A stretch of DNA of 64,000 nt from Yuukianura sp. NJ FZ-2021 (lineage: Eukaryota): positions 6,758,001-6,822,000 of the forward strand of contig CM102285.1 in NCBI GenBank assembly GCA_046563655.1, written 5' to 3'. The translations under genes and the position numbers were made by a program. Shown one piece after another: positions 1-64,000 of the stretch. Within the stretch, counting starts at the first letter, position 1; every line of letters begins with the position of its first letter. Below the pieces are notes generated by a model. It ran no database searches, was not told the origin of the DNA, and was given only the letters and a program-made list of their open reading frames with translations.

Positions 1-300
1 TTCCGCCAATTCTCTTCGATTGATTCTTCCAGTCCGGCGGATTTCGGTGTCGAGGCGATGTAACGACTGATCCAAGTGCTCTTCCGAGCGTGCATACTTG
101 ACTGATCCGCCGTGAATTCCCCTGATGGGTCTAGCAGTGGAAGAACTGGCAACGAATGTTGTCGAAATCGATGAAGGTGAACAAGCATTAAACTTGTATC
201 CTGGTACATTTGCCAAACGGGAAGGTTGGATTTGTGTACCTGCTTGTGCTCGGCAAAGGAGGTAAATTTTAGGAACATACTTCAACGACGATCTGAACAT
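1..300 (-). CDS. LRPPRC: First coding exon of leucine-rich PPR motif-containing protein, mitochondrial (LRPPRC/bsf-like); continues beyond window start
   Basis: Manual translation from ATG at 300: MFRSSLKYVPKIYLLCRAQAG...EEHLDQSLHRLDTEIRRTGRINRRELAE. The R/S-rich N-terminus resembles a mitochondrial presequence, followed by the LxRLDxxVRRTGRI motif of the LRPPRC N-terminus. Not in the ORF track because it is open at the window edge. Confidence 0.85.
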   Translation of the reverse strand, partial: MFRSSLKYVPKIYLLCRAQAGTQIQPSRLANVPGYKFNACSPSSISTTFVASSSTARPIRGIHGGSVKYARSEEHLDQSLHRLDTEIRRTGRINRRELAE

Positions 301-430
301 GATGGTGAATGTTGAACTTCGTCTCCCTCAATAGAACGTGGTATGAGAAGATGACTGATAAAATAAAATAATTAATAAATTAATCACACTGAAGGAAAGT
401 TGTCCCGGCCCGGTGCGGATTAGTAAATTG

Positions 431-1437
431 GGCCCTGACTAAAAGTCTGAAGTGCTATCTGAAGTTACTGTCTGAAGTGACGTAACTTCGTCCAGGAACG
501 TGGGAAATGACTGGAAACCACAAAAACAATTCTCCCGTGACCTCCTTGTTTGTTTCCGTCACTGGGAAATGCTGGGAAGTCACTGGGGAAAAAACTACCC
601 CTTTATCGTAGAGGGTGGGGGGATACTTTTTTACTGTCTGAAGTTGGAATAACTTTGGCCAGAGAAGTGGGAAATGCTGGGAAGTCATAAATCTGAGTTC
701 CCAACATCCAGCCCATTAGTCCCCACCACTGGGAAATGCTGGGAAGTCCTTTGGGAAAAAACTACCTCTTTATTGGTAGGGTGAGGGGATACTTTTTTAC
801 TGTCTGAAGTTGGAATAACTTTGGCCAGGGAAGTGGGAAATGCTGGGAAATCACAAAACTGAGTTCCCAGCATCTAGTTCATCAGTTCCCACTACTGGGA
901 AATGGTGGGAAGTCCTTTGGGAAAAAACTACCTCTTTATTGGTAGGGTGAGGGGATACTTTTTTTACTGCCTGAAGTTGGAATAACTTTGGCCAGGTATG
1001 TGGGAAATGCTGGAAAATCACAAAACTGTGTTCCCAGCATCTGTTTCATTACTTCGCGCCACTGGGAAATGGTGGGAAGTGACTAGGGGAGAAACTACCT
1101 CCTTACTGTGGGGGTGGGGGCAAAACTCTGAAGTTGGAATAACTCTGGCTAAGGTAGTGGGAAATGCTGGAATTTCGCACATTCCTACTAGCCAAAATTT
1201 TTAACCAATGCGATTGCGATTTCTGACGAATCAGCGGAATAGTGGGTCCACTTCAGACAGCAACTTCAGACAGCTAAAGGGGTAGTTTTTTCCCCAGTGA
1301 CTTCCCAGCATTTCCCAGTGGTGGGATCGAGTGAGAAGGAGGTCGGAGAATTGTTTTTGTGGTTTCCAGTCAGTTCTGGAGTTCCTGGACAAAGTTAGGG
1401 GCACTTCAGACAGCACTTCAGACTTTTAGTCTTGGCC
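431..1437. mobile_element. Non-autonomous TIR element (Mutator-like by TSD length) with internal ~175-bp tandem repeats
   Basis: TIR GGCC.GACTAAAAGTCTGAAGTGCT.TCTGAAGT at both ends; 9-bp TSD AGTAAATTG at 422-430 and 1438-1446; internal repeats of ACTGGGAAATGCTGGGAAGTC...CTGAAGTTGGAATAACTTTGGCC. Confidence 0.85.
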
Positions 1438-2345
1438 AGTAAATTGCTAACAAGGAAAACCAGGGTGTGTCTATTCCCCGGACGCTTTTTTTCTTATTGG
1501 GTTAAACGGGGGAAAAGGGTCAGCGGAATAGTCAGCCCCTGGTTTTTCATCATACACATATTACAGCATCTCTAACACAGTCCTCCTGTCCTCTGTGTGT
1601 GAGTGAAATGAGAGTTAACTCCTGGCTCTCTTATTCACTTTGTGTGAACAGGAGCAAAACATAAACAGTTAACTCTCACTCAAGCACACGAGGAAAACAA
1701 GCTATATGTCATAGTAGTGGTCTTCTTATCCACTCTCCTCATTTACTCTCCCAATAGCGAATCTACCCTCCGCTGCGCGCATGACAATTTTGTACAAACA
1801 ACGGTTGAAATAAACTAAATATTGGATAATTGCACCCAACATTTGTTTTTGGCCCGTGTTTTCCTAAATTTAACTATTGTGTAATCGTTTTTTGTGCGAT
1901 TAGTCAGTCAAACTGGTACGTACGCTACAGTCTAGAATCTTTCGGTGGCCGTAGGCCACCGAAGATTCTAGTTATACAGTAACAGTACTTTGTATATAAA
2001 CTAACATACTCCCGATATTCCTGGCGGTTTTGCACTTTTAACAGGGTTTGACTATATTTTAGTCATTAAAGTCATATTTTAGTCTATATTTTAGTCAGGG
2101 TTTGACTATATATTATATTTTAGTATAACCAGTTCAACTGTTTAGTTGAACTGGTTATACTAAAATAAAAAAAAATGTTTTTTTTGAGTGGATCACGGAA
2201 AGCAATGCCCACTAGTACAATAGTTTTTCAGCTCATTGAGTAGATAATTTTTGCCCGCTTCGCTGGGTTATTGGGGCAATATGTGTAAGAAATTTGGGTA
2301 GTTAATAAATATGTTTGGAGATCTGTGGTTATCGCTGCTACCCAC

Positions 2346-3077
2346 CAGGCATCCGGAATCAGCTACCGACAATAGGATTTCGGCAGCTCTTTAAAAATTG
2401 TCGGTTTGTCAGCTACCGAAATCGGTAGCTGAAAAAGTAGAAAATTGAGCCTTTTTTTTACTCCAAAAACGAAAAATTTCGCGCGCCTACGGCGCGGTTG
2501 ATTCTACAGCTCTTAAACAAGATTTTCTTTCGCGCCTACGGCGCGAAGCATCTAAAACGCTGCATTTCCAGGACTCGCGAATACATAAATCGATTTTTCC
2601 AGACTAAATCGTCTCCAGAAATTGATTTTATCAGTGTTTCGGCTCCCTCCAGAGGATGATTTCTATGACGAGTTCGACTTCCGTAACCGATTTTTCGAAT
2701 GTTCTTTGAATCTGGATAAAGATTTCTCGTAAAAGTTCGTTCTCAGTACTTCACGACTCCAGAAGACTAGTTTTCTCGGTTTTTTTTTTCACCCAGAAAC
2801 CGATTTTTCTTCGCGCCTACGGCGCGGAGGAAAGCTTCAAGTTACATTTTGAGAGCTTTCCCAACCAAAAAAGACGGTTATCCTGCAGTTTACATCGCAT
2901 CACCTTCGAATACGGTCATGGGTCATGCAATCTCTTTTTTAAAAAATGATTTTTTTATATCATGCGATAAAATTCACGTTTTTTTTTCGGCTCCGCCATT
3001 TTTAATCAGCTACCGAAATCGGTAGCTGAAATTTTCGAAAAATCGGTAGCTGATTCCGGGTTCATTCCGGATGTCTG
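2346..3077. mobile_element. hAT-like MITE
   Basis: TIR CAGGCATCCGGAAT / ATTCCGGATGTCTG; 8-bp TSD CTACCCAC (2338-2345, 3078-3085); subterminal AGCTACCGA motifs and CGCGCCTACGGCGCG palindromes. Confidence 0.85.
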
Positions 3078-3754
3078 CTACCCACGCGACTAGGTATCCA
3101 AGGGATGCTGCGATTCAGGGTTCAGTCAACACAAGATAGCCAATTCAGACTTATACCTATAGCCAATTCAGCGTACTAGTTAGTACTTTTTTTATAATCC
3201 TACAATCCTAGCTAATCGTTGTCCTCTCGCATCGTCGCATCATCACGTTCTCAAAAGTAGTACAGTCATTTCACATTGTCCAGCAAGAAAAATCTGGTCC
3301 GACTATTCTCCTGACTCTTTTTTCTCGTTTAACTCAATCAAGAAAATAAATGGTTAGGGGAATAGTCGGACCCGATTTTATTGTTAGCACTAGCAGGGTT
3401 AAAATAAACTTTGACTCTGTCCGTTGTACCCACCGAATTGTATCGCATTGTGTGCCCACATTGTAATCCGTGGAGGAAAATTCAAAAAAGCAAAATTGCC
3501 CCCTCTACTGTTGAGTTGATTTGTTCAGTTGCGCATAGATTTAAGAACTCCTAGTAGGTTAACCTAACCTACCCAACAATAGCGGGGGCGATTTCTTGCT
3601 TCTTTGAATTTGCCGCCACGGATTATACCCTATTTCATGGCGCATAGTCCGCACTCGCGTATACCCTGCACCCAAAAATAATGTGTAGGGTATAAAATAG
3701 GTGAAATTGGTCCAAATCTGGAACAAGGCGAATAGCGGTTGTCTTAACCGTTGC

Positions 3755-4221
3755 GTTGTTTGTTTGTTTGTTTGTTTTATTTGCCACTGATACCCTGCAT
3801 GCAGGTAGTTACATCATGGATGCTTGTAGTAAAATAAGAAGTAGTGAGTAGTGTAATGAATGAAGTATTGCGATAATCGTTAGTTGAAGTTAAGGTGTAA
3901 AATGTAAAATTAAATTAAAAGAAAATATGAGCGAATGGAATTGACTTAAGTTAATTTTTTTTAAGATAAGTTAAAATTGTAAAGCAGTGATTCTAGGCTA
4001 TCATCTAGAGTATTTAAATAGTTAAGTTCGGAGATTTGCTGCCGTTCCACAAAGTACGCTGCAATGGTTTTGTGCAATTTGGAGGGACTGGTACTGGTTA
4101 TTAGTGAACGATATTCCATGGGTAATAAATTAATGACACGCGACATGGATGGAACAAACGATTTCGGGTGGTATTTCCTGTTATGCATTAGCTTTTTTAA
4201 AATACGACACCAACAGAATCA
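3755..4221 (-). mobile_element. 3' fragment of a LINE (RT C-terminus, 3'UTR, AATAAA plus (AAAC)n tail)
   Basis: Minus-strand ORF 3961-4188 resembles a LINE ORF2 tail; minus strand ends CAAATAAAACAAACAAACAAAC; split by the MITE at 4222. Confidence 0.5.
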
Positions 4222-4860
4222 GGTTCCATGCCATTGCTCCGAATGAATTGGTCCGAAGCGTAATGCTACGAATGAATTGCTACGAAACCATTTGCTCCGA
4301 ATGGTACACTGCTCCGAAAGATTATTTTCTCCGAAAGCCTATTTTCTCCGAAAGATTATTTTCTCCGAAAGATTATTTTCGCCGAAAGATTATTGGGTAA
4401 ATTACAGTTATCCGTCCAGTGTTAGTGAAGTGAGCAAACCCCAGCCAAACCTAAGCAGAAACCCTCGAGACGTAATCAGTGTTGCGAACTTTTAAAAAAC
4501 CTAACACCGCGCCTTCGGCGCGGAACCATTAAAGCGAATTCACTTGCAATACTTTGCTTATCCTCCTCCGCTTTTCAAATCTGGACGGGTAACAGCAAGT
4601 CAACCAATAATCTTTCGGAGAAAATAGGCTTTCGGAGAAAATAATCTTTCGGAGAAAATAGGCTTTCGAAGAAAACAGGCTTTCGGAGAAAATAATCTTT
4701 CGGAGAAGTGCACCATTCGGAGCAATTGGTTTCGGGGCAATGCTGTTTCGGAGCAAAGTATCATTCGGAGCAAAGTGCCTTTCGGAGCAAATGGTTTCGT
4801 AGCAATTCATTCGTAGCTTCGCGCTTCGGACCAATTCATTCGGAGCAATGGCGTGCTACC
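4222..4860. mobile_element. Foldback MITE with internal TTTTCTCCGAAAG tandem repeats
   Basis: Long TIR ...CCATTGCTCCGAATGAATTGGTCCGAAGCG...; 9-bp TSD ACAGAATCA (4213-4221, 4861-4869). Confidence 0.85.
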
Positions 4861-5189
4861 ACAGAATCATTTTTCATTATCCCTCCATTTTTTTTAAATA
4901 TTGGTGATTTTTGAAATAGTCAGAGAAGATATTTGCGTGGACGAGAAAAAAATTGAACAACACCTTCTCCAGTAAGTGATCGCTAAAAGCCAGAGTATCC
5001 TCGCCAATACTGAGATTTTAAGCTAAAATCATCACTCGCTTCGCAAATATTCCAGGATTCTATGCCACCACTCTTCGGTGTTGGAGATTTCTGAAACGAT
5101 CAGGGGTTTCGGAGGGCCAACCACTCCCTTCCCATTTGTCAAACAAGTTCACTTTTTAGCGATTATGTTGCAGAAAAAAAGCCACAGGC

Positions 5190-5456
5190 AGTGTTGCTGG
5201 ATTAGCTGGATGGGTATAATATTTCTTCCACTCTGCTCGAAATGGTGGATGCATCCGGATTTGTTTTAGTTTCTTCCGAATATCCATTTTTTAGCATTTC
5301 GTCTAGGTTATATCCACTGTATAAATCGATAAAGCCTGATAAAATCCAGTTTCTGAAGACGAAATTCAGTTTTGTCCGGAAGAATCCAGTAAAATCTGGA
5401 TATATCCACCAGTTCGAGGAGAATGGAAGAAATATTTTTTCGATCCAGCAACACTG
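5190..5456. mobile_element. hAT-like MITE remnant
   Basis: TIR CAGTGTTGCTGGAT / ATCCAGCAACACTG; no clean TSD seen. Confidence 0.5.
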
Positions 5457-5827
5457 GTTTGGAGGATTAAGGCAATTTTTGTCAGTTTTTAGCAGACCGA
5501 TTGAAAAAATCAACGAAGAACTAACTTTTTAGAACTCTTTTCAGAACTTATTTTAGAACTAATTTTTTTTCATGTTGGGGTGGGTTCGAAAAACATCAGA
5601 TTACACGCGAGGTATACGCCGTAAAATAGGTTAATGTTGGGGTGCAATGCAATGCAATTCGGGGGGTGCAACGGACAGAGTCAAAGTTTACGTCAACCCA
5701 CTAGCAGTGTTGTTGATCAATCTCCTAAAAAGATCTAATCTAATTTTAAACATCTAAAAGTTAGATTTAGGACGTGGAGGAGGACCACTGTTAAATACTA
5801 ATCTGATTTCTTGAATTCGAGGTAGTA

Positions 5828-6521
5828 ATGCCGCTTACATTCACAAAAAGTGAAATAAGGAAGCAATTGGGCGAAATTGGATTTGAACCTAACGAGGAGC
5901 AACTGTCAGCGTTTATACGAGGTAAGTTAATTCAGATTTAAATACGTGAATACGTCGACGCGACGGAACTCGGAACACAAACACAATAACCAGCATTTAG
6001 GTGTAATAAGTGAATTGGACTAACTTGTATACAAAGACAAACTTGATCCGTAACCGTAACTGCAATTTCAGATTTAAAGAGACTAATCAAAACAGAAGAG
6101 AACCGTAGACGACCATCTACAGACTTAGAAACAGAATCCACTCGATCTCTCTCCACGGAAGGTGTGGATTCCTGTTCTACATCATCCTGTTTGGGTACAT
6201 AAACCGTAACATACATACATACAACACAAAAAGATATAAATAATGACGATTTTGGTTTGGCAGGTTCTATTTTTCCAGAAGTTGCACGTCCGAGTTCGAG
6301 ACTGCCCCCAATGTCAGTTCGTCGTGATCCCGTTTCATTATTTCACTTCTATAAATCAATTTGGGAGAAGCACAGCATACCAGGGGAGAATTTTCGAATG
6401 AATTTGAGATGGAACGTTCGCGCTGGTACCTTGGGAAGAATTCCTTGTGATTCTGTGAGGCACTTTTATTGGTTGATTTCAATATTTCATTCTAATTTGG
6501 AAGGAAAGCTTCGGCATATGA
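5828..6521 (+). CDS. HYLS1: Hydrolethalus syndrome protein 1 homolog (centriolar); exons ~5828-5921, 6072-6194, 6264-6454, last exon uncertain
   Basis: Spliced translation MPLTFTKSEIRKQLGEIGFEPNEEQLSAFIR|DLKRLI... plus HYLS1 C-terminal box RRDPVSLFHFYKSIWEKHSIPGENFRMNLRWNVR; GT-AG introns keep the frame. Confidence 0.8.
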
Positions 6522-7449
6522 ATCGAGCACCAAAAAAGAGAGTTTTCTTACCGAGATATCGACGAGAAGACCTTTCGCTTAGAGATTTAATAGGTCTGAG
6601 TTATGTCCTTGTGTTATGCATTCATTTCATTTGTTGTATTTATTTTAGAATGGAGTGCCTACAAAGTATCTTAGATGAAACTGAACACCCGCGCTTATCT
6701 TATGAGCCGTGAACAATTGGAAGCCGATGAAAAACATGAAACGAATCTTACGTTAGTTATTACTCCTTAACCTTAATATTTAACTTATTGTCAAGATCTT
6801 TCCAATCAAATCATACAACGTTCAACGAAACTTAACGAAGATCAAAGATAACGTTCCAATTCACTTTGGGTCTAGGGTTTGATACTAAGTAATGCCGCGG
6901 TAGGACCGTCTGTAAGTTATACTTGAATCAATACATTGGAATCATGCTATGTGAATAACCGTGAGAAAGCAAAATAAAGGCTTTCTCAATGGCGTTGTTA
7001 ATTTTAATTCATTATTCCTTTAATATATCCCATTAGTTATAGAGTGGAATGATTACGGGAGTGCTAATCCTTCCAACGAAACAAAGTTTAGATCACAGAT
7101 TGAAAGAAAAGCAATTCCTAAATTCCTGTCACCGAGTTAAGTTAAGTAGCTTTCTGGTTCCCGAGAAAAATACAAAGTTAATGCATTCTAGGTCAGGGTT
7201 GCGCAAGTTGGTATCCAAAGTTTGGTTAATTTTTTGGATTTGGATCACTTTATAGACTTATTAAAGGTCCCCACTGTCAACTCAAGTGAGGGATCGGAGA
7301 GAGTGAGAGGGGATTACAAAGTGCCGAACTATGCTCAGAGAGTCAGCTGTTGTTCCGTTTGTGTAGGTATTCTTATGTTTATGTTAATAAAATAGCGAAG
7401 GTATTTATTCAATGTTTCGTTTTCGATTTGAGGTAATATTCCTAAATAA

Positions 7450-10400
7450 ATGGAGGCGAACACTAGTCATGGACGTTTTACAAAACTACAACTACCGGTA
7501 TCACAAAACGAGGTAGTAAACCCATTGTGCATAATTTTTGTGAAAAATGGCAGTAAAGGAGACAGACTACTATTCCGGTATCCATTTAAAGGATCAAGCT
7601 CTTCTATGGGATCTCCTGATAATAACAAGATAAGGTTTAACCCACAATTAGCAAGTGAAGACGTTACGCCTTCCTCGATACCTCTATCCAACGAAAATAC
7701 ACTCGGTAAGTTTATCTTTAGTTTTCCTAACCTTATTGAGTGAAGGTAATTTTTAAAAAAAGGCTTCATCCTGCCAGTGCCAGTTGCAACTTGCAGGTGA
7801 AGGCTGTATTAATGCTTACAATTTCCACAGTTATCTGGGTACTAATTTCTAATTTATTGTATACTAATTTCTCTTATTTCTGAATATATAGGTCGTTCGA
7901 AAAATCCGTACGCGATCCGGAGAGAGGTGGATGATGAACTAAATGGAGTGACACATTCGAATACTCTTGCCTCAGGACGAACCACAATTTCTATGGAATT
8001 AAGTGAAAAGGATTTATCGAATCTTTTGGCTGTCAAGGATGACCTTTCGGAACGGAAGTTCGAATTAAAAGTCAAAGACGTGCGGTTCGTGGGTCATCCT
8101 ACACTAATGCAGCATCCTCATATCGTGAGGCCAATGAACGCACAGTACGTCATATTTCTGTAACAAAGAAGTAGCACACGTTGTCTAATAATACTCCACA
8201 CTTGGAGGTTGAATATAATATTAGTATACCGGGTGTACTAGGTATATACAAAAATGTGCTAACCACTGTTGAAAAAAAAAATTGGCACGCATACCAAGCC
8301 TTCTAAATATTATCTAAATTAGGTAAAGTACCTAAAAACTAAGCTACATAAATCTAGGATAAGCGTTATTATGACAGAGTACTGAAATGAATTTGGATTT
8401 ATTAAACAGAATTCCACCGACTTCAACAAGGATTTTCCATGTCGCTTTCTGCCTCCACGCAATGGCGAGTCACTCAATGGTTAAGTGTTTCTACGACTTG
8501 AGTAAACGTATTGGAATTGCTCTTCGGCATGAGGAATATCGTTGCGGATATTTGAGCCAAGAAATGAAACAAATCATCACCCACTTGGACGAAGCGTGCC
8601 AAGCGCACGAGGAAGACGAAGACACGAGTGACGATAACTACTTCCAGTTTGCGTCCCAGAAAATTCTTCGGGACAGCAGTTTGGCGAGACTGCTCAAATC
8701 CATTTACGAGGACGTTTGCACTTCCGGTTTTGTTCAGTTGCGCGTGAACAATTGGATTCAGCTTAGTTTTTGTCTGCCTCAAAAAATACATGTGATCCCG
8801 TAAGTATTCGTTCAGTCCGTAACCGATGCACTGTGTTGGACGTGATTTTTGGAAAATGTGCAACAACAAAAAATCACGTATTAGTTTCTAAAACTTCTAA
8901 AAATGTTATACATCCACCGAATCTTTGATTTTATATTGAGGTGAACTGAAATTATTACCACAATACCGTCATTAACATTTTTGAAATTTTGGAGACTATC
9001 GAGAACTTTTTGTGTATTTTGTATGTTTTCCAAAAATCACCTGCTGCAGAATGCCTGTGGATTTCGAAGTCTGGATTTCATGGAACAAATAACATTTTAA
9101 ATGCGTATTTGAAAAATTTAGGTTCCGGTGTGGAGCAGAGCTTGTCGAGCCCGAGATAATTCATCGTTGTCTTGAATCAATTCGGCCGTATCATGCACTA
9201 CTATTGGTTGTGGACCGAGAGGAACTGTGTGCAAGTTTTATGACGGGTTCAGCATCTGGATGTGGAAGTATTGGAAGACTGCTTCAAGTTTACTCACCAC
9301 TTAAGTCCCTTCAAGTTACTGCAGCCGATGCGGACATGAGTCTATCCCAAGTAGTCGAAATTGCATCACATTTGATTTACTGGGCGGTGGCCCTGCTTAT
9401 ATATCCTATGTGTGAAACGAATGTATACGTACTTGCCGTGGACACACCGATTGTGTCGCAGGAAATGGAACAATCCTTCCAGCACTCATTCCCCGGCATT
9501 TCCCTTACTCAAACACTCGCAGATTTCTCTCTTCCAATCCCCCTAGGAGAAAGGGTTAACCCCGTTCTAGGTGAGCGAATCGTTTTACATTATGTTCTTT
9601 TACGTTTTGACGTAAATTGCAGTTATCCTACCAAAGTTGACAGCTGGAGGAGGACATGGAGGATACTAGGATACTACTCCACTTTTTTAGCAGAATTTTT
9701 TCTTAAAAAATTTCGCTTCCGAGAAGTCTAACGTTTTTACTTTGCATATCAACTCTGCGTATGTTTATCGTACCCTTGAAGTTGTAAATGCATACTGTTT
9801 TTACTTATCTTATTTTTTTAGTTTTATTAATCTGTTTTATTATTTGTGGTTCTTTTCCCTTGACAGGAGGCACCTATCTTCAGGCACAATTGATTCAATT
9901 GGTTTGCTGGCTGCTTCAATATCGACTTCTGTTACAACTTCATACTTATATCTACCTGCTGCCAGCTCTTCACGAAAATGGGATACACAATGCCATTCCA
10001 GATCCTCCCGACTTGTTTAAAAATGAAGTACGTGTATACCAGCATGATCTAGAGGAAGAAAACACTGTGAGTGACTCTTATTCCGAAATAGCACTCGAAG
10101 AAATTCCTGTCTCCGCGGAATCGCTTTTGGAAATTGGAAGCGTTTCGGTTTCAGCTGCTGCCGCTGCGATTGCAGTGGAAACTGAAGACATGGATAACAG
10201 AGAGGAGAATGGCCAGGATACCGTGGACGCGGGGACGACGAAAAAACGAAACGACGTTCCAGAACCAACGGTTGAGGAGGCGATGCGTCAGCTCAGCATT
10301 AGTGCACGACAAGCAGTTGAAGCTGTAAAGCCGGATTTGACCATACCGGATATTAAATTGTTTGCCAGACTAGCGAAGTACTTTAATGGAGAGTTCCACT

Positions 10401-10534
10401 TTGAAGAAATCATGTACAGGGAGAATGTGCGAAGATCTCAGCTCCTTCTTCTCGTTGACAAATTCAGAAATGTTCTTGTTATTTCCGAAAGAGAAGACCC
10501 GGCAATTAACTTCTTTACAAATGATCATTGGTAA
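7450..10534 (+). CDS. NPRL3: GATOR1 complex subunit NPRL3; exons ~7450-7705, 7892-8146, 8410-8799, 9122-9570, 9868-10534
   Basis: Motifs PLCIIFVKNGSKGDRLLFRYPF, KFELKVKDVRFVGHPTL, LRHEEYRCGYL, IRPYHALLL, HLIYWAVALLIYPMCETNVYVL, YFNGEFHFEEIMYRENVRRSQLLLLVDKFRNVL; canonical splice sites. Confidence 0.95.
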
Positions 10535-10980
10535 AAAAAAATAAAGTTCCGTACTACCGGATGGTTAGCCTTTATAGTGGTATGGATCGATGATCAACCG
10601 TATTCATGCATTAATCTTATTGCGAGCAATATTAGAAAACCCTGCGTCACGTCACGTAACAACGTGATAAATCCAATTAAAGCTAAATGCAATACTGTCC
10701 ATCATAAGCAGACATGAGAAAACTATTTTCTCTCCATGCCCTCAATGATAAGAAAAAAATATTTTACGTTTTTTAATAGTAAATATTTATTTCTTTTCCC
10801 ATGCCATTAATGTTAAGTAAATATTTCAAGGTTTCTGAAAAAATATTGAATATTTAAGTATTTTCGCCTCTTTTTATAAAATATTTTTCTCATGTCTGCT
10901 CACACGCTAGGATTTTCATATCTAGGTAAGTATAATAATCGGCGGCTATATGCAATATGCAATTGCGTAAGCAACAAGTT

Positions 10981-13017
10981 TCACTTTATTAGTCTAAAAA
11001 TCGTCTCTAACACGAAGTTCGCAACGGAAAGGTCAAACTCCAAGTGGTTGGCTCCATACTGGTATTCTTCTGGGTAGTTGCGTCCATTGTGTCTATTGGT
11101 TACTATAATCGTCAGAATCGTGTAAAGGTCCTCATAGTTCATGCCATGATTAGCTTTGAGGAGTTGCTGGCATAGGTTGTCAAATTCTGGATCACCTTTC
11201 AAGTCATCCAACTGAGCTTGTACAGCACATAATGCTGCCTTCATGTTGGCCCAAATATATCCCACATTACATGCATTCATCCAGTTTTGATTGATGGAAA
11301 TGGTATCCTCCTTTGCAAAAGAAGAAGACGAATTTAAATATCTGTTACGAATACTTAAGCAGATTATAACCGTAGCAGTCATAAACCAAAAAAAAAAAAC
11401 CAATCCAATGGAGCCAATTTCCAAAGGTCGCTTTACTACGACCTAGGTCAAACTTATTCCTCAATGTTTTCGCAATTGTTATCTACTGCGCTCGAAGGGT
11501 TAACCTAACCTATCCTAAACCTACACCGGATTTTCTGTAGGGCAAATAAGGTACCGCTTCGTACATAAACCTGCTTTGCTCTTTTTTGGAACACGTTTTT
11601 TTGGCATCGAACTAATTCGAAAATTAGCTCTTCTTGATTGGCTAAGATGGCTTCGGCAATTTTTGAGTTTATGGCATGGAACCGATTATAACCTCACTTG
11701 GTTGATAAGACCTTATCTTTCTAAAGCAGTTTTTTTCTCATTTACCAAGTTCCAGACGATATGATGCCACCCTGATGGTACAAAAATGACTTGACCAGAC
11801 GTCTGAATTATTTCATAAAAGTCTTCACCCGCGACTCCTGGATTTTCAGCATCGAATTTCATTTTTCCATTTTTAATGAACTTCTTCTCGTGCCCAGGGG
11901 GGTACAACATCCATTTCTTGGTTCCGATAACGTTTGCGGACCAACTGAACGAGCCGTATACATCCGAATGAAAAGGACTCCTAAACTTAGACTGCTACAT
12001 TAGAGTAGAACATGTTATATTTGGTAAAATTTTATACTGTACTGTTGTACGGCATTACCAGGAACCTTTGGGTCCCATATAGACAAATCGAAAGTCGTCT
12101 CCCTGCTCTACAGCGGTTTCATTGAGCCAATCTGATGCGAAAAATTTCGGAACCGAATACATAGGCAGCGTACTGTTCGGATTATCGTTGGCACGAGCTA
12201 TATGCCAATCCTATTACATTAGATGTAATCTCATTTCATGACTTAGTTGTTAACAAAAGAAATTGAAAAGAAATACCTTCAAGTACAGGCATGGCATGCT
12301 TGTTGGGTATCCAGCTTGACAAAATGTTTGCAAATAGTTGACGTATTCCCTCAGTTTCATTGATTCACCGTCTCCTTCATATTGATCTCCAAGTTTATCG
12401 CAGTTCGTCACACCAACGTCACATTCCCCTAGAATACAGAAATTCTCTTTTATATACACTCCTCTTATCTACAGTACAACTTGCTTACGTAATTTGTACG
12501 TGTATTAAAGTGCGTTTTGTCGGGGGAGCGTTGGTGACCTAAGTTTCAGTATGTAGGAGTGGGATGTGGCGTGAAAACACGACGTTTTTAATAATACCAC
12601 TTGCGTCTTAAACACGTTTTGACAATATCCAGGAACGTCAATACCGATAACGCTAAGAACAAAATTACCGGTTTGCGCCTTTTACTCTAATGCGATTCGG
12701 TACCGTTCTCCTACGTAACGTTTTCTCTACGCGCGTTGTGTCGACGCTCAACGCATTGTGCCAAAGCTGTGAAATGCGCTCATACCAAAGTGTTCTGCCA
12801 GGAATTGAAAATTGATCGTCCGAGAATTACTGTCGTTGCCTCCGGCGTTTGGGGATATTACTGTGGTCCATTCTCTCATCACCCCCCATTCCCTTGTGAT
12901 CTCGCTGGTGAAAAGACAGGGACGATTAGCCAACAAGTAATTCGAGTAGAAGTCGCTGTATGACACAACGTCCGGGTTCAGAACAGAAAATGTCTCCAAT
13001 CTTCCAGTCTGGGTCAT
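10981..13017 (-). CDS. JMJD4: 2-oxoglutarate/Fe-dependent oxygenase JMJD4; about 5 exons
   Basis: SYSDFYSNYLLANRPCLF, CLYLK|DWH, FASDWLNE, DDFRFVYMGPKGSW, FHSDVYGSFSWSANVIGTKKW, FVPSGWHHIVWNL, DTISINQNWMNACN match the JMJD4 JmjC domain; convergent with NPRL3. Confidence 0.93.
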
Positions 13018-13067
13018 ATTCAAACAAAAAGATCATGGTAATTGTTTTAAACAGTTCAGTACAATGC

Positions 13068-13295
13068 CAAGCTTGTTTAACTCGAAATTTTGTTTATTTT
13101 TCCTTAGAAGGTTTTGTCATAACTCCTTGCTTTTAAAAATTGTTTGTTTTGAAATTTTCTGCGATTTGTTCACCTCGCGCCATGTAAAGTAAATGGGATT
13201 GGTCCAAAAGTTGTTTTTTCTTATTGTTTTTTTGAATTGGAGTTATGACATAACCTCTTACGCCATTTGTATAAATGGTTGCTACAGGAACCTTG
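13068..13295. mobile_element. ~230-bp MITE, copy 1
   Basis: Ends CAAG...CTTG; 9-bp flanking repeat GTACAATGC; diverged second copy at 15321-15560. Confidence 0.7.
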
Positions 13296-13621
13296 GTACA
13301 ATGCATAATTATTGCTATATATATAATTATGTAATCCAGTTTTGCACCTTCAATTCGTGCGTTTCACTTTCAACTAAATAAACCGGTCGTAAACCGCGCA
13401 TAACGAAATAGCTCAAGCCAAAAGACAGTTTTCCCACGGGTGGGGAGTGTGGGGATAGGTTTCTCCCACTTATCTGCCCCTCAGGGGGATTGGGGGTGGG
13501 TTCCCCACTTCTTTCCCGCAACTTTTGTTGAAGTCATTTTCCTATCTTTATATTGCAAAGGTCAATGACTTTCACATTTGACCATGTAAAAGGTCACGGT
13601 TCCGGGTAATATGATAAATTG

Positions 13622-14372
13622 GGGTGATTTGCAGTTATCCGACCCGAGTTGAAACGGGGAGGTGGGGAGTGGGGAGTGGGGAGGAGTCCTCCCCACTCCC
13701 CGTCGCAGGTTCCCATGGTTGAAACGGGGAGTGGGGAGTGGGGAGGAGTGGGGAGGAGTGGGGAGTGGGGTGTGGGGAGGAGTGGGGAGGACTCCTCCCC
13801 CACTCCCCATGATATGTTACGGTTGAAACTGGGAGTGGGGAGTGGGGAGTGGGGAGTGGGGAGGAGACGAAAACTCTAATGTGTGCTTTACCAAACCTAA
13901 CTCCGCGCCTGCGGCGCGGGCCATTGAACAAACGCATTACGGATAAGTCTGAGATTGATAAGGGTAATTTCCGTCATGCGTTTTGTTCAATGGCCTGCGC
14001 CGGAGGCGCGGAGTTAGGTTTGGTAAAGCACATGTTAGTGATTTCGTCTGTAGGTTAGGCTGTGCCAATGAAACGGGTTAAGTTTGATTTTGTAACATTT
14101 CAACACTCCTCCCCACTCCCCACTCCTCCCCACTCCCCACTCCTCCCCACTCCCTACTCCTCCCCACTCCCAGTTTCAACAATGGTAATATAGGACGGGG
14201 AGTGGGGAGGAGTCCTCCCCACTCCCCACTTCCCACTCCTCCCCACTCCCTACTCCTCCCCACTCCCAGTTTCAACAATGGTAATATAGGACGGGGAGTG
14301 GGGAGGACTCCTCCCCACTCCCCACTCCCCACCTCCCCGTTTCAACTCGGGTCGGATAACTGCAAATCACCC
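13622..14372. mobile_element. Foldback MITE with (GGGGAGT)n arms
   Basis: TIR GGGTGATTTGCAGTTATCCGACCCGAGTTGAAACGGGGAGG...; 8-bp TSD ATAAATTG (13614-13621, 14373-14380). Confidence 0.85.
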
Positions 14373-15320
14373 ATAAATTGATCCTGACGTAAGGCATGAG
14401 ATGTCGGTTGGTCAGATATCTGACAGACATGACTCCTAGTATTATTATATTGCTTTCGCTATTTAATAATGCTGTTTCCTTACCTGTTTCTCTAGATATG
14501 TGGAACAGGGTGGCAGGATTTCAACCAGTTTCTTTATCTGCTTCGGCAACTGATCTAACTCCAATGTCGTTATCCCAATTCCAGCAGCTGGCGATAGCAT
14601 GTCGTACCCCACCTTTCACTTGTAGATTGTAGAAGAAGACGAAAACACAATAATGTAATGTTTACCACTAAATTTTTGCGCCAAATAGGCAGCTGCTTAA
14701 TGGAGTTAGTGCATAACCACACTAATACTCTGACTCCGTGATTCCACTAGCGTCTGTTTCCGGGTATTTTTTTATTTAACGCCCGGCGCAAGTGTGCGGA
14801 ACTCTTCTTCCCTAGCAGCCTCCAGAGTCAGTCAAGGTGCGGAAAGTGCATGAGTATGTTAAACATAATATATATATATATTGATATTTATATTATTTGA
14901 ATACTGCCCAACCCTTCTAGAAGTTATCGTTTCCCAGTTTACTTATTTCATTTTCCCAAAACGCATGAATTCAACATAGCCGAGCATTGTGTCTCAAAAA
15001 GCGGGGGGAAATGTATTTTTCGGTTATACGTTGTTTCTGGAGCAGTAAAACTTTTTTTGCTTTTTGGTCACATTTTTTTTGGTTATTTCACCTTTTCTCA
15101 TGTTTCAAAGATTTGTGGAACATTTGGAGCAAAGTAATTTTTTGACCCACTCCCATTTATCCTCGCACATTTTTTGAGATTATTGATGCTGGACTCAAAA
15201 ATTTTCAGTCCAGAACGTAAAGTGGGGACTAATGACAATCTCAAAAATGACACCTATGAAAGTTCAGAATCATGAGCAGAATATATTTGTCCTATGTACT
15301 ATGACCCTACGACCACTGTC

Positions 15321-15560
15321 CAATCTTGTTTAACTAAAAATTGTGTTTATTTTTCCTTTGAAGGTTTTGTCATAACCCCCAGCTTTTAAAAATTGTTTGT
15401 TTTGAAATTTTTCTGCGATTTGTTGACCTCGCGCCATGGAAAGTAAATGGAATTGGTCCAAAATTGGTCCAAAAGCTGTTTTTTCTTGTTTGTTTTTTTA
15501 ATTGGAGTTATGACATAACCCCTTACGCCATTTGTATAAATGGTCGCTATAGCAATCTTG
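15321..15560. mobile_element. ~240-bp MITE, copy 2
   Basis: Aligns to 13068-13295; flanks ACCACTGTC / ACCACTGCC (TSD with 1 mismatch). Confidence 0.7.
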
Positions 15561-16447
15561 ACCACTGCCTGAGGTCAGAGGTCAACCCAATAAAAATTTC
15601 TGGAAATGGAAAGCTTTGGAAAACTAAAGACAAAGAAGGTAGATGGAGTAGTCTGAGAACACCTTTCTTTTGAACAAGAAAAGATGTGAAGCCAACTTTT
15701 CATTTCACACGCGCAGCGCTAAAGAACACGCTGGCGTGCTGGAATCGATCGATCGCTCAGAGGTGTAGGCGAAATAATGCGCTGAAGGAAGAAGGAACCC
15801 TTCCCTAAATTCTTGGGTCCGAAAAATGGTAAGCCTCGAGTCAAAAGAATATCAATCACTAGTGGTTAGGAACCAGAACCGTCTACCAGTTGGTCCTTCG
15901 TTTTATTTGTTTAATTGTAGATTAATCAAATTCCACAAGTATTCCACTCGTTCAGTTTATAATATTTTGTCTTCCAGGAAAAAATTTATAATTCTTTGTC
16001 TTCTGTATACAGAATGTTTGGTGGCTTAGGTTGTATAAGCCTTTAAAGAAAGTGTTGCTCAAAAACGTAAGTGCTATATCAGAGTAGTCGAAGGGATGTT
16101 AGGCTTTTTTCTTAACATAAAATTATATTTGCAAAATCGTTATGTTATATAGTATTATTATCACAGTATATGGATTGATGTTTAGCTATTAACGATAGCG
16201 AATATGAAACAATACTCAATTATTACTAGCAAGCCGAGTAAAATAATTCGAGTCTAATACTTCAAAAATTGTTTGAATTTGTTAGGTGGTTAGGAATTGA
16301 TTTGGCCCCTGGTGCGAGTGGTTTTGCTCCGAGTATCGCGCAACATGGGCACCAAAAACAACATCGGAAGAATCAATTAATTGATAATCGATAACCGTCC
16401 GTCGGTCATCACACGCATTGTGGTCCACTCGTAAGGAATAAGTCAAA

Positions 16448-19400
16448 ATGGCCAACATGGGACAGTTAGTACGGCGTCAGAGTTCGCGGGAACTCAGACC
16501 ACAAAAGTCCTACGACCGAATGGAACTTCGAGAACTACAGGGTCGTCTCATCAACGCTGACGCTTCAGCCTCTAACACAAACTATGGAGCTGTAAACGCA
16601 GCATTCAAGGACGATGCGGCTGCAGTAACCACGACTCTTGTAAGTATAATTAACCTAAGTTACGCCAGTTATAGTAATCTCCTTTAACGAATAAAATAGG
16701 AGAGTCGTTTAAGAAATTAAATCCGCGTCGTTTATCTATGTCGTTTCCCACTGTTGTTGGCAAAAAAAAACCATAGCGAACAATACCAATTTGTGAAAAG
16801 TAAACAACGTCACGTCACTCAGAGTGACATACCGGGTTATCCAAGTTTTTAAGCTATTTCGAGTCAACGGCGAAAGGTTTGAGGCTAAAATGATAAAAAT
16901 GTTGACAAGCAGTGTAAATGACGTCACTTCATGAGAACTGGGAGTAAAAAAAAATCTTATAACAACTAGGTTTTGAAACAACAATTTTAACGGACCTACC
17001 TATTAGTATCTTGTTTACCTTGCCTTGGTCGTTTCCAAGACAATCGCTACTGATGACGGCCAACAAAGGCAAACAAGATCGGTGCATGAAATTACTCTTG
17101 CTACTTAATCAATCGGAGTGTACGAAAGTAGCGGAAGATCTCTATATATTCTGGAACTGACCAAGGTAAGAAGAATGCTACTAGGTTAAGATTACGATGG
17201 ACAGATTCACTTATACGCAATTTCCCATAAGACTTCAGGTGCATCTCCTTTATGATTCGTTAGGTGCTCACAAAACTACGACCAAACTTTTCGCATTATC
17301 ATACGCTGCTCCACATCCCGAGCATAACCTATCGGACGAAAACAGGACCCTTCGTCCACAAAACATAGGTTTTCTGGAAGACGTTCCAGAAATCCTCGGA
17401 TTTTTGCCTTCTTTGCCTAGGCATGGCAAAACGGTTGAAGATTCGTCAAATAGGAGATACTCAGGCTGTGGAGCAGCGTATGCTAATGCGAAAAGTGTGG
17501 TCGTAGTTTTTTGAGCGCCTAACCAATCTTACAGGAAATGCACCTGAAAACTGTGTCAGAGTTCACGAATTTCTTGTTTACAATTTACAAATTTCGTATT
17601 ACCTCACCAAGAGTTGGGGCAACCTGAGAATTGAGGCTAAGAAATGGCTCACCCACTTCGTCTGACAGTTTTAAAAAAACCGCAAATGATTCTCTGAATT
17701 TTAACGCAGTGATTCGCGAGCTATAGGTTGAGTTGTGCAAAATTTCAATCGTAAATAAACCACCCGTTCAAGTTTTTAATGATTACGTAGTTCTAAATTC
17801 TTAATTCTCAGTCGTTGCCATGTCCACAAAACATTTTTTGGCGTTATTTTTATTGACCTCCTGTCTCTCCTTAACACTTTATTTCACGACATCTTTATTT
17901 CACTAAATGTTCCTTGCCATTAAATCATACTGCAGAGGTCAAAGGTCAATGCAAACATTTTCTCAATTTTTCTTTTCTTTCCGTTGACCTCTGACCTCAG
18001 GGAGCGGTCATAGGGCCATAGGACAAAAAACATCCCCCGAATGATTTTGAACAAGTTTAACAGGAGTCTTTTTGAGGTTTTCAGAGGTGCCCATCGCCCA
18101 TTTCAGTTTCTGAACTTAGAAAAATTTTCGAGTCTCAAAGAAAGCGGAAGGGGGTACCCCAGTGGTAAAATTTTTTTTCTCCAAACGTTACAAAAACGTT
18201 TAAAACATTATAAAACGTGACAAAACGAAAAACAGTTTTTGAAAATGTTGGCCAAAAAACTAGGAAAATAGTTTGACTGCCTCAGATACGATAATCTAAC
18301 CGAAAAAGATCCATAAGGTTTCAAAGGTTGCGCGATGTTTTGGTAGGGAATGTAGCTGTCGCTACCAAATATGATTTGCACAATATGTTAAGGTGTAAAT
18401 ACTTTACAATTTTTTCATTTTTACTTGTACAGATTGCTGGGAAAAGTCCGACAACGGTTGCCGTTTTAAAGGAAACTGGAAAGACGTTTGGTGCAAAGGA
18501 GATTGCTAAGTCAGGAAAAGATGCAACAGAAGCGGACTCGAAATTAGCCGCGCCTTTGCTAGAGCCTTCCCTAAAGAAAGTGGCCACGGCAGAGTCAGGA
18601 GTATTTGCAGATGAAAACGACGAACGTGATTCCTGGGACAGCAAGTTGACCTTCCTGCTTGCAACAATTGGTTATGCCGTTGGTCTTGGAAACGTATGGA
18701 GGTTCCCATACCTTGCTCAAAAAAATGGCGGAGGTAAAACCCATCATGCTGTAATAGTTAAATATTACTATTCGTGTTTTTTTTTTGCAGGAGCATTTTT
18801 GATTCCGTACTTCATCATGCTAGCCATAGAAGGAATGCCAATATTTTTTCTCGAATTGGCAATTGGACAACGATTGCGAAAGGGCGCTCTTGGAGTTTGG
18901 TAATTACGTACTAAATTAACACTACTTGTAATTATACAATTATTGTTATATCACAAACACATTTGAAGGACTCAAGTCTCACCATATCTGGCTGGAGTTG
19001 GAATTGCATCCGCCTTTGTATCTTTCAACGTTGCTCTTTATTATAACACAATCATTTCGTGGTGTCTACTTTATTTTGTCCGGGTGAGCGTTTATTTTAT
19101 ACCCTTCTCATATATTTAGGACGAGTCACGTTAGTAAATTTGATTTAAATTTGAGACAACTTTTTTTTATGTGAGTTTTTGAAAGAAATCATTTGCTTAT
19201 GATTAATTATGGAGTGAAAAAATATTTTTTTAAATTCCGGGGACGCGGGGATTGTCAAAATCCGAAAAAACCGAAATTCGGGGTTTTCTTGTTTGCAGCC
19301 ACATTTGTTCGGGTTTATCTATTTGATTCTATTCATGGGACTGTTAAATGATCATGTTTTAAGTTTCACGGTCCGCTCGAAAAATACCCGGGTTATGACC

Positions 19401-22400
19401 ATTTAACCGATTTTTCGGGGTCAACTTTGAACGCATGCCCAACGGATTCCACAAGGAAGTTCAAAGTGTGTGATACGGCGTTAGAAAGGTAATGACCTAG
19501 GCTACAAAAAATCCCTTAAGAGTTTTTTGAAATTCCCGGTGGAAATTCAGTTATGGATGCTGAAATGAACGAACAGTTCAGGGTTGAATTTGTGCTTCGT
19601 TACCATGTGTTTTAAGTATGGTACAAACTAATAAATTACAAACAAAATTAGCCAATTTAAACAAAAATTTTGAAAAAAAGTACGGTATATGCCGTAAAAG
19701 ATTGGGACACTTTAAGAAAAAGTATAATGACTGGCTTAGTGAAGAATTTGAATTGCCCGAATCGAACCCAGTGGCACTACCCGTTGTCCTAGCGCCAGCT
19801 ACGCCAGAGCGCGCAACAACAACCACTGGTGCAAAACGCAAGCTGGTACTGGGCACTCCGGAATTCAAAATGAAGTGCAAAAGGACGCAAGATCGTTACA
19901 CTGCATTAGGAACGACAGAGCAGCAGGGATATTCTACGCCATTACTTCTATCGGCTGCTAGCCGTACAATGAAAAGCAAAGGGAAACATGACCTTTCAAA
20001 ATTGCTTAAGCGTCTTAGCGAAAACGAGGGGTTAGCGACAAACTTGTTGCAATCCTTGGAGGAAAATCAAAAACCGCAGGTGTACTCGGACGACGAGGCA
20101 TTAGCCTTATTGTTGAACCAGCGTTTGTCAAGGTCGCAATACGAAGCAATACGGATGTCTGTTGCAGAGAAAGGCTGCAAAATTTTTCCATCATATTACC
20201 GAATCCTTGCAGCAAAACGTTTATGTAGACACTGCGAACCCTCTTTTAACGCTGAGGAAGTTTCAGTTTCCGTGCCATTGCAGTTATTGCTGCGGCATAC
20301 TGCTTCTCGGATCACCAGCGTACAGGAAGAAGTGTGTAAAGTTTACTGCAAGTCAACACAAAAAATAGAAGCAGAACTAATATGCTCCTGGGGATTTGAC
20401 GGCAGCGGAGGACAATCGCAATATAAAATGAAACACATCGTGGAAAAAGATCGCTCATCTTTATTTGCAACTAAGATTGTACCCTTGAGACTACGGTGCC
20501 TGCACTCCAATTTAATTCTTTGGCAAAATCCAGCACCTCAATCAGTTAGATTTTGTAGATCACTGAAGTTGCAATATGCAAAAGAGGATGCGGCACTAGT
20601 TACAAGTGAAAATGAACGAGTTAATGAGGAAATCTCTCATCTTACTTGTGCCTGATATTTTCAATCTTTCGGAAAACAATTCTATTTTTGTGTCATACAA
20701 AATGATTCTTACTGTGATCGACGGCAAAGTGTTGAGTATTGTGACAAATACTAAATCAACACAAAGCTGCCCAATGTGCAAATCAACACCCTCTACATTC
20801 AATAACTTAGAAAACATTAGAAAAGAAGTGTTTACAATCAAAAATGATGCCTGGCAACATGGACTAAGCCCATTGCATGCCAGGATAAGAATGCTGGAAA
20901 ACAGCCTCCACATATCTTACAAATTGGAATACCGTTGTTGGCGCATTGACAACAAAAATAAAGAAATGGTGAACAGTATTACCGCCAGGAAACGTCTTAT
21001 TCGCGAGAGACTCTTGAAAGAACTTGGCATAAACGTAGATGGGATATCTCCAAGAGATGGATCGTCAAACGACGGTAATACAGCACGAAGGGCGTTCCAG
21101 AACTACAAAACATTTGCAAGGCTACTTGAACTCGACGAAGGGTTGGTCCGCATGCTGCATAACATTTTAACAGCAATTAATTGTCATTTTGAATTAGACA
21201 AAGCGAAGTTTGGGGAGTACTGTTTACTAACGGCAAGAAAATATGTCGAGCTATACCAGTGGTATCCAATGTGCGCAACACTGCATAAAATTTTGATTCA
21301 TGGGGCGGAAATATGTTCGAATCAGATACTACCAATTGGAATGTTAGGTGAAGAAGCCGGAGAATCCCGCAACAAATACTACAGAAGCGATCGTGAACAC
21401 TATGCTAGGACATCAAGCGAAAAAAATAACCTAACCGATGTTTTCAACTTCGCAATGGATACTTCGGATCCACTAATTTCTTGCTTAAGTGTGGCACTAT
21501 CACGTGCTGACAAAAAAGCGACAACAAATTCCAGCTGAAGTTTTAAACCTTCTAGCTAACCCAGCTGCCCCGGTGCCAGCCTCAGTAAATCCTCGCCCGG
21601 ACGAGGCAGACGTTTAATTTTTCATAGAAGAGGATGATGTGCAGTTAGACTCGGAAGAAGTACTTTAAACAATTCTACAATGACACCAGTTTCACATATT
21701 ACAAAGTCAAGCAAACCGTGCTGTTCCAGAGGCAACCTGGTCAAACAAAGCGTGCTATTCAAGATGCAACCTGGTCACACAAAGCGTGCTGCTCCAGAGG
21801 CCACCTGGTGAAACAAAGCGTGCTAATCCAGAAGCACCCTGGTCAAACAAAGCGTGCAAAGAGGGACTAACTCCTAGGCTCGATCTACGGATCAAACATT
21901 GGGCATTGGCAGGGCCTTGGGGGCAGTTCCCAAGTGCGCTCAACAATGGCAATAAGTTTATAACAATTTAAGAAGTTCGTAACAATATTACATTCAAAAA
22001 CAACAAAACCTCAACCGTTCATACAACTCATTGAAAACTTTATCTCCAATTGTCCTAATTATGCTTATTGTCATAAAAACTCAATATTGCTATAAATTAT
22101 GATTTTGGTACATGTACAAGGCGTTTATGAGACAAAAGTAAGAACTTGAAATGTTGCGCCGTCCCTCCCCCCATAATTCAACCCTGAACTGTTCGTTCAT
22201 TTCAGCAGCCATAACTCAATTTCCACCGGGAATTTCAAAAAACTCTTAAGTAATTTTTTGTAGCCTAGGTCATTATCTTTCCAACGCCGTATCACACACT
22301 TTGAACCTCCTTGTGGAATCCGTTGGGCATGCGTTCAAAGTTGACCCCGAAAAATCGGTTAAATGGTCATAACCCGGGTATTTTTCGAGCTAGGACCGTG

Positions 22401-25400
22401 AAACTTAAAACATGATCATTTAACTGTCCCATGAATAGAATCAAATAGATAAACCCGAACAAATGTGGCTGCAAACAAGAAAACCCCGAATTTCGGTTTT
22501 TTCGGATTTTGACAATCCCCGCGTCCCCGGAATTTAAAAAAAATATTTTTTCACTCCATAATTAATCATAAGCAAGTGCTTTCTTTCAAAAACTCACATA
22601 AAAAAAGTTGTCTCAAATTTAAATCAAATTTACTAACGTGGAGTGCTTGCTGTGAAAAAACGAGTTCCGGTTAAAATATTCAGGGATGGTCAACTAGAAA
22701 ACCTCTGTCGATCTGTCGAAGTGTCTTGCTCAATCTTTACTCTGATAGAAATCCACTGCGGTTGTTCATCATCATTCATCATACAAAAAGTAAAGGCAGG
22801 CACATGACTGACACTTGAGATTCCAAGTAACACTCACCTATACCTACATATGCATGACACCTAGTACTGTTGTACGTTGTATGTGCTGTTGGAACCTCTT
22901 GTTGAAGCTGCTTATGCAGATCTGCCTAACAATAAGCGTCCTTAATTCAATTGAAACTTTCAATTTATTTCGTGGAGGAGAACATCCAATTTCATCCAAA
23001 AAAGCGTCTGACTTGTTATACCTGTGTTAAAAAGAAGCACTTTCACGAACATTTTTTTGATGATCTAACTGACAGCTCAAGGTTTTAGGTCAAGCAACTC
23101 CCCATACCATTTACAATACCAGATTACAATGTACGAGCCTCCATATAGGTCCTAATGTCAAACACTAGGGTTCATCTCTTTTGTTAATTTTTGCCTCGTT
23201 ATCAATATTATTGCTTTTGAATATCAAAGAAATATCTGCTATATACTGCCAACTGCCACTTTTAATACTTGTTTATTCTCAAACAGAGTTTCCAAAGTCC
23301 ACTTCCTTGGGAAAAGTGTCCTAATGATACTGCCAAATACGCCGAGTGCAATGTAAGTTGTTTCCAATTATCTTCTACGAAATTTTTCTTCTATTGATTA
23401 AATATTATTAAAACAGTATGATTGTTCGAATATCTTATAGATAAGCAGTCCAACGCAATATTTTTGGTATCGAGAAACCCTTGATGTCTCGAAGGACATT
23501 AATACTCCCCAGAATTTTAACTTACAAATCGGGGCAGCTTTGTTTGCCGCCTGGCTGATGATTTATCTTTGTCTTGCCAAAGGAATTGCATCTTCGAGTA
23601 AGGTAAATAACTCACAGTCGTAACTTAAGTTAGCCTCCAGGGTTTATGAAATCAGTAGGAATTATTTTGATTACTTTCTTTTCCCTGCAACCAATTGTGA
23701 AATTATGTTGCACAATATAGTGTAGAGTGTAAAAGTGTAATATAATACAAGTAAAAAATAAGATCCAAGAGTTTATTTGTACTCTAGAAAAGTGGACCGA
23801 AATCGACAATTCCGAATATAACACTAGTGTACTCTAAGAATTCTACAATATATCTCGTCGTTAAATATTGTAAAATTTGATTGCTCCAACGATTCTTTAA
23901 TTGCCCTAAGTCTTCTACATGCAAACTGCATTGATATAGTAGGAACACACACACGTTACCCACACGACACCCAACCCTTAAGTAGAATCCACATACGCTC
24001 AACCAAAGTTTTATGCAAAAAAAAAGTACTGGCATGTTTTTTGCAAAAGAAAACATAAAATGTTGAAAAATCAACATCACTAGTACTTCGAAGCAAGACA
24101 ATTCGTGAGCACGGTCAATTTGTAGACACCTTTTTTCATGAGGTTGGGTTTCCCATTTGTTAGTTTTTTAGGTTTGTTTTTGTGTTTTATGTAGTTAAGT
24201 AGATTTATGTGAAAACTAATAATCGAGGGGATGGTGCTGGAGGTGCACACCCAATACACATCTGAACTCACACAGTTTTTGAAAAATAACAAAAACTAAT
24301 AACTATTCTTTCAGATCGTTTACGTAACCGCACTTTTCCCATACGTTGTTCTGATTATGTTCTTCTGTCGTGGAATTACGCTGGACGGCATGAGCGATGG
24401 CATTATTCATCTCTTCTCGCCAAAGGTCAGTACTAACTAACTAATGTCGAGAGTAGTACTAAAAGTGATTGTTGTTAAGTAGCACAAGGGATAACGCAGG
24501 AAAGGCTTTCACAAAGAATTGATTTTTAATTCATGCTTTGAACAACATTAACGAAGCTAAAATTTGCCATATATACAGCCAGTGAACAGAGTTCACACAA
24601 AAATCAATACTTTGTTTAATTTGGCATCTCTGGAGGGAAAACTAGCGAAATAACGCGATTTCTAAAATTCCCATCATAACCAGAGTCGCAGGAAATATTT
24701 CTTATCAATGTTTTGAATATTTTAAAGAAACATTTTTTAAATTAATATTCATGAAACGAGGAAATATTTTGGGGGTTTTGGAAAATATACATGTTTTTTG
24801 CCAATCTTAACCAAATATACTGTTCTTGAGACTAGTCTTTAATCAAAAACAAGCGGTAGACAGTAAATGGGCAAGAAATGGGTGTGGTTTCCAGCCTTTG
24901 AAATTGCGTAATGTTTTGAAAACGTTAAACCAAAGTCGGTATGCCAAAAGTCAAAGGAACTATTTTGGCCAAGATAATGTTTAGTAGGTACAGGAATGAA
25001 ATATAACAAAAAACGTGAACTCGCCTGACAGAACTCTAGTCCATTCTAAGGCTAGGTGTTCAAAGCGTTGGTTGTATTAAACAATTTAAATATGCAAAGA
25101 ATACAGGTTACCTAACCTAACTAACCTAAGTGCCAAACGTCGCCAAATTGGAAATAAACTGTAACGGCTTGCGACGCGCGAAGGACTTACGAACGGTCGC
25201 AAGCCGTTATATAGTTAACAACGCTGGAACATGGAAGTAGCGTATGAAAGACGGAGAAGTCGTGGAGAACTGCTGACGGTGTGGCCGTTCGAGAGAGCGT
25301 TCTCTGCCTCTCGCTCCTGTTCTGTTACAAAGAGAGTGAGACAGGGGACAAACACTTATGGGCATTCGCCCTAACTTAATTTAATTTTAACTAATTAATT

Positions 25401-28400
25401 AATTGTTCTCCATGTGAAGACAATTCCTTACGAAGAGATGTGGGTTCGATCAAAAATTCAGTCTAGCTCTAAATCAAACCAGGGATAACCGAGATAAATA
25501 CCTCTTGCGTGTCTGTTTGTCTACAGCTTGTGCACTGACTAGTGTATTACGGATAGTATATTACAGTAGACGTAGTATATTACAGTTTGCAGTGTTCTGC
25601 TTCAATATTTTCTATTACAATTTTAAGAAGCAAACTAAGGTAGCAAATGTACTACTATTTCTATATATTTATTTCTGTTCCTAATACTAGTATTTTACTT
25701 TCAGTGGGAAAAGCTTAAGGACCCAATCGTTTGGCTCGAAGCTGGGACACAGATCTTCTTCTCCCTCGGACTTGGATTTGGGGGATTGATTGCATTTGCC
25801 TCATACAACCCCGTTAACAACAACTGTTGCCGTGACGCCATTGTGGTTTCACTTACCAACTGCTGCACTTCGCTCTTTGCCGGCATTGTCATTTTTGCAG
25901 TTCTGGGTAAAATTAAAGCAAATGTATTCAACCTAAGTATAAGGTAACATGCTATTTCGGGTGGATTGGGGCATGTTCCAAGCAGAGAAAATTTTCTAAG
26001 TGCAACTCCCATGCTTTCCTATGTGCTGAGAATTTTGAAAGTACTTTGGTGGATGTTGACGCTTGACAACCTCAAAAATGACCCTTGTGAAAGTTTTTAG
26101 GGTTATAAGGAGAACATTTTGGTCCTATAATGTACTAACCCTGTGACCTACCATGTGACCTTCGCAGGAGGTCACAGGTTAGAATAAAGAGCGCGGCGAA
26201 CACCTTTTTGGATTGACCTGTGAGCTTAGGCAAGGGTCACAATGTAGTATACTTTATAGGACAAAACGACAAAAGATGTTCCCATCAGAACCCTCGACAG
26301 CATTCATATGGGTCATTTTGGCCGTAATCAGGCGTCAACTTTCACTAAAGTACTTACAGAAGATTTTCAATACATGGGAGAGCAGTGGCCTGCTTGGAAC
26401 ATGCCCCAATCTACCCCGCCATTTTATCGAATACATTACAACGATGTCGGTTTTTTCGAACAAACTTTCCAAAGTCGATTAAAACAGAAGACCGCATTTA
26501 CACCGAAAAGTATATTACGCCGAAAGTAAATTACTTCTAAACGAACTACAAATTGAAGACTTTCAACGAAAGAATAATTTTAAAACACAAAACGTTTCTG
26601 GCTAGATTTTTGCTAATAAGTTACTAGTTATGATTGTTTTAATCGGGCGTTTAAGCATGATGTTTTAAACGGTTTATAACGATTGTTTAAAACAACCACC
26701 GGCAAGTCTTGTTTAAAACAAAAACAACCTATCAAAAATCGCAAAATCATAGAGAAAACGTTAAATTTTCAACCTCGCATTAAAATAATTTCTCCTCGAA
26801 TACTTTTTGCGATAAACTGCATAATCACAAAAGCTTTTTCCAAGACAAAGAAACAAACAAGAGTGACCAATATTGGACTTTCCAATATAGCGGTCATATG
26901 ACCGAATGTAGAAAAATACGTCTTAAAAAACCCTGGTTTTTAAAGATACTCTTATAAGCTAGGTTATAGGTTGATTAGATAGGTTTATGTTGTTTATTGA
27001 ATTAATTTTCTTTTGTAGTTCAACTATGGTGTCGTTTAAATCAACAAGTTCACACAAGGTACTCTTCTTATAAATACCGGCACCTGCTCGGCAAAATGAA
27101 AATTTAAAAATTTTACACTTCAAAACAGCAAATTCCACACAACCGGTTGCGTTATGTGCTGCTTGCTTTATTAATTTCGGAAGCTACTTTATGCAGCGGT
27201 CTTTTCTCTCTGTCTGGCTGTCCGTTGGCGGCAGCTATTTCGGAAAACGCAAAGAATGTCGAGGATATGTTTTCAGTAGTGAACACTCTGAGATCCGGCG
27301 GTGTTCACTGTTGAATATCATATCGGTGTATCACCCCCGTAACATGGAAAATGGCCTTTATAAAAACTATTCTTCTCATCGAGACCAACAATCGTTTTGT
27401 ATATCGCATAACCCCATATGACATTCCCTGTCAAAAGCATTGCAATTATGCAATTTAACCCTAAATAAATACAAAATAACGCAACATTTTGGATAAAGAC
27501 CCGCGTTTAGTTTAAATCACAGAACCATGGCCTAAACCACAACCCATACTTGTTCTGTTTTCAAAAAATAATCCCTTGCCTTCCATCCAGGATAATTGTT
27601 ACGTTGGTTTTTCACAAAATCCTATTGTCAAAATAAAGTCTACCAAGGTTCCATGACAACCGAAATACAACAAATTGAACTTCCTACAATAGGTTGTCCA
27701 GTAACTCGGGGTTTTCAAAGATCGTGCCTCAAACAATTTTTCTCCCAATTTGACCCCAATTTTTTTATGCCTTTCCCCCAATCCTTTTTGCAAACTTAAA
27801 TCCGATGAGAATAAATCCTTGAAGAATTCCGATTTAAAAATAAATTTTGCTTTTTTTTTTGTAGCGATTCATCTTTTACGTATACTAAACTTTTGTCTAA
27901 ACTCAAATTTCGGCAAAACTTAAATTTTGTTGTTATTTGTTTTGAAGTAATTTACTTTTGGAGTAATGTAACTTGCGGTGTAAGCGGTTATCGTTGTAAT
28001 AGGTTTCATGAAAACTCATTTGGGAAAATACGTTTCGTTGTGATTGATTCGATGAAGTGGCACTGAAGCAACTTAACTAGGATGTTCCTTGAAACTTTTG
28101 TAGGCTTCAAAGCGCATGGCATTCATGACACTTGTTTGAAGAACGCCAACTGGACTATTATGAATCACACAGGACTCATCCTACATCCGGATGAACTTCC
28201 ATTTCCTGCTCCTTTAACGACTTTCAAGAAAGATGGGTTCGTTTATAACATTCCAAACTACACAAAATGCGATCTCCAGGAAGAGTTAGATAAGGTAAAC
28301 CCCAGCGGCATTAAAATCAACAAAAGTAGAAGTACACATGCTGATAAAATCGTTTATTGTACTTGCTTTCTTCAACACAACTAGGGAGCAGAAGGCACAG

Positions 28401-30066
28401 GTCTCGCCTTCATCGTATTTACAGACGCCATCAACCAATTCAGTTTTGCTCCGTTCTGGGCTATCCTTTTCTTTTCAATGCTTTTTACCCTTGGAATCGA
28501 TTCGCAATTCGGTACACTGGAGGAGTCGTCACTTCCTTGGTGGATATGAAACTGTTCCCCAATTTAAGGAAAGAAATTCTAACAGGTAGTATACGCGCAG
28601 TTAAAAAAGTTATTCGGCGAATTTAAAAAAAGAGTCTATTCCTCAGGTATCCTATGCGGTCTGTGTTGCGCCTTGTCGATGATGTTCGCCCACGGAGCTG
28701 GGAATTATATATTCGTTCTCTTCGACAGTTTCTGCGGCAACATGCCGCTACTAATCATCGCCTTCTTCGAATGTATAGGCGTCGCATACATCTACGGTCT
28801 CAGTCGCTTCGCTGAGGACATTGAATTGATGACGGGTCGTCGACCTCATTTCTACTGGATGTTCTGTTGGAAGTATATTTCCCCCGTGGCTATGATCATC
28901 ATTCTGGGTACTTTGCAACCAACCTCTGTAGTATTGCGGAAGTTACTTTTAACCATTCTCTTGTTCGGTCTAATTACAGTTGCAAGTTGGGTGAAAATAG
29001 CTATGGAAGGAAGCTCCTATGCACGGTGGGACAAGGACAAGGCGGAGTCAATCAATACACCTTGGCCTAATTGGGCCCTTGTACTCGCCGTATTTCTCGT
29101 ACTGGTCTCCACTCTGTGGATTCCCATTATGGCTATTTTGAGGTAACTTATTTCAGTTTGCATGAAAAGGTTGAAAGTTGTCCTGATTTTTTAATGGTAA
29201 AGTTGAGAATAAGTGCTCCTAAACGGAGAGATCAATGCTTAGGTTATATTTTTACTGAAAGCCAAAGTGAAATCTAGCCAGAGTGTTGGACTTTCGAGGG
29301 AAAATTCCCTGCTGCCACTAATTACAGACATGAAAAAAATATTTACTAAAAACTGGCAAAATATTTAAACATTAAATAATTTTTTGTCAAAAACTCCAAA
29401 ACATTTACTTATTTAACACGGGGGGCATGAGAAATTAAATAAATATTTAGTAACAAAAAAACCCAGACTATTTAAATTCCTAACATAATAGTCATGATGA
29501 CTAAATATTTTTCTCATGTATGCTTGTTATGGAATTTCCTGGAGAATTTCAAACTTGTTGGTGTGAATTTCTACTTTTTTGTTTTTTCTTCCCTTTGCAC
29601 TGTCAACTGTCGCCAACTCGTGGAACTAGGTGTTTCGTGAAATACATGCGTAGTTGAGGCTACAGAAATTCAACAATCTGGGTGTTCAGTTTGGCTTTGA
29701 GTTTTAAGAACTTGAGTTCAAATAATCTTTTCATCATTACCTTTGGTAGACGGACTCGTATAATTTCTTATTGTTTGTGCATGATTCTGCTGTAATTTGA
29801 GGAAAACGTTAAAAAAATATCAATGAGAACCATTGCTAAACGTGTCTCACAGAATGCTCGGAATTACTCTAATGCCAAAAGAGGAGCCAGCATGGTTCCC
29901 AGCAAATGACTTACGTGATTTCCACGGGATTGTGACGCATGTGCCGACGGAGATGGAAAAATTATTCTTTGGATTCCGAGAAGATGGAACCGAAGGCATC
30001 ATTTGGAGGACAAAACCGAAACAGATTGGAGACGACGATGAGGAAGATTCCGAAGATATAACTTGA
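16448..30066 (+). CDS. SLC6 sodium-dependent neutral amino acid transporter (B0AT2/B0AT3, SLC6A15/17-like); about 13 exons; apparent 1-nt frameshift at ~28522
   Basis: [129 protein letters not shown]. Exons at ~16448-16639, 18433-18733, 18791-18899, 18970-19083, 23288-23352, 23440-23602, 24316-24425, 25704-25906, 28105-28293, 28385-28586, 28647-28907, 28980-29142, 29853-30066. Confidence 0.93.
17233..17549. repeat. Intronic inverted-repeat (MITE-like) element
   Basis: TTCAGGTGCAT...AAAACTACGACCAAACTTTTCGCATT...ATACGCTGCTCCACA is mirrored by TGTGGAGCAGCGTAT...AATGCGAAAAG...GGTCGTAGTTTT...ATGCACCTGAA. Confidence 0.65.
19618..21667 (+). pseudogene. Transib (RAG1-core-related) DDE transposase with two frameshifts (~20645, ~21515)
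   Basis: Motifs [77 protein letters not shown]. Removing 4 nt at CATCTTACTTGTG joins the two ORFs; the tail [14 protein letters not shown] lies in another frame. Confidence 0.9.
21710..21857. repeat. ~34-bp tandem repeat (about 4 units) in the Transib 3' region
   Basis: AAAGCGTGCT..TCCAGA.GC.ACCTGGTCAAAC repeated. Confidence 0.75.
25959..26417. mobile_element. Intronic MITE
   Basis: GGGTGGATTGGGGCATGTTCCAAGCAG / CTGCTTGGAACATGCCCCAATCTACCC inverted pair. Confidence 0.6.
26491..27988. mobile_element. Degenerate TIR element in an SLC6 intron
   Basis: ACCGCATTTACACCG...AAAGTAAATTACTTC versus GAAGTAATTTACTTT...CGGTGTAAGCGGT. Confidence 0.45.
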
Positions 30067-30555
30067 AACTTGGACTTGAAGTTATAATTCCTGTTTCAGC
30101 ATAGAGAATAACACTTAAAAAGCAGTAGACTAAAAATAGAGTGCAGAAACCGTGAAGGACGCATCATGTCACACAACAAGAAGATAGTATATCCAGTAGC
30201 GCAATTTCAATGTTTGTTTCTACGTTTGATCTAAAGCAAGTGTTGAATTGCACACGATGCGATTGGCGGCAATCCAGCAGGTTATTGAGCTTGTTGTTTG
30301 AAAACAAAAAAACTACGAGTTTGAAAGCCCACAATACCGAAACTTTTGTGAAAGAGTGCTTAATGCTTTCGAAGGGGGAACCGTGAACAGAAATGAGAAG
30401 TATAACCTTCTTACCAAGACGGTATAAACAATACGTATCGTCACAAGAATTCTCCACCTCATAGAATGATAGGTTTACGGGATAAAGACGTTGACGCCGA
30501 ACCCACTGAATTTTTTTGAGGTCACTTATGCACAACTGATACTTAACATTCAATC

Positions 30556-30990
30556 TTTTTAGTTTTCTGGAGACGTTTATCTACAATATGCAGAAGAAGA
30601 CTATTGATACGACTTTGTCTGTCCCACAGTCAAGTGTTTTATTTCTTTTTATTCACCCGAATCATAAATCCCATCCCATTCGTGGTTCAGTAAGCACAAA
30701 TACTTTTGTTATGTCTACATTTCACTCCAAGTCTTACAGAAACAGCGTAAGAATTGTTATCAATAGTAGACAATTATCGTGCATCGTAAGAAATCTTAAG
30801 CCAGCACAAACTGTTCAGAGCTCAATTTCAACGTTATTTTGATACAGTCATATTAACTTGCAAGGGGGACTTTTGTTTCATCGCAAAGGGTTATTAAAAA
30901 TGTGACGCACGAAGTACCAATAATCTTTCCTCGGCATGTAATAGACCTGCGTCTCGAGAAGACTAAAATTGAGTAATAGCTATTCTTGTA
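30556..30990 (+). mobile_element. Degenerate copy of a Helentron-associated (HINE/DINE-1-like) element
   Basis: 5' block TTTTAG.TTTCTGGAGACG...GAAGAAGACTATTGATACGACTTTGTCTGTC shared with the copies at 48648 and 55691. Confidence 0.55.
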
Positions 30991-32752
30991 TTGTAATCAA
31001 CAATGACTCCCTGAATACCGCTCCTTTCAGCCGCGCCGTGAAAAATTACTTTGTAATTTGGCCAAATCAGAGGTCACTCAAGGTCATTTCAAAATCGGAG
31101 TCAAACAAATTTACATTATAATAGCTGAGAGGCATTACTGGTATCCTCAAATCTGGAAACACCATCGATTTATGTAATTCACAATATTTATATAGTAGCA
31201 ATTTTATTTAATTTGAAAATTGTTGTGCCATCCTTCCGATACGAAATTGCTAAAATGACTTCCACGCTTTCAAAAGGTCGAAAATTCCGCTATAAAACAT
31301 AAGAACTTCGCGCTGGTGCAAATTTATTAAAAAATTAATATAGTAGCGTATAATGTCATGACGAATTGTTGTATTGTGATAGTCGACAATAAATTGTCCA
31401 TGGGAATAGTAACTTACTATTTGGAGTATATAACCTATACGTAACTGCATATATTAAACTTAAAATCCAAATTAATTACTTTAGTTTAGCACGAAAATCT
31501 TATCAACTTCTGTTCGTTTTCATAATTCAATCTTTAGTTTAGGCAGCTCTATAATCGGTGCTTCTATTGGTTATCTTTATCCGAACTTTTGTGCCTAACA
31601 TACTTATTGCAACTGGACGCACTTGAACTTTAAGCAAAGTAATAGCTTCTTGAAGATAAAACTTTAATGGATTTATTCCGAACACTTCGCCTACTCTTCG
31701 ATAATCTCTTTATGCATGAAGCGTAAGATTTGCAGGTGTGAAAGGATATTAGTCAATGGTTTGGGTGACTAACTCCCCCCCGTCCCCCCTTTTCTTTTGC
31801 ACTTTTGGTTTTTCTTTTTACACTTTTGTGCAACTTTTTATATTTGGTTTTGGCCCATGCTCACTGTATGTTTAAGAGTTTAATTAGTTTTTAAAAATAA
31901 TTTAAAAAATATTTTGCGGTTTTGTGGTTTGAGTCCCACCTGAAAAATCCTCTCTTCTTTGCACTTTTATGCAACTTTTTAGTTTTTATAGCTTGGGCTC
32001 ATTTTAAACTTGGCATTTAATTTGGTTTTTAATTTTTTTTTGTGTTTAAAAATACTACTTTCACGGAAACTATTTTTCTCGGAAACCCTTTTAAATAATA
32101 AATTCTCAAAAATATTTCTTTGTAAACATCAGGTTCCTTTCTAAATATATTTCGAAAATATTTTGAGATGACACAAGACCTAACCTACTGTTTGTCTTGC
32201 ACGTTTGCGGTTTTTTAATTGCCAATTACTTCCGTGTCGCGATCGCTAATTAGAATGCACGAAAAAACTTACGACAAGTTCAAGCAATGAAAACTTTTGA
32301 CCTTGTGAATTGGTTGACTCGTGTACAAAATACAAACTTATTTGCAATACAAACCTAATTTGCAAACACAAGGGATTGGTGGGAGTTCTGCAGCCTAGCT
32401 TTTCGCCGAGTGAATAACGGTTCACTCACCGCAAAAGCATTGCGTAACCATTTCAATGCTACAATTTGACTAAGTCAGCGTTTCCATCTAGTTGCTTATG
32501 ATCCGTGGAGTGTTGGTACGCAAGTTTATACGACACCCAGTGCTCATTTTGGTATTGGTTTTTTTCAAAATCACAAATCTCACCGACTAATTTCTGCCGC
32601 TAGACGTCAACCTCGTTTACTATTGGTCCGCTAGTCCTTCAAAATTACACATGCTAGTCGTTTTGAATGGGCAGGGAAATAGCTTTATCGCAAGTCAACT
32701 GCCCAAGGACGTTCAAATCCCTCGAGTCTGACGACAAAGTGCGTCAACCTGA

Positions 32753-33030
32753 CTTCTGATTGGTCGACGTGTTGTTGCCACAAAGGGCGTGGCTAGTACA
32801 ATACTGAAATTTGATTGGTCAAAATCCCAACCTGTATACCAATTTCAGCCAATTGGCGTCCATCTCGCTTCTGATTGGTCGACGAGTCGTTGCATCAGTG
32901 GGCGTGGCCAGTACATTGCTGCAATTTGATTGGTCAAAATCCCAAGCCCTATACCAATTTTCAGCCAATGGGCGTGCAGCTCGCTTCTGATTGGTCGACA
33001 TGTCGTTCAAAAATGGCCTAGTCCCACCAA
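32753..33030 (+). promoter_or_regulatory. ~115-bp tandem repeat rich in CCAAT and GC boxes (putative viral promoter/enhancer); mirrored at ~44570-44848
   Basis: Units start at 32753, 32868 and 32984; each full unit has about 4 CCAAT/ATTGG boxes plus GGGCGTGGC; TATAAA at ~33188 upstream of the basic-protein ORF. Confidence 0.55.
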
Positions 33031-33340
33031 TGGCAGTGGCTGGTCGCAAAATGTTTTAAAATCCTCTGCCATTTTTTTCTAGAAAGTGCAATAAAATAAA
33101 CTCGTGGAATCATAAAAAGTGGTCTCGAGACATCATTTGTTGCGGAACCCTGGCGTATATACAGCATGCTGTGTGCGCCAGAACATTATAAACTGGCCAG
33201 TTTGGAAAACATTTAATCTTCACTGCTTTACCAAACCATACTCATTTGTAGTTTGAAGAGCAACCGGAAAGGGCGTGCTGGCAAAGCAGGAAGCAAAAGT
33301 AACCTCAAGGGTGTTTTTGACTGAGAGCGACACTGGTACA

Positions 33341-33674
33341 ATGGATTCTGCACAAGTTACGCCAAAGAATAGCAAGAAAACGAAAAACGAGGATGGAAAT
33401 CAGGTAATGGGGTTCCTCTCAAATGAAGAATTGCAAGTTCTGGAATCGGCTAATCGAAGAAACGCGAGAGTTGAGGATGACGATTCTGACGGACGGTCCA
33501 AGGTACCTCGCAAGTTGCAAAAAACGTCGCTGCAGCATGGAAGAATGTCGCCATTTGAACAGCATATCCCACACCAAATGTCGCCATGTGACACAGAAAC
33601 ACGCAAAACATCGAAAAAATCACGCCGCAAAGGGTCAAAGTCTACGAAATTGACGCGAAAACGAGAAAAAGGGG
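33341..33674 (+). pseudogene. Left-arm copy of the basic K/R/S-rich protein, disrupted by the BEL insertion (resumes 40293-40516)
   Basis: Identical to the N-terminal part of the right-arm ORF 43703-44260 up to the LTR insertion point. Confidence 0.7.
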
Positions 33675-36600
33675 TGTTTTGGCATTTGAGACGCTTCTCA
33701 ACAGGGAAGCGCCAAATTTAAAGTGTAAAAAGTGTCATGATATATAGTATAGCGAAAGTGGAAAACGTGCGTGTGAAGAAGATGAGCAGAGGAGCTGCCC
33801 ACTTCACTTCAATGCTCCTTTTCAAGCAGCATGGTCTGCAACTTCTCAATTTCCAATTAAATTTACAATCAAATGTAAATATTTTAAAGAATAACTTTAT
33901 TTTATAATAAAATACAAAAAACCAACATCCGCTCTACCATCCAATTCACTTCATGGTGCCGAACGACTGGTTTTCGTCAGGACAACGAACGACAACCAAC
34001 TGATCAACAAAGGATGAAGCAGGCGGTACTTTGGTAATCGGTTTCAACTAACGTAGCAGTTTTACGAGGTGAGTTGAAAAGTGTCAATTGAACAAATGTG
34101 TTAATGAATTAATCATTGTGTCATGTGTAATTCGTGTCTTCTTGATTCTTGGGTCATGTCTTTTGTGTTTACTGGCAACAGTCATTGTCTAACTTAACGT
34201 GTGTGGCTCTTTTTGAGTAAAATTAATCAAAGTTGACAAACTGTTGACCAGGAAGAAAGCCAAAGAATCATCTTTGGCCATGTCTGACCAAGAACAAGAG
34301 AGTAAGGTGGCTGCAGCAAAAGGTCAAGGTCAGGTCAAGCCGACTGGCTCGAAAACAATGCTGAGCGTGTCACTACCAAGTGTGGAGTCTGAAAACATGC
34401 AGAGAATGGTAAAGGCCATTAGAGGTTTTAACTTTGACCTCCAGTATTTTCAGCAAAAAGTGGAGGAGTACAGCACAACTCCCACCCTTGTATCCAAGCC
34501 CAGGATGGCTATGGAAAGGAAGAAACTCGAGGGTTTCGAAACAAGGCTAAGTGAATTGCGCAGCGATGTGTACATGAACTGCGACGACGAAACGCAAATA
34601 CGCGCGCAGGCTGCGGAATTGAATGTGTGTGATAAGTTTCTTGATGCAATTAATCTAAAATTGATTTCTTTTGAGTCCCAGGTTATTGGAGGCTCAACAT
34701 CAGGAAAAATGAAAGTGAACATGCCGAAACTGGAACTTCCGACTTTCAGTGGCAAATACGAAGACTGGCTTTCCTACAAGGATCTGATTTTGACTTACAT
34801 TGTCAACAATCCTGATTTGACTGGAAGCCAGAAGTTGGGCTATCTTCAACCTACGCTGAAGGGTGAGGCTGAAGATGCACTGAAATACTTTGACATGACG
34901 AATGGGACTTTTGAAGAGGCATGGGACAGCCTGAAAGAGCGGTATGAAAATCCGCGACAAATTGTGTTTTCATTTTTAAAAAACATTGTTCATTTTAAAC
35001 CCATTCAAAATGAGTCCGCACAAGCATTGAGAAAGTTGCTTGACGTGTTTAATCAGTCCATCAGGTCACTTCAGGTGTTGAAGGAACCTGTGGACAGGTG
35101 GGACTCGTTTTTAATTTTTTTGATTCTAGAGAAAGTCTCCAGTGAAACAAAACGTGAGTGGACCCGCCACTTCAAAGGTACGCAGATGCCTAAGTTCAGC
35201 GAGGTCAAGGACTTTCTAGAAGATCACCTTCGTGGGTTGAATGTCGGCTCAGAAAAATCGGGCCACAGTGAGAAAAAGACTGCTGAGAAACCCACTGAGA
35301 AAAAGTCTCACCAATCGTCCTCCAAAGTCCCATGTCCAAAATGCGGGGGAGAACATTCATTGTTCAAGTGTGAACAATTCAACTCCATGGCAGTCGACGA
35401 ACGTGAGAAATTGGTAAAGTCTAAAAATTTGTGTTTCTGTTGTCTCAGGGGTGGCCATGGTGAGAGCAAGTGTGTTTCGAAATTTAAATGTGCAAAATGT
35501 CAAAAGCGACATAACACACTGCTCCACTATGACAGAAAGCCGAAACCACCAGCAGTGGATACAAAGGAGGAGAAACCAACCACTTCAACCACAGCACTGT
35601 ACTGTTCTAGTACTCGTGTGATTTTGGCTACAGCAGTGGTGAGTGTAATGGACTCCTTTGGTGATTACCAAAACTGTCGTGTGTTGTTGGATCAAGGTTC
35701 TGAGTCCAACTTCATTTCAAATTCGTGTGTCAAAAAATTGGGTCTTAAAAAGCACCGTGCTAATGTGACCATTACAGGTATTTCAGGAACCAAGGTTGAA
35801 AGAGCGTTGGGGGAAACCAATTTTTGTGTAAAATCAAGACTAAATGATTTTGAAATTAACGTGTGTGCTTTAGTCTTGAACAAAGTTACAGGTTCTCTGC
35901 CTTCGTTCCTTGTCAAAAACACCGATTGGCCACACTTAAAAAATTTAGAACTGGCAGATCCTGCCTATCTATCAGTGACGTGGACATTTTACTCGGAAGT
36001 GAGTTTGTGGCCAGACTTAAGACTGGAAAAAAGGTACAAAGTGACCTAAGTCTACCCGTCGCTGAGGAAACTGAATTTGGGTGGGTCATTTCTGGCCCGG
36101 TAAGCAGCACAAAAAATGTAAGTGTCAATTTTTGTACCTCTGTGTGTGAATCATATGTGAAAAAATTCTGGGAACTTGAGAGTGTCCCAATTCGACCAGT
36201 TTACACTCAAGAGGAGTCACTGGCTGAGCAACATTTCATTTCAAATCACTCCAGGACTGAGAGTGGTAGGTACGTGGTTAAATTACCGTACAAAAATGAT
36301 TGTGTCAAATTGGGTTCGTCACGTGACATGGCCGTAAGTCGATTGATAGGAATCGAAAAACGTTTGCAAAAGTTCCCTCAGTACAAGGACGACTACCACC
36401 AATTTATGTCAAAATACAAGGAACTTGGCCACATGAGTCCAGTGACCAAGTCGGAGGAGGGTGAGGTCATTGGAGTGACAAACTATCTGCCTCATCACTT
36501 CGTGTTAAAAGACACAAGTACCACTACCAAATTACGAGTTGTATTCGACGGTTCTGCGAAAACATCGAATAATGTGTCTTTGAATGATTGTTTGTTAGTG

Positions 36601-39600
36601 GGTCCTACTATCCAAACTGATATATTTTCTCATTTGTTGTTTTTTAGGACTAATCAAATCGCACTCAAGGCGGACATTGTCAAAATGTACCGTCAATTCC
36701 TCGTGGACCCAATTGACCAGAGAAAACAGAGGATACTCTGGCGAGAAACACCAAGTGATGAAATTGGTGAATACCAACTAACGACAGTGACGTACGGCAC
36801 AAGCTCCGCCCCATTTCACGCCGTCAGATGCCTGCAGCAATTAGCCGAAGACGAAAAGACTAAATTCCCAATGGCTGCTGAGGTATTGAAATCAAATTTC
36901 TACGTGGACGACTTGATGGGAGGAGCCAACAGTGTCCAAGAGGCTAACCAACTCGTGACGGAGCTAGAAGGACTTTTACGTCGTGGTTGCCTTGAAATTA
37001 CGAAGTGGGACTCGAATTCGAAAGAGGTTCTAAAGTCCATTCCTAAGGTAAACCGTGGAAAAAATGACGTAATTACATGTGATGCAGATTTTGACAGAGT
37101 TCTAGGTGTTTGTTGGGACAGTGGAGGTGATTACTTTCACTTCAAGGGTTACACTCCAAAACCAGTGGGCGTGGTCACAAAGAGGACAGTCTTGTCGACG
37201 ATGTCCAAGGTTTTTGACCCACTTGGTTTTTTGTCCCCCCTAACTGTCAAAATTAAAGTCTATTTTCAGGTACTATGGTCTCCAGTTCAAGGAAGTAAAA
37301 ATGGAATTCTCTCATGGGACGATGAGATTCCTCCTGACCTGGCTGGACAATGGCATGACTATGTCCAAAGTGTCCACGACATAAAAAGTCTAACCATTCC
37401 CAGGTTTTTGTTCTCAGATTCTCCAGAAATCGTTGAAATTCATGGATTTTGTGACGCATCGGAACTGGCCTACTGTGCGGTAGTATACGTCCGTTCAATT
37501 CAGAGGAATGGTCGGGTCACTACTAACATAATCGCATCAAAGACGAAAGTGGCTCCTATGAAGCAGATCAGCCTTCCACGACTCGAGTTGTGTGGTGCTC
37601 TACTTCTGGCAAAATTGATTCCCAAAGTGATGGAAGCCACTCGTCTCAATTGCACAATCATCACTTGGACCGACAGTGAAACGGTACTCAAGTGGCTGCG
37701 TAACACGAGTCGTAAGTTTGTTACTTTTGTTGCTAATCGTGTTTCTGAGATACAGGAAGTAATTCCTGTCAGTTCCTGGAATTTTGTTCCTGGAATTGAT
37801 AATCCAGCAGATTTAGGGACTCGTGGGATAACAGCAGAGGAACTCGTAAGTTCAAATTTGTGGTGGTGTGGCCCAGACTGGTTAAAAAATGGAAATTTGC
37901 CAGTATTTGAGTCAGAGGGTAAAGTAAGTGACCACTCTGAACTCCTGGAATTACGAAAGGTAAAGGGGAATCTGACCCTAATCGACCGTGACATGATGAA
38001 ACGATTTTCCAATTTCATGAGGCTTAACCGTGCCGTGGCATATGCCATAAGATTTGTTTCAAATTGCAGGAATTTGAAACAGGGGGAGAGGCTTACTGGT
38101 GATCTATCAGTTGAAGAAACGGAGAGAGCCCTCCTAATCTGTGTCAAAGTAGCCCAAGAAGACGACTACAATGATGACATAATGGCCTTAAAGAAGAACA
38201 ATCGAGTGGACAAGGGAAGTGCATTGGAGTCACTACACCCATTTCTGGACAGTCATGGAGTGATGCGTGTCGGAGGGAGACTCCAAAAGTCTGACTTACC
38301 AAGTGACCAATGCCACCCCATCATTTTATCAGGTCAAAATCATTTCACCAAAATCATGGTAAGGTATTTTCATCATTTTTATCTTCACGCCAATTACCAA
38401 TTGTTGTGGGCAAACTTGTCCAAACGATTTTGGATCGTGAGAGCCCGAGTCACAATTCGTCAGGTGGTCAGAGACTGCCTGAAGTGCAAAAGACTACGAG
38501 CCAAAGCCAGTGAACAACTGATGGGATCATTACCAAGGGCAAGAGTAACTCCCTCTCCTCCATTTACTCACTGTGGAGTCGACTACGCAGGCCCCTTTAA
38601 GCTGCAAGAAAAGTACGGACGTGGTAAAAGGCAATTTGATGCCTATTTTTGTGTATTTGTCTGTTTTGCGACACGGGCAATCCATTTGGAACCCGTGACA
38701 GACTTGACCACGGCTGCATTCATTGCGACTCTAAAAAGATTTATTTCCAGACGTGGACTTGTGACTGAAATTCATTCGGATTGTGGCAAAAACTTCGTTG
38801 GCGCAGCTAACGAAATGAAAGAGTGGGTTAAGATTATTCATGATTCTAAAATATCTGATTTTTTATGTGTTTCAGGGATACAATGGAAATTTATCCCCCC
38901 TGATGCCCCACACATGGGTGGACTTTGGGAATCTGGAGTAAAATCGGCAAAGTACCACCTCAGGAGAGTGGTTGGGAATACGACTTTGACACTGGAGGAA
39001 TTTTACACGCTCCTGACCATGGTGGAAGCAGTGCTCAACTCACGGCCGATTTGTGCAAAATCTCGTGATCCAGATGACGTTGAGGCCCTCACTCCAGGTC
39101 ACTTCCTCATTGGAAAGCCGCTACTCGCCATCCCAGAGCCACCATTGACCGAAATCAAGGAGCACAGACTGTCGAGATGGCAACGTGTCCAGCAGATGTC
39201 TGAACATTTCTGGAATCGCTGGAAAAAAGAGTACCTCAACCTTCTCCAGCAACGCAACAAGTGGCGAAATGAGGCTGAGAATATCAAAATTGGCGATCTC
39301 GTCCTAATCAAAGACGACGATACTCCACCGTTGAAGTGGAAACTCGCCAGAGTCACCAAAACATTCCCTGGAGAAGACAACCTGGTCCGATCAGTCGAGG
39401 TGAACTTCAAAACTACTGAAATCGACAAGAAAGGTCAATCCAAAGTCAAGGATCATGTGTTTCTTCGTCCAATTGTGAAAATCGTCAAGCTACTACACCC
39501 AGAGTAGCGTAAGTCCAGGGACTTTGTGTAAATAATTTAGTGTAAAATTCAAAATATTCATTTATTATTTCATAACTTTAAAATTTGGGTTAAAGTTACA

Positions 39601-40287
39601 TTTAAAATCATAAGTATTAAGTAGCTTTTTCAAGCAATCAAAACATAGGTGTTAAGTTAGGATTAGTTTCTAAATCCTATCTCTTTCCAAAACTTAAAAT
39701 TAGGGGTAAAAATCATTTGCAAAAACACCCTCCGTTCGAGTAGACTTAATTACTTAACTTAAGGTGCATCAATTCTGGATTGTGTGTCTGTGTGGGCGAT
39801 CTGTTGTGTTCTGATCTACTGGTAGGGTCCAGTAAACGGCAAAATCCAGCTTGAGCAACTGGAAGAAGGCCTTGTCCACCTTCAGCCACCGAATCCAGTA
39901 GCATCAGAGCACCCTTCATTTTTTCATTTGTGTACATCCAGAATTGGTCATCATTTTCTTTTGTGTTTTTTAAAAATTGAATGACTTAGTCATTCAATGG
40001 AGGGCGGTGTTTTGGCATTTGAGACGCTTCTCAACAGGGAAGCGCCAAATTTAAAGTGTAAAAAGTGTCATGATATATAGTATAGCGAAAGTGGAAAACG
40101 TGCGTGTGAAGAAGATGAGCAGAGGAGCTGCCCACTTCACTTCAATTCTCCTTTTCAAGCAGCATGGTCTGCAACTTCTCAATTTCCAATTAAATTTACA
40201 ATCAAATGTAAATATTTTAAAGAATAACTTTATTTTATAATAAAATACATAAAATCCAACATCCGCTCTACCATCCAATTCACTTCA
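33675..40287 (+). mobile_element. Full-length BEL/Pao LTR retrotransposon
   Basis: LTRs 33675-33953 and 40008-40287 (TG...CA, only about 3 differences); 5-bp TSD AGGGG; PBS TGGTGCCGAA (tRNA-Phe-like) at 33954; PPT GGAGGGCGG before the 3' LTR. Confidence 0.97.
34280..39507 (+). CDS. BEL/Pao gag-pol polyprotein (DUF1759 gag, 3 Zn knuckles, protease, RT, RNase H/peptidase A17, integrase, DUF5641), split by a frameshift at ~35975
   Basis: PKLELPTFSG, CPKCGGEHSLFKC, LLDQGSE, YLPHH, KLRVVFDGS, FYVDD, HGFCDASE, PRLELCGA, GVDYAGP, SDCGKNF, GGLWE, LTPGHFLIG. Confidence 0.93.
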
Positions 40288-40941
40288 AGGGGGAAGAAAA
40301 GAGGAGAGAATCGAATCCCCACGCTGTAGTGGAGCAGAATCTGATACAGATTCAACAAAAAAGAACAAAAAACATCAAAAAGTCGCCCAAACTGACGTTG
40401 CAGGAAAGAAATCAACTAGAAAAACTTCAAAAAGGAAACCAAAAAGGGGGCAAACTGGACTTAAGTATGCTACTTCGTATAAGAATGGTGCAAATGGTAG
40501 CCTGCTTCTGCGGTGAAACCACTTGCCTTTACACATTTGTCATTAAGTATAGTAGAAACTAAAGTCTCCCCACCTTTTGACTACTATAAATTAGCATTAT
40601 TAGCCAGTTTGGCGGCCAGTCGGCATGCGAAAGCCGAGGTGACAACACCTCTCCGCCAAAAAATTGTGCAAAATTGTACGTTTAGTGAGCACAGTTGTCT
40701 TCAAACGGTCGCCAATCGGTACCCAAAAGCCAAATTTAATACACTTTTCTGCCAAAAAGTTGGACATTTGCATCCAAACGGTCGCCAGTCGGCATCGGCA
40801 CCTCTTATCGACCTCATCTCTCGACGTACTTTAGACAACAATTGGCTCTACATTGTTGAGGTTCAGCGATTTTTAGCAAATTAAAATACCCCAACAATAT
40901 CTCACAGACTTGACCTAAAACGAGGCCAACTAACCACGGAA

Positions 40942-42252
40942 ATGGAGCTTACCGTTCCAATGCACTCGAAGCTGGTGGACACAAATGCCAAATTGGACTT
41001 GTTTTCCATGCCAGATACCGAAGTTTCTTGCTTGCTGGACAATTATGTCAAAGTAGAGTCGTACTATGCAACAAAAGGAAATGAAAATCCGATTCATTTT
41101 TCGTTTTGGCAAATGGCCTACCTGGATTTGTCGGATTCGTTTTTCAGATTTGTAGTCTCCATTCGAAAAAAAGATGGTTCGGCACTCGGTGACACAGACA
41201 AGGTTGCTCCGGAAAATCTGTTCTTTCACACATTTATCGAAGATTTTAAAGTCGTTGTCAACAACACGCAAGTCGTGGCCCAGGGGCCAAGGGCATACCC
41301 GTACGAGGCTTGGATATTTACTCAACTTCAGCAAGGGATTGGTTCGAAAAGCAGTACATTGTCCAGGGAAATTTATTTTCCCGGCAATGTTATGGACAAC
41401 TTTGACGACACAAACCCAAGCGTCAAAGCTCGACTTGAGCTGGCAAAGAAAAGTAATCAATTTGAGATGATTGGACGCCCGATGCTTGGAATTTTCACTT
41501 CGCCGAGACTTTTCCCGCCAGGAACACGGTTCAATTTTCAAATTCAGCGGACCAACCCAGAGTTTTGCTTGTGCGGACCATCCTCTACATCTGAATACAA
41601 GGTTGAAGTGGAGTGTGCAGACTTTTACGTTCGCCAATATCGTCTAAATGAAAAGTTGACTACTCAACTTCGCACCGCATTTGCAAAAAAGAAAATGGCA
41701 TTGTACTCTTTTGACAACGCCGTCAAGTTCTCTACGTATGTACCCATTGGGGTCACCGAATTTGAAATTCCAAAAATTATGCCTACCGCAATTCGGCCAA
41801 AGCTTCTCTGCATTGCAATTACGACAAGCGAAGTCGTCAATGGCAAACTCGAAAAGTCACCGTTTAATTTCAAACCACATGGAATCAAAAACATGAAACT
41901 CAAATTCGAAGGAAAGGGAGTTGTTTTTGAGGAAATGAACTTTGAAAACAAAAATTACATGCTGGCCTACAGCAACATGTGCAAGTTAATTTCACATGGA
42001 ACCGACGGAAACGACATTACATATGAGCAATTTGTAAAGGGCAATGCGATTTTTGTGTTTGACACTCAAAACTTGAGATCAGACACGTTCAACCCTGGAA
42101 AAATTGGACAATTTGCATTGGGCCTTAGTTTTGACGAAAAGACAAAGGAAGAGCTAATGGTTATCACCATTGCCGTGGAAGACGTTATACTGGAAATTGG
42201 AGAAGGCGGACTAACGCGTTTTGCATCTACGAAAAGCATTTTTTTCAAGTAA
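40942..42252 (+). CDS. Polinton/adintovirus-type major capsid protein (double jelly-roll; F54H12.2/PY-like), full length, 436 aa
   Basis: Family motifs recognised along the whole length: KLDLFSMPDT, YLDLSDSF, APENLFFHTF..FKVVVNN, YPYEAWIFTQL, RPKLLCIAI, KSPFNFK, GNDITYEQFVKGNAIFVFD, FALGLSF, VITIAVEDVILEI. Confidence 0.85.
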   Translation: MELTVPMHSKLVDTNAKLDLFSMPDTEVSCLLDNYVKVESYYATKGNENPIHFSFWQMAYLDLSDSFFRFVVSIRKKDGSALGDTDKVAPENLFFHTFIEDFKVVVNNTQVVAQGPRAYPYEAWIFTQLQQGIGSKSSTLSREIYFPGNVMDNFDDTNPSVKARLELAKKSNQFEMIGRPMLGIFTSPRLFPPGTRFNFQIQRTNPEFCLCGPSSTSEYKVEVECADFYVRQYRLNEKLTTQLRTAFAKKKMALYSFDNAVKFSTYVPIGVTEFEIPKIMPTAIRPKLLCIAITTSEVVNGKLEKSPFNFKPHGIKNMKLKFEGKGVVFEEMNFENKNYMLAYSNMCKLISHGTDGNDITYEQFVKGNAIFVFDTQNLRSDTFNPGKIGQFALGLSFDEKTKEELMVITIAVEDVILEIGEGGLTRFASTKSIFFK

Positions 42253-42299
42253 TTTTTCTCAACTTAAAATTTCAAAGCGTTCCTTCATATGTATTCCAC

Positions 42300-43277
42300 T
42301 CACAATACTTTATACAATTCATAATCTTGTGTAATGTATGGTATGAGCTTGAAAAACGGTGACTTTTCGAGTTTGCCATTGACGACTTCGCTTGTCGTAA
42401 TTGCAATGCAGAGAAGCTTTGGCCGAATTGCGGTAGGCATAATTTTTGGAATTTCAAATTCGGTGACCCCAATGGGTACATACGTAGAGAACTTGACGGC
42501 GTTGTCAAAAGAGTACAATGCCATTTTCTTTTTTGCAAATGCGGTGCGAAGTTGAGTAGTCAACTTTTCATTTAGACGATATTGGCGAACGTAAAAGTCT
42601 GCACACTCCACTTCAACCTTGTATTCAGATGTAGAGGATGGTCCGCACAAGCAAAACTCTGGGTTGGTCCGCTGAATTTGAAAATTGAACCGTGTTCCTG
42701 GCGGGAAAAGTCTCGGCGAAGTGAAAATTCCAAGCATCGGGCGTCCAATCATCTCAAATTGATTACTTTTCTTTGCCAGCTCAAGTCGAGCTTTGACGCT
42801 TGGGTTTGTGTCGTCAAAGTTGTCCATAACATTGCCGGGAAAATAAATTTCCCTGGACAATGTACTGCTTTTCGAACCAATCCCTTGCTGAAGTTGAGTA
42901 AATATCCAAGCCTCGTACGGGTATGCCCTTGGCCCCTGGGCCGCGACTTGCGTGTTGTTGACAACGACTTTAAAATCTTCGATAAATGTGTGAAAGAACA
43001 GATTTTCCGGAGCAACCTTGTCTGTGTCACCGAGTGCCGAACCATCTTTTTTTCGAATGGAGACTACAAATCTGAAAAACGAATCCGACAAATCCAGGTA
43101 GGCCATTTGCCAAAACGAAAAATGAATCGGATTTTCATTTCCTTTTGTTGCATAGTACGACTCTACTTTGACATAATTGTCCAGCAAGCAAGAAACTTCG
43201 GTATCTGGCATGGAAAACAAGTCCAATTTGGCATTTGTGTCCACCAGCTTCGAGTGCATTGGAACGGTAAGCTCCAT
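42300..43277 (-). CDS. Second, C-terminally truncated copy of the MCP gene (325 aa), convergent with the first
   Basis: Identical to the first ~308 aa except V112A, then runs into the spacer (FKLIPYITQDYELYKVL*). Confidence 0.8.
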   Translation of the reverse strand: MELTVPMHSKLVDTNAKLDLFSMPDTEVSCLLDNYVKVESYYATKGNENPIHFSFWQMAYLDLSDSFFRFVVSIRKKDGSALGDTDKVAPENLFFHTFIEDFKVVVNNTQVAAQGPRAYPYEAWIFTQLQQGIGSKSSTLSREIYFPGNVMDNFDDTNPSVKARLELAKKSNQFEMIGRPMLGIFTSPRLFPPGTRFNFQIQRTNPEFCLCGPSSTSEYKVEVECADFYVRQYRLNEKLTTQLRTAFAKKKMALYSFDNAVKFSTYVPIGVTEFEIPKIMPTAIRPKLLCIAITTSEVVNGKLEKSPFFKLIPYITQDYELYKVL

Positions 43278-43702
43278 TTCCGTGGTTAGTTGGCCTCGTT
43301 TTAGGTCAAGTCTGTGAGATATTGTTGGGGTATTTTAATTTGCTAAAAATCGCTGAACCTCAACAATGTAGAGCCAATTGTTGTCTAAAGTACGTCGAGA
43401 GATGAGGTCGATAAGAGGTGCCGATGCCGACTGGCGACCGTTTGGATGCAAATGTCCAACTTTTTGGCAGAAAAGTGTATTAAATTTGGCTTTTGGGTAC
43501 CGATTGGCGACCGTTTGAAGACAACTGTGCTCACTAAACGTACAATTTTGCACAATTTTTTGGCGGAGAGGTGTTGTCACCTCGGCTTTCGCATGCCGAC
43601 TGGCCGCCAAACTGGCTAATAATGCTAATTTATAGTAGTCAAAAGGTGGAGAGACTTTAGTTTCTACTATACTTAATGACAAATGTGTAAAGGCAAGTGG
43701 TT

Positions 43703-44260
43703 TCACCGCAGAAGCAGGCTACCATTTGCACCATTCTTATACGAAGTAGCATACTTAAGTCCAGTTTGCCCCCTTTTTGGTTTCCTTTTTGAAGTTTTTC
43801 TAGTTGATTTCTTTCCTGCAACGTCAGTTTGGGCGACTTTTTGATGTTTTTTGTTCTTTTTTGTTGAATCTGTATCAGATTCTGCTCCACTACAGCGTGG
43901 GGATTCGATTCTCTCCTCTTTTCTTCCCCCTTTTTCTCGTTTTCGCGTCAATTTCGTAGACTTTGACCCTTTGCGGCGTGATTTTTTCGATGTTTTGCGT
44001 GTTTCTGTGTCACATGGCGACATTTGGTGTGGGATATGCTGTTCAAATGGCGACATTCTTCCATGCTGCAGCGACGTTTTTTGCAACTTGCGAGGTACCT
44101 TGGACCGTCCGTCAGAATCGTCATCCTCAACTCTCGCGTTTCTTCGATTAGCCGATTCCAGAACTTGCAATTCTTCATTTGAGAGGAACCCCATTACCTG
44201 ATTTCCATCCTCGTTTTTCGTTTTCTTGCTATTCTTTGGCGTAACTTGTGCAGAATCCAT
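43703..44260 (-). CDS. Intact K/R/S-rich low-complexity basic protein (~185 aa from ATG), putative DNA-condensing core protein
   Basis: MDSAQVTPKNSKKTKN...RKTSKKSRRKGSKSTKLTRKREK...KKSTRKTSKRKPKRG; lies downstream of the CCAAT array and TATA box; function inferred from composition only. Confidence 0.5.
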   Translation of the reverse strand: MDSAQVTPKNSKKTKNEDGNQVMGFLSNEELQVLESANRRNARVEDDDSDGRSKVPRKLQKTSLQHGRMSPFEQHIPHQMSPCDTETRKTSKKSRRKGSKSTKLTRKREKGGRKEERIESPRCSGAESDTDSTKKNKKHQKVAQTDVAGKKSTRKTSKRKPKRGQTGLKYATSYKNGANGSLLLR

Positions 44261-46255
44261 TGTACCAGTGTCGCTCTCAGTCAAAAACACCCTTGAGGTT
44301 ACTTTTGCTTCCTGCTTTGCCAGCACGCCCTTTCCGGTTGCTCTTCAAACTACAAATGAGTATGGTTTGGTAAAGCAGTGAAGATTAAATGTTTTCCAAA
44401 CTGGCCAGTTTATAATGTTCTGGCGCACACAGCATGCTGTATATACGCCAGGGTTCCGCAACAAATGATGTCTCGAGACCACTTTTTATGATTCCACGAG
44501 TTTATTTTATTGCACTTTCTAGAAAAAAATGGCAGAGGATTTTAAAACATTTTGCGACCAGCCACTGCCATTGGTGGGACTAGGCCATTTTTGAACGACA
44601 TGTCGACCAATCAGAAGCGAGCTGCACGCCCATTGGCTGAAAATTGGTATAGGGCTTGGGATTTTGACCAATCAAATTGCAGCAATGTACTGGCCACGCC
44701 CACTGATGCAACGACTCGTCGACCAATCAGAAGCGAGATGGACGCCAATTGGCTGAAATTGGTATACAGGTTGGGATTTTGACCAATCAAATTTCAGTAT
44801 TGTACTAGCCACGCCCTTTGTGGCAACAACACGTCGACCAATCAGAAGTCAGGTTGACGCACTTTGTCGTCAGACTCGAGGGATTTGAACGTCCTTGGGC
44901 AGTTGACTTGCGATAAAGCTATTTCCCTGCCCATTCAAAACGACTAGCATGTGTAATTTTGAAGGACTAGCGGACCAATAGTAAACGAGGTTGACGTCTA
45001 GCGGCAGAAATTAGTCGGTGAGATTTGTGATTTTGAAAAAACCAATACCAAAATGAGCACTGGGTGTCGTATAAACTTGCGTACCAACACTCCACGGATC
45101 ATAAGCAACTAGATGGAAACGCTGACTTAGTCAAATTGTAGCATTGAAATGGTTACGCAATGCTTTTGCGGTGAGTGAACCGTTATTCACTCGGCGAAAA
45201 GCTAGGCTGCAGAACTCCCACCAATCCCTTGTGTTTGCAAATTAGGTTTGTATTGCAAATAAGTTTGTATTTTGTACACGAGTCAACCAATTCACAAGGT
45301 CAAAAGTTTTCATTGCTTGAACTTGTCGTAAGTTTTTTTCGTGCATTCTAATTAGCGATCGCGACACGGAAGTAATTGGCAATTAAAAAACCGCAAACGT
45401 GCAAGACAAACAGTAGGTTAGGTCTTGTGTCATCTCAAAATATTTTCGAAATATATTTAGAAAGGAACCTGATGTTTACAAAGAAATATTTTTGAGAATT
45501 TATTATTTAAAAGGGTTTCCGAGAAAAATAGTTTCCGTGAAAGTAGTATTTTTAAACACAAAAAAAAATTAAAAACCAAATTAAATGCCAAGTTTAAAAT
45601 GAGCCCAAGCTATAAAAAAAAACTAAAAAGTTGCATAAAAGTGCAAAGAAGAGAGGATTTTTCAGGTGGGACTCAAACCACAAAACCGCAAAATATTTTT
45701 TAAATTATTTTTAAAAACTAATTAAACTCTTAAACATACAGTGAGCATGGGCCAAAACCAAATATAAAAAGTTGCACAAAAGTGCAAAAAGAAAAACCAA
45801 AAGTGCAAAAGAAAAGGGGGGAAGGGGGGGGAGTTAGTCACCCAATCCATTGACTGATATTGACGTAACGTTGATGCCCGATAACTGTACGGGAATTCGT
45901 AGGAGATTTCTAGTAAAATAAGTTATAATGTAGTGAATCACTAGGCAAATAAAAATGTCAAAAATTGTGATGCGCATTAAATTAAATGAAAGCCCACTAA
46001 ACATGAAATAACCTCTATACACCTGATTGCAAACATATCAGTGAGTAGGTACACAAATCAAGAATTTTGAAACCAAAATTATGAAACTTAAATGAGAATG
46101 TCAAAATGCTAACATGATACGGTAAAACTATGGGTGCCACAAACGTGCGTAAAGAAGTGGAAAACTTAATGCGTGAAGTCTTAAATTTATCCTCCAAACA
46201 CAGACTTCGATAAATTCCACCTCAAATTGAGATTGGCAACACATAACCCAAAGGG

Positions 46256-46615
46256 GGGTACGCCATTTCATCGAATGAATTACAACGTGGTGAATTTCGC
46301 CGAAGGAATTTCCCCGAAACCATTCACAACGAAAGTTCAATTACCCCGAAGCGAATTACAACGAAAGTGCAATTACAACAAAAGTCAATGGATTCCGGCT
46401 AGCTTACGATGGGTTACCGCGCCGAAGTCGCGGCGACAGGTTTGGCAAAGCACGTAATAAGTGATTACGTCTGTAGGTTCTAATTGTCTAAGCCTGGCTA
46501 TGGTTACACCGTTGGAGTTAGTACTTCGTTGTACTTTCGTTGTAATTGATTTCGGGGAAATTCCTGCGATGAAATTGACTTCGTTGTAATTCACTCGATG
46601 AAATGACATCGAACC
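46256..46615. mobile_element. Foldback MITE
   Basis: CATTTCATCGAATGAATTACAACG...GGAATTTCCCCGAAA mirrored by TTTCGGGGAAATTCC...CGTTGTAATTCACTCGATGAAATG. Confidence 0.6.
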
Positions 46616-48992
46616 AAGCCAAAGCCGGATGATTGCTGGGCCTAGGCGAGGTGTAAATGAATTGAATGAATTGCATCTCACGGAGAATTGCTTCCAAAAA
46701 TTTTATTCTGATAATGTTCAAGGATAGGTTTTTTTTAGAAGAAATTCATATATATTTTTATATATATATGATTTTATCATATATTTGATCTTAAAGATTT
46801 CTTTACAGTCATTTGGTCAATTTCTGATGGAACTCCTTGTACGTAGTAGAACTCCATTTCCAATAAACGCAGCAGCTCTGCAGTGCAAAGTCTGCACCGG
46901 CAGATACAGGAGTTGTCTCCAACACTAATAACGATACAGAAAAAATCAAATTCATTTTAACGTGTATATATCCGTTAATAGTGTGATCCGTAAAATACGT
47001 GTTGGGATCTGAAATTAGGATATTTTTTGTAAGTTTTAGCTTGTGCCTCGGTAAATTCAAAATAGCGTTTTTGTGTTATTTTTAGGTTTTTGCTTGAAAG
47101 AAAAAGAGGAGAGTCGGAGTTTAGACCAGTTAAGATAGGACCAGTTCGAAAAAAGTGTAAAAAGGGTTAACTGGTCAATTAAGTAAAATAAATCGAACAA
47201 CGAAGGATTCAGTCATCTAGCGGTTAGCAATCGACTGTCCTTACGATAGGCAATTGCAGATTCTGAACAACTCATATATTCCCGGCCCCACTTTCTCGCC
47301 CTCCCCCCCCCCCTCTCCAGGGGGAGTGGGTGTGTTTCCCCCACTTTCCCGCCACCCCCCCCCAGGGGGGAATGGGAGTTTTCTCCCAAATTTCCCGCCC
47401 CCACAGGGGTAGTGGGGGTGTTCCCCCCAATTTCCCTCCTCCAGCTTGAGTGGGGTGTTCCTCACACTTCCTTAGATGCGGTGGAATAAATATAGATAAT
47501 ACTTAGATGCGGTCGGATGAAGCCTGACAAGAGTTTTCTTTGAGTGTAAGTTTTAATGTGAAGCTTAAATATATTCGTGTTGTTAAATATTACCAAGGTT
47601 GACCAACACAAATCAAAAATGCATTGTTAAGAGCAGTAGCATATACAACGGTCTTAAACGACTGTTTGTTGACTGTTGAATGTAGCTGTTGAAATTCTAC
47701 AACGATGTTTTTAATTCAGAAACTTAGGTCAAATATCAGGATTATTATTATTAGAATTAAAAACGCTGGTAAAATGTTTTTTTAAACACTAACATTCTAA
47801 CCGCAACATATTGAGTTTGGTAACATGGTACCAAAAATTAATACTTAGATGCGGTCAAATGAGGCATGACAAGAGTTTTCTTTGAGTGCAAATTTTAAGG
47901 TAAAGCTTAAATATATTCGTTGTTAAATAATACCAAGGTTGATGTAGAATTTCAACGCAACGTATCCTTAGTTTGGTTACTTTTGCGACTTCAGTTAAAC
48001 CATACATTATCAGTTATTCAGTTATACAACAAATGGGTCGTTGAATTTTGACTGAAACTTGTTGTAGATTTTAAAGCCATTGTGAACAACGAGAAGCTTC
48101 CTGGAGTACTGCAACCTCTTTATGAGTGTTCGATTCTTACCAAATAAACCTGTTGTAAACCGCCCATAAAGATAATAGCGAAGAAATAGGTCAGTTTTTT
48201 AAAGCGTACTGAACGCCCCCCCCCCTCGCCGATGGCGTGTTCCACCCACTCTTCCGCCCCACAAGGGTCGGAAGAGTGGGGTGTTTTCCTCCCTTTCCCG
48301 GTCTCCATGGGGAGTGGGGTGTGTTCCCCCATTTTCCCGCCCCCAGGGGGAATGGGGGTGTTCCCCCACTTTCCCGGAAAGCGTTTCCACTGGAAACGGA
48401 ACTGAACGCAACTTGAACATTCTTACCGTCAACACCAAATACTACGACAGTAAACTATCATAGGTATCGTTGGAATTCAGAATGTCTTCGTTGACCACAG
48501 AGAGAAGCTCCTTGAATTTCATGGCTTAAGCTGATATCAGTGTGGACCTGGCAGCAGGACTTGCTGATACTGATTTTGCAGCGTACGAGAGAAACTTGCC
48601 CCTTGATGAAAGATGAATTCATTCGTAATTAATTACCAATTTTCGATTTTTAGTCTTCTGGAGACGCACGTCTACGGCGTGCTGAAGAAGACTATTGATA
48701 CGACTTTGTCTGTGTGTTCATTTTTTAGGACTTGTTGCACTGAAACATAAGCCCTCTTCTGTTCGGGGGGTTATGTTTGCCTCAAGTGTTTTCAGTAGGT
48801 CTATATTCCACTCAAAGTGTTAAATTAACAACGTAGAGGCAGGCGGCTACTTTACGTACCCGCAGTATCGTGGCTCGGCAAAACTGTTTTGGTTTCGATT
48901 GCACTCAAAATATATATAAACAACGAAGTTTTGATCTGGTCATTTTCTGGCAGTATGTTTAATTACGTTGTTAAATTAACACTGATCAGAGG

Positions 48993-49425
48993 CACAGTGG
49001 CGCCGATTGCTTCAAACAACGGCAAGCGTTTCGGGGGAAACAAATTGATTGTTAGAAAATACACAATTATGGAGACAAAACAGTCGCTAAATTATCGACA
49101 TAGCAACCGATAGTACAGCGCGATTTCAGTTTTTATGATTGACAAACTGGTTTTCCCCTCATAGACGCAATTTTTCACCAACTTCAAAAATCAGTTAAAA
49201 ATACTAAATTGGTAAAGTGGCGCCAAGTGGCGGTCGGACTTGGTACGTGATGCTGTCTAGTTTTTATTGCGATGTTCAGGGTATCTGTAGGTAACGGACA
49301 TTTTTGGACGATTTGATCTTTGTAAATCCTGATTTTGGCGTTCATTTTTAATGTAATTTCTAAAAATCAACTTAACGTTTCCCGTGACAACCGTGGCGCC
49401 TGTTTGAAGCAACGACCCCACTGTG
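48993..49425. mobile_element. Transib-type MITE
   Basis: Ends CACAGTGG / CCACTGTG with extended TIR (TTGCTTCAAACA); 5-bp TSD AGAGG. Confidence 0.85.
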
Positions 49426-49792
49426 AGAGGGTAGAAAATCCGGCTTAAATGTTTAATATGTGAATGGTGCATAACATGGGTCAAATTTGCATTAGAAATT
49501 TTTATAATTTCGATTTCAACAAGCGATATTCGACCCCTCACCCCAGCGTTTATTTTTGTGCATGTTGTGCACTTATGACCACCAAGGATACATAAACGCT
49601 GAATTGTGCATTTACGTGAACCAATTTTGATTTAAAAAAGCTATGTTGGACCACGACCCCTCAACGTTCCATTTTGTGCAAACTTATCAGTAGGTGCACA
49701 TAAATGCCGAATTGCGCAGTTATTTTGACGCTGGGTAATGGACGTTGTTAATTCAAAATTTGTGCATACTGGAGAACAACTGCACATACATC

Positions 49793-50357
49793 CACAGTGG
49801 TCGGATTTTGAAAAAAAGGCTCGGTTCTTATTTGAAACAAACTTTAATCACAACGTTTCCATTGGCAACTGAGAAAGTTGAAAGAAGGAAACAGTGTGGG
49901 GCCTGGATTAACCGTTGACTCTGACTCGAAAAACGACTTGGACTTGATTGACGACCGACCAAACAGGCACAAAAGACTATGAATAGTTTGGTCTCAGTTT
50001 TTTTTTTCGAAAGTACGCTAAATCTCAAGGTATAACATCAAGTTGCGGGTGCGAAATCACAATCTCGTAAATTAGGATTACTGCAACCAAGAAAATAAAC
50101 AAGAATTCCCAAATACTTCGGGTAAGCCTTGCGCTCTATTTAACCATTATGCGCAAATTTGCACATCAAAATTTCGTAGATCAAGGCTTCCAGAACGCTA
50201 ATCACCATTGGGTTTGTCATTAGAGGGTGAGGCATTTTGAGGCAAAAAATCAATCGGTACCTCAATTTTTGGGTCAAAATGACACTGATAAGTTAGTTTG
50301 TTTACAAAATTTATTCGATTCCATGAGAACTAAATAATAAAAAAAAAAACCACTGTG
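49793..50357. mobile_element. Transib-type MITE (second family)
   Basis: Ends CACAGTGGT / ACCACTGTG; 5-bp TSD ACATC. Confidence 0.8.
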
Positions 50358-50944
50358 ACATCTTTTAGCATGGTGATTACATCCGAATACTTGTGGATTT
50401 ACATTAACAGATTTAAGGGCATTCTAATCTTGTGCACACTTGAGCACAATTCGATGTGAAAATATTGTGCTTCAAAATAATTTTGAAGAGAATGAAGACT
50501 GTTCAGAGCTCACGCTGCACAACATTTTTATGCAAACGGTTTTTTTACATTTTGCTGCAATTGTGCACATGAATGCCCCACATCTGCACTGAAAATTATG
50601 AGCGATGTTTCGTTGCATAAATCTCGTGAAAGCGGTTTCTTAACGTTTTTCTTGCACCGGTTTGCGGACAGCCAGTCAAAATCCATATCAATCGCCAACT
50701 CCTTCCAGAAGACCAATGCTTAACCCTTGAGCATCGCCCTACCTTGTTTCGATTATGTCTTTCCTCAAGGAAAATTTGTCCAAGTTCGATATTTTCCGAT
50801 CTTACTGCAAATGATACTAAACTTGGAGTTGTCAAGGGTGCGTTTTTAAAAAGAAAGAACACTACATGAATAAAAGCTAGTGCCACATATGGATAAGAAG
50901 AGAAGGAAGCAGTTCGTAATGCAACAAATGACACCAGAAAAAAT

Positions 50945-52131
50945 AGTTGACAAATAGAAAGGGTCTTATATTACTAATTATGGCCCTAACCAAAAATTGC
51001 CATATCTCGCGTATTTTCGCTATAAAAGCCTAGCGATATAAGAGTTCACGACTGCCTCGTTTGAGCATTCTGATTTTATAAATTTTGAATTTTTCTGTGT
51101 ACCGGTGTTGCCCACCTGATATATTCCTATAGCGTCAAATTTTTATCAACGTTTTTCCGTTGCACTCAAGTTGACAAATAGAAAGGGTCTTGTATTACTA
51201 ATTATGGCCCTAACCAAAAATTGCCATATCTCGCGTATTTTCGCTATAAAAGCCGTGCGATATAAGAGTTCACGACTGCCTCGTTTGAGCATTCTGATTT
51301 TTTAAATTTTGAATTTTTCTGAGTACCGGTGTTGCCCGCCTGATATATTCCTATAGCCTCAAATTTTTATCAACGTTTTTCCGTTGCACTCAAGTTGACA
51401 AATAGAACGGGTCTTGTATTACTAATTATGGCCCTAACCAAAAATTGCCATATCTCGCGTATTTTCGCTATAAAAGCCGTGCGATATAAGAGTTCACGAC
51501 TGCCTCGTTTGAGCATTCTGATTTTTTAAATTTTGAATTTTTCTGAGTACCGGTGTTGCCCGCCTGATATATTCCTATAGCCTCAAATTTTTATCAACGT
51601 TTTTCCGTTGCACTCAAGTTGACAAATAGAACGGGTCTTGTATTACTAATTATGGCCCTAACCAAAAATTGCCATATCTCGCGTATTTTCGCTATAAAAG
51701 CCGTGCGATATAAGAGTTCACGACTGCCTCGTTTGAGCATTCTGATTTTTTAAATTTTGAATTTTTCTGAGTACCGGTGTTGCCCGCCTGATATATTCCT
51801 ATAGCCTCAAATTTTTATCAACGTTTTTCCGTTGCACTCAAGTTGACAAATAGAACGGGTCTTGTATTACTAATTATGGCCCTAACCAAAAATTGCCATA
51901 TCTCGCGTATTTTCGCTATAAAAGCCGTGCGATATAAGAGTTCACGACTGCCTCGTTTGAGCATTCTGATTTTTTAAATTTTGAATTTTTCTGAGTACCG
52001 GTGTTGCCCGCCTGATATATTCCTATAGCCTCAAATTTTTATCAACGTTTTTCCGTTGCACTCAAGTTGACAAATAGAAAGGGTCTTATATTACTAATTA
52101 TGGCCCTAACCAAAAATTGCCATATCTCGCG
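50945..52131. repeat. 224-bp tandem satellite, about 5.3 units here; the remainder is at 58002-58182
   Basis: AGTTGACAAATAGAA recurs at 50945, 51169, 51393, 51617, 51841 and 52065; units are nearly identical. Confidence 0.95.
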
Positions 52132-52354
52132 TTTTTTTTTTTTTTTTGATTGATTCGTTTATTTATATCCTTTTGATCACCTTTGAGTTACATATTATTA
52201 AGACCCCCACTAATGGTTTTACATCTTAATAACCTAGTTCTTAATTTTATCTAATATTAGTGTTAAAATTACTCGTAAATTTAAAATTACACATAAAATT
52301 GCGCACTTAACTTACTTAACTAAAATTCGCACTTAACTTAACTTACATCTAAAC

Positions 52355-55189
52355 TTAACGGAAACTTAATTCATGTGACTGTTTTTGTAGTAGTGCTTTC
52401 TTCAATTTGGTTTTAAAACTAGAGTAAGTAACGGCTTTCTTAATGTTATCATCTAAATTATTCCATAACATAAGTGATTTAGAGTGAAATGTAGAGATGC
52501 CATACTTTCCCTGAATCGTGACAACAAATTTACTCTTCGCTGATGACGTTGGGTACCTATGGATGTCTGTAATTGGCTTATAATACGATTCCAATGTTTG
52601 AATTTGTTTATCAGTTACCAGCTTATACGTAAGACAAAGGACTTTGAACTCATACAAAAATTTTGGAAAAAGCCATTTCAGAGAGTCTGTTATCTCCTCT
52701 GAAATGGTTTCAAACTTTCTTTTGCCAGTTACCAACCTTCCCATCGCTCTAATTACTTTCTCTACTTTCTTTTTATTTTTGATTGTCGTCTCTCCCCACA
52801 GAACTATCATGTATTGTAAAACAGAATATACAGCAGCTTCGACTATAACTTTCTTTGATTTGAAAGAGAAATATTCTTTCACACTAAAAATTTTGCTTAA
52901 AACTGCGAAACAGTTTTTTACCACATTGTCCACTTGTATGTTCCACTTAAAATCAGGCTCTAGGATTAATCCTAAGCACTTTATAGTTTCACTCACAGCA
53001 ATTTCAATTTCACCAACTTTGATTACGAAACTTCCAAATCTTTCTCGTTGTATTTTTGACCCAAATACTAAGATTTTGGTCTTCTCTTTATTTAAAATCA
53101 AAACATTTTCTTGCAACCATTCAGAAATTCTTTCCATTTCGAAATTAATATTTTCGATAAGACTTTCCTTTTGATCCCAATCTCCTACAAAGAGTAAATT
53201 GGTATCATCTACAAAAATCTGAGGTTCAGCATGTTTTAATATTTTGACAAGGTCGTTAATATAAAAAGTGAAAAATATTGGTCCAAGAACACTTCCTTGT
53301 ATAAGTCCAGTCAGGTTCTCATTAATCTTTGATCTCCTATTATTGATCTCAACAAATTGATTCCTTTCATTGAAATAATTTCGTATCCAAAAATCAGATA
53401 TCTGAAAAAATTTTTGTATTTTTTCCAAGAACTTTTCCCGATGTACAGTTGGGAATGCATTTTTTAGATCAATACTGACCAAAACACATGCTTTTCCTTT
53501 GTCCATATATTTCTTAATTTTGTCTACTGTCATGATTAGAGCATGTTCAGTAGAGTGGTGTTTACGGCACCCAAATTGATTCTCTGTAAGTACTTTTCGC
53601 TTGTTAACGTGCTCCAGGACTTTATTAGCATAAATTTTTTCCAATAAAATCAGAAGAAAGTGAGAAATTCCAATTGGTCTAAAATCTTTAAAAGCTTTGG
53701 CGTCTTTAACTTTTGGGATAGGACAAATCCTTGTAGTTTTCAGTAGTTTAGGAACTACGCCTGTTTCAAAGCTTATATTGCAGAAACTTGTTAGTGCATC
53801 CAAAAAACTGTGACAGTTGATCAGCACATTAATCATTCTTTTACTTATTTGCAATTCTTCCACTTGCGACTTTCTATTTCGCATTCTTTTCCACGCAAAT
53901 TTAACTTCCTCTGTCGTCACCTCCTTGACAAAAAACAATTGACTGTCCTCTGGTGGTCTAACCGCTACTTTCGTAGACACAGTTAAATATGGATTTACGT
54001 TTTCAGGGAAAGCATTTTTTATGTAAAAGTCGTTAAGTTGATCCACATCGAAGTTGACTTCCTTGTTTAAGGCATGTCTTTGTTTTAATTGAAAATTGAA
54101 TTCATTCTTTAAGACATTCCATACGTTGCTTTTTTCGATTTCGAGTTTTACTCTTTCGGAAACTTGGCTTTTTATCTTCATTTTAACCAAGTTTTTATTT
54201 TCTCTTAACTGATTCTTCAGTGAAAGTACTTTAGTTGATCTGTAGTTTTTATACAATTCTCTGCCTTTGCGTATTAATTCAAGAATCTCTTTGGTTGGTT
54301 TTGCACCTTCAGAGTTTCTTCCCAATTTAATTCTCCTTTTTAATGGAGTTACTTGATCGAAAACGTTTGTCGTGTCTTTAATTAAAGCATTCAATACTTC
54401 ATCAACATTAGTTAATTCAGTACCAAAGGTAGTTTGAGCAACAATTTCATTTAACTTCATCAAGTCTAAGTCTTTAAAATCTCTGTAAAGTTCGAACTCT
54501 TTACTTTTTTTTTCTGATCCAACTGTAAACGAAACTTTCGAAAGGTTGTGATCAGAAATACCATAATCACTAACCTTGACTTTATAATCAGTAACAGAAT
54601 TCGTGATAATTACGTCAAGAATTGCTCTTTCTCTTGTTGGATGACTAACCAACTGCTTTAAGTCCATCCGGTTAACCAGATTGACCAGTTGATTTGTTTG
54701 TGAGCAATCTTGCAATAAGTCACGATTCAAGTCACCAATAACCCAGAAAGATTTGTTTGTCATTTTTAGTTGAAATAGAATTTCTTCTAAATTGTGCATG
54801 TCATTTTTGTTGTTCTTGTTCGGAATGTACACAGCACATACCAAAAAACTGCTCGTGAAGTTGACTTGAAAATTCATACATAAAAACTCTATTGCAGACG
54901 GCTGCTTGAAATTATTTTTGCTTAGTTCAAAGTCCCATGTTTTAAAACTGTTTTTAAAAAGAATCCCTACTCCTCCTCCAGTACTATCCCTATCTTTTCT
55001 TGAAAGTACGTAACCCCTGGGAACTAAACATTCCGATTTCTTCTTTAACCATGTTTCTGTTGTGACTAGTATATCTATCTCTTCAGCATGTAAAATAACC
55101 TCTACATGTTTCATTTTGTTATAAATAGCCCTTACGTTCTGGTTTCCTATGTTAATATTTTTGATTCTTCGGTTTTTGCTATCATGTAG
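52355..55189 (-). CDS. LINE ORF2: APE endonuclease plus reverse transcriptase, intact
   Basis: NIGNQNVRAI (upstream of the first ATG at 55114), VTTETWL, GGGVGI, IGDLN, HPTR, ILDVII, ISDH; RT motifs FRPIG, QFGCRKHHST, IDLKNAFPTV, QGSVLGP, FVDDT. Confidence 0.93.
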   Translation of the reverse strand, partial: LHDSKNRRIKNINIGNQNVRAIYNKMKHVEVILHAEEIDILVTTETWLKKKSECLVPRGYVLSRKDRDSTGGGVGILFKNSFKTWDFELSKNNFKQPSAIEFLCMNFQVNFTSSFLVCAVYIPNKNNKNDMHNLEEILFQLKMTNKSFWVIGDLNRDLLQDCSQTNQLVNLVNRMDLKQLVSHPTRERAILDVIITNSVTDYKVKVSDYGISDHNLSKVSFTVGSEKKSKEFELYRDFKDLDLMKLNEIVAQTTFGTELTNVDEVLNALIKDTTNVFDQVTPLKRRIKLGRNSEGAKPTKEILELIRKGRELYKNYRSTKVLSLKNQLRENKNLVKMKIKSQVSERVKLEIEKSNVWNVLKNEFNFQLKQRHALNKEVNFDVDQLNDFYIKNAFPENVNPYLTVSTKVAVRPPEDSQLFFVKEVTTEEVKFAWKRMRNRKSQVEELQISKRMINVLINCHSFLDALTSFCNISFETGVVPKLLKTTRICPIPKVKDAKAFKDFRPIGISHFLLILLEKIYANKVLEHVNKRKVLTENQFGCRKHHSTEHALIMTVDKIKKYMDKGKACVLVSIDLKNAFPTVHREKFLEKIQKFFQISDFWIRNYFNERNQFVEINNRRSKINENLTGLIQGSVLGPIFFTFYINDLVKILKHAEPQIFVDDTNLLFVGDWDQKESLIENINFEMERISEWLQENVLILNKEKTKILVFGSKIQRERFGSFVIKVGEIEIAVSETIKCLGLILEPDFKWNIQVDNVVKNCFAVLSKIFSVKEYFSFKSKKVIVEAAVYSVLQYMIVLWGETTIKNKKKVEKVIRAMGRLVTGKRKFETISEEITDSLKWLFPKFLYEFKVLCLTYKLVTDKQIQTLESYYKPITDIHRYPTSSAKSKFVVTIQGKYGISTFHSKSLMLWNNLDDNIKKAVTYSSFKTKLKKALLQKQSHELSFR

Positions 55190-55690
55190 TCAGATGTCCA
55201 TGACCTCGGATGACCTCCTAGCCCGTGATTCTGCCCCTCCTTGAAGATTTGATGCTGTCGCTGCTGCATAACTTCTCCTTTCCGTTGTAGGCTCCGTTAT
55301 TTCTCGTTCCAATTGAATCAATGCTCCATCGGTTGACATAGTAAAAGGAACTCCATTGATGATGACCTTATCTCCTGCTAATCTTGCATTTTTCCCGCTT
55401 GCTCTAGCCTTTGCTGCCTCTGCACGTAGAAATTTTCGTCTAGCCAAAGTGTTCGGTGGTAAATCTTCATTCAAGGAGATACTGCATTTTTTTGCTGTAG
55501 AATTGCTCTCTTCTGAAGTATTTTGACACGATCAGTTTCGGTGAAGAGTTTGAACTTAATTGGGCGATTTTTGTCTCTCAATTTTTTTCCCAAACGAAAA
55601 CACTGATCAATGTGTACCTCCTCCTCAATTTCAATGACTTCCCGGAAGAACTTTTGTAGAACAAGGTTCAATTCCAATTCTGATTCTTCG

Positions 55691-57555
55691 TTTTAGTCTT
55701 CTGGAGACGCATGTCTACGACATGCTGAAGAAGACTATTGATACGACTTTGTCCGTCTGTCCGTCCGTCACACTTTTTAGGAGCTTTTGCACTGAAACTT
55801 AAGCTCTATCGCAGTCGGGGGGTTATCTACGGCTCAAGTGTTTTCTTTACCTCTACATTGCACTCAAAGTGTTAGATTAACAACGTAGAAGTGGGCGGCC
55901 ACTTTACGCACACGCAGTGTTGTCGTTTCCCGATATTTTTTGGTTTCGATTATACTCAAAATTTATTTAAACAACGAAGATTTGACCCTGTCATTTGCTG
56001 ACAGTATGTTTATTCACGTTGTTAATTTAAACCTAGTTAGAGCGTAGAAATTCCGGCTTAAATTCGTAATATGTAAACAGCGAATGGGAGGGTTCAAATT
56101 TGCATTAACAATAAATTTTTATAATTTTGATTATAAACAAGCGATTTTCGGTTTAATAGCTTATGCTCTTAATTTCATTTAAAAGAAGGAATATTCGACC
56201 CATCCTTCTCAGCGTTCAAATTTTGTGCATCATGCACACATCTCAATTTCAACATCATTATTTTGAGGCTGTTTGGTTTACGCTCTTTTCGCTAATAGTC
56301 AATTGCCATGGCAACATCGACAATACGTTATGTGCATCTTCCTCAACAAATTAAGAACATCAATCAGAGGTGGTAGCCTGCAGGTAAACCTGCGCAGGTT
56401 GCAGGCCAACCTGCAGCCCGTGCAGGCGGGCTCAACCTGTGGTGGATTTTTGCAGGCTGCAGGCGTGCAGGTTTTTATTTGGAAATGTTGCAGGCGGGTG
56501 GGTTCGGCCTGCAATGCTCTGCAGGCGCCTGCAGGAGCCTGCATTTGGCCTGCAGGCTGCGGGTTGTGATTTTTTGAGAGTTTTATTCTCAGAAACTTCA
56601 AGAAAAGACAGAAACGAATAGAAAAAATTACTTTGGAATGTTGAAGAATTAAAGTCAATGGAACTATGCAAACTTTTTGCTGCACATTAGTTGCACTACA
56701 GGGCCTTTAAACAATAAATAATGAATCCGGAGGCAGAAATATGGTTAAGTAAAGTTGGCGTTACACTTGCCCGTGTAGGCAACGCAAGATTTGACAGTAA
56801 TAACTTTTGAAGATTTTTTTATGTGCAAGGATCCAGAATTTTTAAAAGGTAAACAAACCAAAAGTAAGGTAGCAGTGTCGTAAAACAATTTATTACTAGG
56901 AATTTTTCTCCCTACGTGTTTGGAAAGGACAACCGACAGATAATCGAGGGTGATTGAGTAATTGCCATTATACGCAAACGAATTTACGCAGTAGTTGTAA
57001 GTGTCTATTAAAATTTTCGCAGATTACAGTTCGTATAAAAAATTGCAGGCTAACTGCAGGCAGCCTGCGCAGGCTGCAGGCTGGCCTGCCGAAGAGCCTT
57101 GCAGGTGCAGGCGTGCAGGCTGCCGATTTTCGATAATTTTGCAGGCTGCAGGCGTGCAGGCTAAAAATTCCTGCAGTGCAGGCGGGGCAGGTTGGGGAAA
57201 ATAGTTGCAGGCTACCACCTCTGACATCAATTAAAAACGATGTTCGACACCTTCTCTTCAACGTTCAATTTTGTGCATTTTGTGCACAACAAATTAACAA
57301 CATCAATTCAGTGCAGATATTTTCGGCCTCAAAACATGACGGTAAAATTGCCAAGGCAATTTTGGTGCAACTCATGCATAAAGGAGGATCTCACATTCGC
57401 ACGGAAAATTTTCAGTGACGTTTTAGAGCTTTAATTTCATGAAAACGGTTTCTCTGTACGCCCACAGTTTTGCGGTAGGCAGGTCTAAATGTCGTATCAA
57501 TTGTCAACTGCCTCCAGAAGACCAATGCTCAACCCTTGAGCATTGCCCTACCTTG
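55691..57555 (+). mobile_element. HINE/DINE-1-like element inserted in LINE ORF1
   Basis: TTTTAGTCTTCTGGAGACG..., (GTCC/GTCT)n microsatellite at ~55751, 3' CTCCAGAAGAC plus hairpin ATGCTCAACCCTTGAGCAT. Confidence 0.75.
56365..57223. mobile_element. hAT-like MITE with TGCAGG subterminal repeats
   Basis: TIR CAGAGGTGGTAGCCTGCA; 8-bp TSD ACATCAAT (56357-56364, 57224-57231). Confidence 0.88.
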
Positions 57556-58275
57556 TTCTTCTTTTAGCCCAATCACAATCAAATTAAGCTTTCTGGCTTG
57601 AATGTCAATTAGTTCCACACTTCTTTGTAGTGCTGACACATTTTTCTCAGTAACTGATTCTTTAACTTCAATTGCTTTCACACGATCCTTCGTTTCACTT
57701 AGATCTTTGCTAAGTTTGTCCACAGTTTGTGTTAAGGTGGTGACCTGCTGCGTAATTCGATCAACTCCATCTTGAACTATTTGCGCGATACTGTTAAGTG
57801 TGAGATTTTGCACTGGATTAAAGTCAGGTACTTGTTGAGTATTTGCTCTTTTCGATTGAGCCGTCTGTTCTTCGTCTTCATCTTCAGTGTCTCTTCCTCT
57901 TTTTGCCTTAGAACCTTTCTTATAAGCCGGCATCTTAGTCTATAAGAGTGACTGACAGTACGTGTGCACGACTTGAAGGCTAATAGGAGACTGAAGACTG
58001 AAGTATTTTCGCTATAAAAGCCGAGCGATATAAGAGTTCACGACTGCCTCGTTTGAGCATTCTGATTTTTTAAATTTTGAATTTTTCTGAGTACCGGTGT
58101 TGCCCGCCTGATATATTCCTATAGCCTCAAATTTTTATCAACGTTTTTCCGTTGCACTCAAGTTGACAAATAGAAAGGGTCTGAATCATCTCGGTTTCTT
58201 TTATTTGATAGGTTAACACTAACACTTTAACTTCTCTTTAAAAATGTATCTTTACTAAACAAAAACTGATTTGTA

Positions 58276-61200
58276 TCATAAGTAATAAATTTCATCCAAT
58301 TCTTTTCCGGGAGTAATAGTTCCGAGGATTGAGGCTGAATTCCCACGTTGAATAGCTATACTAATTCGTTGTAGAAGGAAGGCGGTTGACTTCGGTTCGC
58401 CCGTGTAATCAGTAATACGATGTCCAATGGATTTGATGAGTTTTAAACCTTCGACTCCGAATACTCCTGATGTTTCCACTGCGATGATGGCCACGATGAA
58501 TTCAGTTTCCAAGTCAGCGTAAAGGTTGTGCTTGTGGCTTTCGGCCAGAGAAGCAGCGTGTCCGGAATTCACAGAAGAGGACTGAAGGTAGGATGTAGCG
58601 AAGGTATCGCGACAGGTGAAGTCCCAAGCTAAAGAGCGTCCAGATTTCCAGGAGATGAGGGTGACTCCGTCCGGGCGCTTGCCGTCGCTTCTGGAACATC
58701 CAGGGGGTTCCTTGAGAGATGGTATTCCTGAGGATTGTAAAGCTCTGTAGATCAGGTCATTCACTGAATTGTGTCTTGAAATTCGTCCTGCGCTTTTCTG
58801 ACAACTTAGTCCATGCAGTCCATCACTGGAAACATGAGCTCCGCATTTACAGATGTGAGGTAAACAGATACCACTCCCGAGGCGAAGACAACACGCAATT
58901 CTGAAGCTTTCGTTAGAGAGCAGAGTTCCGATTTGCGGTGCTGGAAGTGCGTTGAGCCAGTCACCAGAGTGGGGAGAAGCAGCAGCGAGCAATCGTGCCT
59001 TGTCACGTAGAGAAGATGTGCTTTGAAGAAGTTGGTTGTAGGAGACCTGGCTAAGTTGAAGATCCCAACAGTGTTGTTCGTTTGTGACTTCAGGAATCAC
59101 TAGACCTTTCTCAATCCATTGCGTAGATGCAAGTTCAAAGGCCTTGTCGAATGGTGAAAGGTCATCTGGTAGCAAGAGTTGAATGAGATTGGAGCAGCTG
59201 TAGATTGAGGCCAAGAATGAGAAAGTAGCACAATCAGCAGCATGACGAATCCCGAGACCCCCCTGAGATACCGGTAGAGATGACTGAAGCCAAGCGTTTT
59301 CGCACAACTTGATGTTCAAGGTATTGGTTAACATTTCTCGGAGAGACAGGTCGTAAGAAATTAGAAGGTCCTCTTCTAAGAACGATGGAAAGCATCGTAG
59401 AAAGTAAAGTAGTTTGGAAGTGGAGATGGATGCTCCTAGAAGAAAAAGTGCAGCATGAGAAGGAATGATTTTGAGTTTAGAAGAAATTTGCTTGAAGTCT
59501 TGAGTCTTTAGTTGAAGGATGCGGCGGCATGAAGCTGTCGTTAACGGTGCGCCAAGTAGTTCCGCCTTTTCTTCGTCACAAATGCCAATATCCGGGGCGA
59601 TGGAACGGAAGCTGGTAACAATTGTTTGATACTCAGACTGGGATGCGTTGATGACGATGATTTCGCACTTTTTGGTGTTGAGTTCCAGGCCGAAGGAAGC
59701 TGCTTTCCTGTCAATTTCTTTCAAATGGTAGAGGACAGAAGCAGGAGAGTCGGCTATTGTAGCGTCGTCTAAGTACCACACATTGAATTCGGACTTGAAG
59801 GAAGTGGCAAGTGGATGAACTGTCAATGCAAACAACGCTGGCCCGAGGGGATCCCCCTGCTGGACACCAAGGCTGGACTTGATGCGTGAGGAACAATAGA
59901 ACAGGTCTGAGTCAGTGGAATAACATTGGGAAACGAAGTGCAGAAAATGCGGAAACTGATTCTTGACAGCTAGCAGCATTTGATCTCGTCTGAGGAGGTT
60001 GAAAGCGTTTTTAAAGTCAAGCTTCAGCATCACCTTCGCAGAGGAGTGTGGCGAGTTGATATAGATTCTAGCAGCATGAGCTACAGATTCGGCCCCATTC
60101 TTGACGCCCACTCATACTTGTGTTGGGCTTAGGTAAGAAGTGAGATCCTTCATCATTCGCGACAAAACAAGCTTCGACACCAGGCCGGGCCAAACTAATC
60201 CAATTGCAATTGGACGAACACCACCATTCTTCTTCTCAATGGCCACAAGAGATGCTCCAAAGAAGAGAGGACGGATGTTTTCGGGCAAAGTTTGGTTTGT
60301 CACGAGATTGCATAAGTTGGTAATGGATGAGAGCAGGTTAGAGCCGGCGTCCCCTGTTGATTTTGAGATCAGTTCCTTGAGAATTTGGGGGCGAAGTAAG
60401 TCCAGACCGCCAGCAGAACCATTTCGGAATGAAGAGATACATTTTGATACTTGCGGTTCTTCAAAACGTGTTTCATCAGAATGAAGTTGATCAAAACGTT
60501 GAGTATGCTCAGGGTGAGGAGGATGTAAGGATTTGAGAGAGTCCAGAGTGGCTTCATTTTCGGGAGCTAAAGCGTCATCAGAGCAGAGTAGACGAACGGC
60601 TCCACTGATGTCACCATCTGCCAGTTTTGAGAGAATCATTGAGGAAATTTTGTGTTCTGAAGGTCCGATTCGTGTCGAGCGAGGCGATGTTTTGAAGTGT
60701 GAAATTGATTGAGCTTCTAGGATTGAGGAAGTGATAAGTTCTGAGATGTTGGAGTTTACCCATTTGGTCAAATTAGTAACATTGTCAGTCTTAGTAGGTG
60801 CAGCAAGCGCGAAGAACGGAAAAAGTAGAAGATTGTGCCAGGATTCGATTGAGTTTGTTGAAATGACGTCGTTGATGAATTTCGACAGACACTCGGCGGT
60901 AGAACGTCGGGCACCTTTTGGAACGTGTTTGAGTAATGGTACTGAACTTTTGAGTTTGGCGAGCGATAATCCAAAGTCATCAATAGAAGAAGTATCGGGC
61001 GTGTCAGACGAAGAGGTAATCCAGGAGATCCCAGTGTACGACCGATCGGCATGTCTACGGCCGCCTGCACGAGTTGTCGTCATATTAGGAAAGAACTTGT
61101 GCAATTTAGATCCCATTGTGGCGTCCACGACTGGACGAATATCCATTGAGTCACAGTAATTTAAGTATTTGTTCTTGAGATCAAGTTTCGAAATGATAGA

Positions 61201-61299
61201 TCCGGAAGAAGCTATGATGTTAGATAAGATCCATTGTTCTGTGAGCTTGACGTTAAGTGATCTGCCGGTTGCGGTAACTGATGAAAAGTCGGAAACTGC
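58276..61299 (-). pseudogene. RFX-like winged helix, reverse transcriptase, Zn knuckle and restriction-like endonuclease; one in-frame TGA at 60112-60114
   Basis: GSAGGLDLLRPQ, KKNGGVRPIAIG, Q(V)*VGV (normally QxGVG), KLDFKNAFN, GVQQGDPLGPALF, WYLDD, GGLGIR, CKC..HGLSC, RHN, RPDG, WDFT, KHNLY, IAVETSG, QRISIAIQRGN. Confidence 0.88.
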
Positions 61300-62340
61300 T
61301 TATCAAATTTACTGCGGTTGTTGTTTCTACCGGCGGGTAATCCGGCGAGTTTTTCATGCGCGAGCACAGACCAAAGAAAGCACTGGTTATGTGAATTTGA
61401 GACAGAGATTTCACTGTTGTCAATATTGAGCAGTGATTTTTTATGTTCAGGCAGTGGAAACGGTGTTTCAATATAAGTTCCCACTTTTGTAAACTGATAC
61501 TTGGCTGTTACAAATCTGAACTCTGAGATATAATCAAGATCCCAACCGCTTCCTTCATGAGTAAAGTCTTCAATTTGGTCAGACATTTCGTGGCACATGA
61601 TTGACCATACACGAGGTAATGACGCTGGTGTGAAAACAAGATGGCGATAAGAAGTAAAGCCGGCGTCCTTGGTTTCAATACTGCCATCTGCATGTGTTTT
61701 GAAGAAGCGACACTTCAAGGAAAAGAAAACTCTCACATTTTTCCACTTTTTGAGATCATTTTCAATGTTATCAAACGATGATTGTTGTACACTGTTGAAA
61801 AAGTCACGCTCATCGAATCCGCTGCCGCACTGGAATTTCTCAAACTCTGCCAAGTACTTTGTGCACATATTAAGAGAAGTAAGAACAGGTTTCACCAAAA
61901 TTAGTTCCATAGCCGACGGCTGTATTCCTCCAGTTTGAACACTATAAAAGTCTGGATGCATATTGTGAAAATGTTCTTGCAGCTTATCGCGACAGTTGAA
62001 TGATAAACCACAAGGGGGACGGACACAGTAGTTCTCGATACACTTGAAGGATTTCACGGTTTACTGGAAGCGAAGCGGGTTCCTGGAAATCTTGATCGTG
62101 ACGCTCATTGAAGTGGTGGTCCAACTCGTCTTGGGAGAAGAATACAGCAAAGCACACACAACACTCGAAATTCGCCAACTTGCCACAAGGTAACTGACGA
62201 AAGTCATCGTCATGGCAACTAACGTGTATTGTCAAGTCTTTTTTCTTATAGAACTTCACCCCACATATAGGGCACTCGTGATTTCTAACACAAATTTGCT
62301 TTGAGGAGCTAGCAACTGGTGACGCTGACCGTTTTGACAT
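61300..62340 (-). pseudogene. N-terminus of a Polinton protein-primed DNA polymerase B polyprotein (3 C2H2 fingers, GSGW domain, start of the CF(L)W Cys-protease-like domain); frameshift at ~62057, truncated
   Basis: CPIC..HVSCH, CCVC..HFNERH, C..C..HFHNMH, QTGG, IEDFTHEGSGWDLDYI..KY..GTYIETP..KKSLLNIDN..NQCFLWSVLA, which matches the Polinton polB N-terminal pattern from memory. Confidence 0.7.
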
Positions 62341-63015
62341 TTTGAATTTAATACTATTGAATTAAGGTCGAAATTCGACTGTGTTGGAAGAAGGACAAGT
62401 TTGGACTGAGTCCCTTGTTTGAAGAACATTTCATATGTATATGTTAAAGATTGCGCGTGTAAAAACTCTGCATATTTTCGTTCTGTTTTGTCAAATCGCC
62501 TCGGGTGTTGGAAATTCCAATCTCAAAATACTCTCAAAAAGGAGGGGGAGACTGTCCACGTCTAAAACTATGTATCGCAGTCACATTCAGTTCATCATAG
62601 CAATAAGAATCCATGTGGTTTTTCATCCTCCTCCAATATCGCGCGCAACGTATTAGGTTAACTGATCATACGTTCATATTTTTAAAGAAAAACTTATTAG
62701 TTTTGTTTGGTCTTTTTATTATACAAAATCATCTCAATTAACTTAATCTAAATAATAACTATATTTTTCATACATTTTGTTTTTTATTTATTATCTTATT
62801 GAAATTAAAATTAAGTGATTGACTTTTTCATTGTCAACATTTTTCGTCGACTATTTTCTTGTTAACATTTTGTATTTTATAATTTATTGGGGAGTGGGGA
62901 TTTCTATAGGCTGAGAATATTTTTAGGTTTTTTCCCCTCCCCAATATTGTGCCCGACTAGCCCCCGCGGCTGAGCTAAAAATAAATTGAGCAAAGTCACC
63001 CTCGAACACTCTACT
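61300..63015 (-). mobile_element. Truncated Polinton end inserted in the retrotransposon repeat array
   Basis: Minus strand begins AGTAGAGTGTTCGAGGGTGACT exactly where a repeat unit breaks; AT-rich leader; ORF resembling the pPolB N-terminus; no second end. Confidence 0.6.
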
Positions 63016-64000
63016 GAGTCGAATAGGTGTTATCAGGAAATGATGAACAGCGGGAAACATCGTCGTTGGTAGCACGAACTGGTGAAAAGTTGGAAGCGGT
63101 TTCATTGGTACCAGGAACTGATGAGAAATTAGAAACGGCTTCATTGGTAGCACGAACAAATGAAAAGTTGGAAGCGGCTTCATTGGTAGTAGCAACTGAT
63201 GAAAAGTTGGAAGCGGCATCTTTGGCAGTAGGAACTGATGAAAAAGTTGGAAGCGGCATCTTTGGCAGTAGGAACTGATGAAGAGTTATAAGCGGCTTCA
63301 TTGTTAGCACGAACTGATGGAAAGTTGGAAACGGCTTCATTTGCAGTAGGAACTGATGAAAAGTTGGAGACTGGTTCATTGTTTGCAGGAACTGGTGAAA
63401 AGCTTTGAGTCGAATAGTTGGTAGCAGGAACTGATGAGCAGTTGGCACTGTCTTCATTGGTAGCATGAACTGATGAAAAGTTGGAAGCGGCTTCATTGGT
63501 AGCAGGAACTGATGAAAAGTTGGAAACGGCTTCATTTGCAGTAGGAACTGATGAAAAGTTGGAGACTGGTTCATTGTTTGCAGGAACTGGTGAAAAGCTT
63601 TGAGTCGAATAGTTGGTAGCAGGAACTGATGAGCAGTTGGCACTGTCTTCATTGGTAGCATGAACTGATGAAAAGTTGGAAGCGGCTTCATTGGTAGCAG
63701 GAACTGATGAAAAGTTGGAAACGGCTTCATTGTTACCACGATCGGATGAAAAATTGGAGTCGTATTCATTGATAGCACGAAAGGATGAAAAGTTGGAAGC
63801 ATCTTCATTGATAGCACGAGCTGATGAAAAGTTGGAAACGTCTTCATTGGCAACAGGAACTGATGAAAAGTCGGAAACGTCTTCATTGGCAGCAGGCACT
63901 GATGAAAAGTGGGAAGCGTCTTCATTGCTAGCACGAACTGATGAAAAGTTGGAATTGGCGTCATTGGTAGCAGGAACTGACGAATGGCTAGAAGTGGCTT
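63016..64000 (-). repeat. 39-bp coding-type tandem repeat (13-aa unit NEAASNFSSVPAT), about 25 units
   Basis: Unit ACTGATGAAAAGTTGGAAGCGGCTTCATTGGTAGCAGGA on the + strand; open in two minus frames; internal 195-bp higher-order duplication. Confidence 0.9.

Follow-up and report, generated by a model that had tools for sequence, protein, structure and literature searches.

A 7.5-kb mirror-image Polinton remnant carrying a capsid gene on a chromosome of Yuukianura sp. NJ FZ-2021

Introduction

How can a mobile element come to consist almost entirely of one of its own ends, present twice in opposite orientation? This question is raised by a stretch of 64,000 nucleotides, here called the window, on contig CM102285.1 of Yuukianura sp. 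NJ FZ-2021 (assembly GCA_046563655.1, positions 6,758,001 to 6,822,000, forward strand). The element that it carries is an unusual but explicable Polinton variant, a real 7.5-kb mirror-image remnant on an animal chromosome. [quoted passage not shown] At 7.5 kb with 3.5-kb arms, the Yuukianura element is smaller than the vertebrate elements described there, and its arms exceed their TIR range.

Structure and target site of the element

The element spans 31751-45855 (14,105 nt) and comes to 7,487 nt once a nested BEL/Pao retrotransposon and its TSD are subtracted, in agreement with the ~7.5 kb of the initial annotation. The AG...CT ends, GATATT duplication, ~3.5-kb arms and 488-bp spacer described there are all borne out by the sequence, repeat finding and blastn. 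The outer part of the left arm (31751-33674, plus strand) starts with AGTCAATGG and contains the start of a basic-protein ORF as well as tandem repeats rich in CCAAT and ~1.6 kb in which there are no long ORFs. Its inner part (40288-41865, plus strand) holds a copy of the BEL/Pao TSD, the remaining basic ORF region and codons 1-308 of the major capsid protein (MCP) gene. The non-palindromic spacer of 488 nt (41866-42353, plus strand) carries the MCP C-terminus and 101 nt of 3' sequence. The right arm (42354-45855, minus strand) is an inverted copy without interruption that ends in CCATTGACT. The arms make up 93% of the element.

The AG...CT ends lie inside a perfect 6-bp direct repeat, GATATT, read directly at 31745-31750 and 45856-45861 (chance 1/4096 at a fixed position). 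The left junction reads ...GAAAG GATATT followed by AGTCAATGG..., and the right junction reads ...CCATTGACT followed by GATATT GACG.... A 6-bp TSD, AG...CT termini and TIRs are the end signature of Polintons/Mavericks, and the insertion is supported as real, with a Polinton-type mark of integration. The terminal motif is a single AGT, whereas vertebrate elements have a repeated (AGT)2 or (AG)3 in the relevant part of PMC8097293. Ginger2/Tdd elements also have a 6-bp AT-rich TSD, but the TGTNR termini and RTATAY target given for them in the pertinent part of PMC2836005 do not fit AGTCA... and GATATT.

The arms are nearly identical. Positions 31751-33674 pair with 45855-43927 at 99.4-99.5% (repeat finding, blastn), and 40287-41865 pair with 43932-42354 at 99.87% (blastn; 2 mismatches). 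With the BEL/Pao element removed, the two arms aligned by MAFFT differ by 5 mismatches and 4 indel events (1, 4, 1 and 1 nt) over ~3,497 positions. Three of the 5 mismatches and 1 indel fall within the outermost 70 nt (P=8e-5 for at least 3 of 5), and the other ~3,430 nt contain 2 mismatches. This clustering points to separate histories of the two termini, and by this sequence comparison the left terminus was probably not the template for the right.

The BEL/Pao LTR retrotransposon (33675-40287, plus strand) is present in the left arm only and is recognized by its Pfam domains, LTR pair and own TSD. Its LTRs (33675-33953 and 40008-40287) differ by 2 mismatches and 1 indel. The 5-bp TSD, AGGGG, is found at 33670-33674 and 40288-40292. 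The domains are Peptidase_A17 (1e-47), DUF1759 (1e-34), DUF5641, rve and RVT_1; a Pao-type aspartic peptidase, reverse transcriptase, integrase, TG...CA LTR ends and short TSD are the features of the class. The insertion interrupts the basic ORF of the left arm at 33674, and by blastn the right arm shows the empty site. The retrotransposon inserted after the palindrome arose.

Gene content

The initial annotation had proposed an MCP-like ORF, and structure prediction strengthens this proposal. The complete gene (40942-42252, plus strand) encodes 436 aa, with the final ~128 codons in the spacer, and by its predicted fold the product is a complete double-jelly-roll (DJR) major capsid protein. 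The AF2 model has a pLDDT of 90.9 and a pTM of 0.89. Foldseek matches it in the PDB to the MCPs of SGIV (an iridovirus), PBCV-1, Sputnik and mavirus (E 7e-16 to 7e-13), with probability 1.00 and TM 0.52-0.66 against these solved DJR capsid proteins; matches in BFVD are a bracovirus-borne protein, adomavirus LO7 and virophage MCPs. Homologues form 2,961 representative clusters at E<=1e-3 with a typical length of ~435 aa, and the protein aligns along its full length with P0001-P0007. In the Pfam search, the window MCP itself gave no match reaching PF21738 (DJR-like_dom), a domain that is present in Atlas neighbours and is matched at E<=0.01 by 5 of 85 members of the MCP family. The second copy (42300-43277, minus strand) is truncated and consists of 308 MCP residues, after which the frame runs on for 17 unrelated residues on the other strand of the spacer. 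Residues 16-311 of the MCP from a related metagenome locus, L032, match this copy at 43238-42354 by tblastn.

Directly upstream of this MCP copy, the ORF listing gives an intact basic ORF of 185 aa (43703-44260, minus strand), with a pI of 10.4 and 25% K+R. The left-arm copy starts at 33341 and keeps its first ~111 codons up to the cut at 33674. Sequence searches gave no homologue, and the product is also unlike that of the basic ORF of L001, the locus with the closest MCP; for lack of a homologue, its status as a real gene is not certain. In 7 related loci, the MCP is likewise directly preceded by a basic ORF (pI 10.5-12.0), and the product is possibly a DNA-binding core protein, to judge by its composition.

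No ORF reaches 80 aa in the arm's outer 1.6 kb. This part does contain 4 copies of a 115-137-nt unit with CCAAT/ATTGG boxes (32591-33007, no strand assigned; repeat finding, TRF period 115), mirrored at 44594-45010. Between 32500 and 33100 there are 13 CCAAT/ATTGG motifs in 601 nt, or 21.6 per kb, versus 3.5 per kb across the window. The array is a putative promoter or enhancer of both genes.

The element shares with Polintons/Mavericks (polintoviruses, adintoviruses) the 6-bp TSD, AG(T)...(A)CT ends, TIRs and a DJR MCP of the Polinton-array family, and it differs from them in having no pPolB, integrase, ATPase, protease or penton gene. The reading of the locus as capsid plus basic protein only is upheld by tblastn and by the ORFs, as no long ORF in the element is left without assignment. 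Two pPolB queries from related loci gave no tblastn match within 31751-45855 at E<=1, and five Polinton integrase queries gave none in the spacer or either arm. A single weak integrase match inside the element's coordinates (37738-37818, E 0.13) falls in the nested BEL/Pao element, which has the sole rve domain of the region. Penton-like, ATPase and protease queries from L032, L013, L026, L008 and L016, distant relatives that limit sensitivity, gave no tblastn match in the element at E<=1. Lacking genes for replication, integration and packaging, the element would therefore have been inserted in trans.

Related loci

The comparison set is composed of 50 related metagenome loci that carry MCP homologues. 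Another Polinton gene (pPolB, ATPase, integrase or protease) adjoins the MCP in 39 of them. In L032, the order is pPolB, ATPase, rve/chromo integrase, a ~260-aa ORF, a basic ORF, MCP and Peptidase_C5, and the shorter contigs L013, L026, L033, L016 and L008 carry parts of this order. This gene neighbourhood supports the assignment of the MCP family to Polintons.

The loci closest to the element are different. None of the closest 8 (L001-L007 and L010) has another Polinton gene, versus 39 of the remaining 42, and their MCPs are under purifying selection (dN/dS 0.06-0.17). L001, a contig of 3,944 nt, has the closest MCP found (50% identity). Like the element, it has a basic ORF and then an MCP, direct repeats ahead of them, inverted repeats around them and no room for more genes. 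Its inverted repeats (3-454 and 3365-3795, ~450 nt, 83-90% identical) differ from the arms in lying outside the genes that they flank; the contig ends inside repeats, and its basic ORF is dissimilar in sequence. Because of the layout of L001, the absence of adjoining Polinton genes from the closest 8 loci and their dN/dS values, the immediate parent of the element may already have been a capsid-only, two-gene element like L001.

A broader and doubtful proposal is that the element, L001-L007 and L010 belong to a lineage of capsid-only Polinton satellites. Such satellites would carry a basic DNA-binding protein and their own MCP between Polinton-type ends, while autonomous Polintons would supply replication, integration, protease and packaging, and a working capsid would be needed for spread. 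This would explain purifying selection on MCPs that have no adjoining Polinton genes.

Assembly support and origin of the palindrome

Logan contigs from four runs were compared with the locus; their depth is a rough guide only, and contigs alone cannot prove a palindrome. The BEL-less arm joint (33668 to 40287) is present in contigs of all four runs. Contigs of X1 (the main sample, S1) stop at 31750, 41865 and 42355, the graph branch points expected of a palindrome, and one X1 contig (41836-42355) spans the spacer. No contig from the four runs crosses 41865/41866 by at least 31 nt, the overlap being only k-1 = 30 nt. In X1, depth is 760-2,047 in the outer arm (31762-32904), 615 in the inner arm and 268-292 in the flank. 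The inner arms are thus at roughly 2.3x flank depth, consistent with a low copy number, and by the same rough guide the termini appear common to other elements, as a helper would have. An X2 contig runs through the spacer to 42355 and continues into sequence not in the window. This continuation and the X1 contig stop at 42355 mean that a non-palindromic relative exists. The palindrome junction overlaps the X2 continuation by 2 nt (AA), as read from 20 letters of one X2 contig.

With about an even chance of being right, the reading that we prefer is that of a non-autonomous Polinton/Maverick derivative whose arms were made by template switching during extrachromosomal replication, followed by integration in trans. 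The right-hand part would have been replaced by an inverted copy of ~3.4 kb from the left-hand part, through copy-back or TIR extension while an extrachromosomal copy was being replicated by protein-primed strand displacement, with the inner join probably at the 2-nt microhomology. The product would have two usable ends, a Polinton integrase acting in trans would insert it and produce the 6-bp GATATT duplication, and the BEL/Pao element would land in the left arm afterwards. We infer that the switch preceded integration and was linked to replication, and that a helper integrated the element. The snap-back origin first proposed is plausible in that an inverted duplication of one end in place of the rest of the genome is present (repeat finding, blastn, MAFFT), but a simple one-step event predicts identical ends and not the terminal differences, which would call for a second switch, a later exchange of ends or an origin in situ, or may reflect later change. 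A second palindromic copy with another TSD, which would have favoured the preferred reading, was not seen. As to the autonomous parent of that proposal, the X1 and X2 contigs attest to a non-palindromic relative, and L001 and the closest 8 loci indicate that a parent without autonomy would do. Nothing was found in support of defective-interfering or satellite activity, and the inner-arm depth is, roughly, that given above.

An artefact, in which a fold-back chimeric read or mis-join created the palindrome, would account for contigs breaking at every boundary and for no read being seen across the whole structure, but is highly improbable. The arms differ by 5 bases and 4 indels, and only one of them holds the 6.6-kb BEL/Pao element and its TSD. 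In addition, a conserved ORF runs to completion within the unique 488-nt centre, each flank has its own unique sequence next to a common 6-bp TSD, and the rough X1 inner-arm depth is what two arms predict. Rearrangement in situ is a more serious competitor, though on balance rather unlikely. A longer, non-palindromic element with short (~70 nt), imperfect TIRs would have integrated normally and suffered a break near 42355; strand invasion by the right TIR into the inverted left TIR would have started break-induced or template-switch synthesis that ran inward and copied the left interior, and the new end would have joined the other broken end at the 2-nt microhomology, with no palindromic episome or trans-integration of a palindrome. 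This course accounts for outermost 70 nt that differ between arms otherwise 99.9% identical, and for retention of the TSD and both flanks. It also agrees with the non-palindromic sequence past 42355 in X2, with the one implied by the X1 contig end there, and with the lack of any sign of other palindromic copies at the rough X1 inner-arm depth. However, synthesis of more than 3 kb must be primed by an inverted homology of 70 nt, ~95% identical. In the contigs of the four runs no parent allele is seen at the site, and the X1 contig end exactly at 31750 would be more readily explained by an empty-site allele than by a parent allele.

Long, gene-bearing TIRs could also be the inherited architecture of a Polinton sub-lineage, which would make the element an ordinary family member. 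Gene-bearing Polinton TIRs of ~2 kb are already described from butterflies, where, in the part of the Pannagram preprint (bioRxiv 10.1101/2025.02.07.637071) that treats them, they contain hexon and adenain, so that each is present twice, and mark genuine insertions. L001, with its basic ORF and MCP between inverted repeats, also leans this way. The explanation is nevertheless improbable: with arms that form nearly the whole of the element and an inner boundary that cuts the MCP at codon 308, the arrangement looks accidental, the L001 repeats lie outside its genes, and nothing in the X1 depth points to a family of copies like it. As far as that account of the butterfly elements goes, the likeness is a capsid (hexon) gene inside inverted repeats with two copies per insertion; the butterfly elements are full-length with other genes between their TIRs, whereas here only the last 128 MCP codons lie between the arms and the second MCP is truncated.

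Comparison with defective genomes and hairpin loci

Template switching, as preferred here, would relate the element to snap-back and copy-back genomes, which carry an inverted duplicate of one end, have lost most genes and retain replication and packaging signals at both ends. Incomplete-particle DNA of adenovirus was reportedly described by Daniell in 1976 as a defective genome of the snap-back type. The element differs from these genomes, whose types are defined in the relevant part of the review PMC13506859, in being integrated with a TSD, in its non-identical termini and in its intact capsid gene, and it is not known to occur in episomal or encapsidated form.

If the element does belong to a satellite lineage, the palindromic copy could interfere with its family through the truncated capsid protein, and convergent transcription of the arms could yield an interfering hairpin RNA. 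Mu killer of maize and hairpin-RNA loci are partial inverted duplications of a transposon that, if read through, produce a long hairpin RNA directed against the family. By analogy only, the Yuukianura element resembles them in that part of a transposon is present twice in opposite orientation.

Structure and termini of the element

The palindrome proposed in the initial annotation was recovered by repeat search and blastn. Two inverted arms, the left at 31751-33674 and 40288-41865 and the right at 42354-45855, enclose a 488-nt spacer (41866-42353). With the nested insert removed, the arms aligned with MAFFT over ~3,497 positions show 5 mismatches and 4 small indel events. The termini are of the AG...CT type as described, reading AGTCAATGG...CCATTGACT, and GATATT is present on either side as a 6-bp target site duplication (TSD). 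The chance of a 6-bp match at a fixed position is 1/4096. The element is 14,105 nt long, or 7,487 nt without its insert.

The insert in the left arm (33675-40287) is a BEL/Pao LTR retrotransposon, as had been suggested. It has Pfam matches to Peptidase_A17, DUF1759, DUF5641, rve, and RVT_1, LTRs of 279 and 280 nt that differ by 2 mismatches and 1 indel, and its own 5-bp TSD, AGGGG. The right arm keeps the unoccupied site. The divergence of the LTRs (2/281) does not differ significantly from that of the arms (5/3,500; Fisher P=0.09), and this comparison was discarded both for dating and as evidence of gene conversion between the arms.

A foldback element was ruled out on termini, and the TSD length of foldback elements was also weighed. 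Ginger2 was excluded by its termini and by its target motif (PMC2836005, in part). An Rfam search of 31000-46600 returned no family. Just right of the element, at 46264-46605, two 77-nt inverted repeats (86%) are separated by 188 nt and accompanied by 17- and 32-nt tandem repeats; this may be a small MITE-like insert.

The capsid gene and other coding content

The major capsid protein (MCP) is encoded by a 436-aa ORF at 40942-42252. The ORF lacks a Pfam match of its own, and sequence searches of Pfam, PHROGs, and the PDB gave nothing meaningful; matches to the cholera toxin B chain at E~0.2 are noise. Relatives are found in 2,961 representative clusters at E<=1e-3, with a typical length of ~435 aa. 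The DJR-like_dom family PF21738 is matched by 5 of 85 members of the MCP family and by a minority of members in the Atlas neighbours. No match was found in a phage collection, in a metagenome scan with the single MCP protein, or in a scan of viral contigs. The MCP aligns over its full length with its closest relatives, and this end-to-end alignment indicates that the C-terminus, which is encoded by the spacer, is genuine.

That this ORF is a double-jelly-roll (DJR) capsid protein is borne out by structure prediction. An AlphaFold2 model built on an 85-sequence alignment has a pLDDT of 90.9 and a pTM of 0.89. Foldseek matches it to solved DJR capsid proteins from Singapore grouper iridovirus, PBCV-1 (Vp54), Sputnik, and mavirus, with E values from 7e-16 to 7e-13 and a probability of 1.00. 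The BFVD search ranks a protein borne by a Cotesia bracovirus highest, ahead of adomavirus LO7 and virophage MCPs.

The second MCP copy, in the right arm, retains the first 308 residues only and continues with 17 unrelated residues. Because the second jelly roll of the model spans approximately residues 250-430, little of it would remain in the truncated product. Upstream of the MCP is a basic ORF of 185 aa (43703-44260, minus strand; pI 10.4) that is intact in the right arm only. No homologue of this ORF was found in Pfam, by BLASTP against the corresponding ORF of L001 (the metagenome locus with the closest MCP), in a search of 5.8 billion proteins, or in the Atlas. In 7 related loci, the ORF that directly precedes the MCP is likewise strongly basic (pI 10.5-12.0), which makes the ORF of the window their positional and compositional analogue. 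The outer 1.6 kb of the arm has no ORF of at least 80 aa. The outer arm carries four repeats of 115-137 nt, with CCAAT/ATTGG at 21.6 per kb vs 3.5 per kb in the window, and these repeats are a putative promoter or enhancer.

Polinton affiliation and gene loss

A profile scan of metagenome contigs with the MCP family yielded 50 loci. The 13.9-kb locus L032 carries a Polinton gene array in the order pPolB, ATPase, rve/chromo integrase, a 263-aa ORF, a basic ORF, the MCP, and a Peptidase_C5 protease. Five loci on shorter contigs (L013, L026, L033, L016, and L008) follow this order in the parts that they carry. By tblastn, at least one other Polinton gene lies beside the MCP in 39 of the 50 loci. 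When pPolB, ATPase, integrase, penton-like, and protease queries drawn from related loci were searched against the element, none was found, in agreement with the earlier reading that these genes are absent. Vertebrate Mavericks have 6-bp TSDs, AGT- or AG-type end motifs, TIRs of 46-1,447 bp, and an intact size of 12.7-24.6 kb, and 96% of copies are defective (PMC8097293, in part). An integration signature and a capsid gene that are present together without the enzymes point to a non-autonomous Polinton derivative. As read from its sequence, the element is such a derivative and is not a Polinton under the defining gene set.

The closest relatives share this reduced content. L001, a metagenome contig of 3,944 nt, encodes an MCP with 50% identity. 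Inverted repeats at 3-454 and 3365-3795 (83-90% identical) enclose its direct repeats, basic ORF, and MCP, in that order, and only 230 nt separate the MCP stop from the right repeat. These ~450-nt inverted repeats are built from tandem units of ~225-245 nt, and the contig ends inside them. Among the eight closest loci (L001-L007 and L010, MCP identity 30-52%), on contigs of 1.2-4.8 kb and with queries from a distant clade, another Polinton gene was detected in 0 of 8, compared to 39 of the other 42 loci (Fisher P=3e-7). Apart from the basic ORF, the MCP, and overlapping frames, L001 has no ORF of at least 100 aa. Downstream, L002 lacks ORFs of at least 92 aa over 1.5 kb, and L006 lacks ORFs longer than 122 aa over 3.2 kb. 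Nucleotide similarity between L005 and L006 ends at the MCP stop codon.

The MCP of this clade is under purifying selection, though no Polinton neighbour was detected on the contigs; dN/dS is 0.165 for L003-L004 (dS 0.48) and 0.056 for L005-L006 (dS 0.58). The immediate parent of the element may therefore have been capsid-only already. A capsid-only, helper-dependent lineage, or capsid genes retained by hosts, is a lead suggested by these short metagenome contigs from other organisms.

Support from sequencing runs

Logan contigs from four runs, three of the same sample and a fourth from a different study with a different organism label, were placed on 31000-42420, a stretch that ends before the right flank junction. 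The arm joint without BEL (33668 to 40287) is present in all four runs. In X1, the run representing the main sample, contigs end at 31750, 41865, and 42355, which are the branch points that a k=31 graph is expected to produce for this structure. Depth in X1 is 268-292 in the flank, 615 in the inner arm, and 427 in the spacer contig; as depth is not copy number, these values hint only roughly that each locus has two arms and that other copies are few. Among the Logan contigs of the four runs, none bridges 41865/41866 by at least 31 nt, and no single one spans the whole placed stretch.

One X1 contig of 1,125 nt stops exactly at 31750, the last base of the left TSD, and not 30 nt into the element. 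Judged by the expectation for a k=31 graph, this end is consistent with an empty-site allele being present in that sample. In X2, the run from the other study, depth climbs inward from the terminus, from ~6 in the flank to 12-86 in the outer ~1.1 kb of the arm and 126-243 in the remaining arms, and reaches ~700 in BEL gag. X2 also carries two variants of the BEL-less arm joint, ~1% and ~8% diverged. The depth pattern, which was excluded from the evidence, could reflect many more copies in that organism or, the kind of run being a guess, RNA.

Origin of the palindrome

An X2 contig follows the spacer to 42355 and continues with 20 letters not in the window. Together with the X1 contig that likewise stops at 42355, this indicates that a non-palindromic relative exists. 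Alternative read continuations after 42355 and after 42257 do not occur in the window at up to 3 mismatches. As read from one short loose end, the palindrome junction and the relative have 2 nt in common (AA, 42354-42355), as expected after template switching or joining at a microhomology. At the other end of the arms, the outermost 70 nt hold 3 of the 5 arm mismatches and 1 indel (31760, 31775, 31782, and 31820); the chance of at least 3 of 5 falling there is 8e-5. This clustering suggests that the recent inverted duplication begins ~70 nt in from the termini, and the right terminus seems to be an original TIR, slightly unlike the left one. The snap-back origin put forward in the initial annotation is plausible: the inverted copy and the inner junction fit, but a one-step snap-back does not predict differing termini.

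The reading ranked first, with about an even chance of being correct, is that an extrachromosomal copy-back would make a palindromic molecule that was then integrated in trans. The differing termini would arise if a TIR-primed switch was followed by another one, or if the ends were exchanged later. The outer 1.1 kb of the arm has a depth of 760-2,047 in X1, exceeding the inner arm, and on this rough measure the termini appear to be common to other elements, as expected of a helper. Repair within an already integrated element, in which the right TIR invades the left and is extended inward by copying, also predicts the unlike outermost 70 nt; it ranks second and is possible, if the less probable of the two. 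A stable family architecture of long gene-bearing TIRs comes third and is improbable; butterfly polintons have ~2-kb TIRs that duplicate hexon and adenain (bioRxiv 10.1101/2025.02.07.637071, in part). An assembly artefact ranks last and is very improbable. The two arms are not identical, BEL is present in one arm only, the unique central sequence completes a conserved ORF, and the flanks are two distinct unique sequences. As far as can be judged, the element is not an assembly artefact, and extrachromosomal copy-back remains the preferred origin.

Functional implications

Polintons are regarded as real viruses. To our knowledge, there are hardly any observations of their replication products. 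An adenovirus precedent for snap-back genomes was reportedly described by Daniell in 1976. Snap-back genomes are an established class of defective genomes (PMC13506859, in part). Defective Mavericks are the rule, and both gene-bearing TIRs and snap-back genomes are already known. The literature searched gave no account of a capsid-only Polinton derivative that is palindromic over almost its full length and flanked by a TSD, and capsid-encoding satellites or host-kept capsid genes of the Polinton class are likewise undocumented there.

If copy-back is the correct origin, the element would be an integrated copy-back-like genome with a TSD, a fossil of a protein-primed replication error, and would indicate that the integrase takes any DNA bearing two proper ends. 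If the capsid-only clade is confirmed on complete elements, it would suggest either that Polintons have capsid-encoding satellites or that hosts have kept their capsid genes. Should these readings all fail, the element is another defective Maverick of unusual shape. The material examined gave no sign of defective-interfering or satellite activity, and few copies appear to be present in the main sample. Hypothetically, the anatomy would allow an intact MCP gene to lie behind the CCAAT-rich repeat region and the shortened MCP to be made from the right arm, and transcription through the two facing arms would yield a long hairpin RNA.

Other features of the window

Upstream of the element are host gene fragments encoding the HYLS1 C-terminal domain (6203-6712), NPRL3 (9093-10534), and a sodium:neurotransmitter symporter of the SNF family (18295-18903 and 28583-29146). 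The element lies ~2.5 kb past the last detected transporter exon. On the minus strand, within ORFs at 58276-62060, 73 aa at 61359-61577 match the N-terminal, pre-polymerase part of the L032 pPolB ORF (37% identity, E 1.5e-5). The surrounding minus-strand ORFs encode RVT_1 (58276-60111) and an RFX DNA-binding domain (60112-61299). The RFX domain, together with HYLS1, NPRL3, and the transporter, marks the host as an animal. A 944-aa minus-strand ORF with RVT_1 (52355-55189; 2.8e-27) belongs to a separate retroelement in an AT-rich, strongly skewed stretch.
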